Positions 1-64,000 of a stretch of 64,000 bases of DNA are shown here, in pieces. The stretch covers positions 240,257 through 304,256 of the forward strand of contig CAXXXF010000012.1 in assembly GCA_963667175.2 (NCBI GenBank), read 5' to 3'. Both the position numbers and the translations under genes were made by a program. The notes beneath the pieces are model-generated. The model did not search any database, was not told the origin of the DNA, and saw only the letters and a list, made by a program, of their open reading frames with translations. This DNA comes from Candidatus Latescibacterota bacterium (GTDB taxonomy: Bacteria; Latescibacterota; UBA2968; GCA-2709665). Numbering within the stretch: position 1 is the stretch's first letter; the number at the start of each line of letters is the position of its first letter.

Positions 1-448
1 CGGCGTCGAAGTCCGGCAGTACGGTCGCGTCCTCCGAGACCTCCGCGTACCGGACGATCCCTTCCTTGTCTACGACGAACGCCGCTCGTTTTGCGACACC
101 CCTGAAACCCAGAAGATCCTGATATTGGGCTCCGTAGGCGGCGCTCACTTCCTTATTGAAATCACTCAGCAACGGGATGGATATGTTGTTCTGATCCGCC
201 CAGGCCTCCTGAGCGAAGGGACTGTCCACGCTGATGGCCAGCACCTGCGCGTTCAGATTGTCATATTCCGAAAGACCTCCGCTCACCGAACACATTTCGT
301 CGGTGCAGACCGACGTATACGCCAGAGGAAAAAAAAGCAACACGACGTTTCTGTTTCCCCTGAAACTGCTCAATGCAACGTCCTCCAGGTCGCCGCGTTT
401 GCTCGTCAGCGTGAAGTCGGGCGCCTGATCGCCTACATTTATCCCCAT
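1..448 (-). CDS. Peroxiredoxin (AhpC/TSA, AhpE-like); runs off the window edge
   Basis: Translated by hand: MGINVGDQAPDFTL...LLFFPLAYTSVCTDEMC (PxxxTxxC peroxidatic motif)...ISVDSPF...LLSDFN...KRAAFVVDKEG. Confidence 0.9.
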   Translation of the reverse strand, partial: MGINVGDQAPDFTLTSKRGDLEDVALSSFRGNRNVVLLFFPLAYTSVCTDEMCSVSGGLSEYDNLNAQVLAISVDSPFAQEAWADQNNISIPLLSDFNKEVSAAYGAQYQDLLGFRGVAKRAAFVVDKEGIVRYAEVSEDATVLPDFDA

Positions 449-533
449 GGTGATGATCCTTTCGTGTGTTTCCGGAATACCGGCCGCACATTCACACTGA
501 CTGCACGACCGTCAACACTGTTCCGCCGTGTGG

Positions 534-1148
534 TTACGCGGCTGCTTCCGCGAATCGGGCCGCCACCGCGTCCCAGTCAATCACGTTTCCCCAGGCCTCG
601 ATATAATCGGGGCGCCGGTTCTGATAATTCAGATAATAGGCGTGCTCCCAGACGTCCAGTCCGAGGATAGGCGTACCGTCGCCCGTCATCAGCGGGCTGT
701 CCTGATTCGGGGTGCTGAGAATTTCCAGCTTGCCGTCCTTCACGACCACCCAGGCCCATCCGCTGCCGAAGCGGGTGGTTGCCGCCTGGACGAACTCGTC
801 ACGAGCCGCGTCCAGGCTGCCGAACGCGGCGTTGATGGCGTCGGCCAGGTCTCCGGAGGGGTCTCCGCCTCCACCGGGCGACATGATCGTCCAGAACAGA
901 CTGTGATTGGCATGGCCGCCGCCGTTGTTCCGAACCGCCGTGCGAATCCCCTCGGGAACACCATCCAGATTGCTGATCAGATCTTCCACGCTCCGGGCGG
1001 CAAGGTCGTCGTGCCCCTCGAGTGCGTTGTTCAGGTTGGTGACGTAGGTGTTATGGTGCCTGCCGTGGTGAATCTCCATGGTGCGGGCGTCTATATGGGG
1101 CTCCAGAGCATCGTGACCGTACGGCAGATCGGGAAGTGAATGTGCCAT
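534..1148 (-). CDS. sodA: Mn/Fe superoxide dismutase
   Basis: [28 protein letters not shown] and DVWEHAYY motifs; AAGGAG RBS before ATG 1148. Confidence 0.95.
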
Positions 1149-1301
1149 TGAGTACACTCCTTAAGATTGAATGAGGATGGTTGACTGAACCGGACGTAAC
1201 GATCAGATGTAAGAATATGACGAAATATAACGAAGTCCAGGCTTAGCGTCAAGCGATTTCCAGCCCCCCTCACATATAACAAAAATAACAAAAACTTACA
1301 C

Positions 1302-2183
1302 TTATCGTATTTCTTGAACCGCCCGTCCGTCGGTTTCCACGACGACGTTGTCGATAAGCCGGGATTGGCCGAAACGGACGGCCGCCGCCAGGAGGACCCT
1401 GCCTTCAATCGCTTCGAGCGGCCGGAAATCCCGGGCATCGACCGCGGCGATGTAATCGACCTCCGCGCCCGGTTTCCGGCGTACGCGGCGATCCATGGCG
1501 CCGATGACCGCGCACGCGCGTTTTTCGCCCGCCAGCACCAGGTCCCTCCCTTCCTGCAGGGCCCTGTAGATTACCGCGGCGTGCCGCCGATGCCGGGGTG
1601 AAAGGGTGCGGTTGCGTGAACTCTTCGCCAGTCCATCCGCCTCTCTCACCGTCGGCGCGGTCAGGATTTCCACGTCGAAGTCGAGGTCTCTCGTCAACCG
1701 GCGGACAACACCCGTCTGCTGGGCGTCTTTCTGTCCGAATACGGCCACGTGCGGCTTCACGGCCGAGAAGAGTTTGGTCACCACCGTGGCGACTCCCCTG
1801 AAATGACCGGGACGGGAAGCGCCGCACAGATGGTCCGCCAGTCGCTCCACCTCCAGGTAGGTCGCATAACCCCGCGGATACATCTCTTCCGGAGACGGCG
1901 AGAAGATCAGGTTGCCTCCCTCGTCGCGGACCATGGCCCGGTCGCGTTCGAAATCCCGAGGATACGTTTCGAAATCCTCATGCGGTCCGAACTGCGAAGG
2001 GTTGACAAAGACACTCACGACGGTACGGTCGGACGCACGCCCCGCCAGGCGTATCAGGCTCGAATGGCCAGCGTGCAGAGATCCCATGGTGGGTACCAGC
2101 CCGATCCGCAATCCCTCCCGGCGCATCCGGTCTGCAATTCGGTGCATTTCCCGCACATTTCGTATGACCCTGACCGTTCCCAT
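1302..2183 (-). CDS. panC: Pantoate--beta-alanine ligase
   Basis: VPTMGSLHAGH, FVNPSQF, RPGHFRGV, FGQKD, SSRN, RLIDN; start trimmed to MGTVRVI. Confidence 0.95.
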   Translation of the reverse strand: MGTVRVIRNVREMHRIADRMRREGLRIGLVPTMGSLHAGHSSLIRLAGRASDRTVVSVFVNPSQFGPHEDFETYPRDFERDRAMVRDEGGNLIFSPSPEEMYPRGYATYLEVERLADHLCGASRPGHFRGVATVVTKLFSAVKPHVAVFGQKDAQQTGVVRRLTRDLDFDVEILTAPTVREADGLAKSSRNRTLSPRHRRHAAVIYRALQEGRDLVLAGEKRACAVIGAMDRRVRRKPGAEVDYIAAVDARDFRPLEAIEGRVLLAAAVRFGQSRLIDNVVVETDGRAVQEIR

Positions 2184-2272
2184 GGTTCGCCTGCCGCCTG
2201 TCTCCGGATAAGAGACAAGGGGCGGGAGATCCCCGCCCCACGGTGTTGTCGCCCGATTGTTCGACGTTGCGT

Positions 2273-3151
2273 TCAATCCTCCGCGAGGGCCTTGAACTTC
2301 CTCAATTCTTCGTTTCTGATCCGATATCGATGTTCTTCGGCTGGATACCGCTTCGCCTTTACATCCTTGACGTAGGCCGAAAACGCGTCGCAAATGGTGG
2401 TTCCCAACTCCGCGTAGCGTTTGGAATACCGAAATGAAAAGTCGTTGAGGCCCAGCAGGTCCGGCGCCACAAGCACCTGTCCGTCGCACCGTCGACCCGA
2501 TCCGATACCGATTGTGGGAATGCCCAGCGCCCGCGAAACAACCCCGGCCACCTGCTCGGGAACGCATTCGAGCACCACGGCAACGGCGCCCGCAGCCTCG
2601 AGCGCGAGCGCACCCGCAAGAACCAGTGCCGCTTCATCGGCGCGGTCTCCGTAGACATGCCGGCTACCCTTCCACGTCTGGGGCATATGGCCGACGTGGC
2701 CGACGGCCGGAATGCCTTCGGCGGTTATCGCCCCGATTCTTGCCGCCACTTCCTCCGCGCCTTCGAGCTTCACCATATCTGCCCCGGCGTGCGCCAGCAG
2801 CCGGGCATTTTCTACGGCATTGGAATCCGTTTCGTAGGACCGGTATGGCAGATCGGCCAACAATATTGCCTTCTGCACGCCACGCCGGACCGCGCGGGTA
2901 TGGTGGAGCATGTCCTCCATCGTAACCTGCTGCGGACTTTCGTACCCCAGGATATTTATCCCCACCGAATCGCCAACCAGGATGACATCCACGTCCGACG
3001 CATCCTGAAGGATGGCGGAGGGGAAATCGTAGCAGGTGAGCATGGCGATGGGTTCGCCCCGCCTCTTCATCTCCGTCAGAAAACCGGGTGCGGCACGCAA
3101 TTCTGCGTCGGGCGCTTCCTGAATTCCCTTGACTGTATCTGCATATTCCAT
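2273..3151 (-). CDS. panB: 3-methyl-2-oxobutanoate hydroxymethyltransferase
   Basis: MLTCYD, LVGDS, ADLP, VKLEG, IGIGSG..CDGQVLV; next to panC. Confidence 0.95.
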   Translation of the reverse strand: MEYADTVKGIQEAPDAELRAAPGFLTEMKRRGEPIAMLTCYDFPSAILQDASDVDVILVGDSVGINILGYESPQQVTMEDMLHHTRAVRRGVQKAILLADLPYRSYETDSNAVENARLLAHAGADMVKLEGAEEVAARIGAITAEGIPAVGHVGHMPQTWKGSRHVYGDRADEAALVLAGALALEAAGAVAVVLECVPEQVAGVVSRALGIPTIGIGSGRRCDGQVLVAPDLLGLNDFSFRYSKRYAELGTTICDAFSAYVKDVKAKRYPAEEHRYRIRNEELRKFKALAED

Positions 3152-3166
3152 AACGGGATTCCGCGA

Positions 3167-3829
3167 TCAGGCCTCATTGCGGGACGGACGATAGTAGCGG
3201 GTGCCGGCAGGTGGCGCCTTCACCTGCCGCAGCAGTTCCTCCAGACCCTCAGGATTCCGTACGAAGTCGACCTGCGACACATTGACGATGAGCAACGGCG
3301 AGTCGGTATAGTGAAAGAAAAAATGCGTGTACGCCTCCACGAGCCTTTCAAGGTAAGATTCCGTCATCAGCCGCTCGTAAGAGGGCGTCTGCCGGCGAAC
3401 TCGTTGAAGGAGGCTCTCGGTCGAATTGTGGAGGTATATGACCAGATCGGGCTTCGGCGCCTTTTCCTGGATCGTCTCGGCCACGCGTTCGTAGAGCGAA
3501 AGCTCGGCGTCGTTCAGGCAGACGTGGGCGTATATGTCGCTCCGTGCGAACAGGTAGTTGCTGACCACGGTGGATTCGAACAGATCCATCTGATGCAGGT
3601 CCTGCTGCTGCCTGTACCTGTGCAACATGAAAAAGACCTGCGTTTGAAACCCGTAGTGCTCCGGATTCTCGTAAAAAAGGGGCAGAAACGGATTTTCTTC
3701 AGCTTCTTCAAGGACCAGGCGCGCCTGCATCGACCTTCCGAGGAGCCGGGCAAGATCGGTCTTGCCCACGCAGGGGGGGCCTTCGATTGCGAGATATCGT
3801 ACCGCCACAGATGACGCCTTTACGTGCAA
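3167..3829 (-). CDS. Deoxynucleoside kinase
   Basis: IEGPPCVGKT P-loop, ENPFL, FQTQVFF, PDLVIYL; common folK-dNK-panB context. Confidence 0.9.
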   Translation of the reverse strand: MHVKASSVAVRYLAIEGPPCVGKTDLARLLGRSMQARLVLEEAEENPFLPLFYENPEHYGFQTQVFFMLHRYRQQQDLHQMDLFESTVVSNYLFARSDIYAHVCLNDAELSLYERVAETIQEKAPKPDLVIYLHNSTESLLQRVRRQTPSYERLMTESYLERLVEAYTHFFFHYTDSPLLIVNVSQVDFVRNPEGLEELLRQVKAPPAGTRYYRPSRNEA

Positions 3830-4332
3830 ACCGACAGCAGCGAAACCCCGTGCAGCTTTCTCACTTGCTGCGTCGGAACGATCGATTCGGCCAATTCCGA
3901 AAAGGTCTTGTTGAACACGGGATGGCGGCCGCGCGGCGCCAGCTCGCGCAGCGGAATCAGCACAAATGCCCGCTCGTGCAGCCTGGGATGGGGGATTTGC
4001 AGCTCCCGACCACGGATTATCTCATTCCCGTACAGGAGAACGTCCAGATCGAGGGACCGCGGGCCCCACCTCTGCTTCCGGACTCTCCCGAACCTCCTTT
4101 CGACCGCCAACAGACACGCAAGCAGCGCACTCGGTTCGAGATCCGTTTCCACCGCAAGCACCGCGTTCAGATACATCGGCTGCCCGGTGACACCGATCGG
4201 CGCGGTTTCATAAACCGGCGAGGCATTCCTGACGTCGAGTCCGTCGTGTTCGTGGAGCGTGGCCGCGGCCCGGCGCAATGCAGCCGTCCGGTCGTTCTGG
4301 TTCGCCCCCATACCGATGTAGGAGAGCGCCAT
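3820..4332 (-). CDS. folK: 6-hydroxymethyl-7,8-dihydropterin pyrophosphokinase
   Basis: YIGMGAN, YET.P, YLNAV, RWGPRSLDLDVL, IPHPRLHERAFVL. Confidence 0.95.
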   Translation of the reverse strand: MALSYIGMGANQNDRTAALRRAAATLHEHDGLDVRNASPVYETAPIGVTGQPMYLNAVLAVETDLEPSALLACLLAVERRFGRVRKQRWGPRSLDLDVLLYGNEIIRGRELQIPHPRLHERAFVLIPLRELAPRGRHPVFNKTFSELAESIVPTQQVRKLHGVSLLSVCT

Positions 4333-4335
4333 GGG

Positions 4336-4692
4336 TCATCCTCGCTCCACTTCGGCCTCAACGCCGTCGAACATCGCCTGGATGGGCGGATTGGGTTTGC
4401 GAACCCTCACGCGCAGTCGCTCAATTTGGTGACTCGACTGCAGAGCCTCCGCGATGCGGTCTGCGAGCGCTTCCACCAGACCGAATCGTTCTTCGGTGAC
4501 GACCGACTTCGTCGTTTCATAAACCCGTGAATAGTCGACGGCGGTGGCGCCGCCGCCGCGGGCATAGCCCCGGAAGTCCGAAAAGATTTCCACGTCCACT
4601 TCGAACCACTGCCCCAGCTTCGCCTCCTCGGGAAACAGCCCATGGTAGGCATAAAACCTCATGTTTCTCAGGCGCAACACGTCGTTTCCCAT
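4336..4692 (-). CDS. folB: Dihydroneopterin aldolase
   Basis: FYAYHGLFPEEAKLGQWFEVDV, VDYS, LVEALA, RVRKP; start trimmed to MGNDVL. Confidence 0.93.
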   Translation of the reverse strand: MGNDVLRLRNMRFYAYHGLFPEEAKLGQWFEVDVEIFSDFRGYARGGGATAVDYSRVYETTKSVVTEERFGLVEALADRIAEALQSSHQIERLRVRVRKPNPPIQAMFDGVEAEVERG

Positions 4693-4953
4693 TGCCAGTT
4701 TCAGCCACCTCCAGCCGACGTCGGAACCCTTGACTGCGCCGTGTTGTCCGGCCCGCGACGCGGGGGACGCCCGACGCCCTGCCCTTCGTTCGTTTATCAA
4801 TATAAATGAACAAATGTGCAGAGTCAACAAACCTCTCGACTCAGGCGCCGGTGGACCTCGCCTGCAACCGCGTGCTCCTGAGACAAAAAGCCCTTGACAA
4901 CGCCGATTTTCGCCGTTATTGTACGACGATGCGCTGTATCCGGGTCGACCCGT

Positions 4954-6015
4954 CTATCGCCGTACAAACGGCAGTTCGACGACCTCGGCGCGGCCTCCGC
5001 CGTCTACGGACAGCATCCGGCCGGGCCGTTCGAATCCCCGACGGACGGAGGCCAGCGAAATCACCCGCCGCAGGGCCGGGGAGTCCAGGCCGCTTGTTAT
5101 CCATCCGACCTGTCTTTCGCCGTCTCGAAGCGGTGTTTCAGCCGGCGGAACGGTTTCCGTGTCCACAAGGAGGCCAACCAGATACCGCCTGGGCTTGCCC
5201 AGATTGTGCATTTTGGCGATCGTTTCCTGTCCGATAAAACATCCTTTGGCGAAATCGACGGCGTGATGGAGGCCCGCTTCCAGCGGCACGACCCGCTCGT
5301 CCACGTCCACTCCGTAGCGCGGAATGCCGGATTCTATACGCATTGCTTCCAGTGCCCGGACACCCACGGGGCGCGCGCCGGCGGAAGCCAACGCGCTCCA
5401 GAGGCGGCGGGCCGGGACCGCCTCTGTCCGGAGATCGTAGCCGGGCTCTCCGGTATAGGCGCGCGCGGTCACGGACACATCCGCGCCTTCCAGGGTCCGG
5501 AAAACGGTATGGCAATCCGCAAGATCGACGGGCGCCTCGCCCAGGACACGCGCGATCAAGGCGCGGGAGCGCGGCCCGTGTACGCCCAACGTGGCCTGTG
5601 CCCCGGTTACGTCCTTGATGTCGACGTCGTCCGCGACCAGGTATTTGTCCAGGGACGCCATCAGTTTTTCCTGCAATCCCGGCTCTGTCTCAAGCAGGAA
5701 CCCATCCGCTCGGTGATACACCCATACGTCCGTCAGGGTCTGTCCCCGTGGCGTGGTCATCGTCGCATAATTGCCGGCCCCGGATTCCAGCCCCTCGACC
5801 GTATTGCTCAGCATCCCGTGCAAAAACCGCGCGCGATCCGAGCCGGTAACCAGCAGGTTGCCCCGGTTGCTCCGATCGACCAGACCCGCGGCCTCTCGAA
5901 CAGAAGCGTATTCGGACGCGGGATCGCCGTAATGCGCAGCCGCCTCCATGCCGTCGATTGGTTCAAATACCGCGCCAGCCGCCAGTTTGGCTTCCCGCAA
6001 CGATGGAACAGTCAT
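4954..6015 (-). CDS. GcvT-like folate-binding aminomethyltransferase (YgfZ/CAF17 type)
   Basis: KGCFIGQE YgfZ motif, RIESGIPRYG; GGAGG RBS before ATG 6015. Confidence 0.88.
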   Translation of the reverse strand: MTVPSLREAKLAAGAVFEPIDGMEAAAHYGDPASEYASVREAAGLVDRSNRGNLLVTGSDRARFLHGMLSNTVEGLESGAGNYATMTTPRGQTLTDVWVYHRADGFLLETEPGLQEKLMASLDKYLVADDVDIKDVTGAQATLGVHGPRSRALIARVLGEAPVDLADCHTVFRTLEGADVSVTARAYTGEPGYDLRTEAVPARRLWSALASAGARPVGVRALEAMRIESGIPRYGVDVDERVVPLEAGLHHAVDFAKGCFIGQETIAKMHNLGKPRRYLVGLLVDTETVPPAETPLRDGERQVGWITSGLDSPALRRVISLASVRRGFERPGRMLSVDGGGRAEVVELPFVRR

Positions 6016-6164
6016 TGAGCGACCTCCCGAATGAACGCCGAACACACACTGTTACGACCTGCTGAAACTTATTTTGAACCCCAGGGCGTGTCAAGCAAAA
6101 CCGGGGTGGCGACGCGGATTCCGGACAACCCTCCGAATCCCCGACTGCGCGCCGCGTATCCGAC

Positions 6165-6731
6165 ATGAAACGCTTTCTGCCAACGGTCCTTCTGGCGCTC
6201 ATCGCGTGCGGCGGCGGCCTGGGTCCGGGGCCGCCCGACGGTACGGGCATCAAGGGAACCCTCATATTCAACGGCGAGTGGCCGCCGGAAACCGACGACG
6301 TCGCCGTGGCGGTCTATCGCCGTCGCCCGCAAACCCTGGCCGAATTCTTCAACATTGCGGGCTGGGACACCACCGTGACGATCGGGGCGGTCCGGTACGA
6401 GTATTTCGTCCCCCTGGAAGAGCCGGGCGCCTATGAGTGGATTGTGGTGGCCTGGCGGCCCCGGGGCGGCTTCTGGAACTTCGAATCGCTGCTTGGCTGT
6501 TACCACGTTGGGAACGACACCCTGCCCACACCGGTGACGGTTCGCACAGGTGAAACCACGAAAAATGTCGACATTCAAACCTATTTCGACCTCGTGCAGG
6601 GCGCCGACCGGCCGGATCGGCACATTTGCACTGGTTTTCTGCCTCCTCTGCCCTCTCTTTCAGGGCTCAACGCTGCGGGCGGAAACCTCCGGCGCGATGT
6701 CGGGACGAACAATCGACAAGGCGACCGGTGA
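6165..6731 (+). CDS. Hypothetical lipoprotein
   Basis: MKRFLPTVLLALIAC lipobox signal followed by a beta-rich domain; upstream of the TonB receptor. Confidence 0.7.
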   Translation: MKRFLPTVLLALIACGGGLGPGPPDGTGIKGTLIFNGEWPPETDDVAVAVYRRRPQTLAEFFNIAGWDTTVTIGAVRYEYFVPLEEPGAYEWIVVAWRPRGGFWNFESLLGCYHVGNDTLPTPVTVRTGETTKNVDIQTYFDLVQGADRPDRHICTGFLPPLPSLSGLNAAGGNLRRDVGTNNRQGDR

Positions 6732-8778
6732 ACCGCTACCCGGCGCCAGCGTCGTATTGCTGGGTACCGGCATCGGAACCGAATCCGACGTCGAAGGAGA
6801 ATTCAGCCTGACCGGTTTGCCGCCGGGCGTCTATACCGTCTCCGTCTCCCTGCTGGGTTTCGCGCCTCATGTGTCGAAAGACGTTGAGGTTGCCGCGAAC
6901 GATACCCTCCGGCTGTCCGTTGGACTCTCGTCGACGCCCATCCACATGCCAGCGATTGTGGTTTCCGCCAGCAAGCGCGCGCGAAACGTCGTCGACGCGC
7001 CAACAAGCGTCTCGCTCATCGGCTCTGAGGAAATCCAGTCCGACAATTCCGTCACCCTGAACGAATCCCTGGAATACGTGCCTGGCGTGAATATGGTGGG
7101 AGGCCAGGTCAACATCCGGGGGTCAAGCGGATATTCCAGGGGAACGGGAAGCCGCGTGCTGATGCTGATCGACGGCTTTCCGGCGCTGTCCGCGGACAAC
7201 GGCGACGTCAAGTGGGACGCGATACCCATCGACCAGATCGCACGCGTGGAAGTCATCAAGGGCGCCGGATCCGCGCTTTACGGCACCGGAGCGCTTGGCG
7301 GCATCATCAATGTCATTACCCGGAATCCGTCGACCGATCCGGAGACGCACGTCCGGTTCCTGGGCGGTCGATACAGCGAACCCGTGCATCAGGAGTGGCG
7401 ATGGTCGTCGAGCGGGCGGTACTTCCAAGGAACGGATATCAGCCATTCCCGGCAGTCAGGCAATACCGGGTTCATTCTGGGGGCCGGACAAAAATGGACG
7501 AACGGGTTCAGAGAAAATGCATGGCACCGGAGATACAAACTCTTCGCCAAACTCAGACATCGATTCAAGGCCGCGGCAACGATAACCGCGACATCCAACT
7601 GGGCCCTGGACGATCACGGTGCGTTCGTCCTGTGGAAAGACCGAAACGAGCCCCTGGAAGTGCCCGACAGCGCCAAGAACGACAAGACCGTATCCCAGAA
7701 GCTGAACCTGAACGTCGATTTCTATCACCTGCTCAATCCGCAGACGGGTTATCGTCTCAAGTCATTTGTGTATCGCACGGAATTCGACAACGAAATCGGC
7801 AGTCGGACCTCGTCGGAAGCCTACAAGATCGGGCAGGAACTCCAGCTGGACCTCCAGCCAACCGGGAAGGTGGCGCTTACCGTCGGAGCTCAGTGGATTC
7901 GCGACGTTGTGAATTCTTCGGATCACCTCTTTGGCAATCACACCGGGCTCAACCTTGCCGCCTATGCCCAGGCCGAAATCGAAGCCACGGATCGGATGAC
8001 GCTGTCCGGCGGCAGCCGCTACGATCGGTACCGCACCGACGACCGCGCCGCCGAGAACCGCCTCAGTCCCAAGCTGGGTTTCTCGTATCGCCCCTCCAGG
8101 CGAACCACGTTGCGCGCGACCCTGGGGTGGGGCTTCAGAGGCCCTGTGATCGCTGAAATCTACACCAATGCCACCTTCTCCGCGATTCCCATCGTTCCCA
8201 ATACCGGACTTGTGGCGGAAAGAAGCATCTCCACGGAAATCGCCCTGGATCACCGGCCGACGTCGTGGTCACACGTAAACGCCGCGGCGTTCTGGAGTCG
8301 ATATCAGGATCTCGTCGAAGCCCGTCCGGACGCAACCGGGCGGGTCAGTTTCAGGAACGTCGCCATGGGCCGGACGGCAGGTATCGAGACGAGTCTGGCG
8401 GCCGCGCTGGGTCCGGTTCGTCTTGAAGGGAACTATACCTTTATCAGCGCGATCGAGAATCTGCCCGGCGGCGACCTGCCGCTGCCCTATCGCCCCAGGC
8501 ACATTGCCGCGGCCGGTGCACGGGCCACGTCGGGCCGCCTGACGCTTGAAGGCCGTTTCAGGTTCAGAAGCCGGATCCTGCGCGCATCCGGACTCCTGCC
8601 GGAAGGGAACCGCGATCTGATTCCGGTCTACCTGATCGACCTCTCAACAGCGTACGCCATCGGCAAAGTCCAGGTGGTTCTGAAGGCGCATAACGCCCTG
8701 GCGTACAACTACGCCGTTGTGGAACGCAATCTGGGGTCGCCCAGACGTATCTCTCTCGGCATTAACGCACGGTACTGA
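6550..8778 (+). CDS. TonB-dependent receptor with N-terminal carboxypeptidase-regulatory-like domain (start uncertain, 6550-6600)
   Basis: TGEPLPGASV domain, plug motifs NIRG and RVEVIKGAGSALYGTGALGGIINVIT, barrel ending in aromatic residue (ARY). Confidence 0.92.
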   Translation: MKPRKMSTFKPISTSCRAPTGRIGTFALVFCLLCPLFQGSTLRAETSGAMSGRTIDKATGEPLPGASVVLLGTGIGTESDVEGEFSLTGLPPGVYTVSVSLLGFAPHVSKDVEVAANDTLRLSVGLSSTPIHMPAIVVSASKRARNVVDAPTSVSLIGSEEIQSDNSVTLNESLEYVPGVNMVGGQVNIRGSSGYSRGTGSRVLMLIDGFPALSADNGDVKWDAIPIDQIARVEVIKGAGSALYGTGALGGIINVITRNPSTDPETHVRFLGGRYSEPVHQEWRWSSSGRYFQGTDISHSRQSGNTGFILGAGQKWTNGFRENAWHRRYKLFAKLRHRFKAAATITATSNWALDDHGAFVLWKDRNEPLEVPDSAKNDKTVSQKLNLNVDFYHLLNPQTGYRLKSFVYRTEFDNEIGSRTSSEAYKIGQELQLDLQPTGKVALTVGAQWIRDVVNSSDHLFGNHTGLNLAAYAQAEIEATDRMTLSGGSRYDRYRTDDRAAENRLSPKLGFSYRPSRRTTLRATLGWGFRGPVIAEIYTNATFSAIPIVPNTGLVAERSISTEIALDHRPTSWSHVNAAAFWSRYQDLVEARPDATGRVSFRNVAMGRTAGIETSLAAALGPVRLEGNYTFISAIENLPGGDLPLPYRPRHIAAAGARATSGRLTLEGRFRFRSRILRASGLLPEGNRDLIPVYLIDLSTAYAIGKVQVVLKAHNALAYNYAVVERNLGSPRRISLGINARY

Positions 8779-8798
8779 ACCAGTTAAGGAGAATTCAC

Positions 8799-9767
8799 AT
8801 GAAGGCGATCCAGGTTTCCCGCACCGGCGGACCCGAGGTCCTGCGCTACATCGACGTCCCCAGTCCGGAACCCGCCTCCGGCGAGGTCCTGGTCAGAATC
8901 GACGCCATCGGTCTGAATTACATAGATACCTACCACCGCACGGGCCTCTATCCGCTCGATCTGCCCTTCATCCCCGGACTCGAAGCGGCGGGTACGGTGG
9001 AGGCTCTGGGTCCGGATGCCACCGAGTTCCGGCAGGGTGATCTCGTGGCCTACGCCGGAGTTCCCGCCTCCTATGCCCAGTACGTCGCCGCGCCGCAGGA
9101 GAGGCTCGTCAGACTTCCCGATGGGATGGACGCCCCCGCCGGCGCGGCCGCCATGCTCCAGGGGATGACGTCCCACTATCTCGTTCACAGTACCTGCAAC
9201 GTCCTGGATGGCGACACCGTACTTATCCACGCGGCCGCGGGGGGCGTGGGTCTCATTCTGGTACAGATGGCGAAAATGCGGGGCGCACGCGTCATCGGGA
9301 CGGTGTCAACGGAAGAAAAGGCGCAGCTGGCGCGGGGCGCCGGCGCAGATGAAGTCATAAGATACACCGAACAGGATTTCGAAGCCGAAGTCAAACGGCT
9401 CACGGACGGCCGGGGCGTGCACGTCGTATACGACTCTGTGGGGAAAACCACGTGGGAAAAGAGCATGAACTGCCTGTGCCCCAGGGGCTACCTCGTGCTG
9501 TTCGGCAATGCCAGCGGCCCGGTGCCGCCGGTCGATCCGCTGCTGCTCAGCCGTCTCGGCTCAATCTTCCTGACGCGCCCCACCCTTGTCGACTATACTG
9601 CGACCCGGGAGGAACTGCAACTTCGCGCCGGCGAGGTGCTGGGCTGGCTGCAGTCCGGCAGGCTCAGACTCCGCGTCGACCGTACGCTTCCGCTGTCGCA
9701 GGCCTCGGAAGCCCATCGACTCCTGGAAGGCAGACAGACAACGGGCAAAGTGCTCTTGACCCCGTAG
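8799..9767 (+). CDS. qor: NADPH:quinone oxidoreductase (zeta-crystallin/MDR)
   Basis: GGPEVL, GLNYIDTYHRTGLYP, HAAAGGVG, YDSVG, TTGKVLL. Confidence 0.92.
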   Translation: MKAIQVSRTGGPEVLRYIDVPSPEPASGEVLVRIDAIGLNYIDTYHRTGLYPLDLPFIPGLEAAGTVEALGPDATEFRQGDLVAYAGVPASYAQYVAAPQERLVRLPDGMDAPAGAAAMLQGMTSHYLVHSTCNVLDGDTVLIHAAAGGVGLILVQMAKMRGARVIGTVSTEEKAQLARGAGADEVIRYTEQDFEAEVKRLTDGRGVHVVYDSVGKTTWEKSMNCLCPRGYLVLFGNASGPVPPVDPLLLSRLGSIFLTRPTLVDYTATREELQLRAGEVLGWLQSGRLRLRVDRTLPLSQASEAHRLLEGRQTTGKVLLTP

Positions 9768-9872
9768 GAAACAGAGAAATACCGGGCGAACCGATCGTTC
9801 GTCCCGTTTTCCGTGTGCCACCGGGCGGCGCGCGTGAAAGCCGCTCGGCGCGATTGCACGCGGCGGTTCACC

Positions 9873-10622
9873 TCAGATGCGGATATCCCGCATGACGCCC
9901 CGGATATCCATCTCGAACTCGATCTCGATGACCGGTGGCCGCGCCCGGTACAGCCGGAAGCCATGGCGCTGCGCCCCTCCGACGCAGGGCAGCACGACCT
10001 CGTCCAGAATGCCCTCCAGAGGGTGAGCCGTGTAGACGTCCACCGTGGTCACCCGGTCCCAGTCCGCGCCCAGGCCCGCCAGCCGATCCGCCATCACCCG
10101 CGCCACGTACGCCGCTTTTTCCCGCAGTGCGCCGGAGCCTGTCTCACCCCGCCTCACAATGCCGCCGGCCGTCAGCACGCCGTCACGCAATTCACCGGCG
10201 CCCGCGATGACGAAGGTCCGGCTTTCCTGTTCACGACAGGGCACGGTATACGAGAATGCGTGCATCACCGTCTCACCCGGCGGATCGTGCACCGGTGCAA
10301 CGTTGGTTCGCGCAACCGGATTCAACCCCTCCACGCGCAGGTCCCAGGACGCCAGAAGGTCGCGATAGTCCGCGTTGAACCTGAGGAACCCCTTCATCGG
10401 ATGAGGTTCGGGACAGCGCAGTTCCACCCCGCAAAGCGCGTGCCGGCCCCGGCCCGAGGCGCGAAGATGCCTCTCCGCTTTCCGGAATCCCTCGCGCCAC
10501 GGTGGCGCGTCCATAAACGTCACGTGTACGATCTCGTACCCGGGCGCCGCAATAACGCCGCACGAATAGGGATCAATTCCTTTGAGGAATCGATATTGAC
10601 CTTTTTTATTCTCAAATAGCAT
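9873..10622 (-). CDS. RidA-like / CnbZ-family deaminase-like protein
   Basis: YRFLKGIDPYSCGV, ELRCPEP, NPVARTNVAP, FVIAGAGE, RPPV..IEFEMD resemble the CnbZ family (recalled). Confidence 0.7.
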   Translation of the reverse strand: MLFENKKGQYRFLKGIDPYSCGVIAAPGYEIVHVTFMDAPPWREGFRKAERHLRASGRGRHALCGVELRCPEPHPMKGFLRFNADYRDLLASWDLRVEGLNPVARTNVAPVHDPPGETVMHAFSYTVPCREQESRTFVIAGAGELRDGVLTAGGIVRRGETGSGALREKAAYVARVMADRLAGLGADWDRVTTVDVYTAHPLEGILDEVVLPCVGGAQRHGFRLYRARPPVIEIEFEMDIRGVMRDIRI

Positions 10623-10632
10623 AATAAGACGG

Positions 10633-11682
10633 TCAGGTGCTGAGATACGCCATCAGCAACCGCGCCGAATTCAGAATCCCTTCCACCGAACAAATCTCGT
10701 ACCCGTGGGTATTCTCTCCCGGATACGCGATACAGGCCGACCTGCCGGCCGACCCGACGCGTTTCGAAATGCTGGCGTCGCTCCCGTAGGAAGTCACCAC
10801 GGCCGGCTGCGTCTGGAACCCCATCCGGTCCGCCAGCCCGTTCAGGCAGCGCAACGTCCGTTCATGGTAAACGCCCGACGCGTCGCCCCAGAGCAGAACC
10901 GGATTGCCGCAATTCTCAATCTGGTACTCCTCGGCAACCGGGGCGATATCCAGCGCGACCGCGGTCTGGGCGGGCAGTTGTCCGATTGAAAACGCGGCGC
11001 CCTGCGCGCCGATCTCCTCCTCTGAACTTGCAATGAGATAGACGTCGCGCGGCGGCGGTGTTTCCGCCAGATGCCTGGCCGCCTCGAGCAACACGGCCAG
11101 CCCGGCCCTGCAGTCCAGATTGTAACCGCAAATGAAATCACCCATGTACACGGGTGATTTTCGGGACCTTGCGAGAACCGCCTTGCTGCCGCGATGTACG
11201 CCGAGCTCGCGCAGTTCACCGGCGGAGCGCTTGGTCTCGATCCAGAACGTCTCCCATTTTATCGCGCTGCCAGACTTCAGAGGACCCGCCGGACTCTCGT
11301 CGGATACATGTTTCGACCCTACGGACAGGATCCCCGTTACCGGTTCACCTTCCGTCAGAACGTCAACCGGACCCTCGCCCACGGCCCAGGGATGTAGCCC
11401 GCCCAGTGGTCGGACGCGAAGTCGACCGTCGTCCTGGACACGCCTGACCATCAGCGCGATCTCGTCCTTGTGTGCCGTGACGGCAACCGGCGCGCCGTCC
11501 CCGCGGCCCTCGAAATGGATCACGATGCTCTCTGCCGCATCCTGCCAGACCGACGCCGCGAACGGTCGCGCCTCGTCCATTACAATGGCGTCGACTTCCC
11601 CTTCGGCCCCCGGCGGGGCATGCGCGTTCAGGAGTCTTTCCAGCAATTTCAGGAGACGTAAACGGTCAATCGGCACATCCAT
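10633..11682 (-). CDS. M42-family aminopeptidase
   Basis: PPGAE, AHKDEI, LDCR, SEEEIG, GSDA and NTHGYE metal-ligand motifs. Confidence 0.88.
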   Translation of the reverse strand: MDVPIDRLRLLKLLERLLNAHAPPGAEGEVDAIVMDEARPFAASVWQDAAESIVIHFEGRGDGAPVAVTAHKDEIALMVRRVQDDGRLRVRPLGGLHPWAVGEGPVDVLTEGEPVTGILSVGSKHVSDESPAGPLKSGSAIKWETFWIETKRSAGELRELGVHRGSKAVLARSRKSPVYMGDFICGYNLDCRAGLAVLLEAARHLAETPPPRDVYLIASSEEEIGAQGAAFSIGQLPAQTAVALDIAPVAEEYQIENCGNPVLLWGDASGVYHERTLRCLNGLADRMGFQTQPAVVTSYGSDASISKRVGSAGRSACIAYPGENTHGYEICSVEGILNSARLLMAYLST

Positions 11683-12064
11683 CGGAATGCCTCCATTCGA
11701 CCTCGCCCGGTACGCCGTCGCGGCGCCGGATCGGACGTGCAACGAACACGAACCGGAATGAACGACGCGTAATTTACGTCAAACGCGTGACGCGGTCAAG
11801 ACGGGGCCGGTCGGAGAGCCGATCTTGCGGCCGGCGTCGGGCGAAAGCCGGGATGAAGTCGCATCGGAACGGCCGAGAATCCGTTGTCCGCGCGTCCCAG
11901 AGTTACCGGAACTTCCGGAAACGGACTCCCGCGGTCTTCATCGGAAATTTCGCTTGACATCCAGGGAAGAACGCCGAATATTTCCTTCGATTTCTTTCCC
12001 TTTCGCCCTCCCGCCGGCTGCCCTTTCCCATCCAACTTCCGCGTATCCATTCGAGGTGATCTTC

Positions 12065-12928
12065 GTGACCAGAAAGAGCGGAATCTTCCGCAATGACGTG
12101 AAAGATTCATTGCACCGCTACCTGGAAGACGTAGCCACGTCCGAACCGTTGACGGCCCAGGAGGAAGTCATCCTTGCGCGCCGCATCAGGAAGGGAGACC
12201 TCGACGCCCGCAGGAAACTCGTCGAGGCCAATCTTCGATTCGTCATCACCGTGGCGCGCGAGTATCAGAACCAGGGCGTGCCGCTGGGGGATCTGATCAG
12301 CGCCGGCAACCTCGGGCTCATCACCGCGGCGGAGCGGTTCGACGAAACCAGGGGGTTCAAGTTCATATCCTACGCGGTCTGGTGGATTCGCCAGTCCATC
12401 CTGCAAACCCTGGCGGAACACTCCAGGGTCGTGCGCCTTCCGCTGAACCGGGTGGATCTCTTGCGCCGCATTTCCCGCTACGTGAACAACAGACAACAGG
12501 AGACGTCCGGGCGACCCCCGGAAGAAGAGATCGCGAAGGAGCTGGGCATCACGGTCGAACAGGTGGTCGATACACTTGCCAGCGGACAGCGCATCCTCTC
12601 GCTCGACATGACCTTCGGCGAAGACGAGGAGAACAGCCTTCTGGAAATCATGACGGACGAAAACCAGGAATCGCCCGACCATTTGCTCATGCGGAATTCA
12701 CTTGAAGATGAAATATTCGCGGCACTGGACACACTGGAAGAGAGGGAACGAGAGGTCATTCGACTCTATTTCGGCCTGGGCGGCGATACCGAAATGACCC
12801 TTGAAGAAATCGGCATCCGGTTCAGGCTCACGCGTGAACGCGTCCGGCAGATCAAGGAAAAGGCACTCAGGAAGCTTCGCCACCCGACCCGGGGACGAAA
12901 ACTCATGCCCTATTCCGACGGCGCGTGA
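12065..12928 (+). CDS. Sigma-70 factor, RpoD/RpoS type (short form without region 1.1)
   Basis: ANLRFV, GFKFISYAVWWIRQSI, TLEEIG..LTRERVRQI; GAGGTG RBS before GTG 12065. Confidence 0.93.
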   Translation: MTRKSGIFRNDVKDSLHRYLEDVATSEPLTAQEEVILARRIRKGDLDARRKLVEANLRFVITVAREYQNQGVPLGDLISAGNLGLITAAERFDETRGFKFISYAVWWIRQSILQTLAEHSRVVRLPLNRVDLLRRISRYVNNRQQETSGRPPEEEIAKELGITVEQVVDTLASGQRILSLDMTFGEDEENSLLEIMTDENQESPDHLLMRNSLEDEIFAALDTLEEREREVIRLYFGLGGDTEMTLEEIGIRFRLTRERVRQIKEKALRKLRHPTRGRKLMPYSDGA

Positions 12929-12951
12929 ACCGGAACCGTACAACGATTCAG

Positions 12952-12983
12952 GCCGAGGCCGGACGTCCGGCCTCGGTTTTTTT
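12952..12983 (+). terminator. Rho-independent terminator after the sigma factor
   Basis: CCGAGGCCGG-ACGT-CCGGCCTCGG hairpin followed by a T7 run. Confidence 0.8.
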
Positions 12984-13825
12984 CATCCCCTATCGCCGGC
13001 AATTACGCCCACTTCCTCCGCCGTCGCCCACAGCAGTGGTACGAGCAGGTCCTCCTGAACCGAACCGTCGTGCATACCGAGATTCCCGCTCTCGTCCTCA
13101 ACGCCGCGCGGAGACTCGTGCATCCCGTGATCCGCAACGATCACGACTGCATATCCGGAGGTCGCGAGAGAGGACAGAAGGCCCTTCATGCGCCGGTCCG
13201 TGTTCACGGCGGCCTCGCGGACCTCCGGCGTATAGGGGCCGAATCTGTGACCGGCTTCGTCTATATCGAGCAGATGTACGAACGCGAATCCGGGCGAATC
13301 TTCAACAATCAAGTCGGGCACCCGGCTGTAGATTTCCAGATCGTTTCGTTCCTCGGCCAGGACGGTCCTGTCGGCAAACCGTTCGATATCCAGACCCGCC
13401 ACGTCCCGTTTGTGCACGGCCATCAACGTCTGTCCGCCCGCGGCCCTGACTCGATCGAAAACGGAATCCATATCCGGGGATCGTGTCGCGTGGATCATCG
13501 TCTGTAAATCCGTCACGCCATGGGAGGCCGGAGAACTGCCGGTCAACATCGTCGAGATGCAGATATACGTCATGGACGGCAGCACGGATTGGATTTCGAG
13601 GCGCCGAAGCGCCGCGACCCGGTTGAACACCGGCACGGAATCGCGAACGTACGCCCACAACGACGAACCGAAACCGTCAACCACCACCAGTGCCAGCCGG
13701 TCGGCCGCAGCCAGGGTCTCGATGACGGCGGCGATCGGCGGCGCCTCGGCCCCACGGGGGGCGGGCACGTTTAGTACGCGGGCAACGGTCGGAGCGATCG
13801 CCCGCAAGTCGATGGATTCAGCCAT
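12983..13825 (-). CDS. Alkaline phosphatase superfamily protein (NPP/PglZ-like)
   Basis: VVVDGFG, PSMT nucleophile, DEAGH, VADHG, GMHDG; start overlaps the murD stop. Confidence 0.82.
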   Translation of the reverse strand: MAESIDLRAIAPTVARVLNVPAPRGAEAPPIAAVIETLAAADRLALVVVDGFGSSLWAYVRDSVPVFNRVAALRRLEIQSVLPSMTYICISTMLTGSSPASHGVTDLQTMIHATRSPDMDSVFDRVRAAGGQTLMAVHKRDVAGLDIERFADRTVLAEERNDLEIYSRVPDLIVEDSPGFAFVHLLDIDEAGHRFGPYTPEVREAAVNTDRRMKGLLSSLATSGYAVVIVADHGMHESPRGVEDESGNLGMHDGSVQEDLLVPLLWATAEEVGVIAGDRG

Positions 13826-15194
13826 CACAGCCCCCAGAATCCAGAACCAGTGTCTTGAACCGGTTTCCGCGCTCCACGTAATTGAGAAAGCGATCGTAGC
13901 TGGCCGATGCCGGAGAAAACAAAACGGTACCGCCGGTTCCCGCCCGCCGCGTTGCGGCGGGCACGGCATCGTCCAGCGAGTCCACGCGTGAAATATGCGT
14001 GGGAGATCCGGACGGGACCGAAGCCGCAATCGCGTCCGCCGTGTCGCCCGTAAGGATCAGATGGGACACCCTGCGCCCGATGTGTCGGCCCAGCGCAACG
14101 TATGACAGACCCTTGTCGGAGCCCCCTGCGATCAGCACAACGCCCGGCGGCAGGGCCGAGAGCGCCACGAGAGTCCGGTCAGGGCTGGTGGCGATCGAAT
14201 CGTTGTAATACGTAACGCCTTGGAACTCCGCCACCCGCTCCAGCCGGTGCGGCACGCCCTTGAAACTGCGAAGCGCGTCCGCGACGTCCTTTTCGGTCAC
14301 GCCGTTGCAGAGCGCCGCCCCGCACGCGGCCAGCGCGTTTTCCAGGTTATGCCGTCCGGGCAGAGCGACCGTGGCAGCCGGACAGACGGCTTCTTCGGAT
14401 TGGGCGATCCGGTGTCTTATCTCTCCGTCTTCCACAAAGACGTCGCAATCCGACGTCCGTTGCGCGCCGAATACGACGCGGCGTCCGCGCCCCCGCCACT
14501 GCCGGACTTCAGGGTCGTCGCCGTTCAGCACCTCCACGTCGCCTTCGCCCTGGTGCGCGATTATCTGTCGTTTCGCCTGCCTATATGCCTCCAGCGAACC
14601 GTGCATATCCAGGTGATTGGGGGCGAAATTCGTAATGACGGCGGTCTCCGGGCTCCATTTCAATTCGGTCAGCCGCTCGAGCTGAAAGCTGGACAGTTCG
14701 AGGACCACACGCGTGTCCACAGTGATCTCCTCGAGGCGTTCCAGTAAAGACCCCCCGATATTTCCGCCCACCAGCGTCCGCGGTGACTTGCGCCGCATCA
14801 TCTCGGCCGCCAGAGACGCGGTCGTCGTCTTTCCGCTGGTGCCGGTAATCCCCACGACCGGCGCCCTGCACCGCTCAGCAAACAGGCAGATTTCCGTAGT
14901 TACGGGGATACCCCGTTTTTCGACAGCCTTCAGGAACGGGGATGACCGTGGCACCGCGGGATTGGCCACGACAAGGTCCGCCGCCCGGAAATCCGACGCC
15001 TCGTGTCCGCCCAGCCTGTAGGCGACGGGCAGCGTCTCGAGCGTCCGCAACGACTCCCGAAGCGCGTCGGCCTGCCGCAGGTCGGTAACGGTAACGCGCG
15101 CTCCCTCCCTGCACAGAAACCGCACCGCGCCCGCGCCCCCTCCGAACAGACCAAGACCCATCACAAGCACTCGCCGCCCGTCCAGCGACGTCAC
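13818..15194 (-). CDS. murD: UDP-N-acetylmuramoyl-L-alanine--D-glutamate ligase
   Basis: GITGTSGKTTT, GGNIG, LELSSFQL, PNHLD.H, HRLE, NDSIAT, SPASASYD.F..Y.ERG. Confidence 0.93.
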   Translation of the reverse strand: MTSLDGRRVLVMGLGLFGGGAGAVRFLCREGARVTVTDLRQADALRESLRTLETLPVAYRLGGHEASDFRAADLVVANPAVPRSSPFLKAVEKRGIPVTTEICLFAERCRAPVVGITGTSGKTTTASLAAEMMRRKSPRTLVGGNIGGSLLERLEEITVDTRVVLELSSFQLERLTELKWSPETAVITNFAPNHLDMHGSLEAYRQAKRQIIAHQGEGDVEVLNGDDPEVRQWRGRGRRVVFGAQRTSDCDVFVEDGEIRHRIAQSEEAVCPAATVALPGRHNLENALAACGAALCNGVTEKDVADALRSFKGVPHRLERVAEFQGVTYYNDSIATSPDRTLVALSALPPGVVLIAGGSDKGLSYVALGRHIGRRVSHLILTGDTADAIAASVPSGSPTHISRVDSLDDAVPAATRRAGTGGTVLFSPASASYDRFLNYVERGNRFKTLVLDSGGCDG

Positions 15195-15820
15195 GGTTCA
15201 ACCCCTTCCCGGATCGGAATCTTTCCCCCGGACTCAAGCAGATCGAGGATCTGCCGCGCGGCCGCCTGAGGCGAACATTCGGCCGCCTTGATCACGAGTT
15301 CCGGAGCCGCCGGGGGCTCGTAGGGATCCGAGATCCCGGTGAAATCATGGATCTCACCCGCGCGCGCCTTCTGATACAGTCCCTTTGGGTCCCTCTCCTC
15401 GCAGACCGAAAGTGGGGTGTCCACGTAGACCTCCAGAAAGTCGCCCCGGTCCAGCATTCCCCGTACGCCGTCCCTGTCGGCCCTGTACGGGCTCACGAAG
15501 CTGCTTATCGTAAGGATCCCGGCATCCACGAACAGCTTTCCCACCTCGCCGATGCGGCGTATATTCTCAGCCCTGTCCTCAGCCGAAAAACCCAGATTGC
15601 AGTTCAGCCCATGCCGGATATTGTCGCCATCCAGCACGTAGGCCATGTGACCCCGCGCAGCCAGCGCGTGCTCCACGGTAAACGCAATGGTGCTCTTCCC
15701 GGAGGACGGCAGACCCGTCAGCCACACCAGACACCCCGCCTGCGTCAACATACGCTCACGCTCCGCACGACTCACATGTCCTTCATGCCAGACAACATTG
15801 GTTGCTTTCGCTGCCGTCAA
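15191..15820 (-). CDS. cysC: Adenylyl-sulfate kinase
   Basis: WLTGLPSSGKST, LDGDNIRHGL, RDPKGLY, FTGISDPYE. Confidence 0.95.
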   Translation of the reverse strand: MTAAKATNVVWHEGHVSRAERERMLTQAGCLVWLTGLPSSGKSTIAFTVEHALAARGHMAYVLDGDNIRHGLNCNLGFSAEDRAENIRRIGEVGKLFVDAGILTISSFVSPYRADRDGVRGMLDRGDFLEVYVDTPLSVCEERDPKGLYQKARAGEIHDFTGISDPYEPPAAPELVIKAAECSPQAAARQILDLLESGGKIPIREGVEP

Positions 15821-16746
15821 GAACCGCCTCCTTGTGTTGGGACCGAATACGATGCGCTGTACACGGGAATCCGCCCGACGGGCCGGAGCTTCCGCTTATG
15901 CTGCCGCAAGCCCGGCAAACCCAGGTCTCCGGCGTCATTGACAAGATCGTAGTCCATCAACGCCCGGTAGACCTCCATCCGCAGATATTCCGACAGTCCC
16001 CGGACGTCGGGATCCGTTTTCGCCACGAAAAAATTCGCCATCCCGGCGTGCATGCGTCCGGCGAACGCGAAAGCCGCGACCCGGCCATCCACCTCCACGC
16101 ACCACCCCTGGAGTTCTTCCGAATTCCAATGTCCGTACCTCGATAGCGCGGACCGCGTATATCCCCAGTCAAGCAGGAATTCCCGCTTGCGACCCTGCCG
16201 CTTCCTCCAGTATCGCAGCAGCGCATGGCAGGCCGGGACGTCTGCAGGCGTCATTTCCCGAAAATGCGGATCCGCCTCTCTCCGTATGCGCCTGAGTCTC
16301 TTCCGCACGTCACGGTACGCCCGCCCCGCCGCCGCCACGACCTTCGACGGCTCGTACAGATATTCGTGAGCGCTGATCCTGACTTCCAGTCCATCAGGCG
16401 CCATGCGCCGCCTGTCCTCCTCATCCACCCACAAAATACGCGGACGGCGGCCGCCGTTGATCGCACGGACCTCGTCCAGCGTCGCAACGAGAGACCCGGC
16501 GGAAAGCGGAATCGGAGGCACCACGAAATCGAACCAGACGCGGCCGTTTCTCGCAGCGCGGCGCACGGGAAGCCAGAGCGCCCCATCGTGTTCGGCCACG
16601 AACACTTCCCGCCCCGGCGGCAGGCTGAAACAGCAGATGAACGGGGCGTAGTAACACCAGGCGTTCTTCAGGGCGGACGCGAATATTCCCTGCAAGCGGC
16701 GCGTATGCCCGGGGTGAACGGGTTCCGCTGCGAACGGCAGATTCAT
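15817..16746 (-). CDS. DUF2156 / phosphatidylglycerol lysyltransferase-domain (GNAT-fold) protein
   Basis: EYLY, VDGRVAAF, KTDP...GLSEYL, VNDAGDLGLPGLRQHK..L.P match the DUF2156 C-terminal signature. Confidence 0.78.
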   Translation of the reverse strand: MNLPFAAEPVHPGHTRRLQGIFASALKNAWCYYAPFICCFSLPPGREVFVAEHDGALWLPVRRAARNGRVWFDFVVPPIPLSAGSLVATLDEVRAINGGRRPRILWVDEEDRRRMAPDGLEVRISAHEYLYEPSKVVAAAGRAYRDVRKRLRRIRREADPHFREMTPADVPACHALLRYWRKRQGRKREFLLDWGYTRSALSRYGHWNSEELQGWCVEVDGRVAAFAFAGRMHAGMANFFVAKTDPDVRGLSEYLRMEVYRALMDYDLVNDAGDLGLPGLRQHKRKLRPVGRIPVYSASYSVPTQGGGS

Positions 16747-17738
16747 CCCGTCATCCGCGTCCGGTCGGCCGTGTAGAGAGCGCCTTCATAGATGCCTTGG
16801 ACCCGTGGTGTGAGCCTGGCCGTCGAAACCGTGCGAATCAGATGACTGACACCGGCAAGCATCTGGGCGCCATCGTACCGATTGAAATCCGGAATAATCT
16901 CGACCGGGGCAAGCCCGGTCTCCGTAATTTCGGCCACGGCGGCTACCGTTTCATCCGGCCTCCGGCTGCCGAAACAGATATAGCCCTGCTTGCCCACCTC
17001 CTGTCGAAGTCCGGCTGCGCCCCGGGAGATGAACAACGACAACCCGGCAAGTGTGTATGGCGGATCGGTGAGGAACACATCGAAGCCGGCGACCAATTCC
17101 CCAGGCAGATCGGCCCTCAGGTCGTGTTCGACGGCCTCGATGGCCTGCTGTGTTTCACCCGATGCGGCGTTCAGAAAGGCCACCAGGCGCGCGTCGCACT
17201 CCAGCACCACCACCCGGCCCACCGAAATCCCCAGGAATTCCGCCAGAAGGCCAATTGCGAGGGAAGTCAGGTCGTCGTCTCCCAGGATCAGGATGTCCCT
17301 TCCTTCAAGCCCGTCGTTCTCAAACAGATACAAGGCGCGGCGCAACGCGGTTTCCGCCGTTGCATGGGATTGGTCCAGCCGCACGTCGACAGCCGGCCTG
17401 CGCTCCCCGTACGCCGCCATCCGTGCCCGCAACGTACGCATCTCGTCGTCCAGCACGGGAAATGCCGGCCTGCGAAACCGCCGCCGGCAACCGAGGCCCA
17501 GGCGTTTTTCAACCGCACTCCGACCGGCAGAAGAAAGGACGACTCCCCCTCGCCTCTGCACCCAACCTCTTTTTTCCAACTCGCCGCGAACCGCTGCCAC
17601 CACCGGTACCGGCAGACCCGTCTCGCGAGACAGGTCCCTGACCGGCAGCGTACCCGCCCGATAGACGGCTCTCAGAATTTGTCGAACGCCTTCAGGTCCT
17701 TCGGCCAGGCGTGCGTCGGCCGCCACGTCCGCAAGCAC
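16743..17738 (-). CDS. BpsA-like branched-chain polyamine synthase (DUF43) with N-terminal wHTH; start uncertain (GTG 17738 or ATG 17843)
   Basis: LDQSHAT.ET..RR, ILGDDDLTS, ECD.RL, HDLR..LP, FDVF.TDPPYT..G..LF.SR, DFNRY. Confidence 0.8.
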   Translation of the reverse strand: MLADVAADARLAEGPEGVRQILRAVYRAGTLPVRDLSRETGLPVPVVAAVRGELEKRGWVQRRGGVVLSSAGRSAVEKRLGLGCRRRFRRPAFPVLDDEMRTLRARMAAYGERRPAVDVRLDQSHATAETALRRALYLFENDGLEGRDILILGDDDLTSLAIGLLAEFLGISVGRVVVLECDARLVAFLNAASGETQQAIEAVEHDLRADLPGELVAGFDVFLTDPPYTLAGLSLFISRGAAGLRQEVGKQGYICFGSRRPDETVAAVAEITETGLAPVEIIPDFNRYDGAQMLAGVSHLIRTVSTARLTPRVQGIYEGALYTADRTRMTG

Positions 17739-17757
17739 GTTTTCTGAATGCCGACCT

Positions 17758-18951
17758 TCAGTCCTGTGCCGATTTTGTGTCCGACGCCTCACCGTCTCCG
17801 TTCTCCGATGCCGCGGACGCGTCTTCAACCGTCTCCTCGCCATTGTTCCCGGTCGCCTCCCCGGCCCCTGGATGTTCCTCCTCCTGCTCCGGCTCGTCGT
17901 CTTCCCATTCGAGAAGATTCTCGTCGTCCTTGCGCTTCCTGAGAATCACGTAGATCAGGCTGATGCCCGAAGCGTACGCGGACAGGACGTAAGCGCTGAA
18001 GATGGCCGTGAGCAGAATCAACATCACACCCAGAATGCCGCCGGCCAGCAGTTCGGAACCCGTCGGGACGCCGGCAGCCGGCAGAAACGCCGTGATGTCC
18101 ATGGTGAGCCACTCGCTTCGGGTGAAGTCATAGGGAACGTACTGTCCCGCGACGTACACCAGATTGGCCAGTTTCTCGTTCATGAACAGGCCGACAGCCC
18201 AGCTGACCAGGCCCATGGCGGAGGCCATGAAGGTTCCCAGCAAGACGGCCCCTATTGATACGGAAATCTTCATCCAGACCAGATACAGTACCAACCGCCA
18301 GGGCTGGCTCCAGGCCAGCGAAAAGGACTGGATGGCCACCTCGAGCGCGTCTTCGCCGACAGTCCCCACGACGGCCGGAGACATGGTGATGGACACGACA
18401 AACGCGATCGAAATGAAAACAGCGACCAGCGCGGCGAAGAAGATCGGAATAAAGAAAATTCCGAATGCCAGTTCACCCGCCCATGGAATCATCCCGGCCA
18501 GCCATCCGATGACGATTCCGGCGACCACGAAGAAGACGAACAGCGCCAGCGTGGCCACCGGCCCCCAGACCACACCGCCCCAGTTCTGACAGATGAATCT
18601 CCATGCGTCGCCGGAGGAATAAAAATCATCCCCCTTCAGTTGCTGGTACGTGATCTTGCAGATCATGCATGTCATCAATAACACGACGATCCAGACGTAC
18701 AGCATTGCGACCCCATAGATCGCCATGCCGGCCAGTGTGGCCGGAAAGGGATCCGGACCGGGAAAGAGCCCGTACTTCTGCCAGATCTCCTGGAGCGCAG
18801 CCCCAGCCAGAAGGTGGTCGGCAATAGCCAGGATGGTGTATCCGGCGTAGGCAATCAGCGTGCCGCACAAACCTACCCAGATCTTCTTTCCGGACCATCC
18901 GAGCCGTACCACCCGAAAGATGTCCCGAATGTCAAAATGCAGTTTGTACAT
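17758..18951 (-). CDS. Multi-pass membrane protein of unknown function with acidic tail
   Basis: About 6-7 hydrophobic segments; C-terminal DDENLLEWEDDE tail. Confidence 0.75.
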   Translation of the reverse strand: MYKLHFDIRDIFRVVRLGWSGKKIWVGLCGTLIAYAGYTILAIADHLLAGAALQEIWQKYGLFPGPDPFPATLAGMAIYGVAMLYVWIVVLLMTCMICKITYQQLKGDDFYSSGDAWRFICQNWGGVVWGPVATLALFVFFVVAGIVIGWLAGMIPWAGELAFGIFFIPIFFAALVAVFISIAFVVSITMSPAVVGTVGEDALEVAIQSFSLAWSQPWRLVLYLVWMKISVSIGAVLLGTFMASAMGLVSWAVGLFMNEKLANLVYVAGQYVPYDFTRSEWLTMDITAFLPAAGVPTGSELLAGGILGVMLILLTAIFSAYVLSAYASGISLIYVILRKRKDDENLLEWEDDEPEQEEEHPGAGEATGNNGEETVEDASAASENGDGEASDTKSAQD

Positions 18952-19243
18952 TACTGCGCCTCCTTCCCGGTTCGAATCCAACAAAAAAAGGGCACAACGC
19001 CGGCCTCGAAGCATGCCGAATGTGCCAAAGTCACTTAATTTCAGAACTTTATACGCGAATTAACGAACTATACCGCCGCGCGAATATGATGCAATAATGT
19101 CGGATCAAAGTCAAGCAAAATAAAAGAGGATCAATGGATGAAGGCGAGCATGCATCCGTTGATCCCGTAACCGCCCGTTGCTACGCAAACGCCTGCGGAC
19201 GTTTCGGCCATCCGCTCACTGTCGCCGGACATTCGCCGGCGTC

Positions 19244-19819
19244 TCACCTTTCGTCGGACGCTTCGGGAATCGTCAGACGGATCTGATGAAGAAAATGCTG
19301 CAGCGGCACATTGAAGGGCCGGGAGGGTCGGGTGAAGGCAGGCTTGAAGAGCGCTCCCGCCGGCAGGGGCGTGGCGCCGGGCTGCATCCTGACCTGCGCG
19401 CGGCCCTCCTGGGCTTCGGGTACACGGTAACAGCCCTGCCCGAGCCCCAGAGGCCACGGCGATCCGTACATGTCCGGGGCCGTGAGGAACAGAACAGCCT
19501 CTTCGTCGACGCCGAACTCGGGAATGCCGGGTACGTAAAGTCTGTGGCCTTCGGCGGTTCCCCCCGGCAGCGTGAGGACGATTTCGCCGCCCGGATTTCC
19601 CTTGACACGCGTAATCACCCGGAACCTGTGCTCCGTTACGATTTCCCCACGGCCTTCATCCACGAAACTTCTGCGCGACACGCACTGAACATGGGCGATC
19701 GTCTCCGCTTTTTCACACAGCGAATCGAACGCGAACCGTACAACAGACGTCGCGCCGGACCGCGGGGCCCAGATGGCGAGAACAACGATGGTCACAGCGA
19801 ATCGAATCAGGCCGGACAT
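19244..19819 (-). CDS. Secreted hypothetical protein (OB/TIMP-like fold plausible)
   Basis: Signal peptide, ATSVV, LPGG..G...VPG.PEF...EEAVLFL, GLGQG pattern. Confidence 0.65.
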   Translation of the reverse strand: MSGLIRFAVTIVVLAIWAPRSGATSVVRFAFDSLCEKAETIAHVQCVSRRSFVDEGRGEIVTEHRFRVITRVKGNPGGEIVLTLPGGTAEGHRLYVPGIPEFGVDEEAVLFLTAPDMYGSPWPLGLGQGCYRVPEAQEGRAQVRMQPGATPLPAGALFKPAFTRPSRPFNVPLQHFLHQIRLTIPEASDER

Positions 19820-19980
19820 CGAACACCAGTTCCGAAGCAGGGGTGAGTCGGTTAGGGAAAGCGCGCTTCTCTCACTGGAAACGCCGCTGCCGGGTGATGG
19901 TTCCATCAATGCATCCCGATGCCGCAGACGGACTACGCGAAGCGGCCGTCACACCCCGAGGACTCGGGTTGCGGCCGCCG

Positions 19981-21348
19981 CTAATCCACGGCTTCCCCTG
20001 CGGATCCGTTCCCGGCCGGACCTGTGCGCGGGGACTTCACGAACCTGTCAATTTGACCCCGCGCGACAAGCAGCGCACTTTCACGGTCTTTAACGCGGCC
20101 TTCGAGTTGCCCGTCTTCCACGGCCCTGAGCGCCGCCTTGAAGGCCGGCCCCGGCGTGTAGCCGAGTTCGATGAGGTCCCGGCCCGTAACCAGCGGATCA
20201 GGTCGAATCTCGTCGGGCGCCAGAGCATCCAGGGCCCGCCGGCAGAACGTGTAATTCTCCAGATTCCCGTGGCTGGCCAGACAGTCGATCCTGTGCAGTT
20301 CCAGGTGTTCTTCAAATCGCTCCATCCGCAGGAACCGCTTCAGTTTGCTCTTACGCATCTGGCGTACGTGCATAAAACGGTGGTGGTCCGCCACCAGTCG
20401 AACGACGTGGCGGGTTGCCTCCCCGGAAAACCGAAGCCGGCGACATATCGCTTCCGCCATCCGTGCGCCCACACGTGCGTGATTGTCGAACCGAATACGG
20501 TCGGCGGATTCGAACGTGCCGGGCTTGCCCACGTCGTGCAACAGCACCGCGATGGCCAATTCCGGAGACGGATTGCGCATCAGCCCCAGCATGATAAGGG
20601 TGTGGGTAAGCACGTCCCCTTCCGGATGAAACTCCGGCGGTTGGGCGACGCCGTCGAGCGCCAGCACCTCCGGAACGATGCCGGTGATCAGCCCGGAATC
20701 GATCAGCCATCTCACCCCTTGAGGCGCCCCCCCCTCCATCAGTATTCTGACAAATTCGTCCCGGATGCGTTCTTTGCTGACCGCCGTGAGGTTTCCGCTC
20801 AAACGCCGTATCGCCGAAAACGTGGCGCCGTCGATCCTCCAGTGGAAACGGCAACCGAATCGCACGGCCCTCATCATCCGCAGCCGGTCTTCCGCAAACC
20901 GATCGGCGGCGCCGCCGATGGTTCGGATTACTCTCCCCTTCAAATCGGCACGTCCACCCACGTAATCCAGCACCCGATCCGTCAGGGGATCCCAGAACAT
21001 CCCGTTTACGGTGAAATCCCGACGCCGGGCGTCTTCGGTTTCGTCCGCAAATTCCACCCCGTCGGGGCGGCGCCCGTCGCTGTAGCCGAGATCACGACGA
21101 AAACGGGCGACCTCGAAGACGTGCCCGCCAAGCCGCACCTCCACAACGCCGAAGTGCGCGCCCACGGGCCGGGCGCGTGTAAAAATGCCGGTCACCTGAT
21201 GTGGATCGGCATCGGTTGCGACGTCGTAATCACCGGGTTCCAGCCCGAGCAGGAGATCCCGTACGCACCCGCCGGCCAGCAACGCCCTGAACCCGTGCGA
21301 GTGGAGGCGTCGGACCACTTCGACTGCCGTGTCTCGAGCAGATGGCAT
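19981..21348 (-). CDS. cca: CCA tRNA nucleotidyltransferase with HD domain
   Basis: AGGCVRDLLLG..DYDVAT, RRDFTVN, EDRLRMMRAVRF, HPEGDV..H, LLHDVGK. Confidence 0.9.
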   Translation of the reverse strand: MPSARDTAVEVVRRLHSHGFRALLAGGCVRDLLLGLEPGDYDVATDADPHQVTGIFTRARPVGAHFGVVEVRLGGHVFEVARFRRDLGYSDGRRPDGVEFADETEDARRRDFTVNGMFWDPLTDRVLDYVGGRADLKGRVIRTIGGAADRFAEDRLRMMRAVRFGCRFHWRIDGATFSAIRRLSGNLTAVSKERIRDEFVRILMEGGAPQGVRWLIDSGLITGIVPEVLALDGVAQPPEFHPEGDVLTHTLIMLGLMRNPSPELAIAVLLHDVGKPGTFESADRIRFDNHARVGARMAEAICRRLRFSGEATRHVVRLVADHHRFMHVRQMRKSKLKRFLRMERFEEHLELHRIDCLASHGNLENYTFCRRALDALAPDEIRPDPLVTGRDLIELGYTPGPAFKAALRAVEDGQLEGRVKDRESALLVARGQIDRFVKSPRTGPAGNGSAGEAVD

Positions 21349-21353
21349 GACGT

Positions 21354-22646
21354 TCAATCCAGGGGTACGGGAACACGTTCGATCCGGGCCCCAAGCGCGC
21401 GAAGACGACCGTCGATGGCGTCGTACCCCCGATCGATTTGTTCGATGTTCCGGATCACGCTCCGGCCTTCGGCGCACAGACTGGCGATCAGCAGCGCCAT
21501 CCCGGCCCGTATATCGGGGCTCGTTATTCGATCCCCATAGAGCTTCGAAGGACCGACCACAACCGCGCGGTGGGGGTCGCACAGGATGATCTCGGCGCCC
21601 ATCTCGATCAACCGATCCAGCCAGAAAAGTCGGCTCTCGTACATCTTTTCGAAAAACAGGACGGTTCCCCGCGCCTGCGTGGCCACCACGAGCGCGATGC
21701 TCATCAGATCAGCCGGGAACCCGGGCCAGGGATCGTCGGATATCTTCGGAATTGCGTCTCCGACGTCCCGGACGATTTCGAGCTTCTGGCGATCGGAAAC
21801 AAGAATATCGGCTCCGTCAATGTCTACCTGGACACCGAGCCGCTCGAATACCATCAGACTCCGGCGCATCTGACGCGGGGCGGCGTCTCTTATCCGTATC
21901 TCTCCGCTGGTGACGGCCGCGAGGCCGATGAAGCTTCCGACTTCCATATAATCGGGTCCGATGGTATGCTCGCCGCCGCTGAGCGTTCTTACGCCTTCAA
22001 TGGTCAGTTCGTTCGTTCCCACGCCCGAAATCCGTGCGCCCATGGCGTTGAGCAGATGACACAATTCCTGCACGTGCGGTTCACATGCGGCGTTGCGGAC
22101 GACGGTCGCGCCTTCGGCCAGAGTGGATGCCATGATCACGTTCTCCGTGCCGGTGACGCTTCGCTCATCCAGAAAAATGTCGGCGCCCGTCAAGCCACCC
22201 GGCGCGCGCATTTCGTACACGTGGTTGGTACGGATGCGCGCGCCGAGGGCCTCCAGGGCCCGCAGATGGGTATCCACGCGTCGGCGGCCGATCTTGTCGC
22301 CGCCCGGCCGGGGCGTGGTCGCACGACCGTGTCTGGCCAGCAGCGGGCCTGCCAGCAGAATACTCCCGCGGGCTTTGCTGCACAAATCGGGATTCAGAGC
22401 GGTGTTACGCAACGAGGCGGCGCACGCGGTCAGTTCAGTCCGGCCCGTATGACGGACCGAGACGCCCAGATCGCGTAGGAGCTTGACCAGCGTGAGTACG
22501 TCTCCAATCGGCGGGGCGTTCTTCAACACCACCGTCTCGTCCGTCAACAGCGTCGCCGCAAGGAGTGCCAGTGCGGCATTCTTGTTTCCGATAGGCGTGA
22601 TGGCTCCGGAAAGTGGAAATCCGCCTTCGATTACGAACTGTTCCAT
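21354..22646 (-). CDS. murA: UDP-N-acetylglucosamine 1-carboxyvinyltransferase
   Basis: [49 protein letters not shown]. Confidence 0.93.
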
Positions 22647-22811
22647 GGGAACACGCGCTCCGGCGATGCTCGGTCCTGCGAACGGACATTCTGCATAAAT
22701 CTTGATAAGTTACAATATATCATATCTTTATAAAAAAATCAAGTCATTTGTCCCGCGCGACTGGCCGGTCCGGCGACGCGAGCGCCCGCCGTCCGCGGCA
22801 TTCCGGGCCAA

Positions 22812-23894
22812 TCAGAGGTCCGAAGCGGTTTCCGCGGCCCCGGGATGGATATAGAGCTGACCGCATCCCGCCGCGATGTCCACCCCTTTGCTGTGCCGTA
22901 CCGTGGTTGTCAGATGCGCATTCCTGAGGATCCGCACAAACCGGTCCACCGCGATCGCGGGCGGCCGCGCAAACGGCGCGCCGTCGACCGGATTCCAGGG
23001 AATGACGTTGACTTTGCACCCGATGTTCCGAACCAGCGCCACCAGGCGACCGGCATCTTCCTTCGAATCGTTAAACCCATGCAGAAGGACGTACTCGAAC
23101 GTCACCCGCCGCGCAATCCGTTGCCGATAGGACCTGACGGCGGCCAGGAGTTCGGCAATCGGCCAGCGCCGGTTGATCGACATGATACGCGAGCGCTGTT
23201 CATCTTCAGTCGCGTTCAGGGAAACCGCAAGGCCGACGTTCACTCCCTCCCTGGCCAACCTCAATATGCCGGGCACGTAGCCGACGGTGGAGAGCGTGAT
23301 CCTGCGGATTCCGATCGCGAGCCCGTAATCCAGATTCATCAGCCGGATCGCACGAACGACGTTCCCGTAGTTCAACAGCGGCTCCCCCATTCCCATCATC
23401 ACCACGTTGGTCAGGTCGTCTCCGCGCTCTCTCAATTCGCGGCGGACGCAAATCACCTGATCCAGAATTTCGCTGGCGGAGAGGTTGCGGAGCAGCCCCA
23501 TCCGACCGGTGGCGCAGAACGTACAATCCAGCGGGCATCCTGCCTGCGACGAAACGCACAGGGTACGGCGCCTCCCGTCGCGCATCAGTACGCTCTCCAC
23601 GCGCTTGCCGTCCGGAAGTTCAAACAGGTATTTCACGGTGTCGCCGCCACCGCCGCCCGCCCGTGCCGCCACTCTCAGATTCAATATCGACGCGCGCTCC
23701 GCGAGCGTGGCGCGAACCGCCGTGGCGAGGTCGGTCATCTCCGCGAAGTCGGTTGCGCCGCGATTGTAAATCCACGCGGCGATCTGCCGGGCGCGATAGG
23801 CCTCCAACCCGAGTGAAGTCACCAACGCCTCGAGTTCCTCGGGATAGTATCCCTTGAGGTCGACACGGCCGCCGGACGTCGAAAATCCCGTCAT
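22812..23894 (-). CDS. rlmN: 23S rRNA m2A2503 / tRNA m2A37 radical SAM methyltransferase
   Basis: CVSSQAGCPLDCTFCATG, MGMGEPLLN, FEYV, DIAAGCGQL. Confidence 0.95.
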   Translation of the reverse strand: MTGFSTSGGRVDLKGYYPEELEALVTSLGLEAYRARQIAAWIYNRGATDFAEMTDLATAVRATLAERASILNLRVAARAGGGGGDTVKYLFELPDGKRVESVLMRDGRRRTLCVSSQAGCPLDCTFCATGRMGLLRNLSASEILDQVICVRRELRERGDDLTNVVMMGMGEPLLNYGNVVRAIRLMNLDYGLAIGIRRITLSTVGYVPGILRLAREGVNVGLAVSLNATEDEQRSRIMSINRRWPIAELLAAVRSYRQRIARRVTFEYVLLHGFNDSKEDAGRLVALVRNIGCKVNVIPWNPVDGAPFARPPAIAVDRFVRILRNAHLTTTVRHSKGVDIAAGCGQLYIHPGAAETASDL

Positions 23895-24109
23895 TTACCT
23901 GTCCCCTGTATTCACGTCAATCCGTTGAGGGTAACGGCCCGGAGCTCCGGAGGCAAGGAAAAATTGGGTTGACAGAATGTGCGTTTTGTCCTATCTTCAG
24001 ACGCCGTTCTTCCCTCAGAACAACGAGTTACGTCACTTTTCCGCTTGTATCCGCCGGATCTGTCGATAGGTCCCCGGACCCCCTCCGGCTTTCCAGGCAA
24101 CGAAGCCAT

Positions 24110-25522
24110 ATGCGAATACGTAACCCTTACCGCACGAACCGACGTTCACGATTCGGTCGCCGGTTCAGGCGGGCGAAGTTTGTACCGATCTTCCTGCCGC
24201 TCGCGGCGCTGATCTGGCTCGCGGCTTCCCGGACGCCCGAGATCGGGACCCTGCAAAATTCCGACCTCGTCCCGGAAACGCCCTCTGTAGCAGCTTCAAT
24301 TGCGGCTGACCCTGAGCCGCAATTCTCGGGAATCGTCGGGCGCATCCGTCACAGAGAGACATTCTGGGACGCGCTGAACCGTGAGGACGTCGCGCCGACC
24401 CGGATCCACGAGTTGCTCAATGCCTTGAAGACGGGAATTCCCCGGAAGGAATTCGATCCCAGAGTCGTCCGGACCGGAGACCGTTACGCATTGAGTATAG
24501 ACAGCCTGGGCGCGATTCAGGCCTTTGAGTTCATCAAGAAAAGCGCTGTAGAAACACGGTACGTCGCCGCACGAAAGAACGGCGGACTGAGCGCGCACAA
24601 AGAGCGCATGCCGCTTGAACGCCGGGTTGCCGTCGTAACAGGTGAAATCCGGACGACCCTCTGGGACGCCTTGTCTGAAACCGGCGAAGAAGCCGACGTG
24701 CTGTCCGGAAAGATGTCCGGCATCTTCGAATACGAAATCGACTTCATGGTCGATTGTCGCGCCGGCGACCGTTTTGCCCTGGCACTGGAGAAGCTCTACA
24801 AGGACGGCCGATTCCTTCGGTATGGGGACATCCTTTCGTCCGAATACCAGACGGCACGAAAAAACCATCACGCCTTTCGGTTTGAATCGCCCGACGGCCG
24901 GGTGGCCTATTACGATGCGAACGGCAAGTCGCTGCGCGGCCTGTTTCTCAAATCCCCGCTCAACTACCGCCGAATCAGTTCGGGTTATTCCAACCGCCGG
25001 TTCCACCCCATCCTGAAAAAGTATTTGCCGCACCACGGCATCGACTATGCCGCGGCGTACGGCACGCGAGTCTGGGCGACCGCCCCGGGTAGGGTTGTTT
25101 ATAAAGGGTGGAAGGGCGCTCTCGGCAACTACGTCGAAATCCGGCACCCTAACGGCTACAAGACCGGCTATGGCCACCTGAGCAAGTTCCCGCGCGGGCT
25201 GAAGAAGGGCATGTACGTCAAACAGAAGCAGACCATCGGTTTTGTCGGATCGACCGGTCGCTCGACGGGGCCGCACCTTCATTACAACTTCTACGTCAGA
25301 AGCGGCAAGGGTTATCGCCTCAGCAACCCTGCCGGCGTGGTCAATCGATCCAGGGCCAGGCCGCTGTCCCCGGAATTGCTGGCCAGCTTCAGGCGACAGC
25401 GCGACCGCCTGCTGGCGCTGTTCGACGACCCGACGACGTCGCTCGTGACCAACCTTCAGGCCCCGCCCGGATCTCCTCACCCCCCTGCCTCGTCCAACAG
25501 CAGCCAGCCCGGAACGAATTGA
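24110..25522 (+). CDS. M23-family peptidoglycan endopeptidase (MepM/Csd3-like)
   Basis: N-terminal TM, RFHPILK...HHGIDYAA, YGHLS, STGRSTGPHLHY. Confidence 0.9.
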   Translation: MRIRNPYRTNRRSRFGRRFRRAKFVPIFLPLAALIWLAASRTPEIGTLQNSDLVPETPSVAASIAADPEPQFSGIVGRIRHRETFWDALNREDVAPTRIHELLNALKTGIPRKEFDPRVVRTGDRYALSIDSLGAIQAFEFIKKSAVETRYVAARKNGGLSAHKERMPLERRVAVVTGEIRTTLWDALSETGEEADVLSGKMSGIFEYEIDFMVDCRAGDRFALALEKLYKDGRFLRYGDILSSEYQTARKNHHAFRFESPDGRVAYYDANGKSLRGLFLKSPLNYRRISSGYSNRRFHPILKKYLPHHGIDYAAAYGTRVWATAPGRVVYKGWKGALGNYVEIRHPNGYKTGYGHLSKFPRGLKKGMYVKQKQTIGFVGSTGRSTGPHLHYNFYVRSGKGYRLSNPAGVVNRSRARPLSPELLASFRRQRDRLLALFDDPTTSLVTNLQAPPGSPHPPASSNSSQPGTN

Positions 25523-25697
25523 ACTCGCGAGCGAGCAGTCCGTTGCAGACCACGTGGCTCCCAGGAACGGCGGCGGCGAAATCTCCCGTTTCCATCCGAT
25601 CGACGCCCCGAGTTACCGAGACGAGAATACCTGCCTGAAGCCGTCGCGCGGCATCGGCCGCGCCCTGCAGTCTGCAGGCCCTTATAGGGGTATCGAC

Positions 25698-26858
25698 TTG
25701 AGACTTGCGCACTTCGACTGCCACGCCGGAATAAGCGGCGATATGATTCTTGGCGCTCTTGTGGATGCGGGCCTGAGTATCGAGGTATTGCAGGCGGAAC
25801 TCGACAAACTCCGCCTGGACGGAATCCGCCTTCAGGCCGCGAGGGTCCATCGGCACGGCATCGCCGCCACAAAGATCGACGTGGTCGCGAAAAAAGGACA
25901 CCCGCATCGAGGATTGAAGGACGTGCGGCGCATCCTCGACGGCGCGGACATCTCAAGCAGAGCCAGACAACAGGCCGGCGACGTCTTCCGCCGCCTCGCC
26001 GAAGCCGAAGCCGAAGTTCACGGCATTTGCGTCGACCGCGTCCAGTTTCACGAAGTCGGCGCGGCGGACGCCATCGCGGACGTCGCCGGCGCCGTTATCG
26101 GCCTGGAACGTCTCGGCGTTGAACGGGTCTACGCCTCTCCCCTTCGATTCGGTTACGGAACCACCCGAAGTTGCCACGGCGCACTGCCGGTTCCGGTTCC
26201 CGCCGTGGTCGCCCTCTGCAGAGGCGTGCCGGCCCAGCGGACCGACGTCCCGTTCGAACTGGTCACACCGACCGGCGCCGCGATTCTCACCACGCTCGCG
26301 GAACAGATCGGCGGCAGCCCTCCTTTTCGCACCCGGCGCATCGGGTACGGGGCAGGCAGCCGCGACCTGGATCAGTTGCCGAACCTCCTCCGTATGGAAA
26401 TCGGAGATTCCGGGTCCGTCCCGCATACAGACGACATTTCCGTCATAGAAACCAACATCGACGACATGACGCCTGAAATCTACGGCTACCTGATCGACCG
26501 TCTGCTCGCCGACGGCGCAAGAGACGCGTATCTCACGCCCGTCATCATGAAGAAGGGGCGCCCGGGAGTGATGCTCAGCGTCCTCGCCGACCCGGACCGC
26601 GCACAGTCTGTCACGGACCGGATCTTTCGTGAAACCACAACGCTTGGCGTCCGGATCCGCCGCGTCGACCGCCAGACCGTTTCCAGGCGATCGGAGATCG
26701 TCGAAACGTCGTTCGGACCCGTGACCGTAAAGGTGGCCGACTACGGTGGAAGGACGCGTTTCGCGCCCGAATACGAAGATTGCGCGCGTATCGCGAAGGA
26801 ACGCGACGTCCCCGTTCTGGACGTCTATCGCGCCGCCGCGGACGCGGCCGGGCGCTGA
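25698..26858 (+). CDS. larC: Nickel-pincer cofactor biosynthesis protein
   Basis: FDCHAGISGDM.LGAL, FHEVGAADAIAD, ELVTPTGAA, ETNIDD, MKKGRPG, PEYEDC. Confidence 0.9.
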   Translation: MRLAHFDCHAGISGDMILGALVDAGLSIEVLQAELDKLRLDGIRLQAARVHRHGIAATKIDVVAKKGHPHRGLKDVRRILDGADISSRARQQAGDVFRRLAEAEAEVHGICVDRVQFHEVGAADAIADVAGAVIGLERLGVERVYASPLRFGYGTTRSCHGALPVPVPAVVALCRGVPAQRTDVPFELVTPTGAAILTTLAEQIGGSPPFRTRRIGYGAGSRDLDQLPNLLRMEIGDSGSVPHTDDISVIETNIDDMTPEIYGYLIDRLLADGARDAYLTPVIMKKGRPGVMLSVLADPDRAQSVTDRIFRETTTLGVRIRRVDRQTVSRRSEIVETSFGPVTVKVADYGGRTRFAPEYEDCARIAKERDVPVLDVYRAAADAAGR

Positions 26859-26976
26859 TGCCCACGCGTCGAGCCTGCAGGCGCACGAAAACCGACGTCC
26901 GGACGTGACGGATCACCGGCCCTGAAATCTTGCGAAGCGGAAAGCACAGGCGGCGCCTGAAAGAAGGAGAACCGTT

Positions 26977-27849
26977 ATGCAAGCCGACGTACGAATCGAT
27001 CCGAACGAAGAGATCGGTTTCATGAACCTGGACGAAACTGACTACAGCAGCCTTACGACGGGAGAACAGGTCCGTCGCCTCGAGGTGGAGGGTTACGTCG
27101 TTCTCCCGGACGTCCTCGACGCGGAACACATGGACCGGATCAAGCGCGAAATGGCCGATGCGCCGATGCAGACGAAGGATTACAGCGACGCGCAGACCTT
27201 CTGCCTCGAGCCCCAATGGCGCAGCCGGGCCCTGGCCGAACTGATCGCGCATCCGCCGATGATCGAATTCCTGGAGACGCTGCTCGGGGAAGACGTCGTG
27301 TTCACCCGGGGACTCTTCACCAGGACGCTCTCGGGCTCGCCGCCCATTTCGCTGCACACCGACGGCCAGCCTTTCGGGTCGTCCATCTTCGGATACGAAG
27401 GAAGTTGCCCGCGACTGCTGCGGGTTCTGTACTACCTGGACGACCTGACGCCCGATCGGGCGCCGTTCCGCCTGGTGCCCCGATCCCACCTGTCGTTCCA
27501 CGCGGAAGCGAACCCCTACGTGCGCTACAAATACCACCCGGGGGAGGTCACCCTCTGCGTCAGAGCCGGTACGGCGCTCGTCATCCCGATCAACCTCTTC
27601 CACGGTACCCATCCGAACCGGTCGGACGCCCAGCGGACGCTCGTTCAGCTGGGGTACCGGCCCGCCTGGGCGGGCCCCATACAACCGATGCCGGAGTGGG
27701 ACCCGGAACTCGTTGCCGGCGCGCCGGCTGAAACGAAGCGCTTTCTGCAAAGCCCCAACACGACCGGACTCGACTGGAATCAGCCCCACAAACCCAAAGG
27801 GATGAAGACCGACGCAGCCGCAATCGATCCCGGGCGGTGGGAGCGCTGA
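26977..27849 (+). CDS. Phytanoyl-CoA dioxygenase family (Fe/2OG) protein
   Basis: EGYVVLPDVL, LHTD (HxD), LVPRSH, distal FHG..PN.S...R. Confidence 0.85.
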   Translation: MQADVRIDPNEEIGFMNLDETDYSSLTTGEQVRRLEVEGYVVLPDVLDAEHMDRIKREMADAPMQTKDYSDAQTFCLEPQWRSRALAELIAHPPMIEFLETLLGEDVVFTRGLFTRTLSGSPPISLHTDGQPFGSSIFGYEGSCPRLLRVLYYLDDLTPDRAPFRLVPRSHLSFHAEANPYVRYKYHPGEVTLCVRAGTALVIPINLFHGTHPNRSDAQRTLVQLGYRPAWAGPIQPMPEWDPELVAGAPAETKRFLQSPNTTGLDWNQPHKPKGMKTDAAAIDPGRWER

Positions 27850-27884
27850 CCCGGACCCGAATCCGAATGAACGCTCGGAAACCG

Positions 27885-27921
27885 AAAAAGCCCGAAGCCA
27901 TTCGATTGGCCGGGCTTTTTT
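27885..27921. terminator. Bidirectional terminator between the convergent PhyH genes
   Basis: AAAAAGCCCG..GCCA-loop-TGGC-CGGGCTTTTTT. Confidence 0.75.
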
Positions 27922-27950
27922 GTGATTGCGAGTGATGGACGACTTGTGGT

Positions 27951-28763
27951 TCATCTCCTGTTCGGCAGGATCCAGACGTCCCGGAAAAATCTCTGACGCG
28001 CTTCGGCCAACCCGCCGATCACCACGGGATTCATACATGGTTTGGGTTCATGGAACCGCACCGTCACGTGATTGTAAGCGATCAGAATGGCCCGCCGGGG
28101 ATTGTCCCGATTCGTCCAGGCGGATCCGGTATGCCGCACCCCTTCGGAGAAGACGACGAGACTCCCCGGCGGACACCCGTAGGTCTCCCAGAGTCCCGAG
28201 TCCGGATCGTCCGCCTGCGACGGCCAGGTCCCATCCTGAGCCGAAACCAGATTGGCTTTGTGAGACCCGGGCACCAGGCACGTGCCGCCCTGCCCCTTCT
28301 TGACTTCGTTCAGTTCCCATACGATACGTGTCATCCCGCCGTAGATTCGACCGTTGTGAAAGCGGTAGGAAAGGGACGGTTCGAGATTCGTCCCGCCCAC
28401 GTGGGGCCGCCACTGATCCTGAGTGGTCTCGGCCGACCTTGCGGAAACAAAGACGCTCTCCAGGCGAATGCGATCGCGCTCGGGATGAATCACTCCCTGC
28501 AGGATCCCCATGACTCTGGGATGATCGATCAGGAATTCCGCGGGGCCGGCGATGGGCGCCCGGTGCTGCTCGGGCAGGCTGGCGGAGTCCTTCAGGTAAA
28601 CCTCAAGATGCTCGCGAACCGTTTGGACTTCATGGTTCGTGAGCACCTCCGGAATCACCAGATATCCCTTCAGGTCGAACAGAAATTTCTCGTATTCCGA
28701 CATCGGAAGGTTCCGGTCCGCCCGCTCGCCTCGTCGGATTTCCGCGTCTCCATGGGTCTTCAT
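27951..28763 (-). CDS. Phytanoyl-CoA dioxygenase family protein
   Basis: FLFDLKGYLVI, PHVG, GGTCLVPGSHK, FSEGVRHTG..W....RR. Confidence 0.82.
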   Translation of the reverse strand: MKTHGDAEIRRGERADRNLPMSEYEKFLFDLKGYLVIPEVLTNHEVQTVREHLEVYLKDSASLPEQHRAPIAGPAEFLIDHPRVMGILQGVIHPERDRIRLESVFVSARSAETTQDQWRPHVGGTNLEPSLSYRFHNGRIYGGMTRIVWELNEVKKGQGGTCLVPGSHKANLVSAQDGTWPSQADDPDSGLWETYGCPPGSLVVFSEGVRHTGSAWTNRDNPRRAILIAYNHVTVRFHEPKPCMNPVVIGGLAEARQRFFRDVWILPNRR

Positions 28764-28845
28764 GGCACGTACTCCTTGCAGGACCGGCGGGTTGCCGTCC
28801 GGGCTTCAAAGGCAGATAATCGGCGATTTCACCGGCAGGCGCCTG

Positions 28846-31110
28846 TTACTCGATCGCGATGTTTTCACTCGCATGTACGAACAGGACGTCGTGCCCGCCG
28901 TCGTAGCGGCGAAGCGCGTCCGCCACCGAATCGGATCGGACCTCGTCTCTGGTCAGGCCGGCGATCACCAGGTCGGCCTCGGAAGAGCGGCGGGAGACCT
29001 CCTCCTCGACGGATTCATCTGTAGCGCATTCGACGGAGGTGACGTTCTGCATGGAAATGGGCAGCCGGCCCTCCGTCATCAGACTGGACAGCCTGCGCGT
29101 CTCGCGTTCCGCGTCTCCAGACTCATGACAGGCGAAGAGCCGGATCTCTGCCCGTCGCCAGTCGCGATGGCCCACGACGATGTACGCCAGAAGCAGCATC
29201 AGCGGCGCGTTTGCCAGATTCTCTTCCGTCACCCACAGGTGAATCGAAGACCGGTAACCGAACCGGTAGTTCGTGGACCGCAGGACCAGGACGTTGAACA
29301 TCGACTCGGCCGCGAGGCGCGCGCCCTCGGCGGTTTCCTCGATTTCATCGGGCTGGGCTTTGTCGAACTCAAGCAGCACGCAGTTATTCGGCAGACCGGA
29401 AATGCCGGGCATCTGGAGCGTCTGCGCCAGCGCCTGGCCGAACGACGGACAGATCAGGGAATCGACGAAAATGCCCGCCCCGCTGACGTCCGCGCGGTCG
29501 ATGAGTTTGTCCACCTGAGTGCGGGCGTTCGCCTCGCCGTCGAGCGAGTATTCGCCTTGAAAGTACTGGATGAAATGCCCGAACCCGTGCCGGTGGCTGA
29601 TCCAGCGCAACAGATCGAAGTGTCCCAATCGCCGGTCGCCGAATCGGGTCACCGCGACAATCGAGGGGCGCCAGCCGCCGTCGTATTTCTCAACCTGGTT
29701 CTTCTGCAGCGTGATCTGCAGCCGGCGGGTCAACTGGAACATCGTTCCCTGGAAGATCGCCGTGAGGTCTCGTTCTCCCTTTCGGGAGTGCCGCAGCCCG
29801 AAGTATATCGCGGCCATGAGCACGATGGATATCAGGAAATATTGAAAACTCATCTGCATCATCATCAGCGCGCACATGACCGCGCCGATCAGCGACACGT
29901 ACCATCGCGAATGAAACGTGGGGCGGTACGAGGGATTCCCGGCGAAATATTCGAGGAAAGAAACCGCGCACAGAGCGCCGTACGTGACCATGAAGAACAT
30001 GCTGAGAATCTGCGCGATGAAGTCGATGTCTCCCAGAACGACGAATACCACGGCGACCGCGCTCGAAACGGTGGTTGCGTACACGGGCTCCTGCGCCCTG
30101 CCCATGCCTTTCGCAAGCAGGCGGTTCAATCGAGGGATGGGAAAGACTTTGTCCCGGGCGAGGGCCTGGAGGGTTCTCGGCGCCACGAGGATCGAACCGA
30201 GGGCCGATGAAATCGCGGCCGCCCCCAGGCCGATATGAATTGCCGGACCCCAGATCGCAATCTGCGCCATGATGAACTGGTCGCCGTCAAGGGCTTGCGG
30301 CGTCGCGCTCTGTGCGAGCTTGACCGCGACCACCGCGTACACGACCATGCCTACAAGGGTCGCGGCGATGATTCCCAGAGGGATACTCCGCTGGGGATTC
30401 TTCAGATCTCCGGAGAGTCCCAGCCCGGCGATCATCCCCGTAAAAGCCGGAAAGCAGGTCGCAAAGACCACGCCGAACGCGTCCGGCGTTTCTATGCTGG
30501 CGGTCAGATGAAGCGCGTCAGGGCGCATGGACTCGGGAGCCGTTCCGAAAAGGAACGACAGGATGGACACGCCGAGAATCACGCTGACGACCCACAGGGC
30601 GCTGACGCCCACGCCGGCGCCTTTGACGAGCATCAGGACGATCAGCAACAGGGCACAGGACAGGCTCACCCAGCGCGGATCGGCCTCCACCTGGTATTCA
30701 TCGTAGACCCACGCATAGACCGGCTCGAACGCCTCCGCGAACGCGACCAGATAGAACGCCACCGATATCGCCTGGGAGAGATAGAGCGCGATTCCGATCG
30801 TACCGCCGATGCTCGTGCCGAACGACCGGCTGATAATGTAGTAGGCGCCGCCCCCCGCGACGCGGCGGTTTGTGGCGATCTCGGACACCGCCAGGACCGT
30901 GGGGATGGTCACCAGGTGCCCGAGTACGATGATCATCAGGCTGCCCCAGAGTCCGGTGTGCGCGACCGCGTATCCGAATCGAAGGAACAGGATGGCGCCG
31001 AGGATCGTGCTGATGGACGCGAGAAAGACCGGCGCCGTGCCGAATCCATGGCCCGCCGGGGAAGCCGTCGACCCTCCAGCCGGCGCCGCTTCCGCGGATT
31101 TAGGCGTCAT
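28846..31110 (-). CDS. Cation-chloride cotransporter (SLC12/APC)-family permease
   Basis: TILGAILFLR, ATN..V.GGG.YY.ISRS.G, FPAFTG..AG...SGDLKNP..SIP.G, WRP, cytoplasmic C-terminal domain. Confidence 0.88.
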   Translation of the reverse strand: MTPKSAEAAPAGGSTASPAGHGFGTAPVFLASISTILGAILFLRFGYAVAHTGLWGSLMIIVLGHLVTIPTVLAVSEIATNRRVAGGGAYYIISRSFGTSIGGTIGIALYLSQAISVAFYLVAFAEAFEPVYAWVYDEYQVEADPRWVSLSCALLLIVLMLVKGAGVGVSALWVVSVILGVSILSFLFGTAPESMRPDALHLTASIETPDAFGVVFATCFPAFTGMIAGLGLSGDLKNPQRSIPLGIIAATLVGMVVYAVVAVKLAQSATPQALDGDQFIMAQIAIWGPAIHIGLGAAAISSALGSILVAPRTLQALARDKVFPIPRLNRLLAKGMGRAQEPVYATTVSSAVAVVFVVLGDIDFIAQILSMFFMVTYGALCAVSFLEYFAGNPSYRPTFHSRWYVSLIGAVMCALMMMQMSFQYFLISIVLMAAIYFGLRHSRKGERDLTAIFQGTMFQLTRRLQITLQKNQVEKYDGGWRPSIVAVTRFGDRRLGHFDLLRWISHRHGFGHFIQYFQGEYSLDGEANARTQVDKLIDRADVSGAGIFVDSLICPSFGQALAQTLQMPGISGLPNNCVLLEFDKAQPDEIEETAEGARLAAESMFNVLVLRSTNYRFGYRSSIHLWVTEENLANAPLMLLLAYIVVGHRDWRRAEIRLFACHESGDAERETRRLSSLMTEGRLPISMQNVTSVECATDESVEEEVSRRSSEADLVIAGLTRDEVRSDSVADALRRYDGGHDVLFVHASENIAIE

Positions 31111-31424
31111 TACAGGTCCTTTCTCTCGTTAAATTGTGGAAACGATACCGGATGCATTGCGGTCGCGCCCGTGACGCGCACCGGCCGGTTCGCAGCCTTT
31201 CGTCGACGTTGCGGTATGGTACTGAAATCCAACGGTTATGGCAAGAAAAACGACTACAGACTCTCGATAACGGAGTCCCGTCCACATGGGGCGTTTCCCG
31301 GTCGTTATCCCGGTAGCGTGCCCGGCACGTGAGCGTTTATCCATCTGCCTGCGAAACCACAAAAAGGTTTGTTTCAGCGATGGCACATCGGGGCCGGGAG
31401 GCGACAGCGCCGTCGATCAATACG

Positions 31425-31462
31425 AAAAAGGGCCTGTGACGTATTCATCACAGGTCCCTTGC
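31425..31462 (-). terminator. Hairpin terminator downstream of tRNA-Val
   Basis: AAGGGCCTGTGA/TCACAGGTCCCTT inverted repeat, with a T-run on the minus strand. Confidence 0.65.
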
Positions 31463-31478
31463 TTTCTGTAAATTTCAA

Positions 31479-31555
31479 TGGTGGGCGATACTGGACTCGA
31501 ACCAGTGACCTCTTGCATGTCAAGCAAGCACTCTAACCACCTGAGCTAATCGCCC
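31479..31555 (-). tRNA. tRNA-Val(GAC)
   Basis: GGGCGATTAGCTCAGGTGGTTAGAGTGCTTGCTT-GAC-ATGCAAGAGGTCACTGGTTCGAGTCCAGTATCGCCCACCA: cloverleaf, 77 nt, encoded CCA. Confidence 0.97.
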
Positions 31556-31947
31556 GTCCATTTCGAACCGGTTACGTGGAGCGCCGGGAATCCGGTGACA
31601 GCCAGTTCGCAGTTCGTTAACGAGTTGCGACGCGAAATCTGGTCATCCGTTCGTACCGAGGCGCGAACCCCCCGGCCGATTCAGACAAAAAATCTATACG
31701 AAACAGTGGGCGAAGTCAAGCGGAATGTGGGACCGGAAGGCTGCCTCGGACGGCGCCTGATCCGATGGCAGTCAGCCGTCGCGCGACCCGTCTATTTTCT
31801 GGCGGCGACCCGGGTTTGGGGTCGTTTGCGCTTGACATCCACGGACGAAGGCCGAATATTGGCGGTTCCGGGTCGTCAGGGCAGGTAGCGCGGGTTTCGG
31901 TCCGGTCAACCCGGAGGCGTGCTTCCTGGCGCCAATTGATGCAATAG

Positions 31948-32126
31948 CAGTCCGTTGAAAGAGTCGCTCTGCAGGCGAGGCCGAGTCATTGTGGCCGAAG
32001 ACAAGACGCGCGACCGACGCGAATCCCTGGATTCGGGGAGGGAGCGCCTGCCTGCTGCAGGCAGGCAACGCCGTAGTTCGGCCATAAGGGCAGGACGCAG
32101 CCCGGATGGACTTTTTCAACGGGCTG
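31948..32126. mobile_element. MITE-like element (~180 bp) with IS5/IS1182-type ends
   Basis: 18-bp terminal inverted repeats CAGTCCGTTGAAAGAGTC / GACTTTTTCAACGGGCTG (2 mismatches); no transposase. Confidence 0.7.
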
Positions 32127-32145
32127 ATAGGGGTAGAGAATCACC

Positions 32146-33222
32146 ATGAAAACCTACAAAGCCGCACTGATCGGGTGCAGCCGAATGGGCGCCTTCATCG
32201 ACAATGAAGTGCCTGAATCCTGGGGCGCTTATTCGCATGCGGCGGGATACGAGGCGTGCGAAAGAACGGAAATGGTCGCCTGTTCGGACTTGCGCGGGGA
32301 AGCCATGAAACAGGCCGGACTCCGCTATGGCGTGCCGGAAGAGAGGCAGTACCTCGACTACCGGGAGATGATCGAACGCGAGCGCCCGGAAATCGTCAGC
32401 GTAGCCACCCAGCCCGAGCAGCGCGCCGGAATCGTCGTCGACACGGTCGAACGGGGGGTCCGCGCGGTCTATGGCGAAAAAGCCATGGCCGCATCTCTCG
32501 ACGAAGCCGACGCGATGGTGGAAGCGGTCGAGCGGAACGGCGCCGTCTTCAACATGGGCACAAACCGCCGCTGGGACCCTGGCTATGACGCGATGAAGGA
32601 GTTGATCGACGGCGGGCGGATCGGCCGCCTGCGCACGCTGATCATCCATCAGACCGGGCCCCTCTTCAACGGCGCCAGCCACAGCTTCGACCTGCTGATG
32701 CGGCTCAACGGCGACAACCCCGTTGCCTGGGTTCAGGCCCACCTGCCGAACGGAGACCAGGTGATCGACGGCGAACGCCTGACCGAGGACCCGGTGGGGC
32801 ACGGGTTCATGAAATTCGAAAACGGCGTCACCGCGTACGCGTTGAATTCAGGACGGGGGATGGAAGTGGAGGCGGTGGGCGACAGCGGCGTGGTCACGGG
32901 AACGCATAACGGCAAGGCGTGGGAATTGCGAGCACACGGCGCCGAAGACCATCGCGGCCGGCCCGTGCTGGTGCCGCAGGAATTTCCGGCCTTCAAACCG
33001 GCAAGTTCAACGGTCCGGCTGATCGAAGACCTCGTCCACTCGCTGGACACCGGAGAACCGCCGCGCGGCGGCGTGAGGACGGCACGCGCCAATACCGAAC
33101 TTATCTTCGCGTTTGTCGAATCTCACGTGCGGGGCGGAGCGAGGGTCGAGTTGCCGATACGCGGCAGCAGGTACCGTCTGCAGAGAAACAGGGCGCCGCG
33201 CGAGCCGAAATATCAGCGTTGA
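32146..33222 (+). CDS. Gfo/Idh/MocA oxidoreductase
   Basis: LIGCSRMG, DYREM....PEIVSVAT, EKAMA, NRRWDP. Confidence 0.88.
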   Translation: MKTYKAALIGCSRMGAFIDNEVPESWGAYSHAAGYEACERTEMVACSDLRGEAMKQAGLRYGVPEERQYLDYREMIERERPEIVSVATQPEQRAGIVVDTVERGVRAVYGEKAMAASLDEADAMVEAVERNGAVFNMGTNRRWDPGYDAMKELIDGGRIGRLRTLIIHQTGPLFNGASHSFDLLMRLNGDNPVAWVQAHLPNGDQVIDGERLTEDPVGHGFMKFENGVTAYALNSGRGMEVEAVGDSGVVTGTHNGKAWELRAHGAEDHRGRPVLVPQEFPAFKPASSTVRLIEDLVHSLDTGEPPRGGVRTARANTELIFAFVESHVRGGARVELPIRGSRYRLQRNRAPREPKYQR

Positions 33223-33268
33223 GGCCGCATTGTGCATTGACGGTTCACCAACACGGCGGGACCCCGGT

Positions 33269-33652
33269 CTAAAGAGACTCGGGCCGGTACAAAATCTGCA
33301 GCAGATTGCCTTCGGGATCCGCCAGAAAGTTGAACCGGGTCCCCGCGGAAGTCTCCCGGTACGGCCCCACAAACGCGGCGCCGCGGCTCTCCAGTACCCG
33401 GCACGCCGAATCGAAGTCATCCACCGAGAGCGCAATATGCCGGATGCCCGCATCGTCGGCGGCGCCGGGCGTGCGCGTCCGGTCGTTTGAAGGCAGGAAC
33501 TCCAGGATTCCGCCTCCCGGGAGGCGCACGAAATAGGTCCGGCTCTCTTCGTTCTCAAGGATCATCTCGAATTCAAGAATGTCGCAGTACCAACGGGCGA
33601 GCGCTTTGGAATCGGCCGCGACAATTGCGATATGCTCGATCGATCGGATCAT
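33269..33652 (-). CDS. VOC/glyoxalase family protein
   Basis: IEHIAI...WY..IL, GIRHIALSVDD, FLADPEGNLLQI. Confidence 0.88.
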   Translation of the reverse strand: MIRSIEHIAIVAADSKALARWYCDILEFEMILENEESRTYFVRLPGGGILEFLPSNDRTRTPGAADDAGIRHIALSVDDFDSACRVLESRGAAFVGPYRETSAGTRFNFLADPEGNLLQILYRPESL

Positions 33653-34555
33653 GCGTCCTCCGTTGGTGACAGGATGATTTCACGGCCCTCCTTCAGCGAC
33701 GCGTCTACCGCAGATGCCACCCGGACAACCGCCTGCCCGTCCCGGGGTGTAATCTGAGGTTTCCACAAGTTCCGTACCACGCCCGCGAAGTGCCGGATCA
33801 GCGAACGTGACATGCCCTCGGTCTGGCCGTGTACCTGCGGCGCGACGGAGGTGTCGGGATATTCCACGTCGTCGGCGCGATAGACCGCAAGACCGGTTTC
33901 GTACGGAAGGACCTCGACGGCCCCGTCCGTGCCGCGTACGGTGAAGAGCTGGTTCTGCGGCCGTCCGGCCCGCGTGGGCGAACCCCAGACATTTTCCAGA
34001 ACGGCAACGGCTCCGCAGTCAAAGGTCAGGACGACGACGATCAGATCCTGCCGGCGCCGCCCGCCGGACCGGGCGTACGCCATGACCCGGGCGACCCCGC
34101 TTCGCGACGTCCAGAGCGCGAGATCGATATCGTGCGGCAGCAGCCAATAGGCCAGCGGAAACCGGCCCAGCACCCGATCGACGGCGGCGGGTTGGGAGGA
34201 TCTCCGGCTGTAGAGATGAAGGACGTCGCCGATTTCGCCGCCCGCGACCGCTTCCCGCATGGCGGCGAACCGGGGATCGAAACGCAGACTGTGACAAACC
34301 ATCAGGCGCACGCCGTTCCGGTCCGCGTCCCGGACCATCCGGGCGGCATCGGAAGGGGACGTCGCCATCGGTTTTTCTACAAGCACGTGCTTTCCGGAAT
34401 TCAGGCAGACCGAGACGGGATCGGCGTGCGCCCATTCGGACGTGGCAACGATCACCGCTTCGATCTGCGGATGGTCGGAGAGCATGTCGCGGTAACGGGC
34501 GCCGGTGTAGAACGGAACGTCCAATTCCGTGGCAACGTTCCTGACGGCGGCCTCG
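33649..34555 (-). pseudogene. Gfo/Idh/MocA oxidoreductase missing its 5' Rossmann GxGxxG region (cut at the junction)
   Basis: GKHVLVEKPMA, RFDP, HDID present. Upstream in frame it reads EAAVRNVATELDVPFY, then unrelated sequence and a TAG, with no NAD-binding start. Confidence 0.75.
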
Positions 34556-34710
34556 CCCCCAACACTCTCCGAGTTTATCTTTATGAGTGGGAGGATGGTC
34601 CGAACGACTACGGGGAAATCATTGAGCCGCGTTACCTACCGAGTTTGGTAGTTCGCTCGGGCGCCGGCGGCAGCCCAATTGAAAGAGTCTCCCTGTCGAC
34701 CGGCTCATAG
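34556..34710 (+). other. Probable 3' fragment of an unknown gene (NTLRVYLYEWEDGPNDYGEIIEPRYLPSLVV...*)
   Basis: Protein-like open frame that starts at the junction and ends at TAG 34710. Confidence 0.4.
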
Positions 34711-34916
34711 AAGCGCGGGGCTTAGCGGCGCAGCATCGATAGCAGCACCTCTCGTGCAGGCGATTTCGCTCGAGTGCGACCATGGAGTGATCACGTTTAA
34801 TTTTGAGAAGCGGAATACGCTCCTCAAAGGTTGCCGCCAGAAGTTCGGATTAGCTAACCGAGCGTATAATGGTTAGGGCCCGGATCTGACCGGGCATTCT
34901 CATGGATGGTCAAAAT

Positions 34917-35882
34917 ATGTCGAGAGAACACGTAGGACATGGGGACGTTGCCCGGTTCGCTCAAGAGAGGGTGAACCTTCCTCGGGATAGAGCGAGTGAG
35001 TATCGTGCGCAGGCTCGCAGGCTCCGCGAAAGGCTCGACGCGTACGTGAGCGAACACCCTGACTTCACGCTCAAAAAGATCCTGCTGTCTGGCAGCATCG
35101 CTAAAGGCACCGCACTCCGCTCATTGAACGATATCGACTTGGCGTGCTACATCAACGGCGCCGATGCGCCCAACGAGGTGGCGCAATTGCTCGATTACCT
35201 GGCCGACCGTCTTCGCACGGCGTTCCCAAATTTCAAGCCGGACCAGGTGCAACCTCAGACCTACTGCGTGAAGGTATCGTTCCGTGGCTCCGGTCTCGAT
35301 GTGGACGTGGTTCCGGTCCTCTATGACGACGACCCGGACTGGTACGGGAAGTTGGTAAACCAGGAAGACGGCTCTTTCCTCTGGACCTGTATACCCCGAC
35401 ATCTAGAATTCATCGACAAGAGGAAGAAAGCCCAACAGACCGACTTCGCCCAAGTGGTGCGTCTCGTCAAATTCTGGGCGGGCGAGATCAAAAGGGAACG
35501 ACCGGATTTCCGGTTCAAATCATTCATGATCGAGATGATCCTCTCACGCCTTTGTGACGACAATTTGAGTTTCGCCGATTATCCGGAGGCACTTCAGCAC
35601 TTCTTCACATACGTGGCGCAGAGCGACTTGCGCGAGAAGATCGTGTTCACCGATTACTACCACGCCAGTTCAGTCGGCCGGTTCAGTGAACCGGTCCGGA
35701 TAATTGACCCCGTCAACGAGGACAACAACGTAGCCAAGTTGTACTCCAACAGCCAAGCGGACGCGATTGTCGACGCGGCCCTTGAGGCGGGAGACGCCAT
35801 TGACGCCGCCTTGTCTGCGCCCACGAAGAGCGAAACCGTGCGTTATTGGCGCAAGGTATTCGGATCATCATTCCAAGCCTGA
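34917..35882 (+). CDS. cdnC: CBASS CD-NTase, CdnC-like cyclic oligonucleotide synthase
   Basis: SGSIAKGTALRSLNDID (GS..DxD), LDVDVVP, FKSFMIE, DPVN..NNVA, WRKVFGSSF; colinear with E. coli MS115-1 CdnC as recalled. Confidence 0.93.
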   Translation: MSREHVGHGDVARFAQERVNLPRDRASEYRAQARRLRERLDAYVSEHPDFTLKKILLSGSIAKGTALRSLNDIDLACYINGADAPNEVAQLLDYLADRLRTAFPNFKPDQVQPQTYCVKVSFRGSGLDVDVVPVLYDDDPDWYGKLVNQEDGSFLWTCIPRHLEFIDKRKKAQQTDFAQVVRLVKFWAGEIKRERPDFRFKSFMIEMILSRLCDDNLSFADYPEALQHFFTYVAQSDLREKIVFTDYYHASSVGRFSEPVRIIDPVNEDNNVAKLYSNSQADAIVDAALEAGDAIDAALSAPTKSETVRYWRKVFGSSFQA

Positions 35883-35890
35883 GAGGAACA

Positions 35891-36406
35891 ATGACATACA
35901 GTCAAACTTTCACCGAAACGTCCACCTTCACCCGCACCCACGCACGGCACCTGGCGGCCAAGGTTGCAACTGATCTCAGGAGGATGCAGCGATTTTACGG
36001 CAGTCCGTCCGATAGCGACATCGCCGATTACGAAGTGGAGGTCATCGAACTTCTGAAAGACGGTTACCTTGGAAAAGTAACCTATGGATTCAGGCGAAAC
36101 GGCTATTGGATTGAGCCTACGCTACAGTACACCGCTAGAGATTTGGCGGGTGGCACTGCCGGCAACGACGACCCAGGCCGTGTGCGTCCCAGGGCAGACG
36201 TTAGTGGTGCATCATTCTGGAGTTACCTGACCTACAGTCACACTTGGGACTCACTGACCGAGTCGCAGCGGCAAGCCGTCAAAGAACGGCTACCAGTCAA
36301 ACGTACTGGTGCGGCAGAGCCGGGAGTGAATGGTTATTGGTCGGCGGACCGAATCTACTCGGCCGGAGGGCGCGCGTTGGACCGCGGCAGCGTGAGGAGC
36401 TTCTAG
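35891..36406 (+). CDS. cap7: Bacterial HORMA1 domain protein (Cap7)
   Basis: TFT.THARHLAAKVATDLRRMQRFYG.PSD, WIEPTL.Y, DDPG.VRP..DVSGASF.S.LTY, YSAGGR; GAGG RBS. Confidence 0.92.
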   Translation: MTYSQTFTETSTFTRTHARHLAAKVATDLRRMQRFYGSPSDSDIADYEVEVIELLKDGYLGKVTYGFRRNGYWIEPTLQYTARDLAGGTAGNDDPGRVRPRADVSGASFWSYLTYSHTWDSLTESQRQAVKERLPVKRTGAAEPGVNGYWSADRIYSAGGRALDRGSVRSF

Positions 36407-37362
36407 TGACCACGACACCCGATTTTGATGACCTGTTTGAAGCGCGGATCAACTATCCCGACCCAGATGCCCGAGAACGTCTGGCGTGTCTGGTTGGTTT
36501 GGATGCGTACAAGACCCGTCTCAGCAAGATTTTGGGGCTTTTGATAAACCCAACGGTGGTGGAAACTTGGCTGGAAAATCACCACCCGGGCGCTACCAGC
36601 GCGTTGAATTGGTTGCTCAGGAGGCCGCCACTGATAATACTCGCCGGCGATGTGGGTTGCGGAAAATCACAGCTCGCAGAAACCATTGGCGACACGGTAG
36701 CCAGAGAGCAGAACGTTGATCTCACGCTATTCCCACTGAGCCTTTCGACACGCGGTCAGGGCCGTGTCGGTGAGATGACTCAGTTGCTGGCGGCAGCATT
36801 CGAACATACTGTCAATGAAGCCAGAAAGTACGTTTCCGACGATGGGCCCCATCGGAGCGCTGTGATACTTCTGGTCGATGAAGCCGACGCTTTAGCGCAG
36901 TCCCGTGAGGCGTCTCAGATGCACCACGAAGATCGTGCAGGTGTGAACGCCTTCATCAGGGGTGTAGACCGCTTGGCCACCGCTGGGCTTCCGGCGGCCG
37001 TCATCATGTGCACGAACCGGCTCTCCGAACTTGATCCTGCTGTGCACCGTAGGGCAGCCGATATTCTGATCTTCACCCGTCCCGACGCTGACCATCGTTT
37101 CGAAGTGCTGAAGACCCCCCTTGAACAGCTGGGGTTCTCGAAATCGCAGGTCTGGTCAATAGTTGAAGCCACCGGCCCTGGTTCGAACGATTGCGGGTTT
37201 ACGTACTCGGATCTCACCCAAAGATTGCTGCCCACAATCGTTCTTGACGCTTATCCCGACAGGGCAGTGTGTCCTGATACGGCCTGTGAAATCGCCCAAA
37301 AGATGAGACCGACACCGTCATTCCAGGGTGAAGGGCTGATTACGTCGGACTCGACGGGGTAA
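36406..37362 (+). CDS. cap6: TRIP13/Pch2-like AAA+ ATPase (Cap6)
   Basis: GDVGCGKS Walker A, LLVDEADALAQSRE..QMHHEDRAGVNAFIRG, TNR..LDPAV.RRAA; TAGTG overlap with HORMA. Confidence 0.92.
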   Translation: MTTTPDFDDLFEARINYPDPDARERLACLVGLDAYKTRLSKILGLLINPTVVETWLENHHPGATSALNWLLRRPPLIILAGDVGCGKSQLAETIGDTVAREQNVDLTLFPLSLSTRGQGRVGEMTQLLAAAFEHTVNEARKYVSDDGPHRSAVILLVDEADALAQSREASQMHHEDRAGVNAFIRGVDRLATAGLPAAVIMCTNRLSELDPAVHRRAADILIFTRPDADHRFEVLKTPLEQLGFSKSQVWSIVEATGPGSNDCGFTYSDLTQRLLPTIVLDAYPDRAVCPDTACEIAQKMRPTPSFQGEGLITSDSTG

Positions 37363-37374
37363 ATCAACGCCGCC

Positions 37375-38848
37375 TTATCCCCAATCCACCGAAAGGATGA
37401 GGGTGTCGGCGTGCTGACGGGATAAGAAAGTGCTCCCGGCTTCGGGGATAATGGTTTTTGATACAGAAAACCGACCCGAAACGAGGAGCACCCGACGGAT
37501 GCTACCGCCTTAACCGCCCGACTGCATCCATATTGCCTTTGATTATCAGCTCCTCGTGGCCGATGCGGGGCTGATTTTGCTCGTCACCCTGGCCAATCAT
37601 CTGTGGTTGGGAAAGCTGGTGGACCGCTACGTTCACCTGGGAGATGCGCCAGGTCGGGCCAACGCGGGAGACAAGGCGCTGACGCTGGCGGCCTCGGCGC
37701 TGGCCGGCGGCGACTGCATTGACGACACCGACGTGTTGCGCGCTGGCGAGACCGAGCGGGTGCTCGGCTGCGTAGTCAAGGCGCCATCCACGCTGGGTAC
37801 GTTTCTGAGGAGTTTCCGGTGGGGTCATGTGCGCCAGTTGGATCGGGTGAGCCGTGAGGTGCTGGCCAGAGCTTGGGCTACTGGTGCGGAACCTGGAGAT
37901 GAGCCTCTGACCATATGGTGGCCGCCTGTCGTGACCAGAAGGTACGCTTCTCCATCACCGTCCGCCAGCACCCGCAACTGGGCAATCTCATCGACGCCAT
38001 ACCTGAAGTGGACTGGACGCCCATACCTTATTGGATGGAAGGCGGCGCCGACATGGCGGAAACCATCTATATTCCCTTCGCCAACAAGCGCGACGCGGTA
38101 CCGGTCCGGCTCATCGCCCGGCGGGTGAAACCCACGCCCGACACCCATCTGGCCCTGCTTGCCAAATACAGCTATCACGCCTTCATCACCGACCGTGAGG
38201 GCGACACCCTGTATCTGGAAGCTGACCATCGCCGTCACGCCGAGATCGAGAATGCCATCCGCGACCTCAAGTACGGCGTGGGGCTCAACCACCTGCCATC
38301 GGGACGTTTCCCCGCCAATGCCGCTTGGCTGGTGGTGCAGAGCCTGCCCCGTACTCGATACGGGGTGCTGTCCCACAACCTGGCACGCTGGACCACTCGC
38401 ATCGGACTGAGTGAGCCGATGACCACCACCAAGACCCTCCGATCGCGCTTCTTCTCCCTGGCGGGACGCATCACCCGCAAGGCCTGACGTCCACCCTGCA
38501 TCTGCCACAGGGCTGGCCTTGGCAAAACCAGCTCAGCAGCGCTCTGGCTCGATTGCGCGCCCTGCCGCTCCCTTCCTGATCGCCGTCCTCGGGGTTTCAC
38601 CTGTCTACGATGACACCATACGCCTGGCCGATCAGCACCCAGGCTGGACCCCTGATGGTCTCCGCCGGCGATCTGCGCTGAAAATCACTGCCAATGCCGC
38701 TGCTACAGGCCGTCAACATCCCCGTGGCGTGGCAGCCACACTCCGCATTCGTCCATTCCATCGCATCAGGTCCTCGCCAGCCCGTTTCCTGACACCTCAT
38801 CCATCGTCTGACCGCCGCCACCGTAACCATTCGGTGGATTCAGGATAA
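37375..38848 (+). mobile_element. IS1380-family element with internally deleted, frameshifted transposase
   Basis: 19-bp inverted repeats TTATCCCCAATCCACCGAA / TTCGGTGGATTCAGGATAA. Fragments GGDCIDD..VLR, APSTLGTFLRSF and HRRHAEIENAIRDLKYGVGLNHLPSGRF remain; the central part is lost after EPLTI (~37912). Confidence 0.88.
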
Positions 38849-39061
38849 TCTGTCTAAGCCACGATTTGGTGGTCCACAAGGCCGGCAAAAGGAATAAGCA
38901 GTTATGGTTTTCACTGGCTCTTGTCTCGGTACCGAACCGAATTGCGCCGTTGCGAAATCAGAGCAGCCAATCACCAATTCCGTGTTATTTGCCGCGGTCA
39001 GTGCTTGGTGGTATGTTGGCATCTGGAGACGGACGAAAATACAGAGGGAGACAAATAAATT

Positions 39062-42000
39062 ATGGCAACCGGTGGGAACAATTTGGTCAGGGGAGCACTG
39101 GTTCAGTGGACCATGGGCAACGGCTACGGCGTGGTCGTTGCGATGGATGAGCGATTGATCACAGTGCGCTGGGATGCGGAGGGGATTCCCACTCAATTTG
39201 CGGGCCGCAGATCCACCTTTATCCCGGGTGGATCTCATTGGCAAACCGGTATGCCGGAGGTCAACCGGAGAGGATGTCGCAGTGCTGAACCTGGTGGCGG
39301 GAGCAATGCCTGTTTGGAACTGCCGCATCTTCCCCAAATCGGGAAGTCCGATGATGTCCAACGTGGCAGAAGAGGATCTGCGACCACTACCGATCACCGA
39401 CCCAATGGAACGCTTCCGGACCGGTGACATCGGTTCAATGAAAAAATATCGGCTACAGGAAGTGACCCGATGGTATCGGGTTCAGCATCTCCACGATGAC
39501 CTGGTATCTCTGGGTCAGGTGCAAGTCGATATAAAGCCGCATCAGGTCTCGGTAGTACACAAAGTGATTTCGGACTACCCCCATCGTTTTCTATTGTGCG
39601 ATGAAGTCGGGCTTGGCAAGACCATCGAAGCCGGAATGGCCCTCAAGGAATTGAGAGCCCGAGGAGGGGCACAGAGGGTCCTTGCCATCGTTCCGCCGAA
39701 CCTGGTTCGCCAGTGGCAGTTCGAAATGAAAACCAAGTTCAACGAAAGTTTCTCGGTTTTGGACACGAACACGGTCCGCTATCTGGCAAGGCAGGGCTTT
39801 GGTGGAAATCCCTTCACCTATTCAGACAGCGTATTGTGTTCCGCCAACTGGGTCGCCAACCCGCAACGGGCTAAAGAATGCGCCGCCGTTGATTGGGACT
39901 TCATCATTGTTGACGAGGCCCACCACGCCCGAAGTCATCCAGACGGTAGCACCACCCGCTTGTACGAACTGGTGCGGGATCTGGCGCCGTCGCAACACAT
40001 CAATCGGCGGGGTATGCTACTGCTAACGGCGACGCCGATGCAGATGAACACCCACGAACTGTATTCACTTGTCGAGCTGCTCAATCCAACTCTTTTCCCA
40101 TCCCCTGAAGAATTCGAAAGGCATCGGCGTAGAGTACCCGGCTTGTCAAAACTTGTGGAGGGCCTCTATCAACACGGATTTCCATTGCCTGACCAAGAAC
40201 CGTCAGACACTGCCAAATATGTCGCGGAGTGGCTCGACCTCGACTACGAAGCCGCCCGCCAACGATTGGCGGACTGTACCCACAACAGGGATGCCTTGGA
40301 CACGCTGGCTCAGGAGTTAGAGGACAAGCATCGCCTCACCGAAGTGCTGATTCGTAACCGCAAGTCGGTGGTTGGTGGGTTTATGCCACGCCGTGCTTAT
40401 CGATGGCCGGTAGACCTGACAGCCAAAGAGCGGGTTGCCCTGCAAGCCGTTGAGGCATACGTCCAATACGGTTTTCAGATGGCCGAGGGAGGCAATGACA
40501 ATGCCATCGGCTTCGTGATGACGACTTTCCAGAAGCTTATGGGTTCCAGCATTGCCGCCGTACGGGAGTCTTTAGGCAGGCGGCGAGAACGGGTTCAAGA
40601 GCAAAACGCTACCCGGCAATCCGCCGAGGAACTCGAGGACAGGTTTGACAACGATGACAACGCCAGCGACGTCGTCGGCACCAATACTTTAGTGGACCTG
40701 GAACTCAATTGGCTCGACCAGGCAATCAACGCTCTCGATGCTGTTGAGGGCGATTCCAAAGCAACGGTTTTGGTGGACCGGCTCGCCACAATATTTGAGG
40801 ATACCCCTGACGAAAAAATCATCATATTCACGCAGTTCCGTGAGACCCAACGGCACCTGGAAGAACGATTGTCGGCCAAAGGCTGGGGCGTCAACCTGTT
40901 TCATGGGCAGTTGAGCACACAAGGGAAAGACGCGGCCGTGGCCCAGTTCAGAGATGCCAGTGGTCCCCAGGTGTTGATCAGTACGGAGGCAGGCGGCGAG
41001 GGCCGCAATCTGCAATTCGCCCACCTTTTGGTCAACTATGACCTGCCCTGGAACCCAATGAAGGTAGAGCAACGCATTGGTCGCATCGACCGGATCGGGC
41101 AGGATCACCCCATCAGCATTTTCAACCTATGGGTTAATGACACTGTCGAAGCCCGTGTTCTGGAGGTACTCGAACAACGCATCAGAGTGTTCGAGGAGAC
41201 GGTGGGAGGTCTCGATCCCATACTAGGTGATACGGAGAACGACATCCGGCGGATTATGCGAACCGTTTCCGCCGACCGTGACGCGGCCCTCGATGCGCTC
41301 GGTAGGCGTGTTGAGGAGGAAATGCGCAATGCCAGGGAGGCTGGAGAGTTGCTTGGTGATTTCATTATGGACACCAAATCGTATCGGAAAGAAATAGCCG
41401 AGCGTCTCGCCGGTCAACAGTCGCCTATCGACAACGCAGATTTTGAAAGGTACATCGGGCAACTCCTCGCCGACGTGCGCACCTATATCCGGCGTGACGG
41501 CGAGGTGTACGATTTGACTTTTCGCAGCGAGTTCTGCGATAGCCCTGATATACGCCACATCTTCCCGGCCGGTCCGAAAATGCGGGCAGTGTTTCGTCCG
41601 GACAGCAGGCCCGATGCGGAGGATGTCGAATTCATGGCCTTTGGTCACAAGGTAGTCGACGCCATAGTGGACATCGTACTCAGCGAAGGATACGAGGGCG
41701 TAACCGGCACCCGTCGTATTCCGGCCGGCGGGGGACTCACTCCCATGACCGGGTGGCTGTTCACTTACCAATTCACCGTCTCCGGCGTACGCCCCGTGGA
41801 GCATATTGTGCCGGTTTTCGTAAGCGACGCCGGAGAGGTTGACGTCGCAGCCGGACACCGCCTCTTGCAAAATGCCTTCCGGTTTGATGATGACGAGACG
41901 GAAATCGGTTGGGTGGACATACCGGACAATCTCATTGACGCTGAAACTCTAGCGAAGGAGTTTGCCGGCACAGAGAGCGAAAAAATACGCACAGAAGCGC

Positions 42001-42317
42001 AGGCTGATGCCATGGTCCGCACCGACCGGGAAATGTCTAGGATTGAAGCTTTATTCGACTACAAGGAACGCGGGGCTGCCGACAAGGTCGAAGCAACCCG
42101 TCAAACGCTCAATCGCATTCGCGAAAGCACCGAAGAATCACAACGTCAGATTCTCCCGGTTTGGGAAGCCAATCTCCGAACAGCTGAAGAATTGTCAACG
42201 AATCTGGCCTCGGAACGCCAGCGTCGGATAGCTGAAGTCGAAAGGTTCCGCTATCCGCAACTGGACTGGATCTTGAAATCAGTGGGACGCATTGAAGTCG
42301 TGGAGTTTGGACCGTAA
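39062..42317 (+). CDS. RapA/HepA-like SNF2 helicase (~1080 aa) with one frameshift near 39203
   Basis: GAGGGAG RBS and ATG 39062 with a Tudor-like N-terminus. After the shift: DEVGLGKTIEAG, DEAHH, LTATP, STEAGGEGRNLQ, DLPWNP..EQRIGRIDRIGQ. Confidence 0.88.
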
Positions 42318-42870
42318 TCCAGACTGCTTGTGCGAGAAGGCATCAATGGTCCAAAACCCAGACATTTGCAGATACCGCGGATGAGGCCAACGGTGACCGG
42401 GTGTATCCACGTGCCTTGAACATCCTGCTCTGGCGGCTTTTATCGGCATATCAATCATGAACTGACCGAACTGCAAGCGTCCTCGGCCTGATCTCGAAGC
42501 CGTAGCGAGTTTCGAGAGAGTCGTAAAAGGCGGTGGTAGAGTGAACCACATGGACGGCTCTATACTCGTAAGCCCCGGTATGACGTTTTGTTGTCGCCCT
42601 TGACAACAGCGACGAGCAGACCGGGCGGCGGGCTCAGCAACCCGACGCGAATAGAAGCGCCACAGCAGGAGTAAGCATCACGACAAGCAGTGGCAGAAAG
42701 GTCAGCTCCAAAGATCTGCACTTTTTGTTACCCGGCACCGACACCAACGACCCACTGGGACGACACCACCCGCCACCATTTCGCCCAAGACGCCCATCAT
42801 CGCCTCCTGGCTGGGGCTGAGCCCGGACCAGCGCATCACCAGCTGCCGGATCATGATCTCAAAGACCAAA

Positions 42871-44050
42871 GGAACCTCTGAAGTAGCTGCTTTCGAGAAT
42901 GGCATGGTCAATGAACGGGATTCCCGATGAATTCAGGCCATGCAGCAGGCGACGTTTCCGCTTTCAGCCGCCCATCTTGGGTTCGACCGCCAACTGCAGA
43001 CAGACTGCGCCCCTGGGATCATGGCGCCAGCTGATGCCCAACGGTCAGCAAGTTGCCCAGTCCCAGCAGCACGTCCAACCGCTGCGTGTTCTTGCCCAAA
43101 CCCCGATAGCGCACCTTGGCGTATCCGAACAGCAACTTGACCTTGTGGAAGGGATGCTCCACCTTGGCTCGGATCGACGACTTCCGCTTCTCGCACCAGT
43201 TCTCCAATCCCTCCGGAGGCAACTGGCGTCGCTGCCCGCGTCGTATCGACACCACCCAGTCCAACTCCCGGTCCAGCTCCACGACCTCCGGCCGCTTCGC
43301 CACCCCGAGGTATCCCGCATCACCCCAGACCCGCTGCTCCCGCCATGGAGCAGCCGATGCGCTTGGGTGATGTCATGAACGTTGGCTGCCGTGGTGGTGA
43401 AACTGTGCACCAATCCCGTCTCGGCATCGGCTCCAACGTGCAGCTTCATGCCGAAGTGGTACTGGTTGCCCTTCTTGGTCTGGCGCATTTCGGGATCCCG
43501 CTCCTGTCTCCGGTTCTTGGTCGAGGACGGCGCCTGGATGATGGTGGCGTCGATTACCGTCCCCTCCCGCAGCCGAAAACCAGGGCCGCCAGATGCTCGT
43601 TGATCTCCTGAAACAATCCCTGACCCAGGTCGTGCCGCTCCGACAGATGCCGGAAATGCAGCAACGTGCTCTCGTCCGGTATGGAGTCCCTCTGGCCCAG
43701 CCCCACGAAACGCCGCACCGACTCCGCCTCGTACAGCAAATCTTCCATGGCCGGATCACTGAGATTGTGCGTCACCTGCACCACGTGGCTGCGCAGCATC
43801 AGCGACAGTGGATAGGGTCGTCGTCCCTTCTCCGCCTTGGGGTAGTAGGGCTCGATCCGCGCCTCCAGTTTCTCCCAGGGAACCAACATTTCCAACTTCT
43901 CAAGGAACACCTGGCGGCGGGGCTTACGCTTGTGGCGAGCCTGTTCCAGGTCGGCAAAACTCGGTTGGTCCATCCTGCGCTCTCCCTCGGGGCTGGTCAA
44001 ACTCTTCCTGCGAATTATGTCACAATCAAACTGGCTTGTTCAGAGTTTCC
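42871..44050 (-). mobile_element. IS5-family element, transposase frameshifted into three pieces
   Basis: MDQPSF..RR..FL....[60 protein letters not shown]. Ends GGAAACTCTGAACAAG (44050) and GGAACCTCTGAAGTAG (42871; alternative end ~42918). Confidence 0.85.
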
Positions 44051-44500
44051 TTAACTCACGAAATCGCAAAGGGGGGCCGTAGACTGGATGCCGAGCTATA
44101 CATCGGCTTCTGACCGAGCGCTCTACCTTTCGGAGAGGGAATGCCCTGCCTGTCCTCAAACGAAACGACCATTGCGTTTGCTGGTAATGGCGGGTTGGCG
44201 CAGTTCGTTGGAGAAGCGCACTTCCGCCCATTGACAAAAACGGGATTCGTAACTGGACAGATGCCCGCCCTGAAAGTTCGGGGTGTACCTGCCAAGTCAC
44301 GCCAATGCCCACCGGCATGGTCGGATCATCCTGGACGATCCAGCATCGTGCGTCGGCCCGGTAAGCGGCTGCCTCCAAGTTCGAGAGCTTCCTTTGCGCC
44401 GGCGACGAGCGGCAAAATCGGGTGCGGATTATAATAGATTGTGAGCAACACCCGGGCAGCTTGTCTGGGTTCCTCATAACCGCAGTGGAGCGCACACATC

Positions 44501-45682
44501 ATGACCGGAAGCATCAGAAAGCGTAGTCCCGGAAGTTGGGAGCTGACGATAGACCTCGGCCGCGACGAAAACGGCAAGCGCATCCGCCGTTACGCCTCGG
44601 TCAAAGGAACCAAGAAGCAGGCCGATCAGCGGTTGCGCGAGATACTCACGGAGCTTGACGGCGGCATCGTACCGTCCACCGAGCGCATCTTGATGCGCGA
44701 CTGGCTGAACACTTGGATGACCGATTGCGTTGACGGACACCTGAGCCTGGCCACCCAGGACCGCTACCGCGGCATCGTCAACAACCACCTGATCCCCGCT
44801 CTGGGCCACATCGAGCTGAAGCGGTTGAGTCCGTCCCACGTCCAGACCTTGCAGAACAACCTGCTGGACGGCGGCATGGACCCCGTGGGCGTGAACCTGG
44901 TGCGCACGGCGCTTTCGGGAGCCTTGAAACACGCCGTGAGCCTGGAGCACATTTCGAGAAATGTCGTGGCGGCGGTCAAGGCGCCGCCCGAACCGGACCG
45001 TGAAGTCCAGCCGCCGCCCATGGAGGCCGTCAAGCAGATGCTGGCTCTGGCGAAAAAGCAGGACTACTGGCTCTATGCCGCTCTGCACCTACTGGCGTAC
45101 ACCGGAATACGTCGCGGGGAACTCCTGGCCCTGCTTTGGCACATGGTGGACTTCAAGAAGTCCGAAATCCGTATCGCGGCGTCATTGGGGCGGCGTTCCA
45201 ACGGCCTGAATCTGTCCAAGCCCAAAACCGCCCGCGGTAACCGCGTCGTGAGCCTGGACGCCGCCACGTTGGATGTGCTGCGCCAGCACCAGGCGCGGCA
45301 ATCCCTGGAGAAGGCGGAACTGGGCGACGCTTACACCGACAACGGCATCGTGTTCGCGGACCCGCTGGGCAACTGGCTCAATCCGATGATGGTTACCCGC
45401 AAGGTGCAGAGCCTGGGCAGGATGGTGGGACATCCCGAAGTCACACCGCACAGTCTCCGTCATTTCCACTGCTCGGTCACCTTGGAAAACGGCGTCAACC
45501 CCGCGGTGACGTCGCAACGCGTGGGGCACTCCAACCCTGCCATCACCATGAGGATGTACGCCCACGTTCTGCCCGGCTGGCAGCAGGAGGCGGCGGACGA
45601 TTTTGCCCGCGTCATGGCCGAGCACCAGGAGGGTACGGAGGATCTGGCATCCGACGAAGTTGTTGAAACTGCGGCGGCCTGA
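44501..45682 (+). CDS. Tyrosine recombinase/integrase with N-terminal arm-binding domain
   Basis: GSIRKR...WEL.IDLGRD, TGIRRGELLAL (R), KPKT (K), HSLRH, RVGHS...T...YAH: full catalytic set. Confidence 0.93.
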   Translation: MTGSIRKRSPGSWELTIDLGRDENGKRIRRYASVKGTKKQADQRLREILTELDGGIVPSTERILMRDWLNTWMTDCVDGHLSLATQDRYRGIVNNHLIPALGHIELKRLSPSHVQTLQNNLLDGGMDPVGVNLVRTALSGALKHAVSLEHISRNVVAAVKAPPEPDREVQPPPMEAVKQMLALAKKQDYWLYAALHLLAYTGIRRGELLALLWHMVDFKKSEIRIAASLGRRSNGLNLSKPKTARGNRVVSLDAATLDVLRQHQARQSLEKAELGDAYTDNGIVFADPLGNWLNPMMVTRKVQSLGRMVGHPEVTPHSLRHFHCSVTLENGVNPAVTSQRVGHSNPAITMRMYAHVLPGWQQEAADDFARVMAEHQEGTEDLASDEVVETAAA

Positions 45683-45683
45683 T

Positions 45684-45910
45684 TGCCGACCAAATGCCGA
45701 CCAAATTCTCAAAAAGGGAGGACATCGGACAGCATCAGACCGCAGGTTTGAGTAGGGGAAGCACCCCCTGCAGCACCCTGCGAGTGGGTATATCCGAATC
45801 CCTCCCTCGGCACCAATTCTCAATCGCACCGAAATTTGAGTTCAAACCGAGTTCAAAAATGGCTTGGATCGCTCGCTGGCCCGTCCCAATGTGGGACAAT
45901 TGTGGGACAA
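45684..45910 (+). repeat. Pairs of short direct repeats with 11-bp period (integrase arm-type-like sites)
   Basis: TGCCGACCAAA x2 (45684-45705), GAGTTCAAA x2 (45838-45857), TGTGGGACAA x2 (45890-45910). Confidence 0.6.
45795..45815 (+). other. tRNA 3'-end fragment (att core, probably tRNA-Leu)
   Basis: CGAATCCCTCCCTCGGCACCA is a T-loop, acceptor strand and CCA with no 5' tRNA half; about 110 bp after the integrase stop. Confidence 0.75.
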
Positions 45911-46383
45911 ACCTACAGTAGGCTACGTTACTGAACAGGTCAGTACGGTACCAAACGCGCAAGGTGCCACGATCCAAATGTAGCCCCGATTGTGGGATTG
46001 ACGCCTTCAACTTTCCGGGGCGCGAGGTCGATGCGTAGGCCGATGGCCCGCTGAACGCGGACCGTCGGCCTTTCGAATATGCGGGCTTGGTTAACCCAGG
46101 CAACCGTTCGGGCTCTGTTCGGAGAAGAGTGCGGCGACCCAAGCTTGACAACGGTCTACTGCGACCTAGGGCGTATCGGTCTACCGCACCCTATACGGCT
46201 TATTGGACAGAAAACTATCCGCCACTAGGCCAAGATACAAGGGCGCAGCTAAGTTGGGCTGATTGGTTGTTGTCAATGGCAAGACACGGATTTTGCCGGT
46301 CTCTCGCTATCCTTGATACGTGGGCGCAACAGCCGCAGCGTTTCGATCCGCTGGGGCCGGGGATGCAGAGGTGCTGCCATCGT

Positions 46384-47121
46384 CTACGGCGCCGTAGGCG
46401 TGCCCGTTGTGCGGGCCCACGGCGAATACCCTCCATTGCGGTTTACTCGTACCTTGACTTGGTATTCTTGCAAGGGTGTGAGGCCTGGGATGTTGAAAAA
46501 GAATGTGTGTGGGTGAACCGCTATACTTGTCCACGGGCTGGTGCCAGTGGCGCGGTAGCGCAACTCGTACCCCGTAATGTCGGACATTGGTCCAGACGAC
46601 GATATTCCAGGTGTCGATGTCCATATGACGTCCAGGCCGTTGGTGATTGGGATCACGGACAAACCGTTAATGTAGGCGCCTTCAAAGTAGCCATGCACTG
46701 GCAACATCGGTCCATTGTATTCCAGCAGCGGCGAAAGGTCAGGCCAGCACCATTCGCCGCTTGGCTGCTTGACCATCGGCCTCTGCCCCGGCTTGCATAT
46801 CGGAACCTGCTGTTCCGGGTGGTACCGGGAGGCAGGCGCAAAGTGGGGCGCAGCGCGGGATGGCAAGTCGGTCGGCATAGCACCAGTCATGGTGCGGGAC
46901 GGCCGGTAGGCTGGTGTCGCAGTCGCCGGCGTACTAGACGGACTATACGTCGTAGGTACGTAACCGGAGCGGAGCCAGTTTTGATGAGATGGTGTCGATG
47001 CGGAACGTACTTGCACGGGAGGACTGATCTCCGTGGCAGCTTCCAGCCTGAAGGACAAAGCCACAGCAACCGCTGAGACGACCAAGACACCGATGGCCGC
47101 TGCCAACCCCACATATTTCAT
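46384..47121 (-). CDS. Secreted protein with Pro/Thr-rich linker and C-terminal fibronectin type III domain
   Basis: Signal peptide; L.V.W......ITGYELRYR...W.......IPGLTP..EY.V.VR FN3 pattern; GAGGAGG RBS. Confidence 0.8.
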   Translation of the reverse strand: MKYVGLAAAIGVLVVSAVAVALSFRLEAATEISPPVQVRSASTPSHQNWLRSGYVPTTYSPSSTPATATPAYRPSRTMTGAMPTDLPSRAAPHFAPASRYHPEQQVPICKPGQRPMVKQPSGEWCWPDLSPLLEYNGPMLPVHGYFEGAYINGLSVIPITNGLDVIWTSTPGISSSGPMSDITGYELRYRATGTSPWTSIAVHPHTFFFNIPGLTPLQEYQVKVRVNRNGGYSPWARTTGTPTAP

Positions 47122-48024
47122 TATTCATCCTCCTCTGCGGTAGGCGGTGGGCTCATCCGGTCGGCTTTGACGATGCGGAGAAACCTATGTTACAAACGCT
47201 GTAATGGGCGTGTTGTCCCTGAGACCTCGGGGCAGAGGACGGCGGGACTCGGCCTGGCGCCGGTGGGTTGACACCTGTCGCCGAGATGCGACTCGGGAGA
47301 CTTGTCACTCAGCCATGTGCTCAAGGTTCAGCATGCCGACTGGCCCTATTGTCGTGGCCGGCGGACATTCACGATTCTACTGTGTCATCGTGGCCGGACC
47401 TGGCTCCACGGTGGGTCGCCCGGGAGCGATTTACCCATGACGAAGCAGACGATCCGTACGAACGTTTCGGCCGACTTCTGTCACCGCATGTGCATGCCGC
47501 GGATGTGCTTCACGTCCATGTTCACGTTCTTGACCAGTCGCCGTCCCTTGCGCATTCCTTGATTGTCGTCTGTCACGCGCCGGTGGCTTGCTGTTTGGTC
47601 GGGAGAACTGTTCGCGACGAAGTTACACCCACCGATGTGTACTAGGCGTACCTGTCAGCAACAGGCAGTCGAGGCAGGTGCCGATCACTCACAGCCCGAC
47701 CCTTGCACGGAACTCCCACTCGCTGGCCAGGAAACACCCGGCAGCATACAAGGTGAATTCGACGGCCATGACAGCGTCAACTCCAACGTCGCCCTCATCT
47801 TTGCCACCGCGGACGAGCACATCACCCTGTAGAGCTCACTAACCCAAGACACGGAGGCTACTACGATTTCAAGACGGAGATGGCACCGGTCTGCAATCCG
47901 GTCGGTAGCTAACAGTTCAGCGAACACGTCCGTTTGTGGAGGGGTCTTCAGGCAGGATTGGAAGCGACCGGCGAAGTTTCCCAAGATCCCTCCGGCAACC
48001 CCACCACTGGCGGCACTTACTCTG

Positions 48025-49359
48025 GTGCTGCTGCTGGTTGTGGGGTGTGGTACGACGGGGGCTCCCTCACCGGGATCGGTGGGTTTGGGCGACCCGCTGT
48101 ATCCAGGCTTGGGCAACGGCGGCTACGATGTTTTGCACTACACACTTATTTTGGATGTAGACGTTGACGCGAACTTCATTCACGGAGAGGCCAGGATTGA
48201 CGCGACGGCGACCCAGGCGCTCTCGGCGTTCAATCTAGATTTGCGCGGTTTGGAAGTCATTGAGGCACGGGTTTCCGGTCAGCGCGCGACTCACAGGCGC
48301 CGAGGGAACGAACTGACAGTAACGCCCGCAGAAGCCATTCGGCGCGGTTCATCCTTCACGGCGGAAGTGGCATTCGAGGGGAACCCTGTGCCCGAAGTCG
48401 TTCCGGGTCTGGACTTCCGGATGGGTTGGGTGAAATATGAAACGGGCATATTCGCAGCGGGAGAACCGTGGGGATCGTCGACATGGCATCCGCTCAACGA
48501 ACATCCTTCGGATAAGGCTTCCTACACAATCCTAGTGACGGTCCCGGACCCCTACGAGGTTGCTGCAGTAGGTGAGCTTGTGGACGTGGTTGATCATGGA
48601 AGCAGGAGCACTTACACGTGGGAAGCGCGTGACGAGATGGCGAGCTATCTGGTCGCGATTGCGATTGCGCAATTTCACAGAGTGACCACAGAGGGTCCGG
48701 AAGGATTAGAGATAGTCGACTACATCGAAACGACGTTGGACCGGTCGGCATTTTCCGGCCTGGAAAAGTTGCCCGAGATTATGGAGTATTTCAGCGATAC
48801 CTTTGGCGAGTATCCTTTTGAGACATTCGGCGCAATTGTTATTGACGCGGAATTTCCCGCGCTGGAGACGCAGACGAGGCCGGTGTACGGCGCGAACGCT
48901 CTGTCAGGTAGGTTGGGCGAGGCAACCGTGGCGCACGAACTGGCCCACCACTGGTTAGGGAACTTTGTGACACCAGCGACATGGGAAGACCTGTGGCTGA
49001 GCGAGGGATTCGCGACGTATTCGGCATGGTTGTGGTACGACCACAAATACGACCGTGAGGCGTTCGGTCGCTTTTGGGACGAGATGTGGACGGACGAGAT
49101 GGGCCCGCCAGGGAAACCTGTTCCGGAAGCTCCATTTGCCTGGGTCTATCAGAGAGGCGCTTTGGTGGTTCACGCCCTGAGGGAGGAAGTAGGTGATGCG
49201 TACTTCTTCGAGATTGTTCGCGAGTACCTATCTCGCCATGGAGGGGACAACGCATCGACTGCTGATTTCATAGAAGTGGCGGAAGACGTTTCCGGCAAGG
49301 AGCTCGATGAACTCTTTGATGCCTGGCTCTACTCCGAAACTCCCCCACTTCCGCCGTAA
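48025..49359 (+). CDS. M1-family zinc aminopeptidase (lipoprotein; start uncertain)
   Basis: VVGC lipobox, GDPLYPGLGNGGYDV.HY, ALETQ, HELAHHW..x18..E (WLSEGFATY), YQRGA. Confidence 0.88.
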   Translation: MLLLVVGCGTTGAPSPGSVGLGDPLYPGLGNGGYDVLHYTLILDVDVDANFIHGEARIDATATQALSAFNLDLRGLEVIEARVSGQRATHRRRGNELTVTPAEAIRRGSSFTAEVAFEGNPVPEVVPGLDFRMGWVKYETGIFAAGEPWGSSTWHPLNEHPSDKASYTILVTVPDPYEVAAVGELVDVVDHGSRSTYTWEARDEMASYLVAIAIAQFHRVTTEGPEGLEIVDYIETTLDRSAFSGLEKLPEIMEYFSDTFGEYPFETFGAIVIDAEFPALETQTRPVYGANALSGRLGEATVAHELAHHWLGNFVTPATWEDLWLSEGFATYSAWLWYDHKYDREAFGRFWDEMWTDEMGPPGKPVPEAPFAWVYQRGALVVHALREEVGDAYFFEIVREYLSRHGGDNASTADFIEVAEDVSGKELDELFDAWLYSETPPLPP

Positions 49360-49551
49360 CGGAGGTATGGTCGCAAGCGCCTGTTTCGCGAATGCTAAAA
49401 GCTACGCACTGGTGCAGAACAGCGGAGAGTGGCTATCGGCCCAGCGCTGGTGTCCCGACCAACGCTCCGGTAGTCCGGCCGGAGTCCCATTTTGTGTCTC
49501 CGGCAGCGCGCTGATCCCGGACCGGTCCGTCTCGGTCTCGGCTAGGTCCGG

Positions 49552-49896
49552 ATGAAGGTGCGGACCGTTGCTGTACTACCCGAGGGAATCCTGGCAAGGG
49601 AACCGGTGGAGCTGACCGCCACCGAGTACGGTGTGCTCAACAACATCTCGTCCCAAGCCGGCATGGTGTTGACCGACTACCAACTGCTGAGCTTGGTGCA
49701 GGGTGTGGCCCACTCCGGCAATGCGAAATTGGATCGGACCAACGTGAGAAGGCTGCGCCAGGAGTTGGGCGACGACGCCGACAGCCCCCGCTATGTTCTG
49801 ACCGCGCCTAACGTCGGCTACCGCAAGAGGCGGGACGAGCACGGGCGCAGATGGAGCCGGCATCCTGGCGGCGACCGAGTCGCCTCGACGCGATAG
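49552..49896 (+). pseudogene. Remnant OmpR/PhoB winged-helix domain
   Basis: VELTATEY.VL, LT..QLL..V.G, VRRLR..LGDD...PRY.LT...VGYR; no receiver domain. Confidence 0.7.
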
Positions 49897-49941
49897 GTTA
49901 TCCTGATAGGTGGCGAAATCTCCGACGCAGGCAAACGGGGA

Positions 49942-52900
49942 GTGGTACCCACGGTGAGTCCCAGGAAGAAATCTCGGCGCATAAGAACGGGCAAAGGCGT
50001 ACTGCCCAAACAATCCCAGCCTCCCCGAGAGGTCGAGCAGGACTGGAGCCGGACGGGGGCCCACAACGTTGCCGGCGTGACCTTCCAAGTGGCCGTCACG
50101 GCGGGACTGCTAGTCGGGGCGTGATCTTTTGAGTCGTCGCTGACGAGGGTTGCTCCCGAAGGTTACGAGGACATCGACGTCGAGTTTTCCGACAAAACCC
50201 GTTCGCTCGTCCAGGTGAAGGAGCGGTCTCCAACCGGACGATTTGGGCGTTCGCACTTCTTGGAGGTACTAAGAGGCAAAAAGCATGTGCTCTCGCAGGA
50301 CCCTAATTGCCGGTTTGTTCTGGCCACCAACGCAATCCTGGGCCTGGGCTTGGCACCGACCGGCTGGGACCGATCACTCTCCGACTGCCTCTCCCGAAGT
50401 GACCTTGATACATTGGTTGAACACCTCGCCGGCGATTTCGATGACCCTCACGAAATCCTGTCCCGTTGCCACGTGGTCCAAGTGGATTGGGACGTGGTTG
50501 AGAGAAGTCGCGCCAACCTGGCCGATTTTCGGCGAATTCATCCTTCCGTCGCTGCGTTAGCGTACTCCAAACTACTGGAGCATATCACCGAAGTAACGGT
50601 GCGGCAGCGTTCGTCCGCTCCCGACGCGGCCGAGTGGATCGCCGCCTCCGATCTGGATTCCCTGGTCAGAAGGGTGGCGGAAACCGTTGACATGGACAGC
50701 CTCGACGAGGCGGTCAGGCTGGGGATCATCGAGCCAGTCGATTTCAGCGTGAAGGCCGACCTCACGATGGAGGAATTCCTAGCTGGTGTCGACGTTCTGC
50801 CGGCCCATATCGCTGCCAACTTGGATCTACCCCGTCCCATCGAAGTGGGGGCGCTCACTGAAGGCCTGCGGGAGCGACATTCGGCACTGCTGGTCGGACC
50901 CTCAGGAGCAGGTAAATCGGCGTTGCTCTGGCGGGTCGCTTGTGAACTTGCCGGGCAGGTGCGGCCCTACCGGTTGCGGCGGCTCTCGCTGGAGGACGTG
51001 CCGTCCCTTTCCCGGTGGATACAGCTTCAGGAGCCGTCGGCCAATTGCCCGTTGCTGATTTGCGCTGACAACCTCGGTCGCCGCGACAATGATGGGTGGA
51101 CTGCTCTCGCAACGGAGTTCATCGACACCTCAGGCGTGCTCCTGCTGGGAGCCTGTCGGGAGGAGGATCACCGGCGAGATCTGGAAGTTGGCCGGACTAC
51201 CATCGTCGACCCGAAACTGGATCGGGAACTAGCGGAGTCAATCGCGGCGGCAATGGCCGAAAGGAAAGTTCAGACGACTTTGGACGTATCAGAGGCCTTC
51301 AACGCTTCGGAAGGTCTGCTGATGGAGTTCTTGTCCCTACTGTTGACGGGCCGTCGCCTGAAACAGGTCGTCGAGCAACAGGTAGCGGACCGGCTGAAGG
51401 AAGACAGGGTTGTGGAGCGCGACATCCTGCGCTACGTGGCAACGGCCCACTCCATTGGCATCGGCGTCCGAGCGGAAGATCTGAAGACGCTGCTTCCCGA
51501 CCGGGATCTAATTCCCGCGTTGGCCGTGCTCAACCGGGAACACATACAGGTTGCAAACGACGGAGGGTACTGGCGGGGCTTGCACGAACTCCGCTCTACT
51601 GTCGCTCGAGATTACCTCCACCAGTTCCCGCCGCCGACCATGGCTGCGACAATTCGTAGTCTGGTGGAACATCTTCCAATCGGCGATGCCGCTCGGATCA
51701 TCGAACTCTACGCCCGTTCGGAAATTGATCTGGAACATGCGGCGCGGGCGGTAGCCCACATTCTCGGGTCAGGGCAGGCCAATGCCGAGGATGGGGCGAG
51801 ACTAGTCCATGCCTTGGCGATGGCCGACGACTACCGGCATGCCAGGATGTGTCTGCGTGTGATAGAAGAAAACCGGCCGAGTAGGCTCGACCCTGAAACT
51901 GTTCTGAACCTTGCATATGCGCACCGGTTTGCCGGGGTGAGTTTCGACACCCTCAAAGATAACAATCCCGGTTTCAGGCGTCTGGTGCAGGTGGCAGACC
52001 TGTTGCCCGAGCGTCCGCCATCGCTGCGGGAGATTGGCCTCCAAGGCCTGTCTTCGGACGAAGTTGTTCAGATCGCGTTTCGAGGGACACCGGACCAAGC
52101 GGTCGCGTGGTTTGAGGCTCTTGAAGGAACCGGGGTGGCCAAAGCGATCAGCAGTCATGACATGGCGACGCATTTCAGCGATACCCCACTCGCCGTCCTT
52201 GCTTCCCTTTCGGCCACGTTCAGGGCGCTGTCCGGTGACAAGGGTGCCGCGCCCGACCACGATGTCTTCGGCGATTTTGACCATCGTATGGGCCGACTGG
52301 CAGCCGAACTGTCCGATTGTGTGGGGGTGTCGTCGCAGGACGGATCCGACGGTCGGGTGGTGACTGTGACCCTTCTGCCGCCGGGCGATGATACGACGCT
52401 CAATGACCGGAGCGTCGACACCTGTAGGCTGATTTTCGATCTGCTGCCGGAAGCGGAGATCGCCGAAACCATCGTCATTACTCCGGACGGTGACCGTCTT
52501 GCGGTGGAAAACTACGAAGAAGGGCACAAGAGGATTCCACGGGAAAACCTGCCTCGTCTACGACAGGTGGAGGACAACTCGAATTCCCTTCGTGCGGGAA
52601 GGTTATTGCTGTCTTCCCGTTATTGGACCGAGCCAATAAGGTTACTTGCCGGCGCTGCTGGCCAACTCCTGCACCTGAGGAACGATGCGGCGTCTTGGCT
52701 CATCAATCCGCACCACAACAGGCGGAAGCGATTGGATTCGGCTAAACAGCTCGAATCCTTGATGGTCGAGCTCGCCGCTGGACCCAGATCTCCGGTTGTC
52801 GACGAGGACGCCGGAGAGCGGAACAACGCGATGGGGGCCATGAGCAACGCCGTTTCCGTGATTCGCGACATTGCGGCTGCGGAACGTCCAGACGCTCGCG

Positions 52901-53849
52901 ACAGCCGGAGTCTAGGCGTCCGGTGCAGAGACGTCGTCGCTCGTTTGGTGGAGGTTCGCCAGGGCAATCTTCCCAGTCTTTCGACTGTGGGCGATCCGGT
53001 GCCGGATGCTCTAGTTGAAATGTTCTCGCTGCTAGCGGAGATTCTTATCGCCCGCGCGGAGCAGCGGCCAATGCCGTCAGATGTTTCGCGCAGGGCTCGT
53101 TCGGAGTCCTGGGTGGACGTCGCTCGCCGCTTGGTAGCCGCGGTTGCGGCTTCCGGATACCGAGCCGAGCAGGAAGCCTTGGAAGAGGCTTTGGGAACGG
53201 GCCTTTCGGCCTGCGAAATCTCTCGGATCGACTACCGAGACATGAAATGCGGGCGGCTCCTTACGGACTGGTGGGTAGTGTTGGTTTCACTTGAAGGTGA
53301 CCTGCCTGACTTGTCGGCGTGGTTGGATCGACTTGACCCAGCAATGGCCCAGCAACTTGCTTTCCGAACATTGGTCGTCTTCAGGGAGACCGGCGGTAAC
53401 ATCCTGCCGGATTACGCGGTGAAACTCGGTTTGTCCACATGGCGGCCGGCCAACGTTGACGACCTGCTGGAGGTTGCCTCGCGGTTGGGTATCGAGGTCG
53501 TCAATGCGGCCCACCTCCAGGCTTGGGACGCCTTCGTAAACGAACTCGTGGGAGCTTCACGTGCAGCTTCATTGTTCAGGCTGCGTCAACGAGCGGGTTT
53601 GGTTGGGGACAAGAAAGCCTTCGAAAGTCGTCTTGCTTCGGCACGCTCAGCGGCGGAGGCTTGTCATCCGTCCCTGCAGGACGGGGCCTCCCGTCTGCTC
53701 AGCCGCGTAGAGAACGAGTCTTGTGGCCAAGCCAGAGTTTTGCAGGAGAGGTTTACCGTGTAGCAACGCACGTCGAGCAAGGCACTGACGTAGCCGCGCT
53801 CGCAGTGTATCGGGCCCACACACTGTCGTTAGACCTTGAAGCGGGGTGA
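49942..53849 (+). pseudogene. Large PD-(D/E)xK nuclease + P-loop NTPase protein (Avs/STAND-like) with in-frame TGA at 50122 and probable frameshift near 53725
   Basis: SRTGAHNVAGVTFQ...GA*SFE...PEGYEDIDV......VQVKE read in one frame; GPSGAGKS Walker A, ICADN Walker B-like; long helical C-terminus. Confidence 0.72.
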
Positions 53850-54098
53850 TCCCGTGTACGCGGTCGGCGAACATGCACCACCGCTGTGACACCTCGGGAT
53901 TCAAACTATTGGCGCTACATTGCGGTGCTGAGATCGTGGGCGAACGGTGCCCAACGGTTAGCATTGCGACGATTATCTCCATGCCTGGATGAAACCACAC
54001 ACTTCGCCGACGGGGCGACGGACCACTGCAATACTGAAATAGCTTGTGGCATTCGGGCGGCGGAGCGTCGCTGACTGCAAAAACCTGAACGGGAGACG

Positions 54099-55109
54099 CT
54101 ACCCCCCCACTAGGCTGCGGATCTCCTCAGAGCAGCTCTCCCAATCTTTGGCGCTGTCCAAGTCCAATTCGCGTTCGTGGACGATATCGGCTCGGCGGTC
54201 GTTCGTGAACAATCGCCCGCGGCGTCGTCCTAGGTTGACTTCGAGGCTAACTGTGTTGGCGTCTTTTGACCAAACCAGCTCGACATCGCCGGTCGGGGTG
54301 AGGGTTACGAGCGGTAGAAAAGCGTCTGAAGGGAAAAACGTCGGAAATGTCATGGCGAGCCAATCTAATCCTGTTTGATCAGGGGCGACGCCGCTACCCA
54401 TGAGCCAGCCGTCCTGAAGAGTTCGGAATTCATCAATGCGGGCGATGAAATCGACGGCAGGGCGGGCCGTGGCGACGAACCGCCTGGCGACGGCGATCAA
54501 ATTGGTGACCATCGTGTTGTCGAAGTCGGTCACTCTGAACCCGTGTGCTATCGCATTGCGGTAGTCGATCAATTCACGTAGCCGTTCATATTCCTCGTAT
54601 TGGATCGCGTCGTGAAAAGCCGCTTGGTTAAGGACGTAAGCGGCTGATGTGATGCCATCTATGGTCACACCTCTGGCGGCGAGCAGCACCCTGGCGGCCG
54701 CTTCGGTTGCGGACCATGCCCACAGGAAAGCGGGTTCCGGGAATCCCGCTTCCAACGCTCGTTCTGCGTCGTCGATTCGCTGCGAAACGTCGTCTTCCTC
54801 GAAAGCGATTGTTCCAGGTGGTGGCGACAGTCGTTCAGGTTCGCTAATCAGCAAAAGCTCAAAACTCCAGTCCGGTTGGTCATTGACCAGTTGGCCAATT
54901 TCGGCAATGTTGTCGGTCGCGTTCATCGTCGTACGAGTCATAACCTCGATGACTTTTGAGTGCCCGTCTTTGCGAACCACTAGGTCGGCCCGGTAACCGG
55001 GCAGAAAATCTAAGTCTTCTCCACGGGATACCTCATAGCCTTCGCTACGGTATTGGTTGGCCTTCATGTCAGCCATGCGCTTTTCTGCAATTAGGGTGTC
55101 GTGCAGCAT
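54099..55109 (-). CDS. Three-domain protein: REase/AHJR-like fold + HEPN + unknown C-terminal domain
   Basis: Y..EGYEV....FL..YRADLVVRK....VIEV; AW.A.EA..R...YRNAIAHG (RxxxxH); C-terminal L.DGW..G.AP...TPTG.V.L.W. Confidence 0.72.
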   Translation of the reverse strand: MLHDTLIAEKRMADMKANQYRSEGYEVSRGEDLDFLPGYRADLVVRKDGHSKVIEVMTRTTMNATDNIAEIGQLVNDQPDWSFELLLISEPERLSPPPGTIAFEEDDVSQRIDDAERALEAGFPEPAFLWAWSATEAAARVLLAARGVTIDGITSAAYVLNQAAFHDAIQYEEYERLRELIDYRNAIAHGFRVTDFDNTMVTNLIAVARRFVATARPAVDFIARIDEFRTLQDGWLMGSGVAPDQTGLDWLAMTFPTFFPSDAFLPLVTLTPTGDVELVWSKDANTVSLEVNLGRRRGRLFTNDRRADIVHERELDLDSAKDWESCSEEIRSLVGG

Positions 55110-55579
55110 CAGGGCACCTCTAGGTAGGGAGCTGGTGTAAAAACGATATGGATGAAGGGATCATTTAGCGCCAAAGAACTCACCAGGACCTGCGACAGGT
55201 TTGTCACTTGGAGATTATGGTCCAGATCACGCTTGCGGCAAACTAGGTCGGTGACCTGACCGTCGTCATGAACAATCATCGTTTTCAGGGCGTCTAGGAT
55301 CCTTTTTGGGACGTTATCGACATCGAATGGGGCGCTACTCCGATTGAAAAAACAGGTGATGGTCACCATGACGTTTTGACTGACTGGTTGGCGGTTGTTC
55401 CAGTGCCGCTGGGCCGATTGCCGAACGAGTCTACACCAACGTCTACGTGATCTTGGGTTGTTGTTGTTCAGCGACAACGGTGCACCCTGGATGGTGAATT
55501 CGAACGGAAGGTCGGTGTTGGCGTTTGGCGGCATGGTTCTAGGTTTCCAGAATTTGGGTTGATCGTCCAGCGTTGCCAA
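55109..55579 (-). CDS. RusA-family Holliday junction resolvase-like nuclease
   Basis: FEF.I.G.P.S, DVDNVPKRILDAL, DDGQV; TGATG coupling to the downstream gene. Confidence 0.82.
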   Translation of the reverse strand: MATLDDQPKFWKPRTMPPNANTDLPFEFTIQGAPLSLNNNNPRSRRRWCRLVRQSAQRHWNNRQPVSQNVMVTITCFFNRSSAPFDVDNVPKRILDALKTMIVHDDGQVTDLVCRKRDLDHNLQVTNLSQVLVSSLALNDPFIHIVFTPAPYLEVP

Positions 55580-55739
55580 GCATCGTCCAGGCGATTTCGT
55601 CCCGTCTCAACTGATCTGCAACGTCCTCCAGTGCTCCGAATTCAGCGGCGTCTCTTGGTCCATGTACCGGACCATCACTGGTGATTTGCAAGCATGGCAG
55701 GAGGTGGACTGGGTGCCCAAGACGTTTTCCTGCTCCATA

Positions 55740-56090
55740 CTACCAGCGGTAAAGGCCGCAGCGGTAACACGGCTCTTCCACCAAGTTGGACCAGCCGTCC
55801 GCGGTATAGGCGAACAGGAAAGCGCCGCAGTGGATGCACGGTCCGTCCGCCACCGGCGGCAGCGGAATGTCGGCTTCGTACAAGGCATCGAGAAACAGTT
55901 CGTGGATCTCGGCCGGTGCCAAGTCAGCGGTCAGACAACCGTCGATTGCCACCGTCAGGTGTTGTCGTGCAATTTCAATGGGCGGACCCGAAAGCCCGCC
56001 CGATTCGGTGATACCATACTCCATGGCCGGAACCTCCCGATAGGTTTCGTCCAGTCGGCGTCGTGTAAGCAGCGCGGCGCCGACATTCAT
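55740..56090 (-). CDS. Hypothetical protein with CxxC pairs
   Basis: Open frame with CIHCG and CYRCG; no family recognised. Confidence 0.4.
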   Translation of the reverse strand: MNVGAALLTRRRLDETYREVPAMEYGITESGGLSGPPIEIARQHLTVAIDGCLTADLAPAEIHELFLDALYEADIPLPPVADGPCIHCGAFLFAYTADGWSNLVEEPCYRCGLYRW

Positions 56091-56143
56091 CGTGGTTAAC
56101 TATGCAGAAAATTGCGAAACTAGGGTCTGTTAACAAATAAAAA

Positions 56144-56167
56144 CGCGCTGTCCGATTGGACAGCGCG
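56144..56167. repeat. Perfect hairpin upstream of tnpB
   Basis: CGCGCTGTCC-GATT-GGACAGCGCG. Confidence 0.7.
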
Positions 56168-56203
56168 AACAAAAGATTTCTCCAACCAGTTTATCATCAA
56201 ATC

Positions 56204-57738
56204 ATGACTATTCGCACTCTCAAATTCGCACTCCGCCACGACCCGGACAACAGCGGGCCATCGGGTATCACGCCACTCAGCAGAACGCCGCGTACAACAT
56301 CGCCGTTGACGTTCTCAACCGAGAGCCAGAACTGCCCAAGCGCAGCGGCAGGAACCACCCCGACGCCCTGAACAAGCGCATCACCGCCTGGCGGCAGGCC
56401 AACCGGCAGAAGCCCAACGCTCCATACTACATTCACCAGCAGGGTGCCGAGGAAGCGTGGGAAGCCAATCAACGGATGCGCGATGCGCGCGAGGAACGCT
56501 TGGAGCGGATCTCACAAGCCATCGCCGACGGAGAGGAACCCAAACACCGCGACGTGCGTCCCCACCGGCGCACTTTGCGCCATCGTTCACGCAAACGCCG
56601 GCCACTCAGCCTGACCATCACGGACCGCAGGCTCTTCGAGGTCAGCGACGACTACCAGACCCTCACCAGCCGCCAATGTGGCTTCTCGGTCAGGCTGCGC
56701 GGCAATCAGGACTTGAGATTTCTGGACATCCGCTCCATAAGGCTCGTGCCGGTCAAGGACTACCGACCAAGTACCCCTCTGCACCATCAGCATTACTGCC
56801 TGCATGGGCAGGTCGCCGTGCCGGAGCCCATGCCTTTGGAAGAACTGGACATCCAAGCCCCAGAGGACATACTCGGCGCGGACCGGGGCCGAAAGAACCA
56901 CGTAGCCGTCAGCTCGGGACACCGTGCCCACCATCCGGGAGCCCGGAAGCAGGGCAAGCGGCGACGCAAGCACCAAAGCCACATCGCCGGCAAGCCCCGT
57001 AACAGCAAACGACGACAGCACGCCGTTGCTCAGCATCGGGAGCACGCCCGTCGCTACGCCCAGCACCGCGACCAAGAGATGTGCCGGCAGATCCGGGAGA
57101 TACTGCTGGAAGCCCAGCCCAAGATGGTCGCCGTTGAGAGCCTGCACCCCATCAGCATGATGGCTTCCGCCAGAGGCACCATCGCCGCGCCGGGCAAGAA
57201 CGTCAAGGCCAAACGAAAACTGAACGAGAGCCTCGCCGAAGCCGCCATCGGCCGCGTTGGCAAGCTACTACGCGAGGAAGCCGCCAAACTCGGCATTCCC
57301 ACCGTCTCCGTCCCGCCGCACGGGACGTCCCAGACCTGCCCGCGCTGCGGAGACCGGCACCCGAGCAACCGCGAGAGCCAAGCGGTGTTCCGGTGCCGGC
57401 ATTGCGGTTTCTACGCCCACGCCGACTGGACTGCCGCCGTCATCATCCGCAATCGGACTTACGTCCGGCACTGTGAATGGCAGCACGGTCATACACCGGA
57501 CGTACTGACCGCACCCACCGGGTGGCAACAGCAGCCATCCGGCTCCGGACCCGCGCAACCATCGCTGGGCCTGGGGCTAAGCGTGTTCAAGCCGGAAGGC
57601 ACCGCGACGATCCGCTCCGGCGGAAGGGTCCGTGGCCCAAGGCCGGACCGTCGTATTCAAGCGGCGGTCCCAGACGCCAAAAGTGTTTCAAATAGTGTTA
57701 GCTCGGTAAAACACTCTCGGACACTTCCGACGAAGTAG
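56204..57738 (+). CDS. tnpB: TnpB RNA-guided endonuclease (IS200/IS605 type) with a frameshift near 56250
   Basis: MTIRTLKFAL../..QQNAAYN; RuvC-I LGADRG, RuvC-II VAVESL, GKNVKAKRKLN, TSQTCPRC..FRCRHCG Zn finger, RuvC-III HADWTAA. Confidence 0.85.
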
Positions 57739-57790
57739 CCGGGACCCCGATTTCCTGGTATCGTGCTCAATTGATCAACACGCTGTAGGT
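57560..57790 (+). ncRNA. Putative TnpB omega-RNA / right end (boundaries approximate)
   Basis: Overlaps the tnpB 3' end; subterminal hairpin CCGGGA..TCCTGG (57739-57758), then TCAA (57767-57770), the usual IS605 right-end motif. Confidence 0.45.
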
Positions 57791-57900
57791 TCGCGTTCTT
57801 GTGAACAACAACAATGGCCGTTGAGCGGCCGGAATGTGTTGCTGTCTTCCCTTTCGGGTACCGGAAAATTGCGGAACTAAATCCGCGTTTGCGTAAACAG

Positions 57901-59262
57901 CAACACATGAGTCATCCCGAATTTGGGTTGAGGTGAGGGAAGGACGGTGGGTGGGTTAGCCAGAGGGTACTGAGTGGGGAGCGAAGCCTGGGGAGCGGTA
58001 ATTTGGCTTGTCGGTACCGCTCCCCGGTTCGGTGGCACCAGTTTCTGATCAGGCTTTGGACGAGAGGTTGCGGCTTGGCGTGAGCAGGTGGAGGAGGAAG
58101 GCATAGACCAGGGAGGCCATGAGCAGGAGTTTGAGACGGTTTTCCCAGAACCAGAGGCGGGGGCTTTCCATGGCCAGGTCGGTCTTGCAAGCTCGGTAGC
58201 ACAGCTCTACCTGCCAGCGGCGAGCGTAGGCCATGACCACCCGCCAGGCGTCGTCAACGGAAGCAATGGGCTGGTTGGTCAGCAGGTACCGGGTGTTCGT
58301 CCCGTACCGGGTCTGGAGACCACCAGCCATAGGGGTGATCCAACTGGGGGTGGTGTACTGGCACGGTCAGGATGCCGGTTTTGCGGTACTGTCGACGGTT
58401 GTAGTCCCAGATCATGCGGTGGTCCTGGGAGCGTTTGCCTCGGAAGATCTGCCTTGGGAAACTCTCCTGGCCCAAGGCATCCACCAGGCGATGGCGGGTA
58501 GGTCAGCGCATAATGAAGCGGAGTTGACGTTGGGTCAGTTCCTCCAGCCAGGGAGCGCCAGCGTAGCCCCGATCAAAAAGGTGGATCACCCGTTGCTGCC
58601 AACGCTGGGCGCATCGGGCCAGCAGTGTGGCGGCCTGCGCTCGCCGGTGGCTGGCCAGGGGGCCTCGGCTGGTCCACCAACCCATGGCAGCCAGGGTGGG
58701 CGCGCCCGCCATCCCAGCCACTATCACCGTGAGCCACTGCATCCCCGGCACGAATACGGGCGGTCCTCCCGGAGGGTTGTAGTAGCCCGGCTTGATCCGC
58801 TTGAGACGGGCCGCCTTGCTGGAGCGCACCGGACACAACCCCTCCAGGGCGATGCTCTCCGGCTTCTCCAGGACACTCTCATCAGGACACTCTCATCCCA
58901 GATGGCCAACGCCCCTTCCCCAGCGGCGGCCAACTCCGTAAGCCGCCGGTCGGCATCATCCCAAAGAAACTCTTCCAGGAGAGTATGGGACCAAGAGTAT
59001 GGGACCACTTGGATGAGCGCAGCAGATTGCTGAGACGCTTGGTCCCCGCCGGCGCACGGTCGGGACTAATGATGTGCGCGCCCAACTCGCTCAAGAGCAA
59101 CCCGTAACGATTGTGGCGCATCCGCACCATGGACACCAAGGTCAGCAGAAAGGTGCGCACCAATCGCCGATCCAGTCGGCCGTGTCAATGACGGGTTAGA
59201 AATGAGCCGAATTAACGGTTTAATGAAGCCACCCGGATAGTGCTCAGCGATTCTGTCAGTTG
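57901..59262 (-). mobile_element. IS4/Tn5-like DDE transposase element, pseudogenised
   Basis: GLLLSELG..APAGTKRLSNLLRS.KW, IWDESV, HLFDRGYAG, LLTN.PI....AW.VV.AYARRWQVE...R..K; ends CAACACATGAGTCATCCCGAA and GATTCTGTCAGTTG. Confidence 0.8.
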
Positions 59263-59490
59263 GTGCGGTTGTCCCCGGCCCCGGCACCCGCGCCAACCAC
59301 TCAGCCGCTCAGTCCGTGACGGCAGAGTCGCCTCTGAAGAACCGCACGCCCAACACGGCTAGAACGCGCGTCAGAAGGCCGTTGCCACCGAACGGGGCCG
59401 AAAGTAAACTGAAGCGGAAGCCAAGCCGGCAACGTGAGCCCAAGAAATCCGGGACGGATTGCTATCCAATTCCAAAGGGCTCCATACGAC

Positions 59491-59841
59491 ATGACCACCA
59501 AGCCCCCAGAGACTAGCCAAACCACCCAAGCAAACTGCTGGTGCGGAGCCATAGTCGAGGCTACCACCAGGCCATGCCCCTGCGGAGGCGGCATCACGGT
59601 CACGGAACACGAAGACTGCGGAATGGTGATCAGCGGAGCCCACGCCCAAGACTGCACCCATGTGGCCGACAACATCGACACCTGCGCGACCTGCGGGCAA
59701 GACACCGAGCACTGCGGCAGCAACAGCATCTTCAGCAAACGGCAGGACTCCTGCAGACACCGCCTACAGACACCGGAACGAAATACCCAACCCAACCACC
59801 GACAGGAGACGAACGACCGATGCTCCCCATGCAGGGACTGA
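59491..59841 (+). CDS. Small Cys/His-rich (zinc-binding-like) hypothetical protein
   Basis: CWCG, CPCG, HEDC, HAQDC.H, CATC...HC. Confidence 0.5.
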   Translation: MTTKPPETSQTTQANCWCGAIVEATTRPCPCGGGITVTEHEDCGMVISGAHAQDCTHVADNIDTCATCGQDTEHCGSNSIFSKRQDSCRHRLQTPERNTQPNHRQETNDRCSPCRD

Positions 59842-60364
59842 CCGCCCAAGGACTGCCCCACAACATCCCGCCGGAAGCCAGCGCCGACTACAGTCACACC
59901 GGCTGGGAAGGCGGATCGAGCGCAACCACTCCGAGGTGTGCACCTACAGCGCCGGCGACGACGTCAAACTCGTCATCAGGCTCAACGAGGTCCCATACGA
60001 GGAACCCGACGAGGACCTGCCCGAGGAAGACCCCAACCGCTGGGCCACGGACAAACGCTACTCCACCTGGCGGGGCGAATGCCGCCTCTACGGAGACCCC
60101 CGGGAGGAACAAACCAGCGAACTGTTCCAAATGGCCCAGTCAGCGCGGACCGACCCAGACGACCGCAGCAGAGAGGCCAACGTGGCGTTCGTGTACGCCG
60201 AGAATGCCATCGACTCCGCCGACGAGGTGATCCTGGAACTGCTGACCAAGACGCCCCAAGCCTGGTTCCACGCCGCCCTCACCCACCGGGGAGCCGCCTG
60301 GCAGGGCTGGACCCGAAGCTACCAACGGGTGGCGGGCAAAGTCGAAGCACCCATCTGGATCTAA
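59820..60364 (+). CDS. Acidic hypothetical protein, probable frameshift near 59910
   Basis: AGGAGA RBS and ATG 59820 (MLPMQGL...) joins the frame ending ...APIWI*. Confidence 0.5.
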
Positions 60365-60418
60365 CCCACCTTGGCGACCAACGCCAACCGGACCACCACC
60401 CCAGCACCGGAGAGCAAC

Positions 60419-60661
60419 ATGACCACAAGCGCGACCACCTACGTCTGGCACACCAACTTCGGACCGTCGTACCGCTGCAAAGACCAATACGGGAACGAAA
60501 TCATGCAGGTCCACCTGGACCTGAGCACGCCACGCTGGCGGGTGAGCTACCCATCCGGAGAGAGCAACCTACACAGCGGCATCGAAGGAGCACGCCGCGA
60601 GGCAGAGCGCCACATGGCCTCACTCGGCGACAACCGATCGCTCACGTTCATGAGAGCCTGA
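60419..60661 (+). CDS. Small hypothetical protein (80 aa)
   Basis: GGAGAG RBS, MTTSATTYVW...; same C/A-rich codon style as its neighbours. Confidence 0.6.
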   Translation: MTTSATTYVWHTNFGPSYRCKDQYGNEIMQVHLDLSTPRWRVSYPSGESNLHSGIEGARREAERHMASLGDNRSLTFMRA

Positions 60662-60688
60662 CCAGCGGAACAGACCGCTCACACGAGC

Positions 60689-60778
60689 AATTTCCCTACA
60701 AGCGTAGGGGTTCACCGGTCAAGGTGGTGTTCGGCACCGACAGCACAATGGCTTCCCTACACGAATAGGGGTTCACCT
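60689..60778 (+). CRISPR. Single-spacer CRISPR-like unit with type I-E geometry; no cas genes in the window
   Basis: 29-nt repeats AATTTCCCTACAAGCGTAGGGGTTCACCG and GGCTTCCCTACACGAATAGGGGTTCACCT, 32-nt spacer, CCCTAC/GTAGGG stem. Confidence 0.62.
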
Positions 60779-60928
60779 AAACTAAAGCCAAGGTGTGATA
60801 TACATTTCAGTGGCGATGATGATCAGCTGGGTTAAGCCCGTGAATCCCTCTCATCCGTACTTGGAGAACGACCCGGCTCCGTCGTTTGACCCCCACCATC
60901 TGCGCATTTCACCTTGGCTTTAGTTTAG
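60777..60928. mobile_element. MITE (152 bp), probably IS630-type
   Basis: Perfect 19-bp inverted repeats CTAAACTAAAGCCAAGGTG / CACCTTGGCTTTAGTTTAG including TA at both ends. Confidence 0.8.
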
Positions 60929-61166
60929 TAGTCGAATACCTTCGATATGACGGTTAGTCGAGGTTAGCCTGATTGCACAGGAATCTTCGGGCATCGCTGC
61001 TCTCCCGTCAGCCTGCCAATTACTCAACCATCAATTCAAAGCTGTTGGTTTACTAGCCTGGGACTACCAGGGAGAGGCCACAGCCCAATTCGTGCCCCGC
61101 CCACCGCCGATAACCACCACCATTCCTTGCGGCGGCGGGTGTTTGGCCAAGACAGGAGGGCCGTAC

Positions 61167-62303
61167 ATGAGCACCTTGAAGGACAAATGCGCTATCGTTG
61201 GCGTGGGAGAGACGGTCTACAACCGGGACTCCGGCAGGACCGAGTTGAACATGGCAGTGGAGGCGGCCAACCGCGCCATCGCCGACGCGGGTCTTGTTCC
61301 TCAGGATATTGACGGCATCGTGAAGTTTACCGCCGACTCCACACCCCAGGGGGAATTGGCCGCCTGCCTGGGTATTCCCTACCTGCGGTACTACGGCGAA
61401 TTGGGGCCGCTGGGCGGGGCCGCCTGCGGCCTGGTCATACAGTCGGCGATGGCCGTTGCCCAGGGCTTGGTCAACAACGTGCTGGTGTATCGTTCAGTCA
61501 ACGGCCGCTCCGGGCAACGCTACGGCTCCGGAACCGTCACCACCCGCCGGGGCCTGGGCAGCTCCGCATTCACCGAGCCTTACGGCCTGTTGGTGCCGGG
61601 GCAATCCAGCGCACTGAGGGCGCGTCGCCACATGCACGAGTTCGGCACCAAGATGGAGCATTTTGGCGAGGTCGCGGTGGCCTTCCGAAACAACGCCTGT
61701 CTTAATCCCAAGGCCATCATGCACGGGCGGCCCATCACCATGGAGGACTACCTGACCTCCAGAATGTTCTTCGACCCCCTGCACATATTGGACTGCGCGC
61801 TGGAGGCCGACGGGGCCAACGCTTTCGTCATCACCTCGGCGGAAAGGGCGGCCAACCTGAAACAGCCGCCGGTGTACATCACCAGCGCGGCCCAAACGCT
61901 GCTGGCCGGCATGGGCGGGCACGGGCGTTCCTGGGACGAAAGCGGCGGAGCCCTGATGGCCCCCGAGTTGTTCGGTGAGGCCGGGGTCACCCCGCAGGAC
62001 ATTGACGTGGTGGGCTTCTACGACCACTTCAGCCCGGTGATTATCACCAAGCTGGAGGACTACGGTTTCTGCCAGCGCGGCGAGGGCGGGCCCTTCGTCG
62101 AAGGGGGCAGGATTGAAGTGGGCGGAGAACTGCCGGTCAACACTTCCGGCGGGCATCTATCCGAGGCCTACCTTCAGGGCATGAACCAGATCATCGAAGT
62201 GGTGCGTCAGTTGCGGGGACAGTCGCCGGCCCAGGTGGAGGGCGCGGAGTTGGGTCTGGTTGACAGTGGCGACGGCTCGGGCGCCCTGATACTGAGGAGG
62301 TGA
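61167..62303 (+). CDS. Thiolase-like lipid-transfer protein (SCP-x/Ltp2 type)
   Basis: AIVGVGET, A..NP.A, PLHILDC..E.DG, YDHFS, LPVNTSGGHLSE.Y..G; AGGAGG RBS. Confidence 0.9.
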   Translation: MSTLKDKCAIVGVGETVYNRDSGRTELNMAVEAANRAIADAGLVPQDIDGIVKFTADSTPQGELAACLGIPYLRYYGELGPLGGAACGLVIQSAMAVAQGLVNNVLVYRSVNGRSGQRYGSGTVTTRRGLGSSAFTEPYGLLVPGQSSALRARRHMHEFGTKMEHFGEVAVAFRNNACLNPKAIMHGRPITMEDYLTSRMFFDPLHILDCALEADGANAFVITSAERAANLKQPPVYITSAAQTLLAGMGGHGRSWDESGGALMAPELFGEAGVTPQDIDVVGFYDHFSPVIITKLEDYGFCQRGEGGPFVEGGRIEVGGELPVNTSGGHLSEAYLQGMNQIIEVVRQLRGQSPAQVEGAELGLVDSGDGSGALILRR

Positions 62304-62310
62304 TTCAGCT

Positions 62311-62724
62311 GTGACTACCGCTAATTTTCCCCTGCCGGTGCCCAACCTGGACAACCAGGAATTCTGGGACCAGTGCCGGCAGCGCCGGCTGGTGCTGCGG
62401 CGTTGCCTGGACTGCCGTTCCTTCCACCATCCGCCAAGCCCCAACTGCCCGGACTGCGCTTCGTCCAACCTGGAGTGGGTGGAGTCGCCGGGGAAGGGCA
62501 AGGTTTACACCTACGTCATAACCCGCCAGCCGGTGAACCCGGCCTTCCGGGAGCGTCTCCCCTGGGGCGTGGTGGAAGTTGAGCTGGAGGAGGGGGTCCA
62601 CCTTATCAGCAATCTGGTGGACTGTGACGCGGACGACATCGAGATCGGCATGGAAGTGGAGGTAGTCTTTGAGGCGGTCAACGACGAGATAACCCTGCCC
62701 AAGTTCAGGAGAGTCGGACAGTAG
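62311..62724 (+). CDS. Zn-ribbon + OB-fold protein (DUF35/ChsH2-like)
   Basis: FW......L...RC..C....PP...CP.C, G.G.VYTY, VELEEG, IGMEV.V.F; usual partner of the upstream thiolase. Confidence 0.9.
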   Translation: MTTANFPLPVPNLDNQEFWDQCRQRRLVLRRCLDCRSFHHPPSPNCPDCASSNLEWVESPGKGKVYTYVITRQPVNPAFRERLPWGVVEVELEEGVHLISNLVDCDADDIEIGMEVEVVFEAVNDEITLPKFRRVGQ

Positions 62725-62811
62725 CCATATCCCCGTAGGGTTGCCCTGACTTTCTCCCCGTTCACCGTGTCAGTTCGGTGAGAATCAGGCGGGGGTTCTT
62801 GGCGTCGGCAG

Positions 62812-62932
62812 CTAGTGGTCCGAAATTTTTGAAATGATGAGTTGCTGGCTTCGTCCTGGTTCTCCAGCGAAGTCGGTCTAAAGCAAGGCGTGAAGACGGA
62901 TTCCCATCATTTCAAAGCGGTTGGTCTACTAG
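62812..62932. mobile_element. MITE (~120 bp), probably IS630-type
   Basis: Imperfect inverted repeats CTAGTGGTCCGAAATTTTTGAAATGATG / CATCATTTCAAAGCGGTTGGTCTACTAG. Confidence 0.6.
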
Positions 62933-63017
62933 TCGGGGGCGCATCTGATATTGGCGATTACGAGGTCCAATCCGTTACTGTCGAAACCGTGGGCTAGCGC
63001 CCGATCAGGAACGATAG

Positions 63018-63220
63018 TTATACCCCGATCCCTAACTCCCGCAGCCTAGTTACCAAGTACTTCTGCGGCCAGTCGCCCTTAACCCGATTACAGTGGGCGC
63101 ACAAGAGTTGCAGGTTCTCGATGTTTCCTGCTCGCCAGCGCGCTGTGGGATAACGTGATCCACTTCTAAACCACAGCCAGGGTGAAATGCGCAGAAGCAT
63201 GGGGTTGGCAACTGTTGCAG
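63018..63220 (-). pseudogene. HNH endonuclease remnant
   Basis: LEVDHVIP in one frame, NIENLQLLCAHCNRVKG in another. Confidence 0.7.
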
Positions 63221-63405
63221 ATTTAGTTGACTTAGGTGGGTGATCGTTGATGATAGTCGCAACGGCGGTTTTGCCAAGGAAGTACCTTTCCTCAGTCACC
63301 AGCCGACAGCTTCTCGCACGTCGGTTCTGATATGATGGGAGTATAGGAAGAGATCAGGTAGCTCATAGGCAACGGCGCAATTTGGGATCCTCACGAAGTT
63401 CGCCA

Positions 63406-64000
63406 ATGGCCACCTACCAGACCCGCATCTGCGATTACGGGGGTATGGAACGGTCTGCCGGCGACGCGGCGTTGTCATCCTATGCCGAACTGTATGGTCG
63501 AGTGAAGCGGAAGTTGTTCGCCGATGTGGCAGCGGGCAAGACCGCGGCATCGTTGAAGAGCGGATAGCTGAAACGGTACGGGATACTGGCACGGATGTTC
63601 AACGGGGTACGGGTGTCACTGGATGGGAAGGTGGCGTCGGTGCGGGAGCAGCAGAAGCTGCGGCTGGACAGCCTGGGCCGGCGGATTGCTCGAGCTCAGG
63701 GGCGGATGCCGATGCTGCTAAGCGCGGACGGTGGGACCAGGTCCACCAGAAACGGCGCCGGTCGGTAACCCTGCAATCCAGGCTGACGGCGTTGGAGGAC
63801 GATATTGCGCAGGGGTGAGTACGACTATGCTTCGGGTCAAAGAGACTATGGCACAAGCAGCACCACCTTGGGGAGAACGGCTACGCCAGCCATCAGGAAT
63901 GGCTGGCCGACTGGCAGGACACCCGTAGCGACGAGTTCTTCGTGCTGGGCAGCCGTGACGAGACGGCGGGTTGCCAGTTGTGCGTGGCCACCGTGGCTGA
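63406..64000 (+). pseudogene. TnpB-related (IS200/IS605/IS607 accessory) gene with stops and a frameshift; runs off the window
   Basis: MATYQTR..., VHQKRRR, RLCFGSKRL..KQ.HL..NGY.SH.EW..DW...R..EFFVLGSRDETAG.Q; TAG at 63565 and a second stop near 63817. Confidence 0.75.

Follow-up and report, generated by a model that had tools for sequence, protein, structure and literature searches.

The CdnC cyclase of Escherichia coli MS115-1, encoded in a type III CBASS with the gene order CdnC-HORMA-TRIP13-NucC (PDB 6P80, 6P8V, 6U7B), makes cyclic tri-AMP (cA3). In two reports, TIR-SAVED and NucC effectors are described as being activated by cA3, and the cyclase as being regulated by HORMA and TRIP13 (PMC10419184; 10.1101/2022.05.04.490601); the latter also presents the TIR-SAVED protein from the type II-C CBASS of Microbacterium ketosireducens (PDB 7QQK) as a cA3-activated NADase (10.1101/2022.05.04.490601).

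The locus described here lies in the window, by which we mean the whole 64,000-nt stretch of DNA that was analysed. It resembles the MS115-1 system in its types of cyclase, HORMA and TRIP13, in gene order and in the tight coupling of the genes, with proteins about 65-73% identical to the solved ones from E. coli; it differs in having no NucC after TRIP13 and in belonging to a lineage with TIR-SAVED before cdnC. To the M. ketosireducens effector it is linked by a full-length relative of its own effector remnant, whereas the M. ketosireducens operon is of type II and the partner module in the window is of type III (HORMA/TRIP13), with no TIR domain kept. We consider it likely that only the signalling half survives here of a type III CBASS with its effector gene in first place, which lost that TIR-SAVED gene by deletion and to which the neighbouring insertion sequence (IS) and SNF2 gene are unrelated.

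An intact CdnC-HORMA-TRIP13 trio

The features of the region are listed below in window coordinates.

33649..34560, minus strand: core Gfo/Idh/MocA oxidoreductase gene without its first ~46 codons (PF01408)
34556..34562, no strand: putative deletion junction between core and island, with short microhomology (five-way alignment)
34561..34710 (start at ~34560), plus strand: TIR-SAVED effector remnant (PDLC00728, homology to locus L003)
34711..34901, plus strand: spacer from the TIR-SAVED stop to the cdnC start, with a TATAAT
34902..35882 (alternative start 34917), plus strand: cdnC, a clade C CD-NTase (PDLC00808, NF041116, PDB 6P80)
35891..36406, plus strand: HORMA of the bacHORMA_1 type (PF18138, PDLC00884, PDB 6P8V chain H)
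36406..37362, plus strand: TRIP13/Pch2-like AAA+ ATPase, starting at a GTG (PDLC00914, PDB 6PB3, 6P8V)
37375..38848, plus strand: degraded IS1380-family element of 1474 bp (inverted repeats, PF13701, tblastn)
39062..42317, plus strand: SNF2-family helicase gene, RapA-like/DrmD-like and frameshifted (+1) near 39202 (Pfam, NCBIfam)

An earlier, sequence-only reading had described three intact, tightly coupled CBASS genes, and matches to PADLOC, Pfam and NCBIfam models bear this out, as does the spacing of the genes. The cdnC product matches PDLC00808 (5e-143), NF041116 (417.5 bits, cut-off 200) and, over residues 6-325, the MS115-1 CdnC (6P80; 4e-140), in alignment with which its GS and DID (DxD) nucleotidyltransferase motifs can be seen. 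HORMA matches PDLC00884 (3e-84), PF18138 (2e-62; 210.6 bits, cut-off 35.6) and chain H of 6P8V (6e-65), and TRIP13 matches PDLC00914 (2e-126), 6PB3 (3e-121) and 6P8V (1e-118), with Walker A (GCGKS) and Walker B (DE) motifs visible in the PDB alignment; all three alignments to MS115-1 are full-length. The genes are co-oriented, the cdnC stop (35880-35882) and the HORMA ATG (35891) being 8 nt apart and the HORMA stop, TAG, overlapping the GTG of TRIP13 at 36406. The sequence of the trio contains no stops, frameshifts or other sign of decay, and deviates from consensus at only 9 of 297 highly conserved columns, of which 5 (of 148) are in the cdnC product, where a column counted as conserved at 97% or more among 78 homologues, 1 (of 39) in HORMA and 3 (of 110) in TRIP13. 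Judged by sequence, these are real and intact genes, a state that fits a recent loss of the effector and also continued use. The hallmarks of a type III CBASS are present in the form of a CD-NTase with its motifs, an adjoining HORMA and a TRIP13 with Walker A and B; the in-operon effector is reduced to the last ~49 codons of a TIR-SAVED gene.

The upstream effector remnant and its relatives

No NucC, SAVED, patatin or transmembrane effector had been visible in the sequence-only reading, which was not entirely correct with respect to SAVED; of the options it offered, the evidence supports the one that identifies the effector with the truncated gene upstream, whose end is at 34710. Positions 34561-34710 match PADLOC's model for the TIR-SAVED CBASS effector, PDLC00728, at its C-terminus (positions 382-429 of 432, E 7e-7). 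They comprise the stop and the last ~49 codons of a gene for a TIR-SAVED NADase, and the 49 aa encoded share 82% identity with residues 397-445 of the L003 TIR-SAVED protein. The remnant has neither a TIR domain nor a start codon: the N-terminal NADase domain is absent, with the core oxidoreductase gene lying left of 34560, and the SAVED domain, which Pfam places at residues 244-415 of the L003 protein, is incomplete, only the counterpart of residues 397-445 being kept in the window.

L003 is the closest relative of the locus (CdnC 89% identical, DNA 80% identical over 1745 bp), and there a full 449-aa TIR-SAVED gene (7457-8806) is found directly before cdnC, separated from it by the same ~190-bp spacer. 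Its product has Pfam TIR_2 and SAVED domains and matches both PDLC00728 (1.6e-135) and the M. ketosireducens structure 7QQK (2e-81, residues 28-444). These matches support the view that the apparently missing effector of the trio is the upstream TIR-SAVED remnant. L003 itself is without TRIP13 and the 3′ end of HORMA, and its homology to the window ends at 36310. A metagenome contig of 5502 bp and ~92% identity, contig 25 of run X4, carries the end of TIR-SAVED together with cdnC, HORMA and TRIP13, and runs 1885 bp (~1.9 kb) further left than the breakpoint at 34560, in sequence that does not resemble window 34300-39400. TIR-SAVED was found ahead of a type III cdnC in just three sequences, namely the window, L003 and this contig, and from these partial sequences we infer a complete TIR-SAVED-first type III operon. 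The window and L003 would then be reciprocal wrecks of one operon, which lost its effector in the former and TRIP13 in the latter, a pair that illustrates how fast abortive-infection systems may be dismantled in defence islands.

Among 80 related CdnC loci, the spacer at 34711-34901 could be aligned only with that of L003. The TATAAT reported earlier at 34865 is indeed there (34865-34870), but a consensus -35/-10 scan gave no acceptable -35 partner for it, and it is not conserved in L003; by our estimate, chance would produce a solitary hexamer of this kind a few times in 64 kb.

The island boundary

The oxidoreductase gene to the left of the remnant is part of the core genome, the stretch 33649-34560 being 81-95% identical in all 14 of the same-genus genomes compared, and it is truncated, its match to PF01408 beginning at profile position 50 of 120. 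Homology to genomes G056 and G052 ends at window position 34560, and their oxidoreductase gene starts 139 nt further on; core synteny with them breaks at the same position and resumes on another contig of the genome, C17, and the 1682 bp of core between these two points have no match in this assembly. In a five-way alignment of the core sequence (G056, G052), the window and the TIR-SAVED genes of L003 and L089, the switch falls within GGCC..C. Core-type contigs in runs X1 and X3 end at 34559, and the CBASS-type contig 25 of X4 begins its homology at 34560.

Rightward of this point, the CBASS part of the window (34561-44100) has a counterpart in none of the 14 same-genus genomes, and the right part (44100-64000) in none of the four compared, the exceptions being a SNF2 paralogue region in G052 (65-68%) and a 389-bp IS fragment in G051. 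Position 34560 is where, on the left, a strain-specific island begins that measures at least 29 kb, a lower bound set by the end of the contig at window position 64000 and the unclosed gap to C17. A single microhomology deletion at 34560 apparently removed both the 5′ part of the TIR-SAVED gene and the first ~46 codons of the core gene.

Effector position in related CdnC loci

A standard effector is present in 79 of the 80 related CdnC loci: nuclease-SAVED in 40, NucC in 36, TIR-SAVED after TRIP13 in two and TIR-SAVED before cdnC in one. The sole locus without an effector, L012, is itself broken. The sequence-only reading had proposed listing the gene after cap6 in the closest CdnC loci, and in 78 of the 80 this gene is a standard effector, starting ~10-120 nt after TRIP13. 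In the CdnC tree, the window and L003 form a pair (SH-aLRT 99), which joins the two loci with TIR-SAVED downstream and the broken L012 with an SH-aLRT of 90, below the threshold of 95. The position of the effector varies in this CdnC clade, with TIR-SAVED before cdnC here and after TRIP13 in the nearest group, so that pipelines that look only downstream would call such loci effector-less. At first sight, a CBASS that seems to lack an effector and adjoins a large helicase suggests a new architecture. This impression does not survive a comparison with the closest relatives and a look at the island boundary: the locus is a known type of anti-phage system in ordinary defence-island decay.

The IS1380 remnant and the question of a second effector

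The earlier observation of an IS1380 about 12 bp after the TRIP13 stop, without a target duplication, was confirmed. Inverted repeats of 22 nt (37375-37396 and 38827-38848, 86% complementarity) delimit the element, the left one starting 12 nt after the stop; the flanking bases differ, and metagenome contigs with loose ends at 37375/37379 and a joint of 38844 to 37375 mark the same ends. As in other members of the IS1380 family, there are terminal inverted repeats and a DDE_Tnp_1_4 transposase, the second piece of which matches PF13701 (positions 232-405 of 435, 1.5e-9), and tblastn matches of the ORF pieces are plasmid genes annotated as IS1380 family transposase. Unlike them, the element shows no target duplication in its flanks, occurs only once in this genome and has no intact transposase ORF, the gene being shortened to ~930 nt and split over two frames (37556-38128 and 37915-38487).

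The absence of a target duplication is also what would be seen after IS-mediated deletion or recombination, and a working effector could have stood downstream of TRIP13, as it does at short distance in most of the loci surveyed and, in the form of TIR-SAVED, in two loci of the nearest CdnC group. An IS1380-associated deletion would have removed it, leaving the TIR-SAVED tail as what remains of a second effector or of a neighbouring system; one characterised CBASS operon does hold both TIR-SAVED and NucC (10.1101/2022.05.04.490601). However, tblastn (E 1e-3), blastn and home-made NucC and nuclease-SAVED HMMs (E 1) revealed no trace of NucC, nuclease-SAVED or TIR-SAVED in 37363-37374, in 38849-39061 or elsewhere in the genome, and a cognate-looking effector is already found upstream in the two or three closest relatives. 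We therefore regard such a downstream loss as unlikely. The IS-adjacent deletion of the effector offered as one option in the sequence-only reading is not needed, since the demonstrable loss is the microhomology deletion at 34560 and not at the IS.

Contig C17 of the genome holds another type III CBASS, a complete one composed of CapH/CapP, a cyclase that matches the same model, PDLC00808, HORMA, TRIP13 and a 2TM effector. The good conservation of the three genes in the window would be accounted for if they were kept because their product is read in trans, either by this 2TM effector or by an unrecognised cA3 sensor. The two cyclases are, however, only 27% identical, so that the same product is not implied, and a search for orphan effectors, which had been suggested earlier, found no NucC or SAVED protein elsewhere in the genome; moreover, a recent deletion explains the intactness equally well, and the island around the trio is full of broken genes. 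Reading in trans is in our opinion very unlikely, and about as unlikely is the retention of CdnC-HORMA-TRIP13 as a signal-only sensor serving a receptor elsewhere, which, if true, would mean that effector loss did not end the function of the module.

The SNF2 helicase

The next gene after the IS is a co-oriented SNF2 gene, as had been noted, but its length of ~1080 aa does not hold for the ORF as it stands, which begins at the internal ATG 39174 and encodes 1047 aa; ~1085 codons are obtained only if the frameshift near 39202 is read through. In the full-length relatives of L110 and L111 the reading frame is unbroken at the point where it shifts in the window, and at 39202, within a run of G, the contigs of relatives in runs X2 and X3 are one base shorter. 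Pfam detects SNF2-rel_dom and Helicase_C, so the N-lobe and C-lobe organization is shared with RapA, DISARM DrmD and DpdE, whereas the scores are below all curated cut-offs: 353.7 bits for RapA (NF003426, cut-off 576), 310.8 for DrmD (NF038317, cut-off 610), 274.8 for DpdE (cut-off 500) and 23.6 for Pfam RapA_C (cut-off 26.8). An assignment to RapA was rejected on the scores for NF003426 and RapA_C, and one to DISARM DrmD on its score and on the lack of a DISARM partner gene nearby: Pfam and PADLOC found none in the ORFs flanking the helicase on both sides, with only IS fragments and an integrase downstream.

SNF2 helicases do occur in defence systems, and this one matches the PADLOC models BrxHI, DrmD and DpdE, so that its adjacency to the trio, in the same orientation, had raised the possibility of an undescribed CBASS-helicase system. 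The co-occurrence such a system would leave is, however, not seen. None of the 80 CdnC loci has a close SNF2 relative, the sole SNF2 match, which lies ~6 kb upstream of cdnC in L068, having 34% identity over 199 aa, and none of those with an effector after TRIP13 is linked to the helicase, which is the outcome that the sequence-only reading had named as refuting its proposal; conversely, none of the three loci of close SNF2 relatives (59-65% identical, tblastn) contains cdnC, HORMA, TRIP13 or an effector. All that these three loci have in common with the window is SNF2 itself, and the only other conserved neighbour, a 110-aa upstream ORF, is confined to the near-identical pair L110/L111. In addition, an IS without target duplication separates the trio from SNF2, the SNF2 gene is frameshifted, and contig 25 of X4 departs from the window right after TRIP13: the 824 bp that it runs past 37351 are unlike window 34300-39400, and so represent neither the IS nor the region upstream of SNF2. 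A CBASS-helicase system is extremely improbable, and the IS1380 remnant and SNF2 are not partners of the CBASS.

Proposed history of the locus

The ancestral operon would have been TIR-SAVED-cdnC-HORMA-TRIP13. By analogy with characterised homologues, HORMA in the intact system would bind a phage-derived peptide and activate CdnC, which would make cA3; this would induce TIR-SAVED filaments, which would destroy NAD+ and abort the infection, and TRIP13 would strip HORMA off CdnC, keeping the system off. Here the operon lies at the very left edge of the strain-specific island, where a single microhomology-mediated deletion at 34560 would have eliminated ~400 TIR-SAVED codons, together with the 5′ end of the core gene and whatever the island had held further to the left. 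At best, the remaining trio could detect phage and produce the signal; as it lacks a cognate receptor or killer, its role in defence has most likely ended. The IS1380 remnant and, with its frameshift, the SNF2 gene would be separate island cargo, brought beside TRIP13 by IS activity or rearrangement.

The ancestral operon itself may have been a hybrid: a type III cyclase-HORMA-TRIP13 module preceded by a TIR-SAVED gene like those at the head of type II operons. This would be a weaker novelty than a signal-only sensor, but a likelier one. The moderately related TIR-SAVED loci (L084, L089, L127-L129) are of type II in five cases out of five, with a PDLC00810 cyclase and E1/E2.

The signalling trio

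The locus is a known kind of CBASS caught in decay, whose effector was encoded upstream and is now deleted, and the IS1380 element and SNF2 helicase gene that follow it are bystanders to the system. The sequence-only reading had described a type III CBASS with no effector visible; that observation was sound, while its proposals of an IS-adjacent effector deletion and of a CBASS-helicase arrangement are not what happened. Its description of three co-oriented, tightly packed signalling genes was borne out by PADLOC, Pfam, NCBIfam and PDB matches:

34902-35882 (possible start at 34917): cdnC, PADLOC cyclase PDLC00808 (5e-143)
35891-36406: HORMA, PF18138 (2e-62) and PDLC00884 (3e-84)
36406-37362: TRIP13, PDLC00914 (2e-126)

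The cdnC stop is separated from the HORMA ATG by 8 nt, and the HORMA TAG overlaps the TRIP13 GTG. CdnC passes the NCBIfam CBASS_cyclase_a cut-off of 200 with 417.5 bits, and all three proteins align end to end with solved ones: CdnC with PDB 6P80 from E. coli MS115-1 (4e-140), HORMA with 6P8V chain H (6e-65), and TRIP13 with 6P8V from E. coli MS115-1 (1e-118) and, as its top match, with the Rhizobiales Pch2 structure 6PB3 (3e-121). These alignments with solved proteins show the GS and DID nucleotidyltransferase motifs in CdnC, and Walker A and Walker B in TRIP13. The product of the E. coli MS115-1 CdnC is reportedly cA3. The TATAAT that had been pointed out ahead of cdnC received no support from a promoter scan as part of a -35/-10 pair.

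Conservation was checked against 78 CdnC, 77 HORMA and 74 TRIP13 homologues from the best 80 of 164 related loci, leaving out tblastn segments with stops or with less than 90% query coverage. The window departs from columns conserved at 97% or more in 5 of 148 positions in CdnC, 1 of 39 in HORMA and 3 of 110 in TRIP13. In a leave-one-out comparison it falls in the upper tail for CdnC (at least as many deviations in 6 of 79 rows) and for TRIP13 (8 of 75). Two TIR-SAVED-linked loci, L014 and L056, deviate as much or more for cdnC and HORMA, as does L056 alone for TRIP13, and we read the deviations of the window as a probable character of its lineage, not as decay.

A truncated TIR-SAVED effector upstream of cdnC

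The long plus-strand ORF at 33829-34710 was rejected as a gene. Over its first 730 nt it runs antisense to an oxidoreductase gene, while the final ~150 nt correspond to the very C-terminal end (positions 382-429 of 432) of PDLC00728, the PADLOC TIR-SAVED CBASS effector.

33649-34524, continuing to 34560, minus strand: Gfo/Idh/MocA oxidoreductase, with the Pfam match starting only at profile position 50

A search for CdnC relatives gave 208 pattern matches, of which 164 were confirmed and the best 80, with CdnC identities of 68-89%, were kept. Among these 80 the remnant is matched by a single locus, L003 (CdnC 89% identical), at 82% over 49 aa. There it is the C-terminal part of an ORF of 449 aa, whose stop lies ~190 nt ahead of cdnC and which is recognised as TIR-SAVED by PDLC00728 (1.6e-135), Pfam TIR_2 and SAVED, and PDB 7QQK (2e-81). 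L003 is also the only one of the best 80 to match the spacer at 34711-34916. The suggestion that the truncated gene upstream is the effector has thus held up, on both the C-terminal profile match and the full TIR-SAVED gene before cdnC in L003.

DNA identity between the window and L003 is 80% from 34574 to 36310, past which the HORMA 3′ end and the whole of TRIP13 are gone from L003; a search of the entire L003 genome with the window protein found no TRIP13 match. Since the window keeps only the tail of TIR-SAVED and L003 is without TRIP13 and the HORMA 3′ end, the two are reciprocal wrecks that jointly reconstruct a TIR-SAVED - cdnC - HORMA - TRIP13 operon. Independent support for this arrangement comes from record 25 of the public metagenome run X4, a contig of 5502 bp compared by aligned positions only, which aligns with 34560-34728 and 34836-37351 (205 differences in 2516 nt) and runs on for 1885 nt past 34560 and 824 nt past 37351, both extensions being unlike window 34300-39400. 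In L003, two ThsB-like TIR genes (9975-12920) stand in place of the lost TRIP13 and HORMA 3′ end; on the upstream side, 3739-5538 encodes a type IV restriction-like protein.

According to PMC10419184, cA3 switches on both NucC and TIR-SAVED, and the cyclase is activated by HORMA and restrained by TRIP13. The preprint 10.1101/2022.05.04.490601 gives cA3 as the product of the M. ketosireducens cyclase, describes its TIR-SAVED as a cA3-activated NADase, and places TIR-SAVED and NucC together in that operon. By analogy, the mechanism of the window system would be that of these characterised homologues.

Effectors among relatives and a possible origin of the leading TIR-SAVED

The best 80 of the 164 CdnC loci were surveyed by tblastn for effectors, using four query proteins: a NucC, a nuclease-SAVED and two TIR-SAVED. 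Nuclease-SAVED was found in 40 and NucC in 36, and TIR-SAVED lies directly after TRIP13 in two and before cdnC in one, which is L003. The only locus of the 80 with no effector by tblastn, L012, is also without TRIP13 and has a truncated HORMA. In all, 79 of the best 80 carry a standard effector type: listing the gene that follows TRIP13, as the sequence-only reading had proposed, gives such an effector in 78, and in L003 it precedes cdnC.

A quick maximum-likelihood tree built from 79 CdnC rows pairs the window with L003 at an SH-aLRT of 99, and the two group with L012 and the two downstream-TIR-SAVED loci at 90, which is below the star threshold of the tool. The upstream TIR-SAVED of L003 shares 40% identity with the downstream one of L014, in the TIR part only, and is a different gene from those that follow TRIP13. 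Type II CBASS often use TIR-SAVED, according to the preprint 10.1101/2025.06.19.660554. Moderate relatives of the upstream protein, at 52-62% identity (L084, L089, L127, L128 and L129), are in all five cases the first gene of a type II operon that also encodes E1/E2 and a PDLC00810 cyclase, so that the window/L003 lineage looks like a module swap in which a leading TIR-SAVED of type II style came to stand before type III signalling genes. A metagenome scan with the L003 TIR-SAVED yielded two loci, L084 and L085, neither with a type III module, and a search across 168 genomes of the phylum yielded one relative, frameshifted and of type II, in genome G128. No description of a TIR-SAVED-first type III operon was found in the literature searched, which we do not take to mean that it is unpublished. 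The G128 locus (L089, contig C1, 6631-10547), from the same class, is another decayed CBASS, with three frameshifts in its leading TIR-SAVED and its E1/E2 gene in two pieces.

The edge of the island

The region 32130-34545 is present in all 14 same-genus genomes at 81-95% identity. In genomes G056 and G052 homology reaches 34560 and stops; their next 1682 nt, including the 5′ end of the oxidoreductase gene, match nothing in the own assembly, after which they continue into the counterpart of own contig C17:1-16000. Core-type contigs in metagenome runs X1 and X3 likewise end at 34559, and when five sequences are aligned, core gives way to TIR-SAVED within a short shared GGCC..C stretch. From 34561 to 37362 all 14 same-genus genomes are without a counterpart, and from 44100 to 64000, where contig C12 ends together with the window, so are the four genomes tested (E 1e-30). 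Because core homology ends at 34560 and counterparts are missing rightward, the CBASS sits at the left margin of an island that is strain-specific and spans at least 29.4 kb. A single deletion by illegitimate recombination probably removed the first ~400 TIR-SAVED codons, the island rim and a piece of core DNA.

On the core side, the first oxidoreductase gene is separated from tRNA-Val (31479-31555, minus strand) by a dispersed ~185-bp repeat (31945-32132) that resembles a MITE or REP-type element. Over 20 copies, 86-96% identical, are scattered across many contigs of the own genome, and every same-genus genome listed has dozens at ~80-85%.

The IS1380 element and the SNF2 gene

37375-38848: IS1380-family element, 1474 bp, with 22-nt inverted repeats at 37375-37396 and 38827-38848
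From 39062: SNF2 gene, with a frame change near 39202

The IS1380 element following TRIP13 had been recognised correctly, and its flanks contain no target duplication. Its transposase, shortened and in two frames, is hit by Pfam DDE_Tnp_1_4 and resembles plasmid genes that carry the annotation IS1380 family transposase. The element is single-copy in the own genome, and related elements are very abundant in four metagenome runs, whose contigs are interrupted at 37375/37379, one of them joining 38844 to 37375. Loss of the effector by deletion next to this element, as had been suggested, is probably not what happened.

The best family models for the SNF2 protein are RapA, DrmD and DpdE, each below its curated cut-off. 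Full-length relatives in L110 (1203 aa) and L111 (1276 aa) keep one frame across 39202, and at that position, within a run of G, the X2 and X3 contigs from closer relatives are one base shorter; the extra G is either real or an assembly error. The joint CBASS-helicase system that had been envisaged was rejected, as linkage fails in both directions: a close SNF2 relative occurs in none of the best 80 of 164 CdnC loci, where the sole weak match is in L068 (34% over 199 aa, ~6 kb upstream), and CBASS genes occur within ~8 kb in none of the three loci of close SNF2 relatives. The L110 and L111 proteins have an extra N-terminal ~115-130 aa missing from the window gene, and directly upstream of each lies a 110-aa ORF (L110:11425-11757 and L111:7848-8201), 72% identical between the pair.

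Other effectors and defence genes in the genome

The assembly, which is 95% complete, gave no NucC or nuclease-SAVED gene in tblastn searches or with home-made HMMs for the two families (built from 33 and 38 sequences, respectively; E 1, 61,054 six-frame ORFs). Profile searches of the own genome with PF18145 (SAVED) and PDLC00745 (NucC) were also blank, and carry little weight because control genomes were silent too. The home-made TIR-SAVED HMM (four sequences) missed the known remnant, so its blank is void; TIR-SAVED signal in the own genome is confined to the remnant and a weak TIR-like match on contig C14. The proposed search for orphan effectors produced no NucC or nuclease-SAVED, but contig C17 (C17:86000-101000, ~5594-9728 of that segment) carries another type III CBASS, which is complete. 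Its cyclase (PDLC00808, 1e-74) is 27% identical to the window CdnC; the other genes are HORMA, TRIP13, a 2TM effector and the CapP/CapH regulators, which are divergent, and AriA/AbiLi-like ATPase genes lie on its flanks. Use of this 2TM effector in trans by the window trio is possible but unsupported.

Within the island, IS5-like transposase fragments (DDE_Tnp_1, DUF772) adjoin a tyrosine recombinase/integrase gene (43045-44000, minus strand; 44501-45682, plus strand), and a 389-bp piece at ~43372-43760 matches genome G051 at 67%. More defence-like cargo occupies 50215-57738, comprising a 1182-aa STAND-type NTPase that matches nSTAND5 weakly, a fusion of an AHJR-like nuclease with HEPN (54099-55109, minus strand) and a TnpB/Cas12f-like gene (56476-57738).
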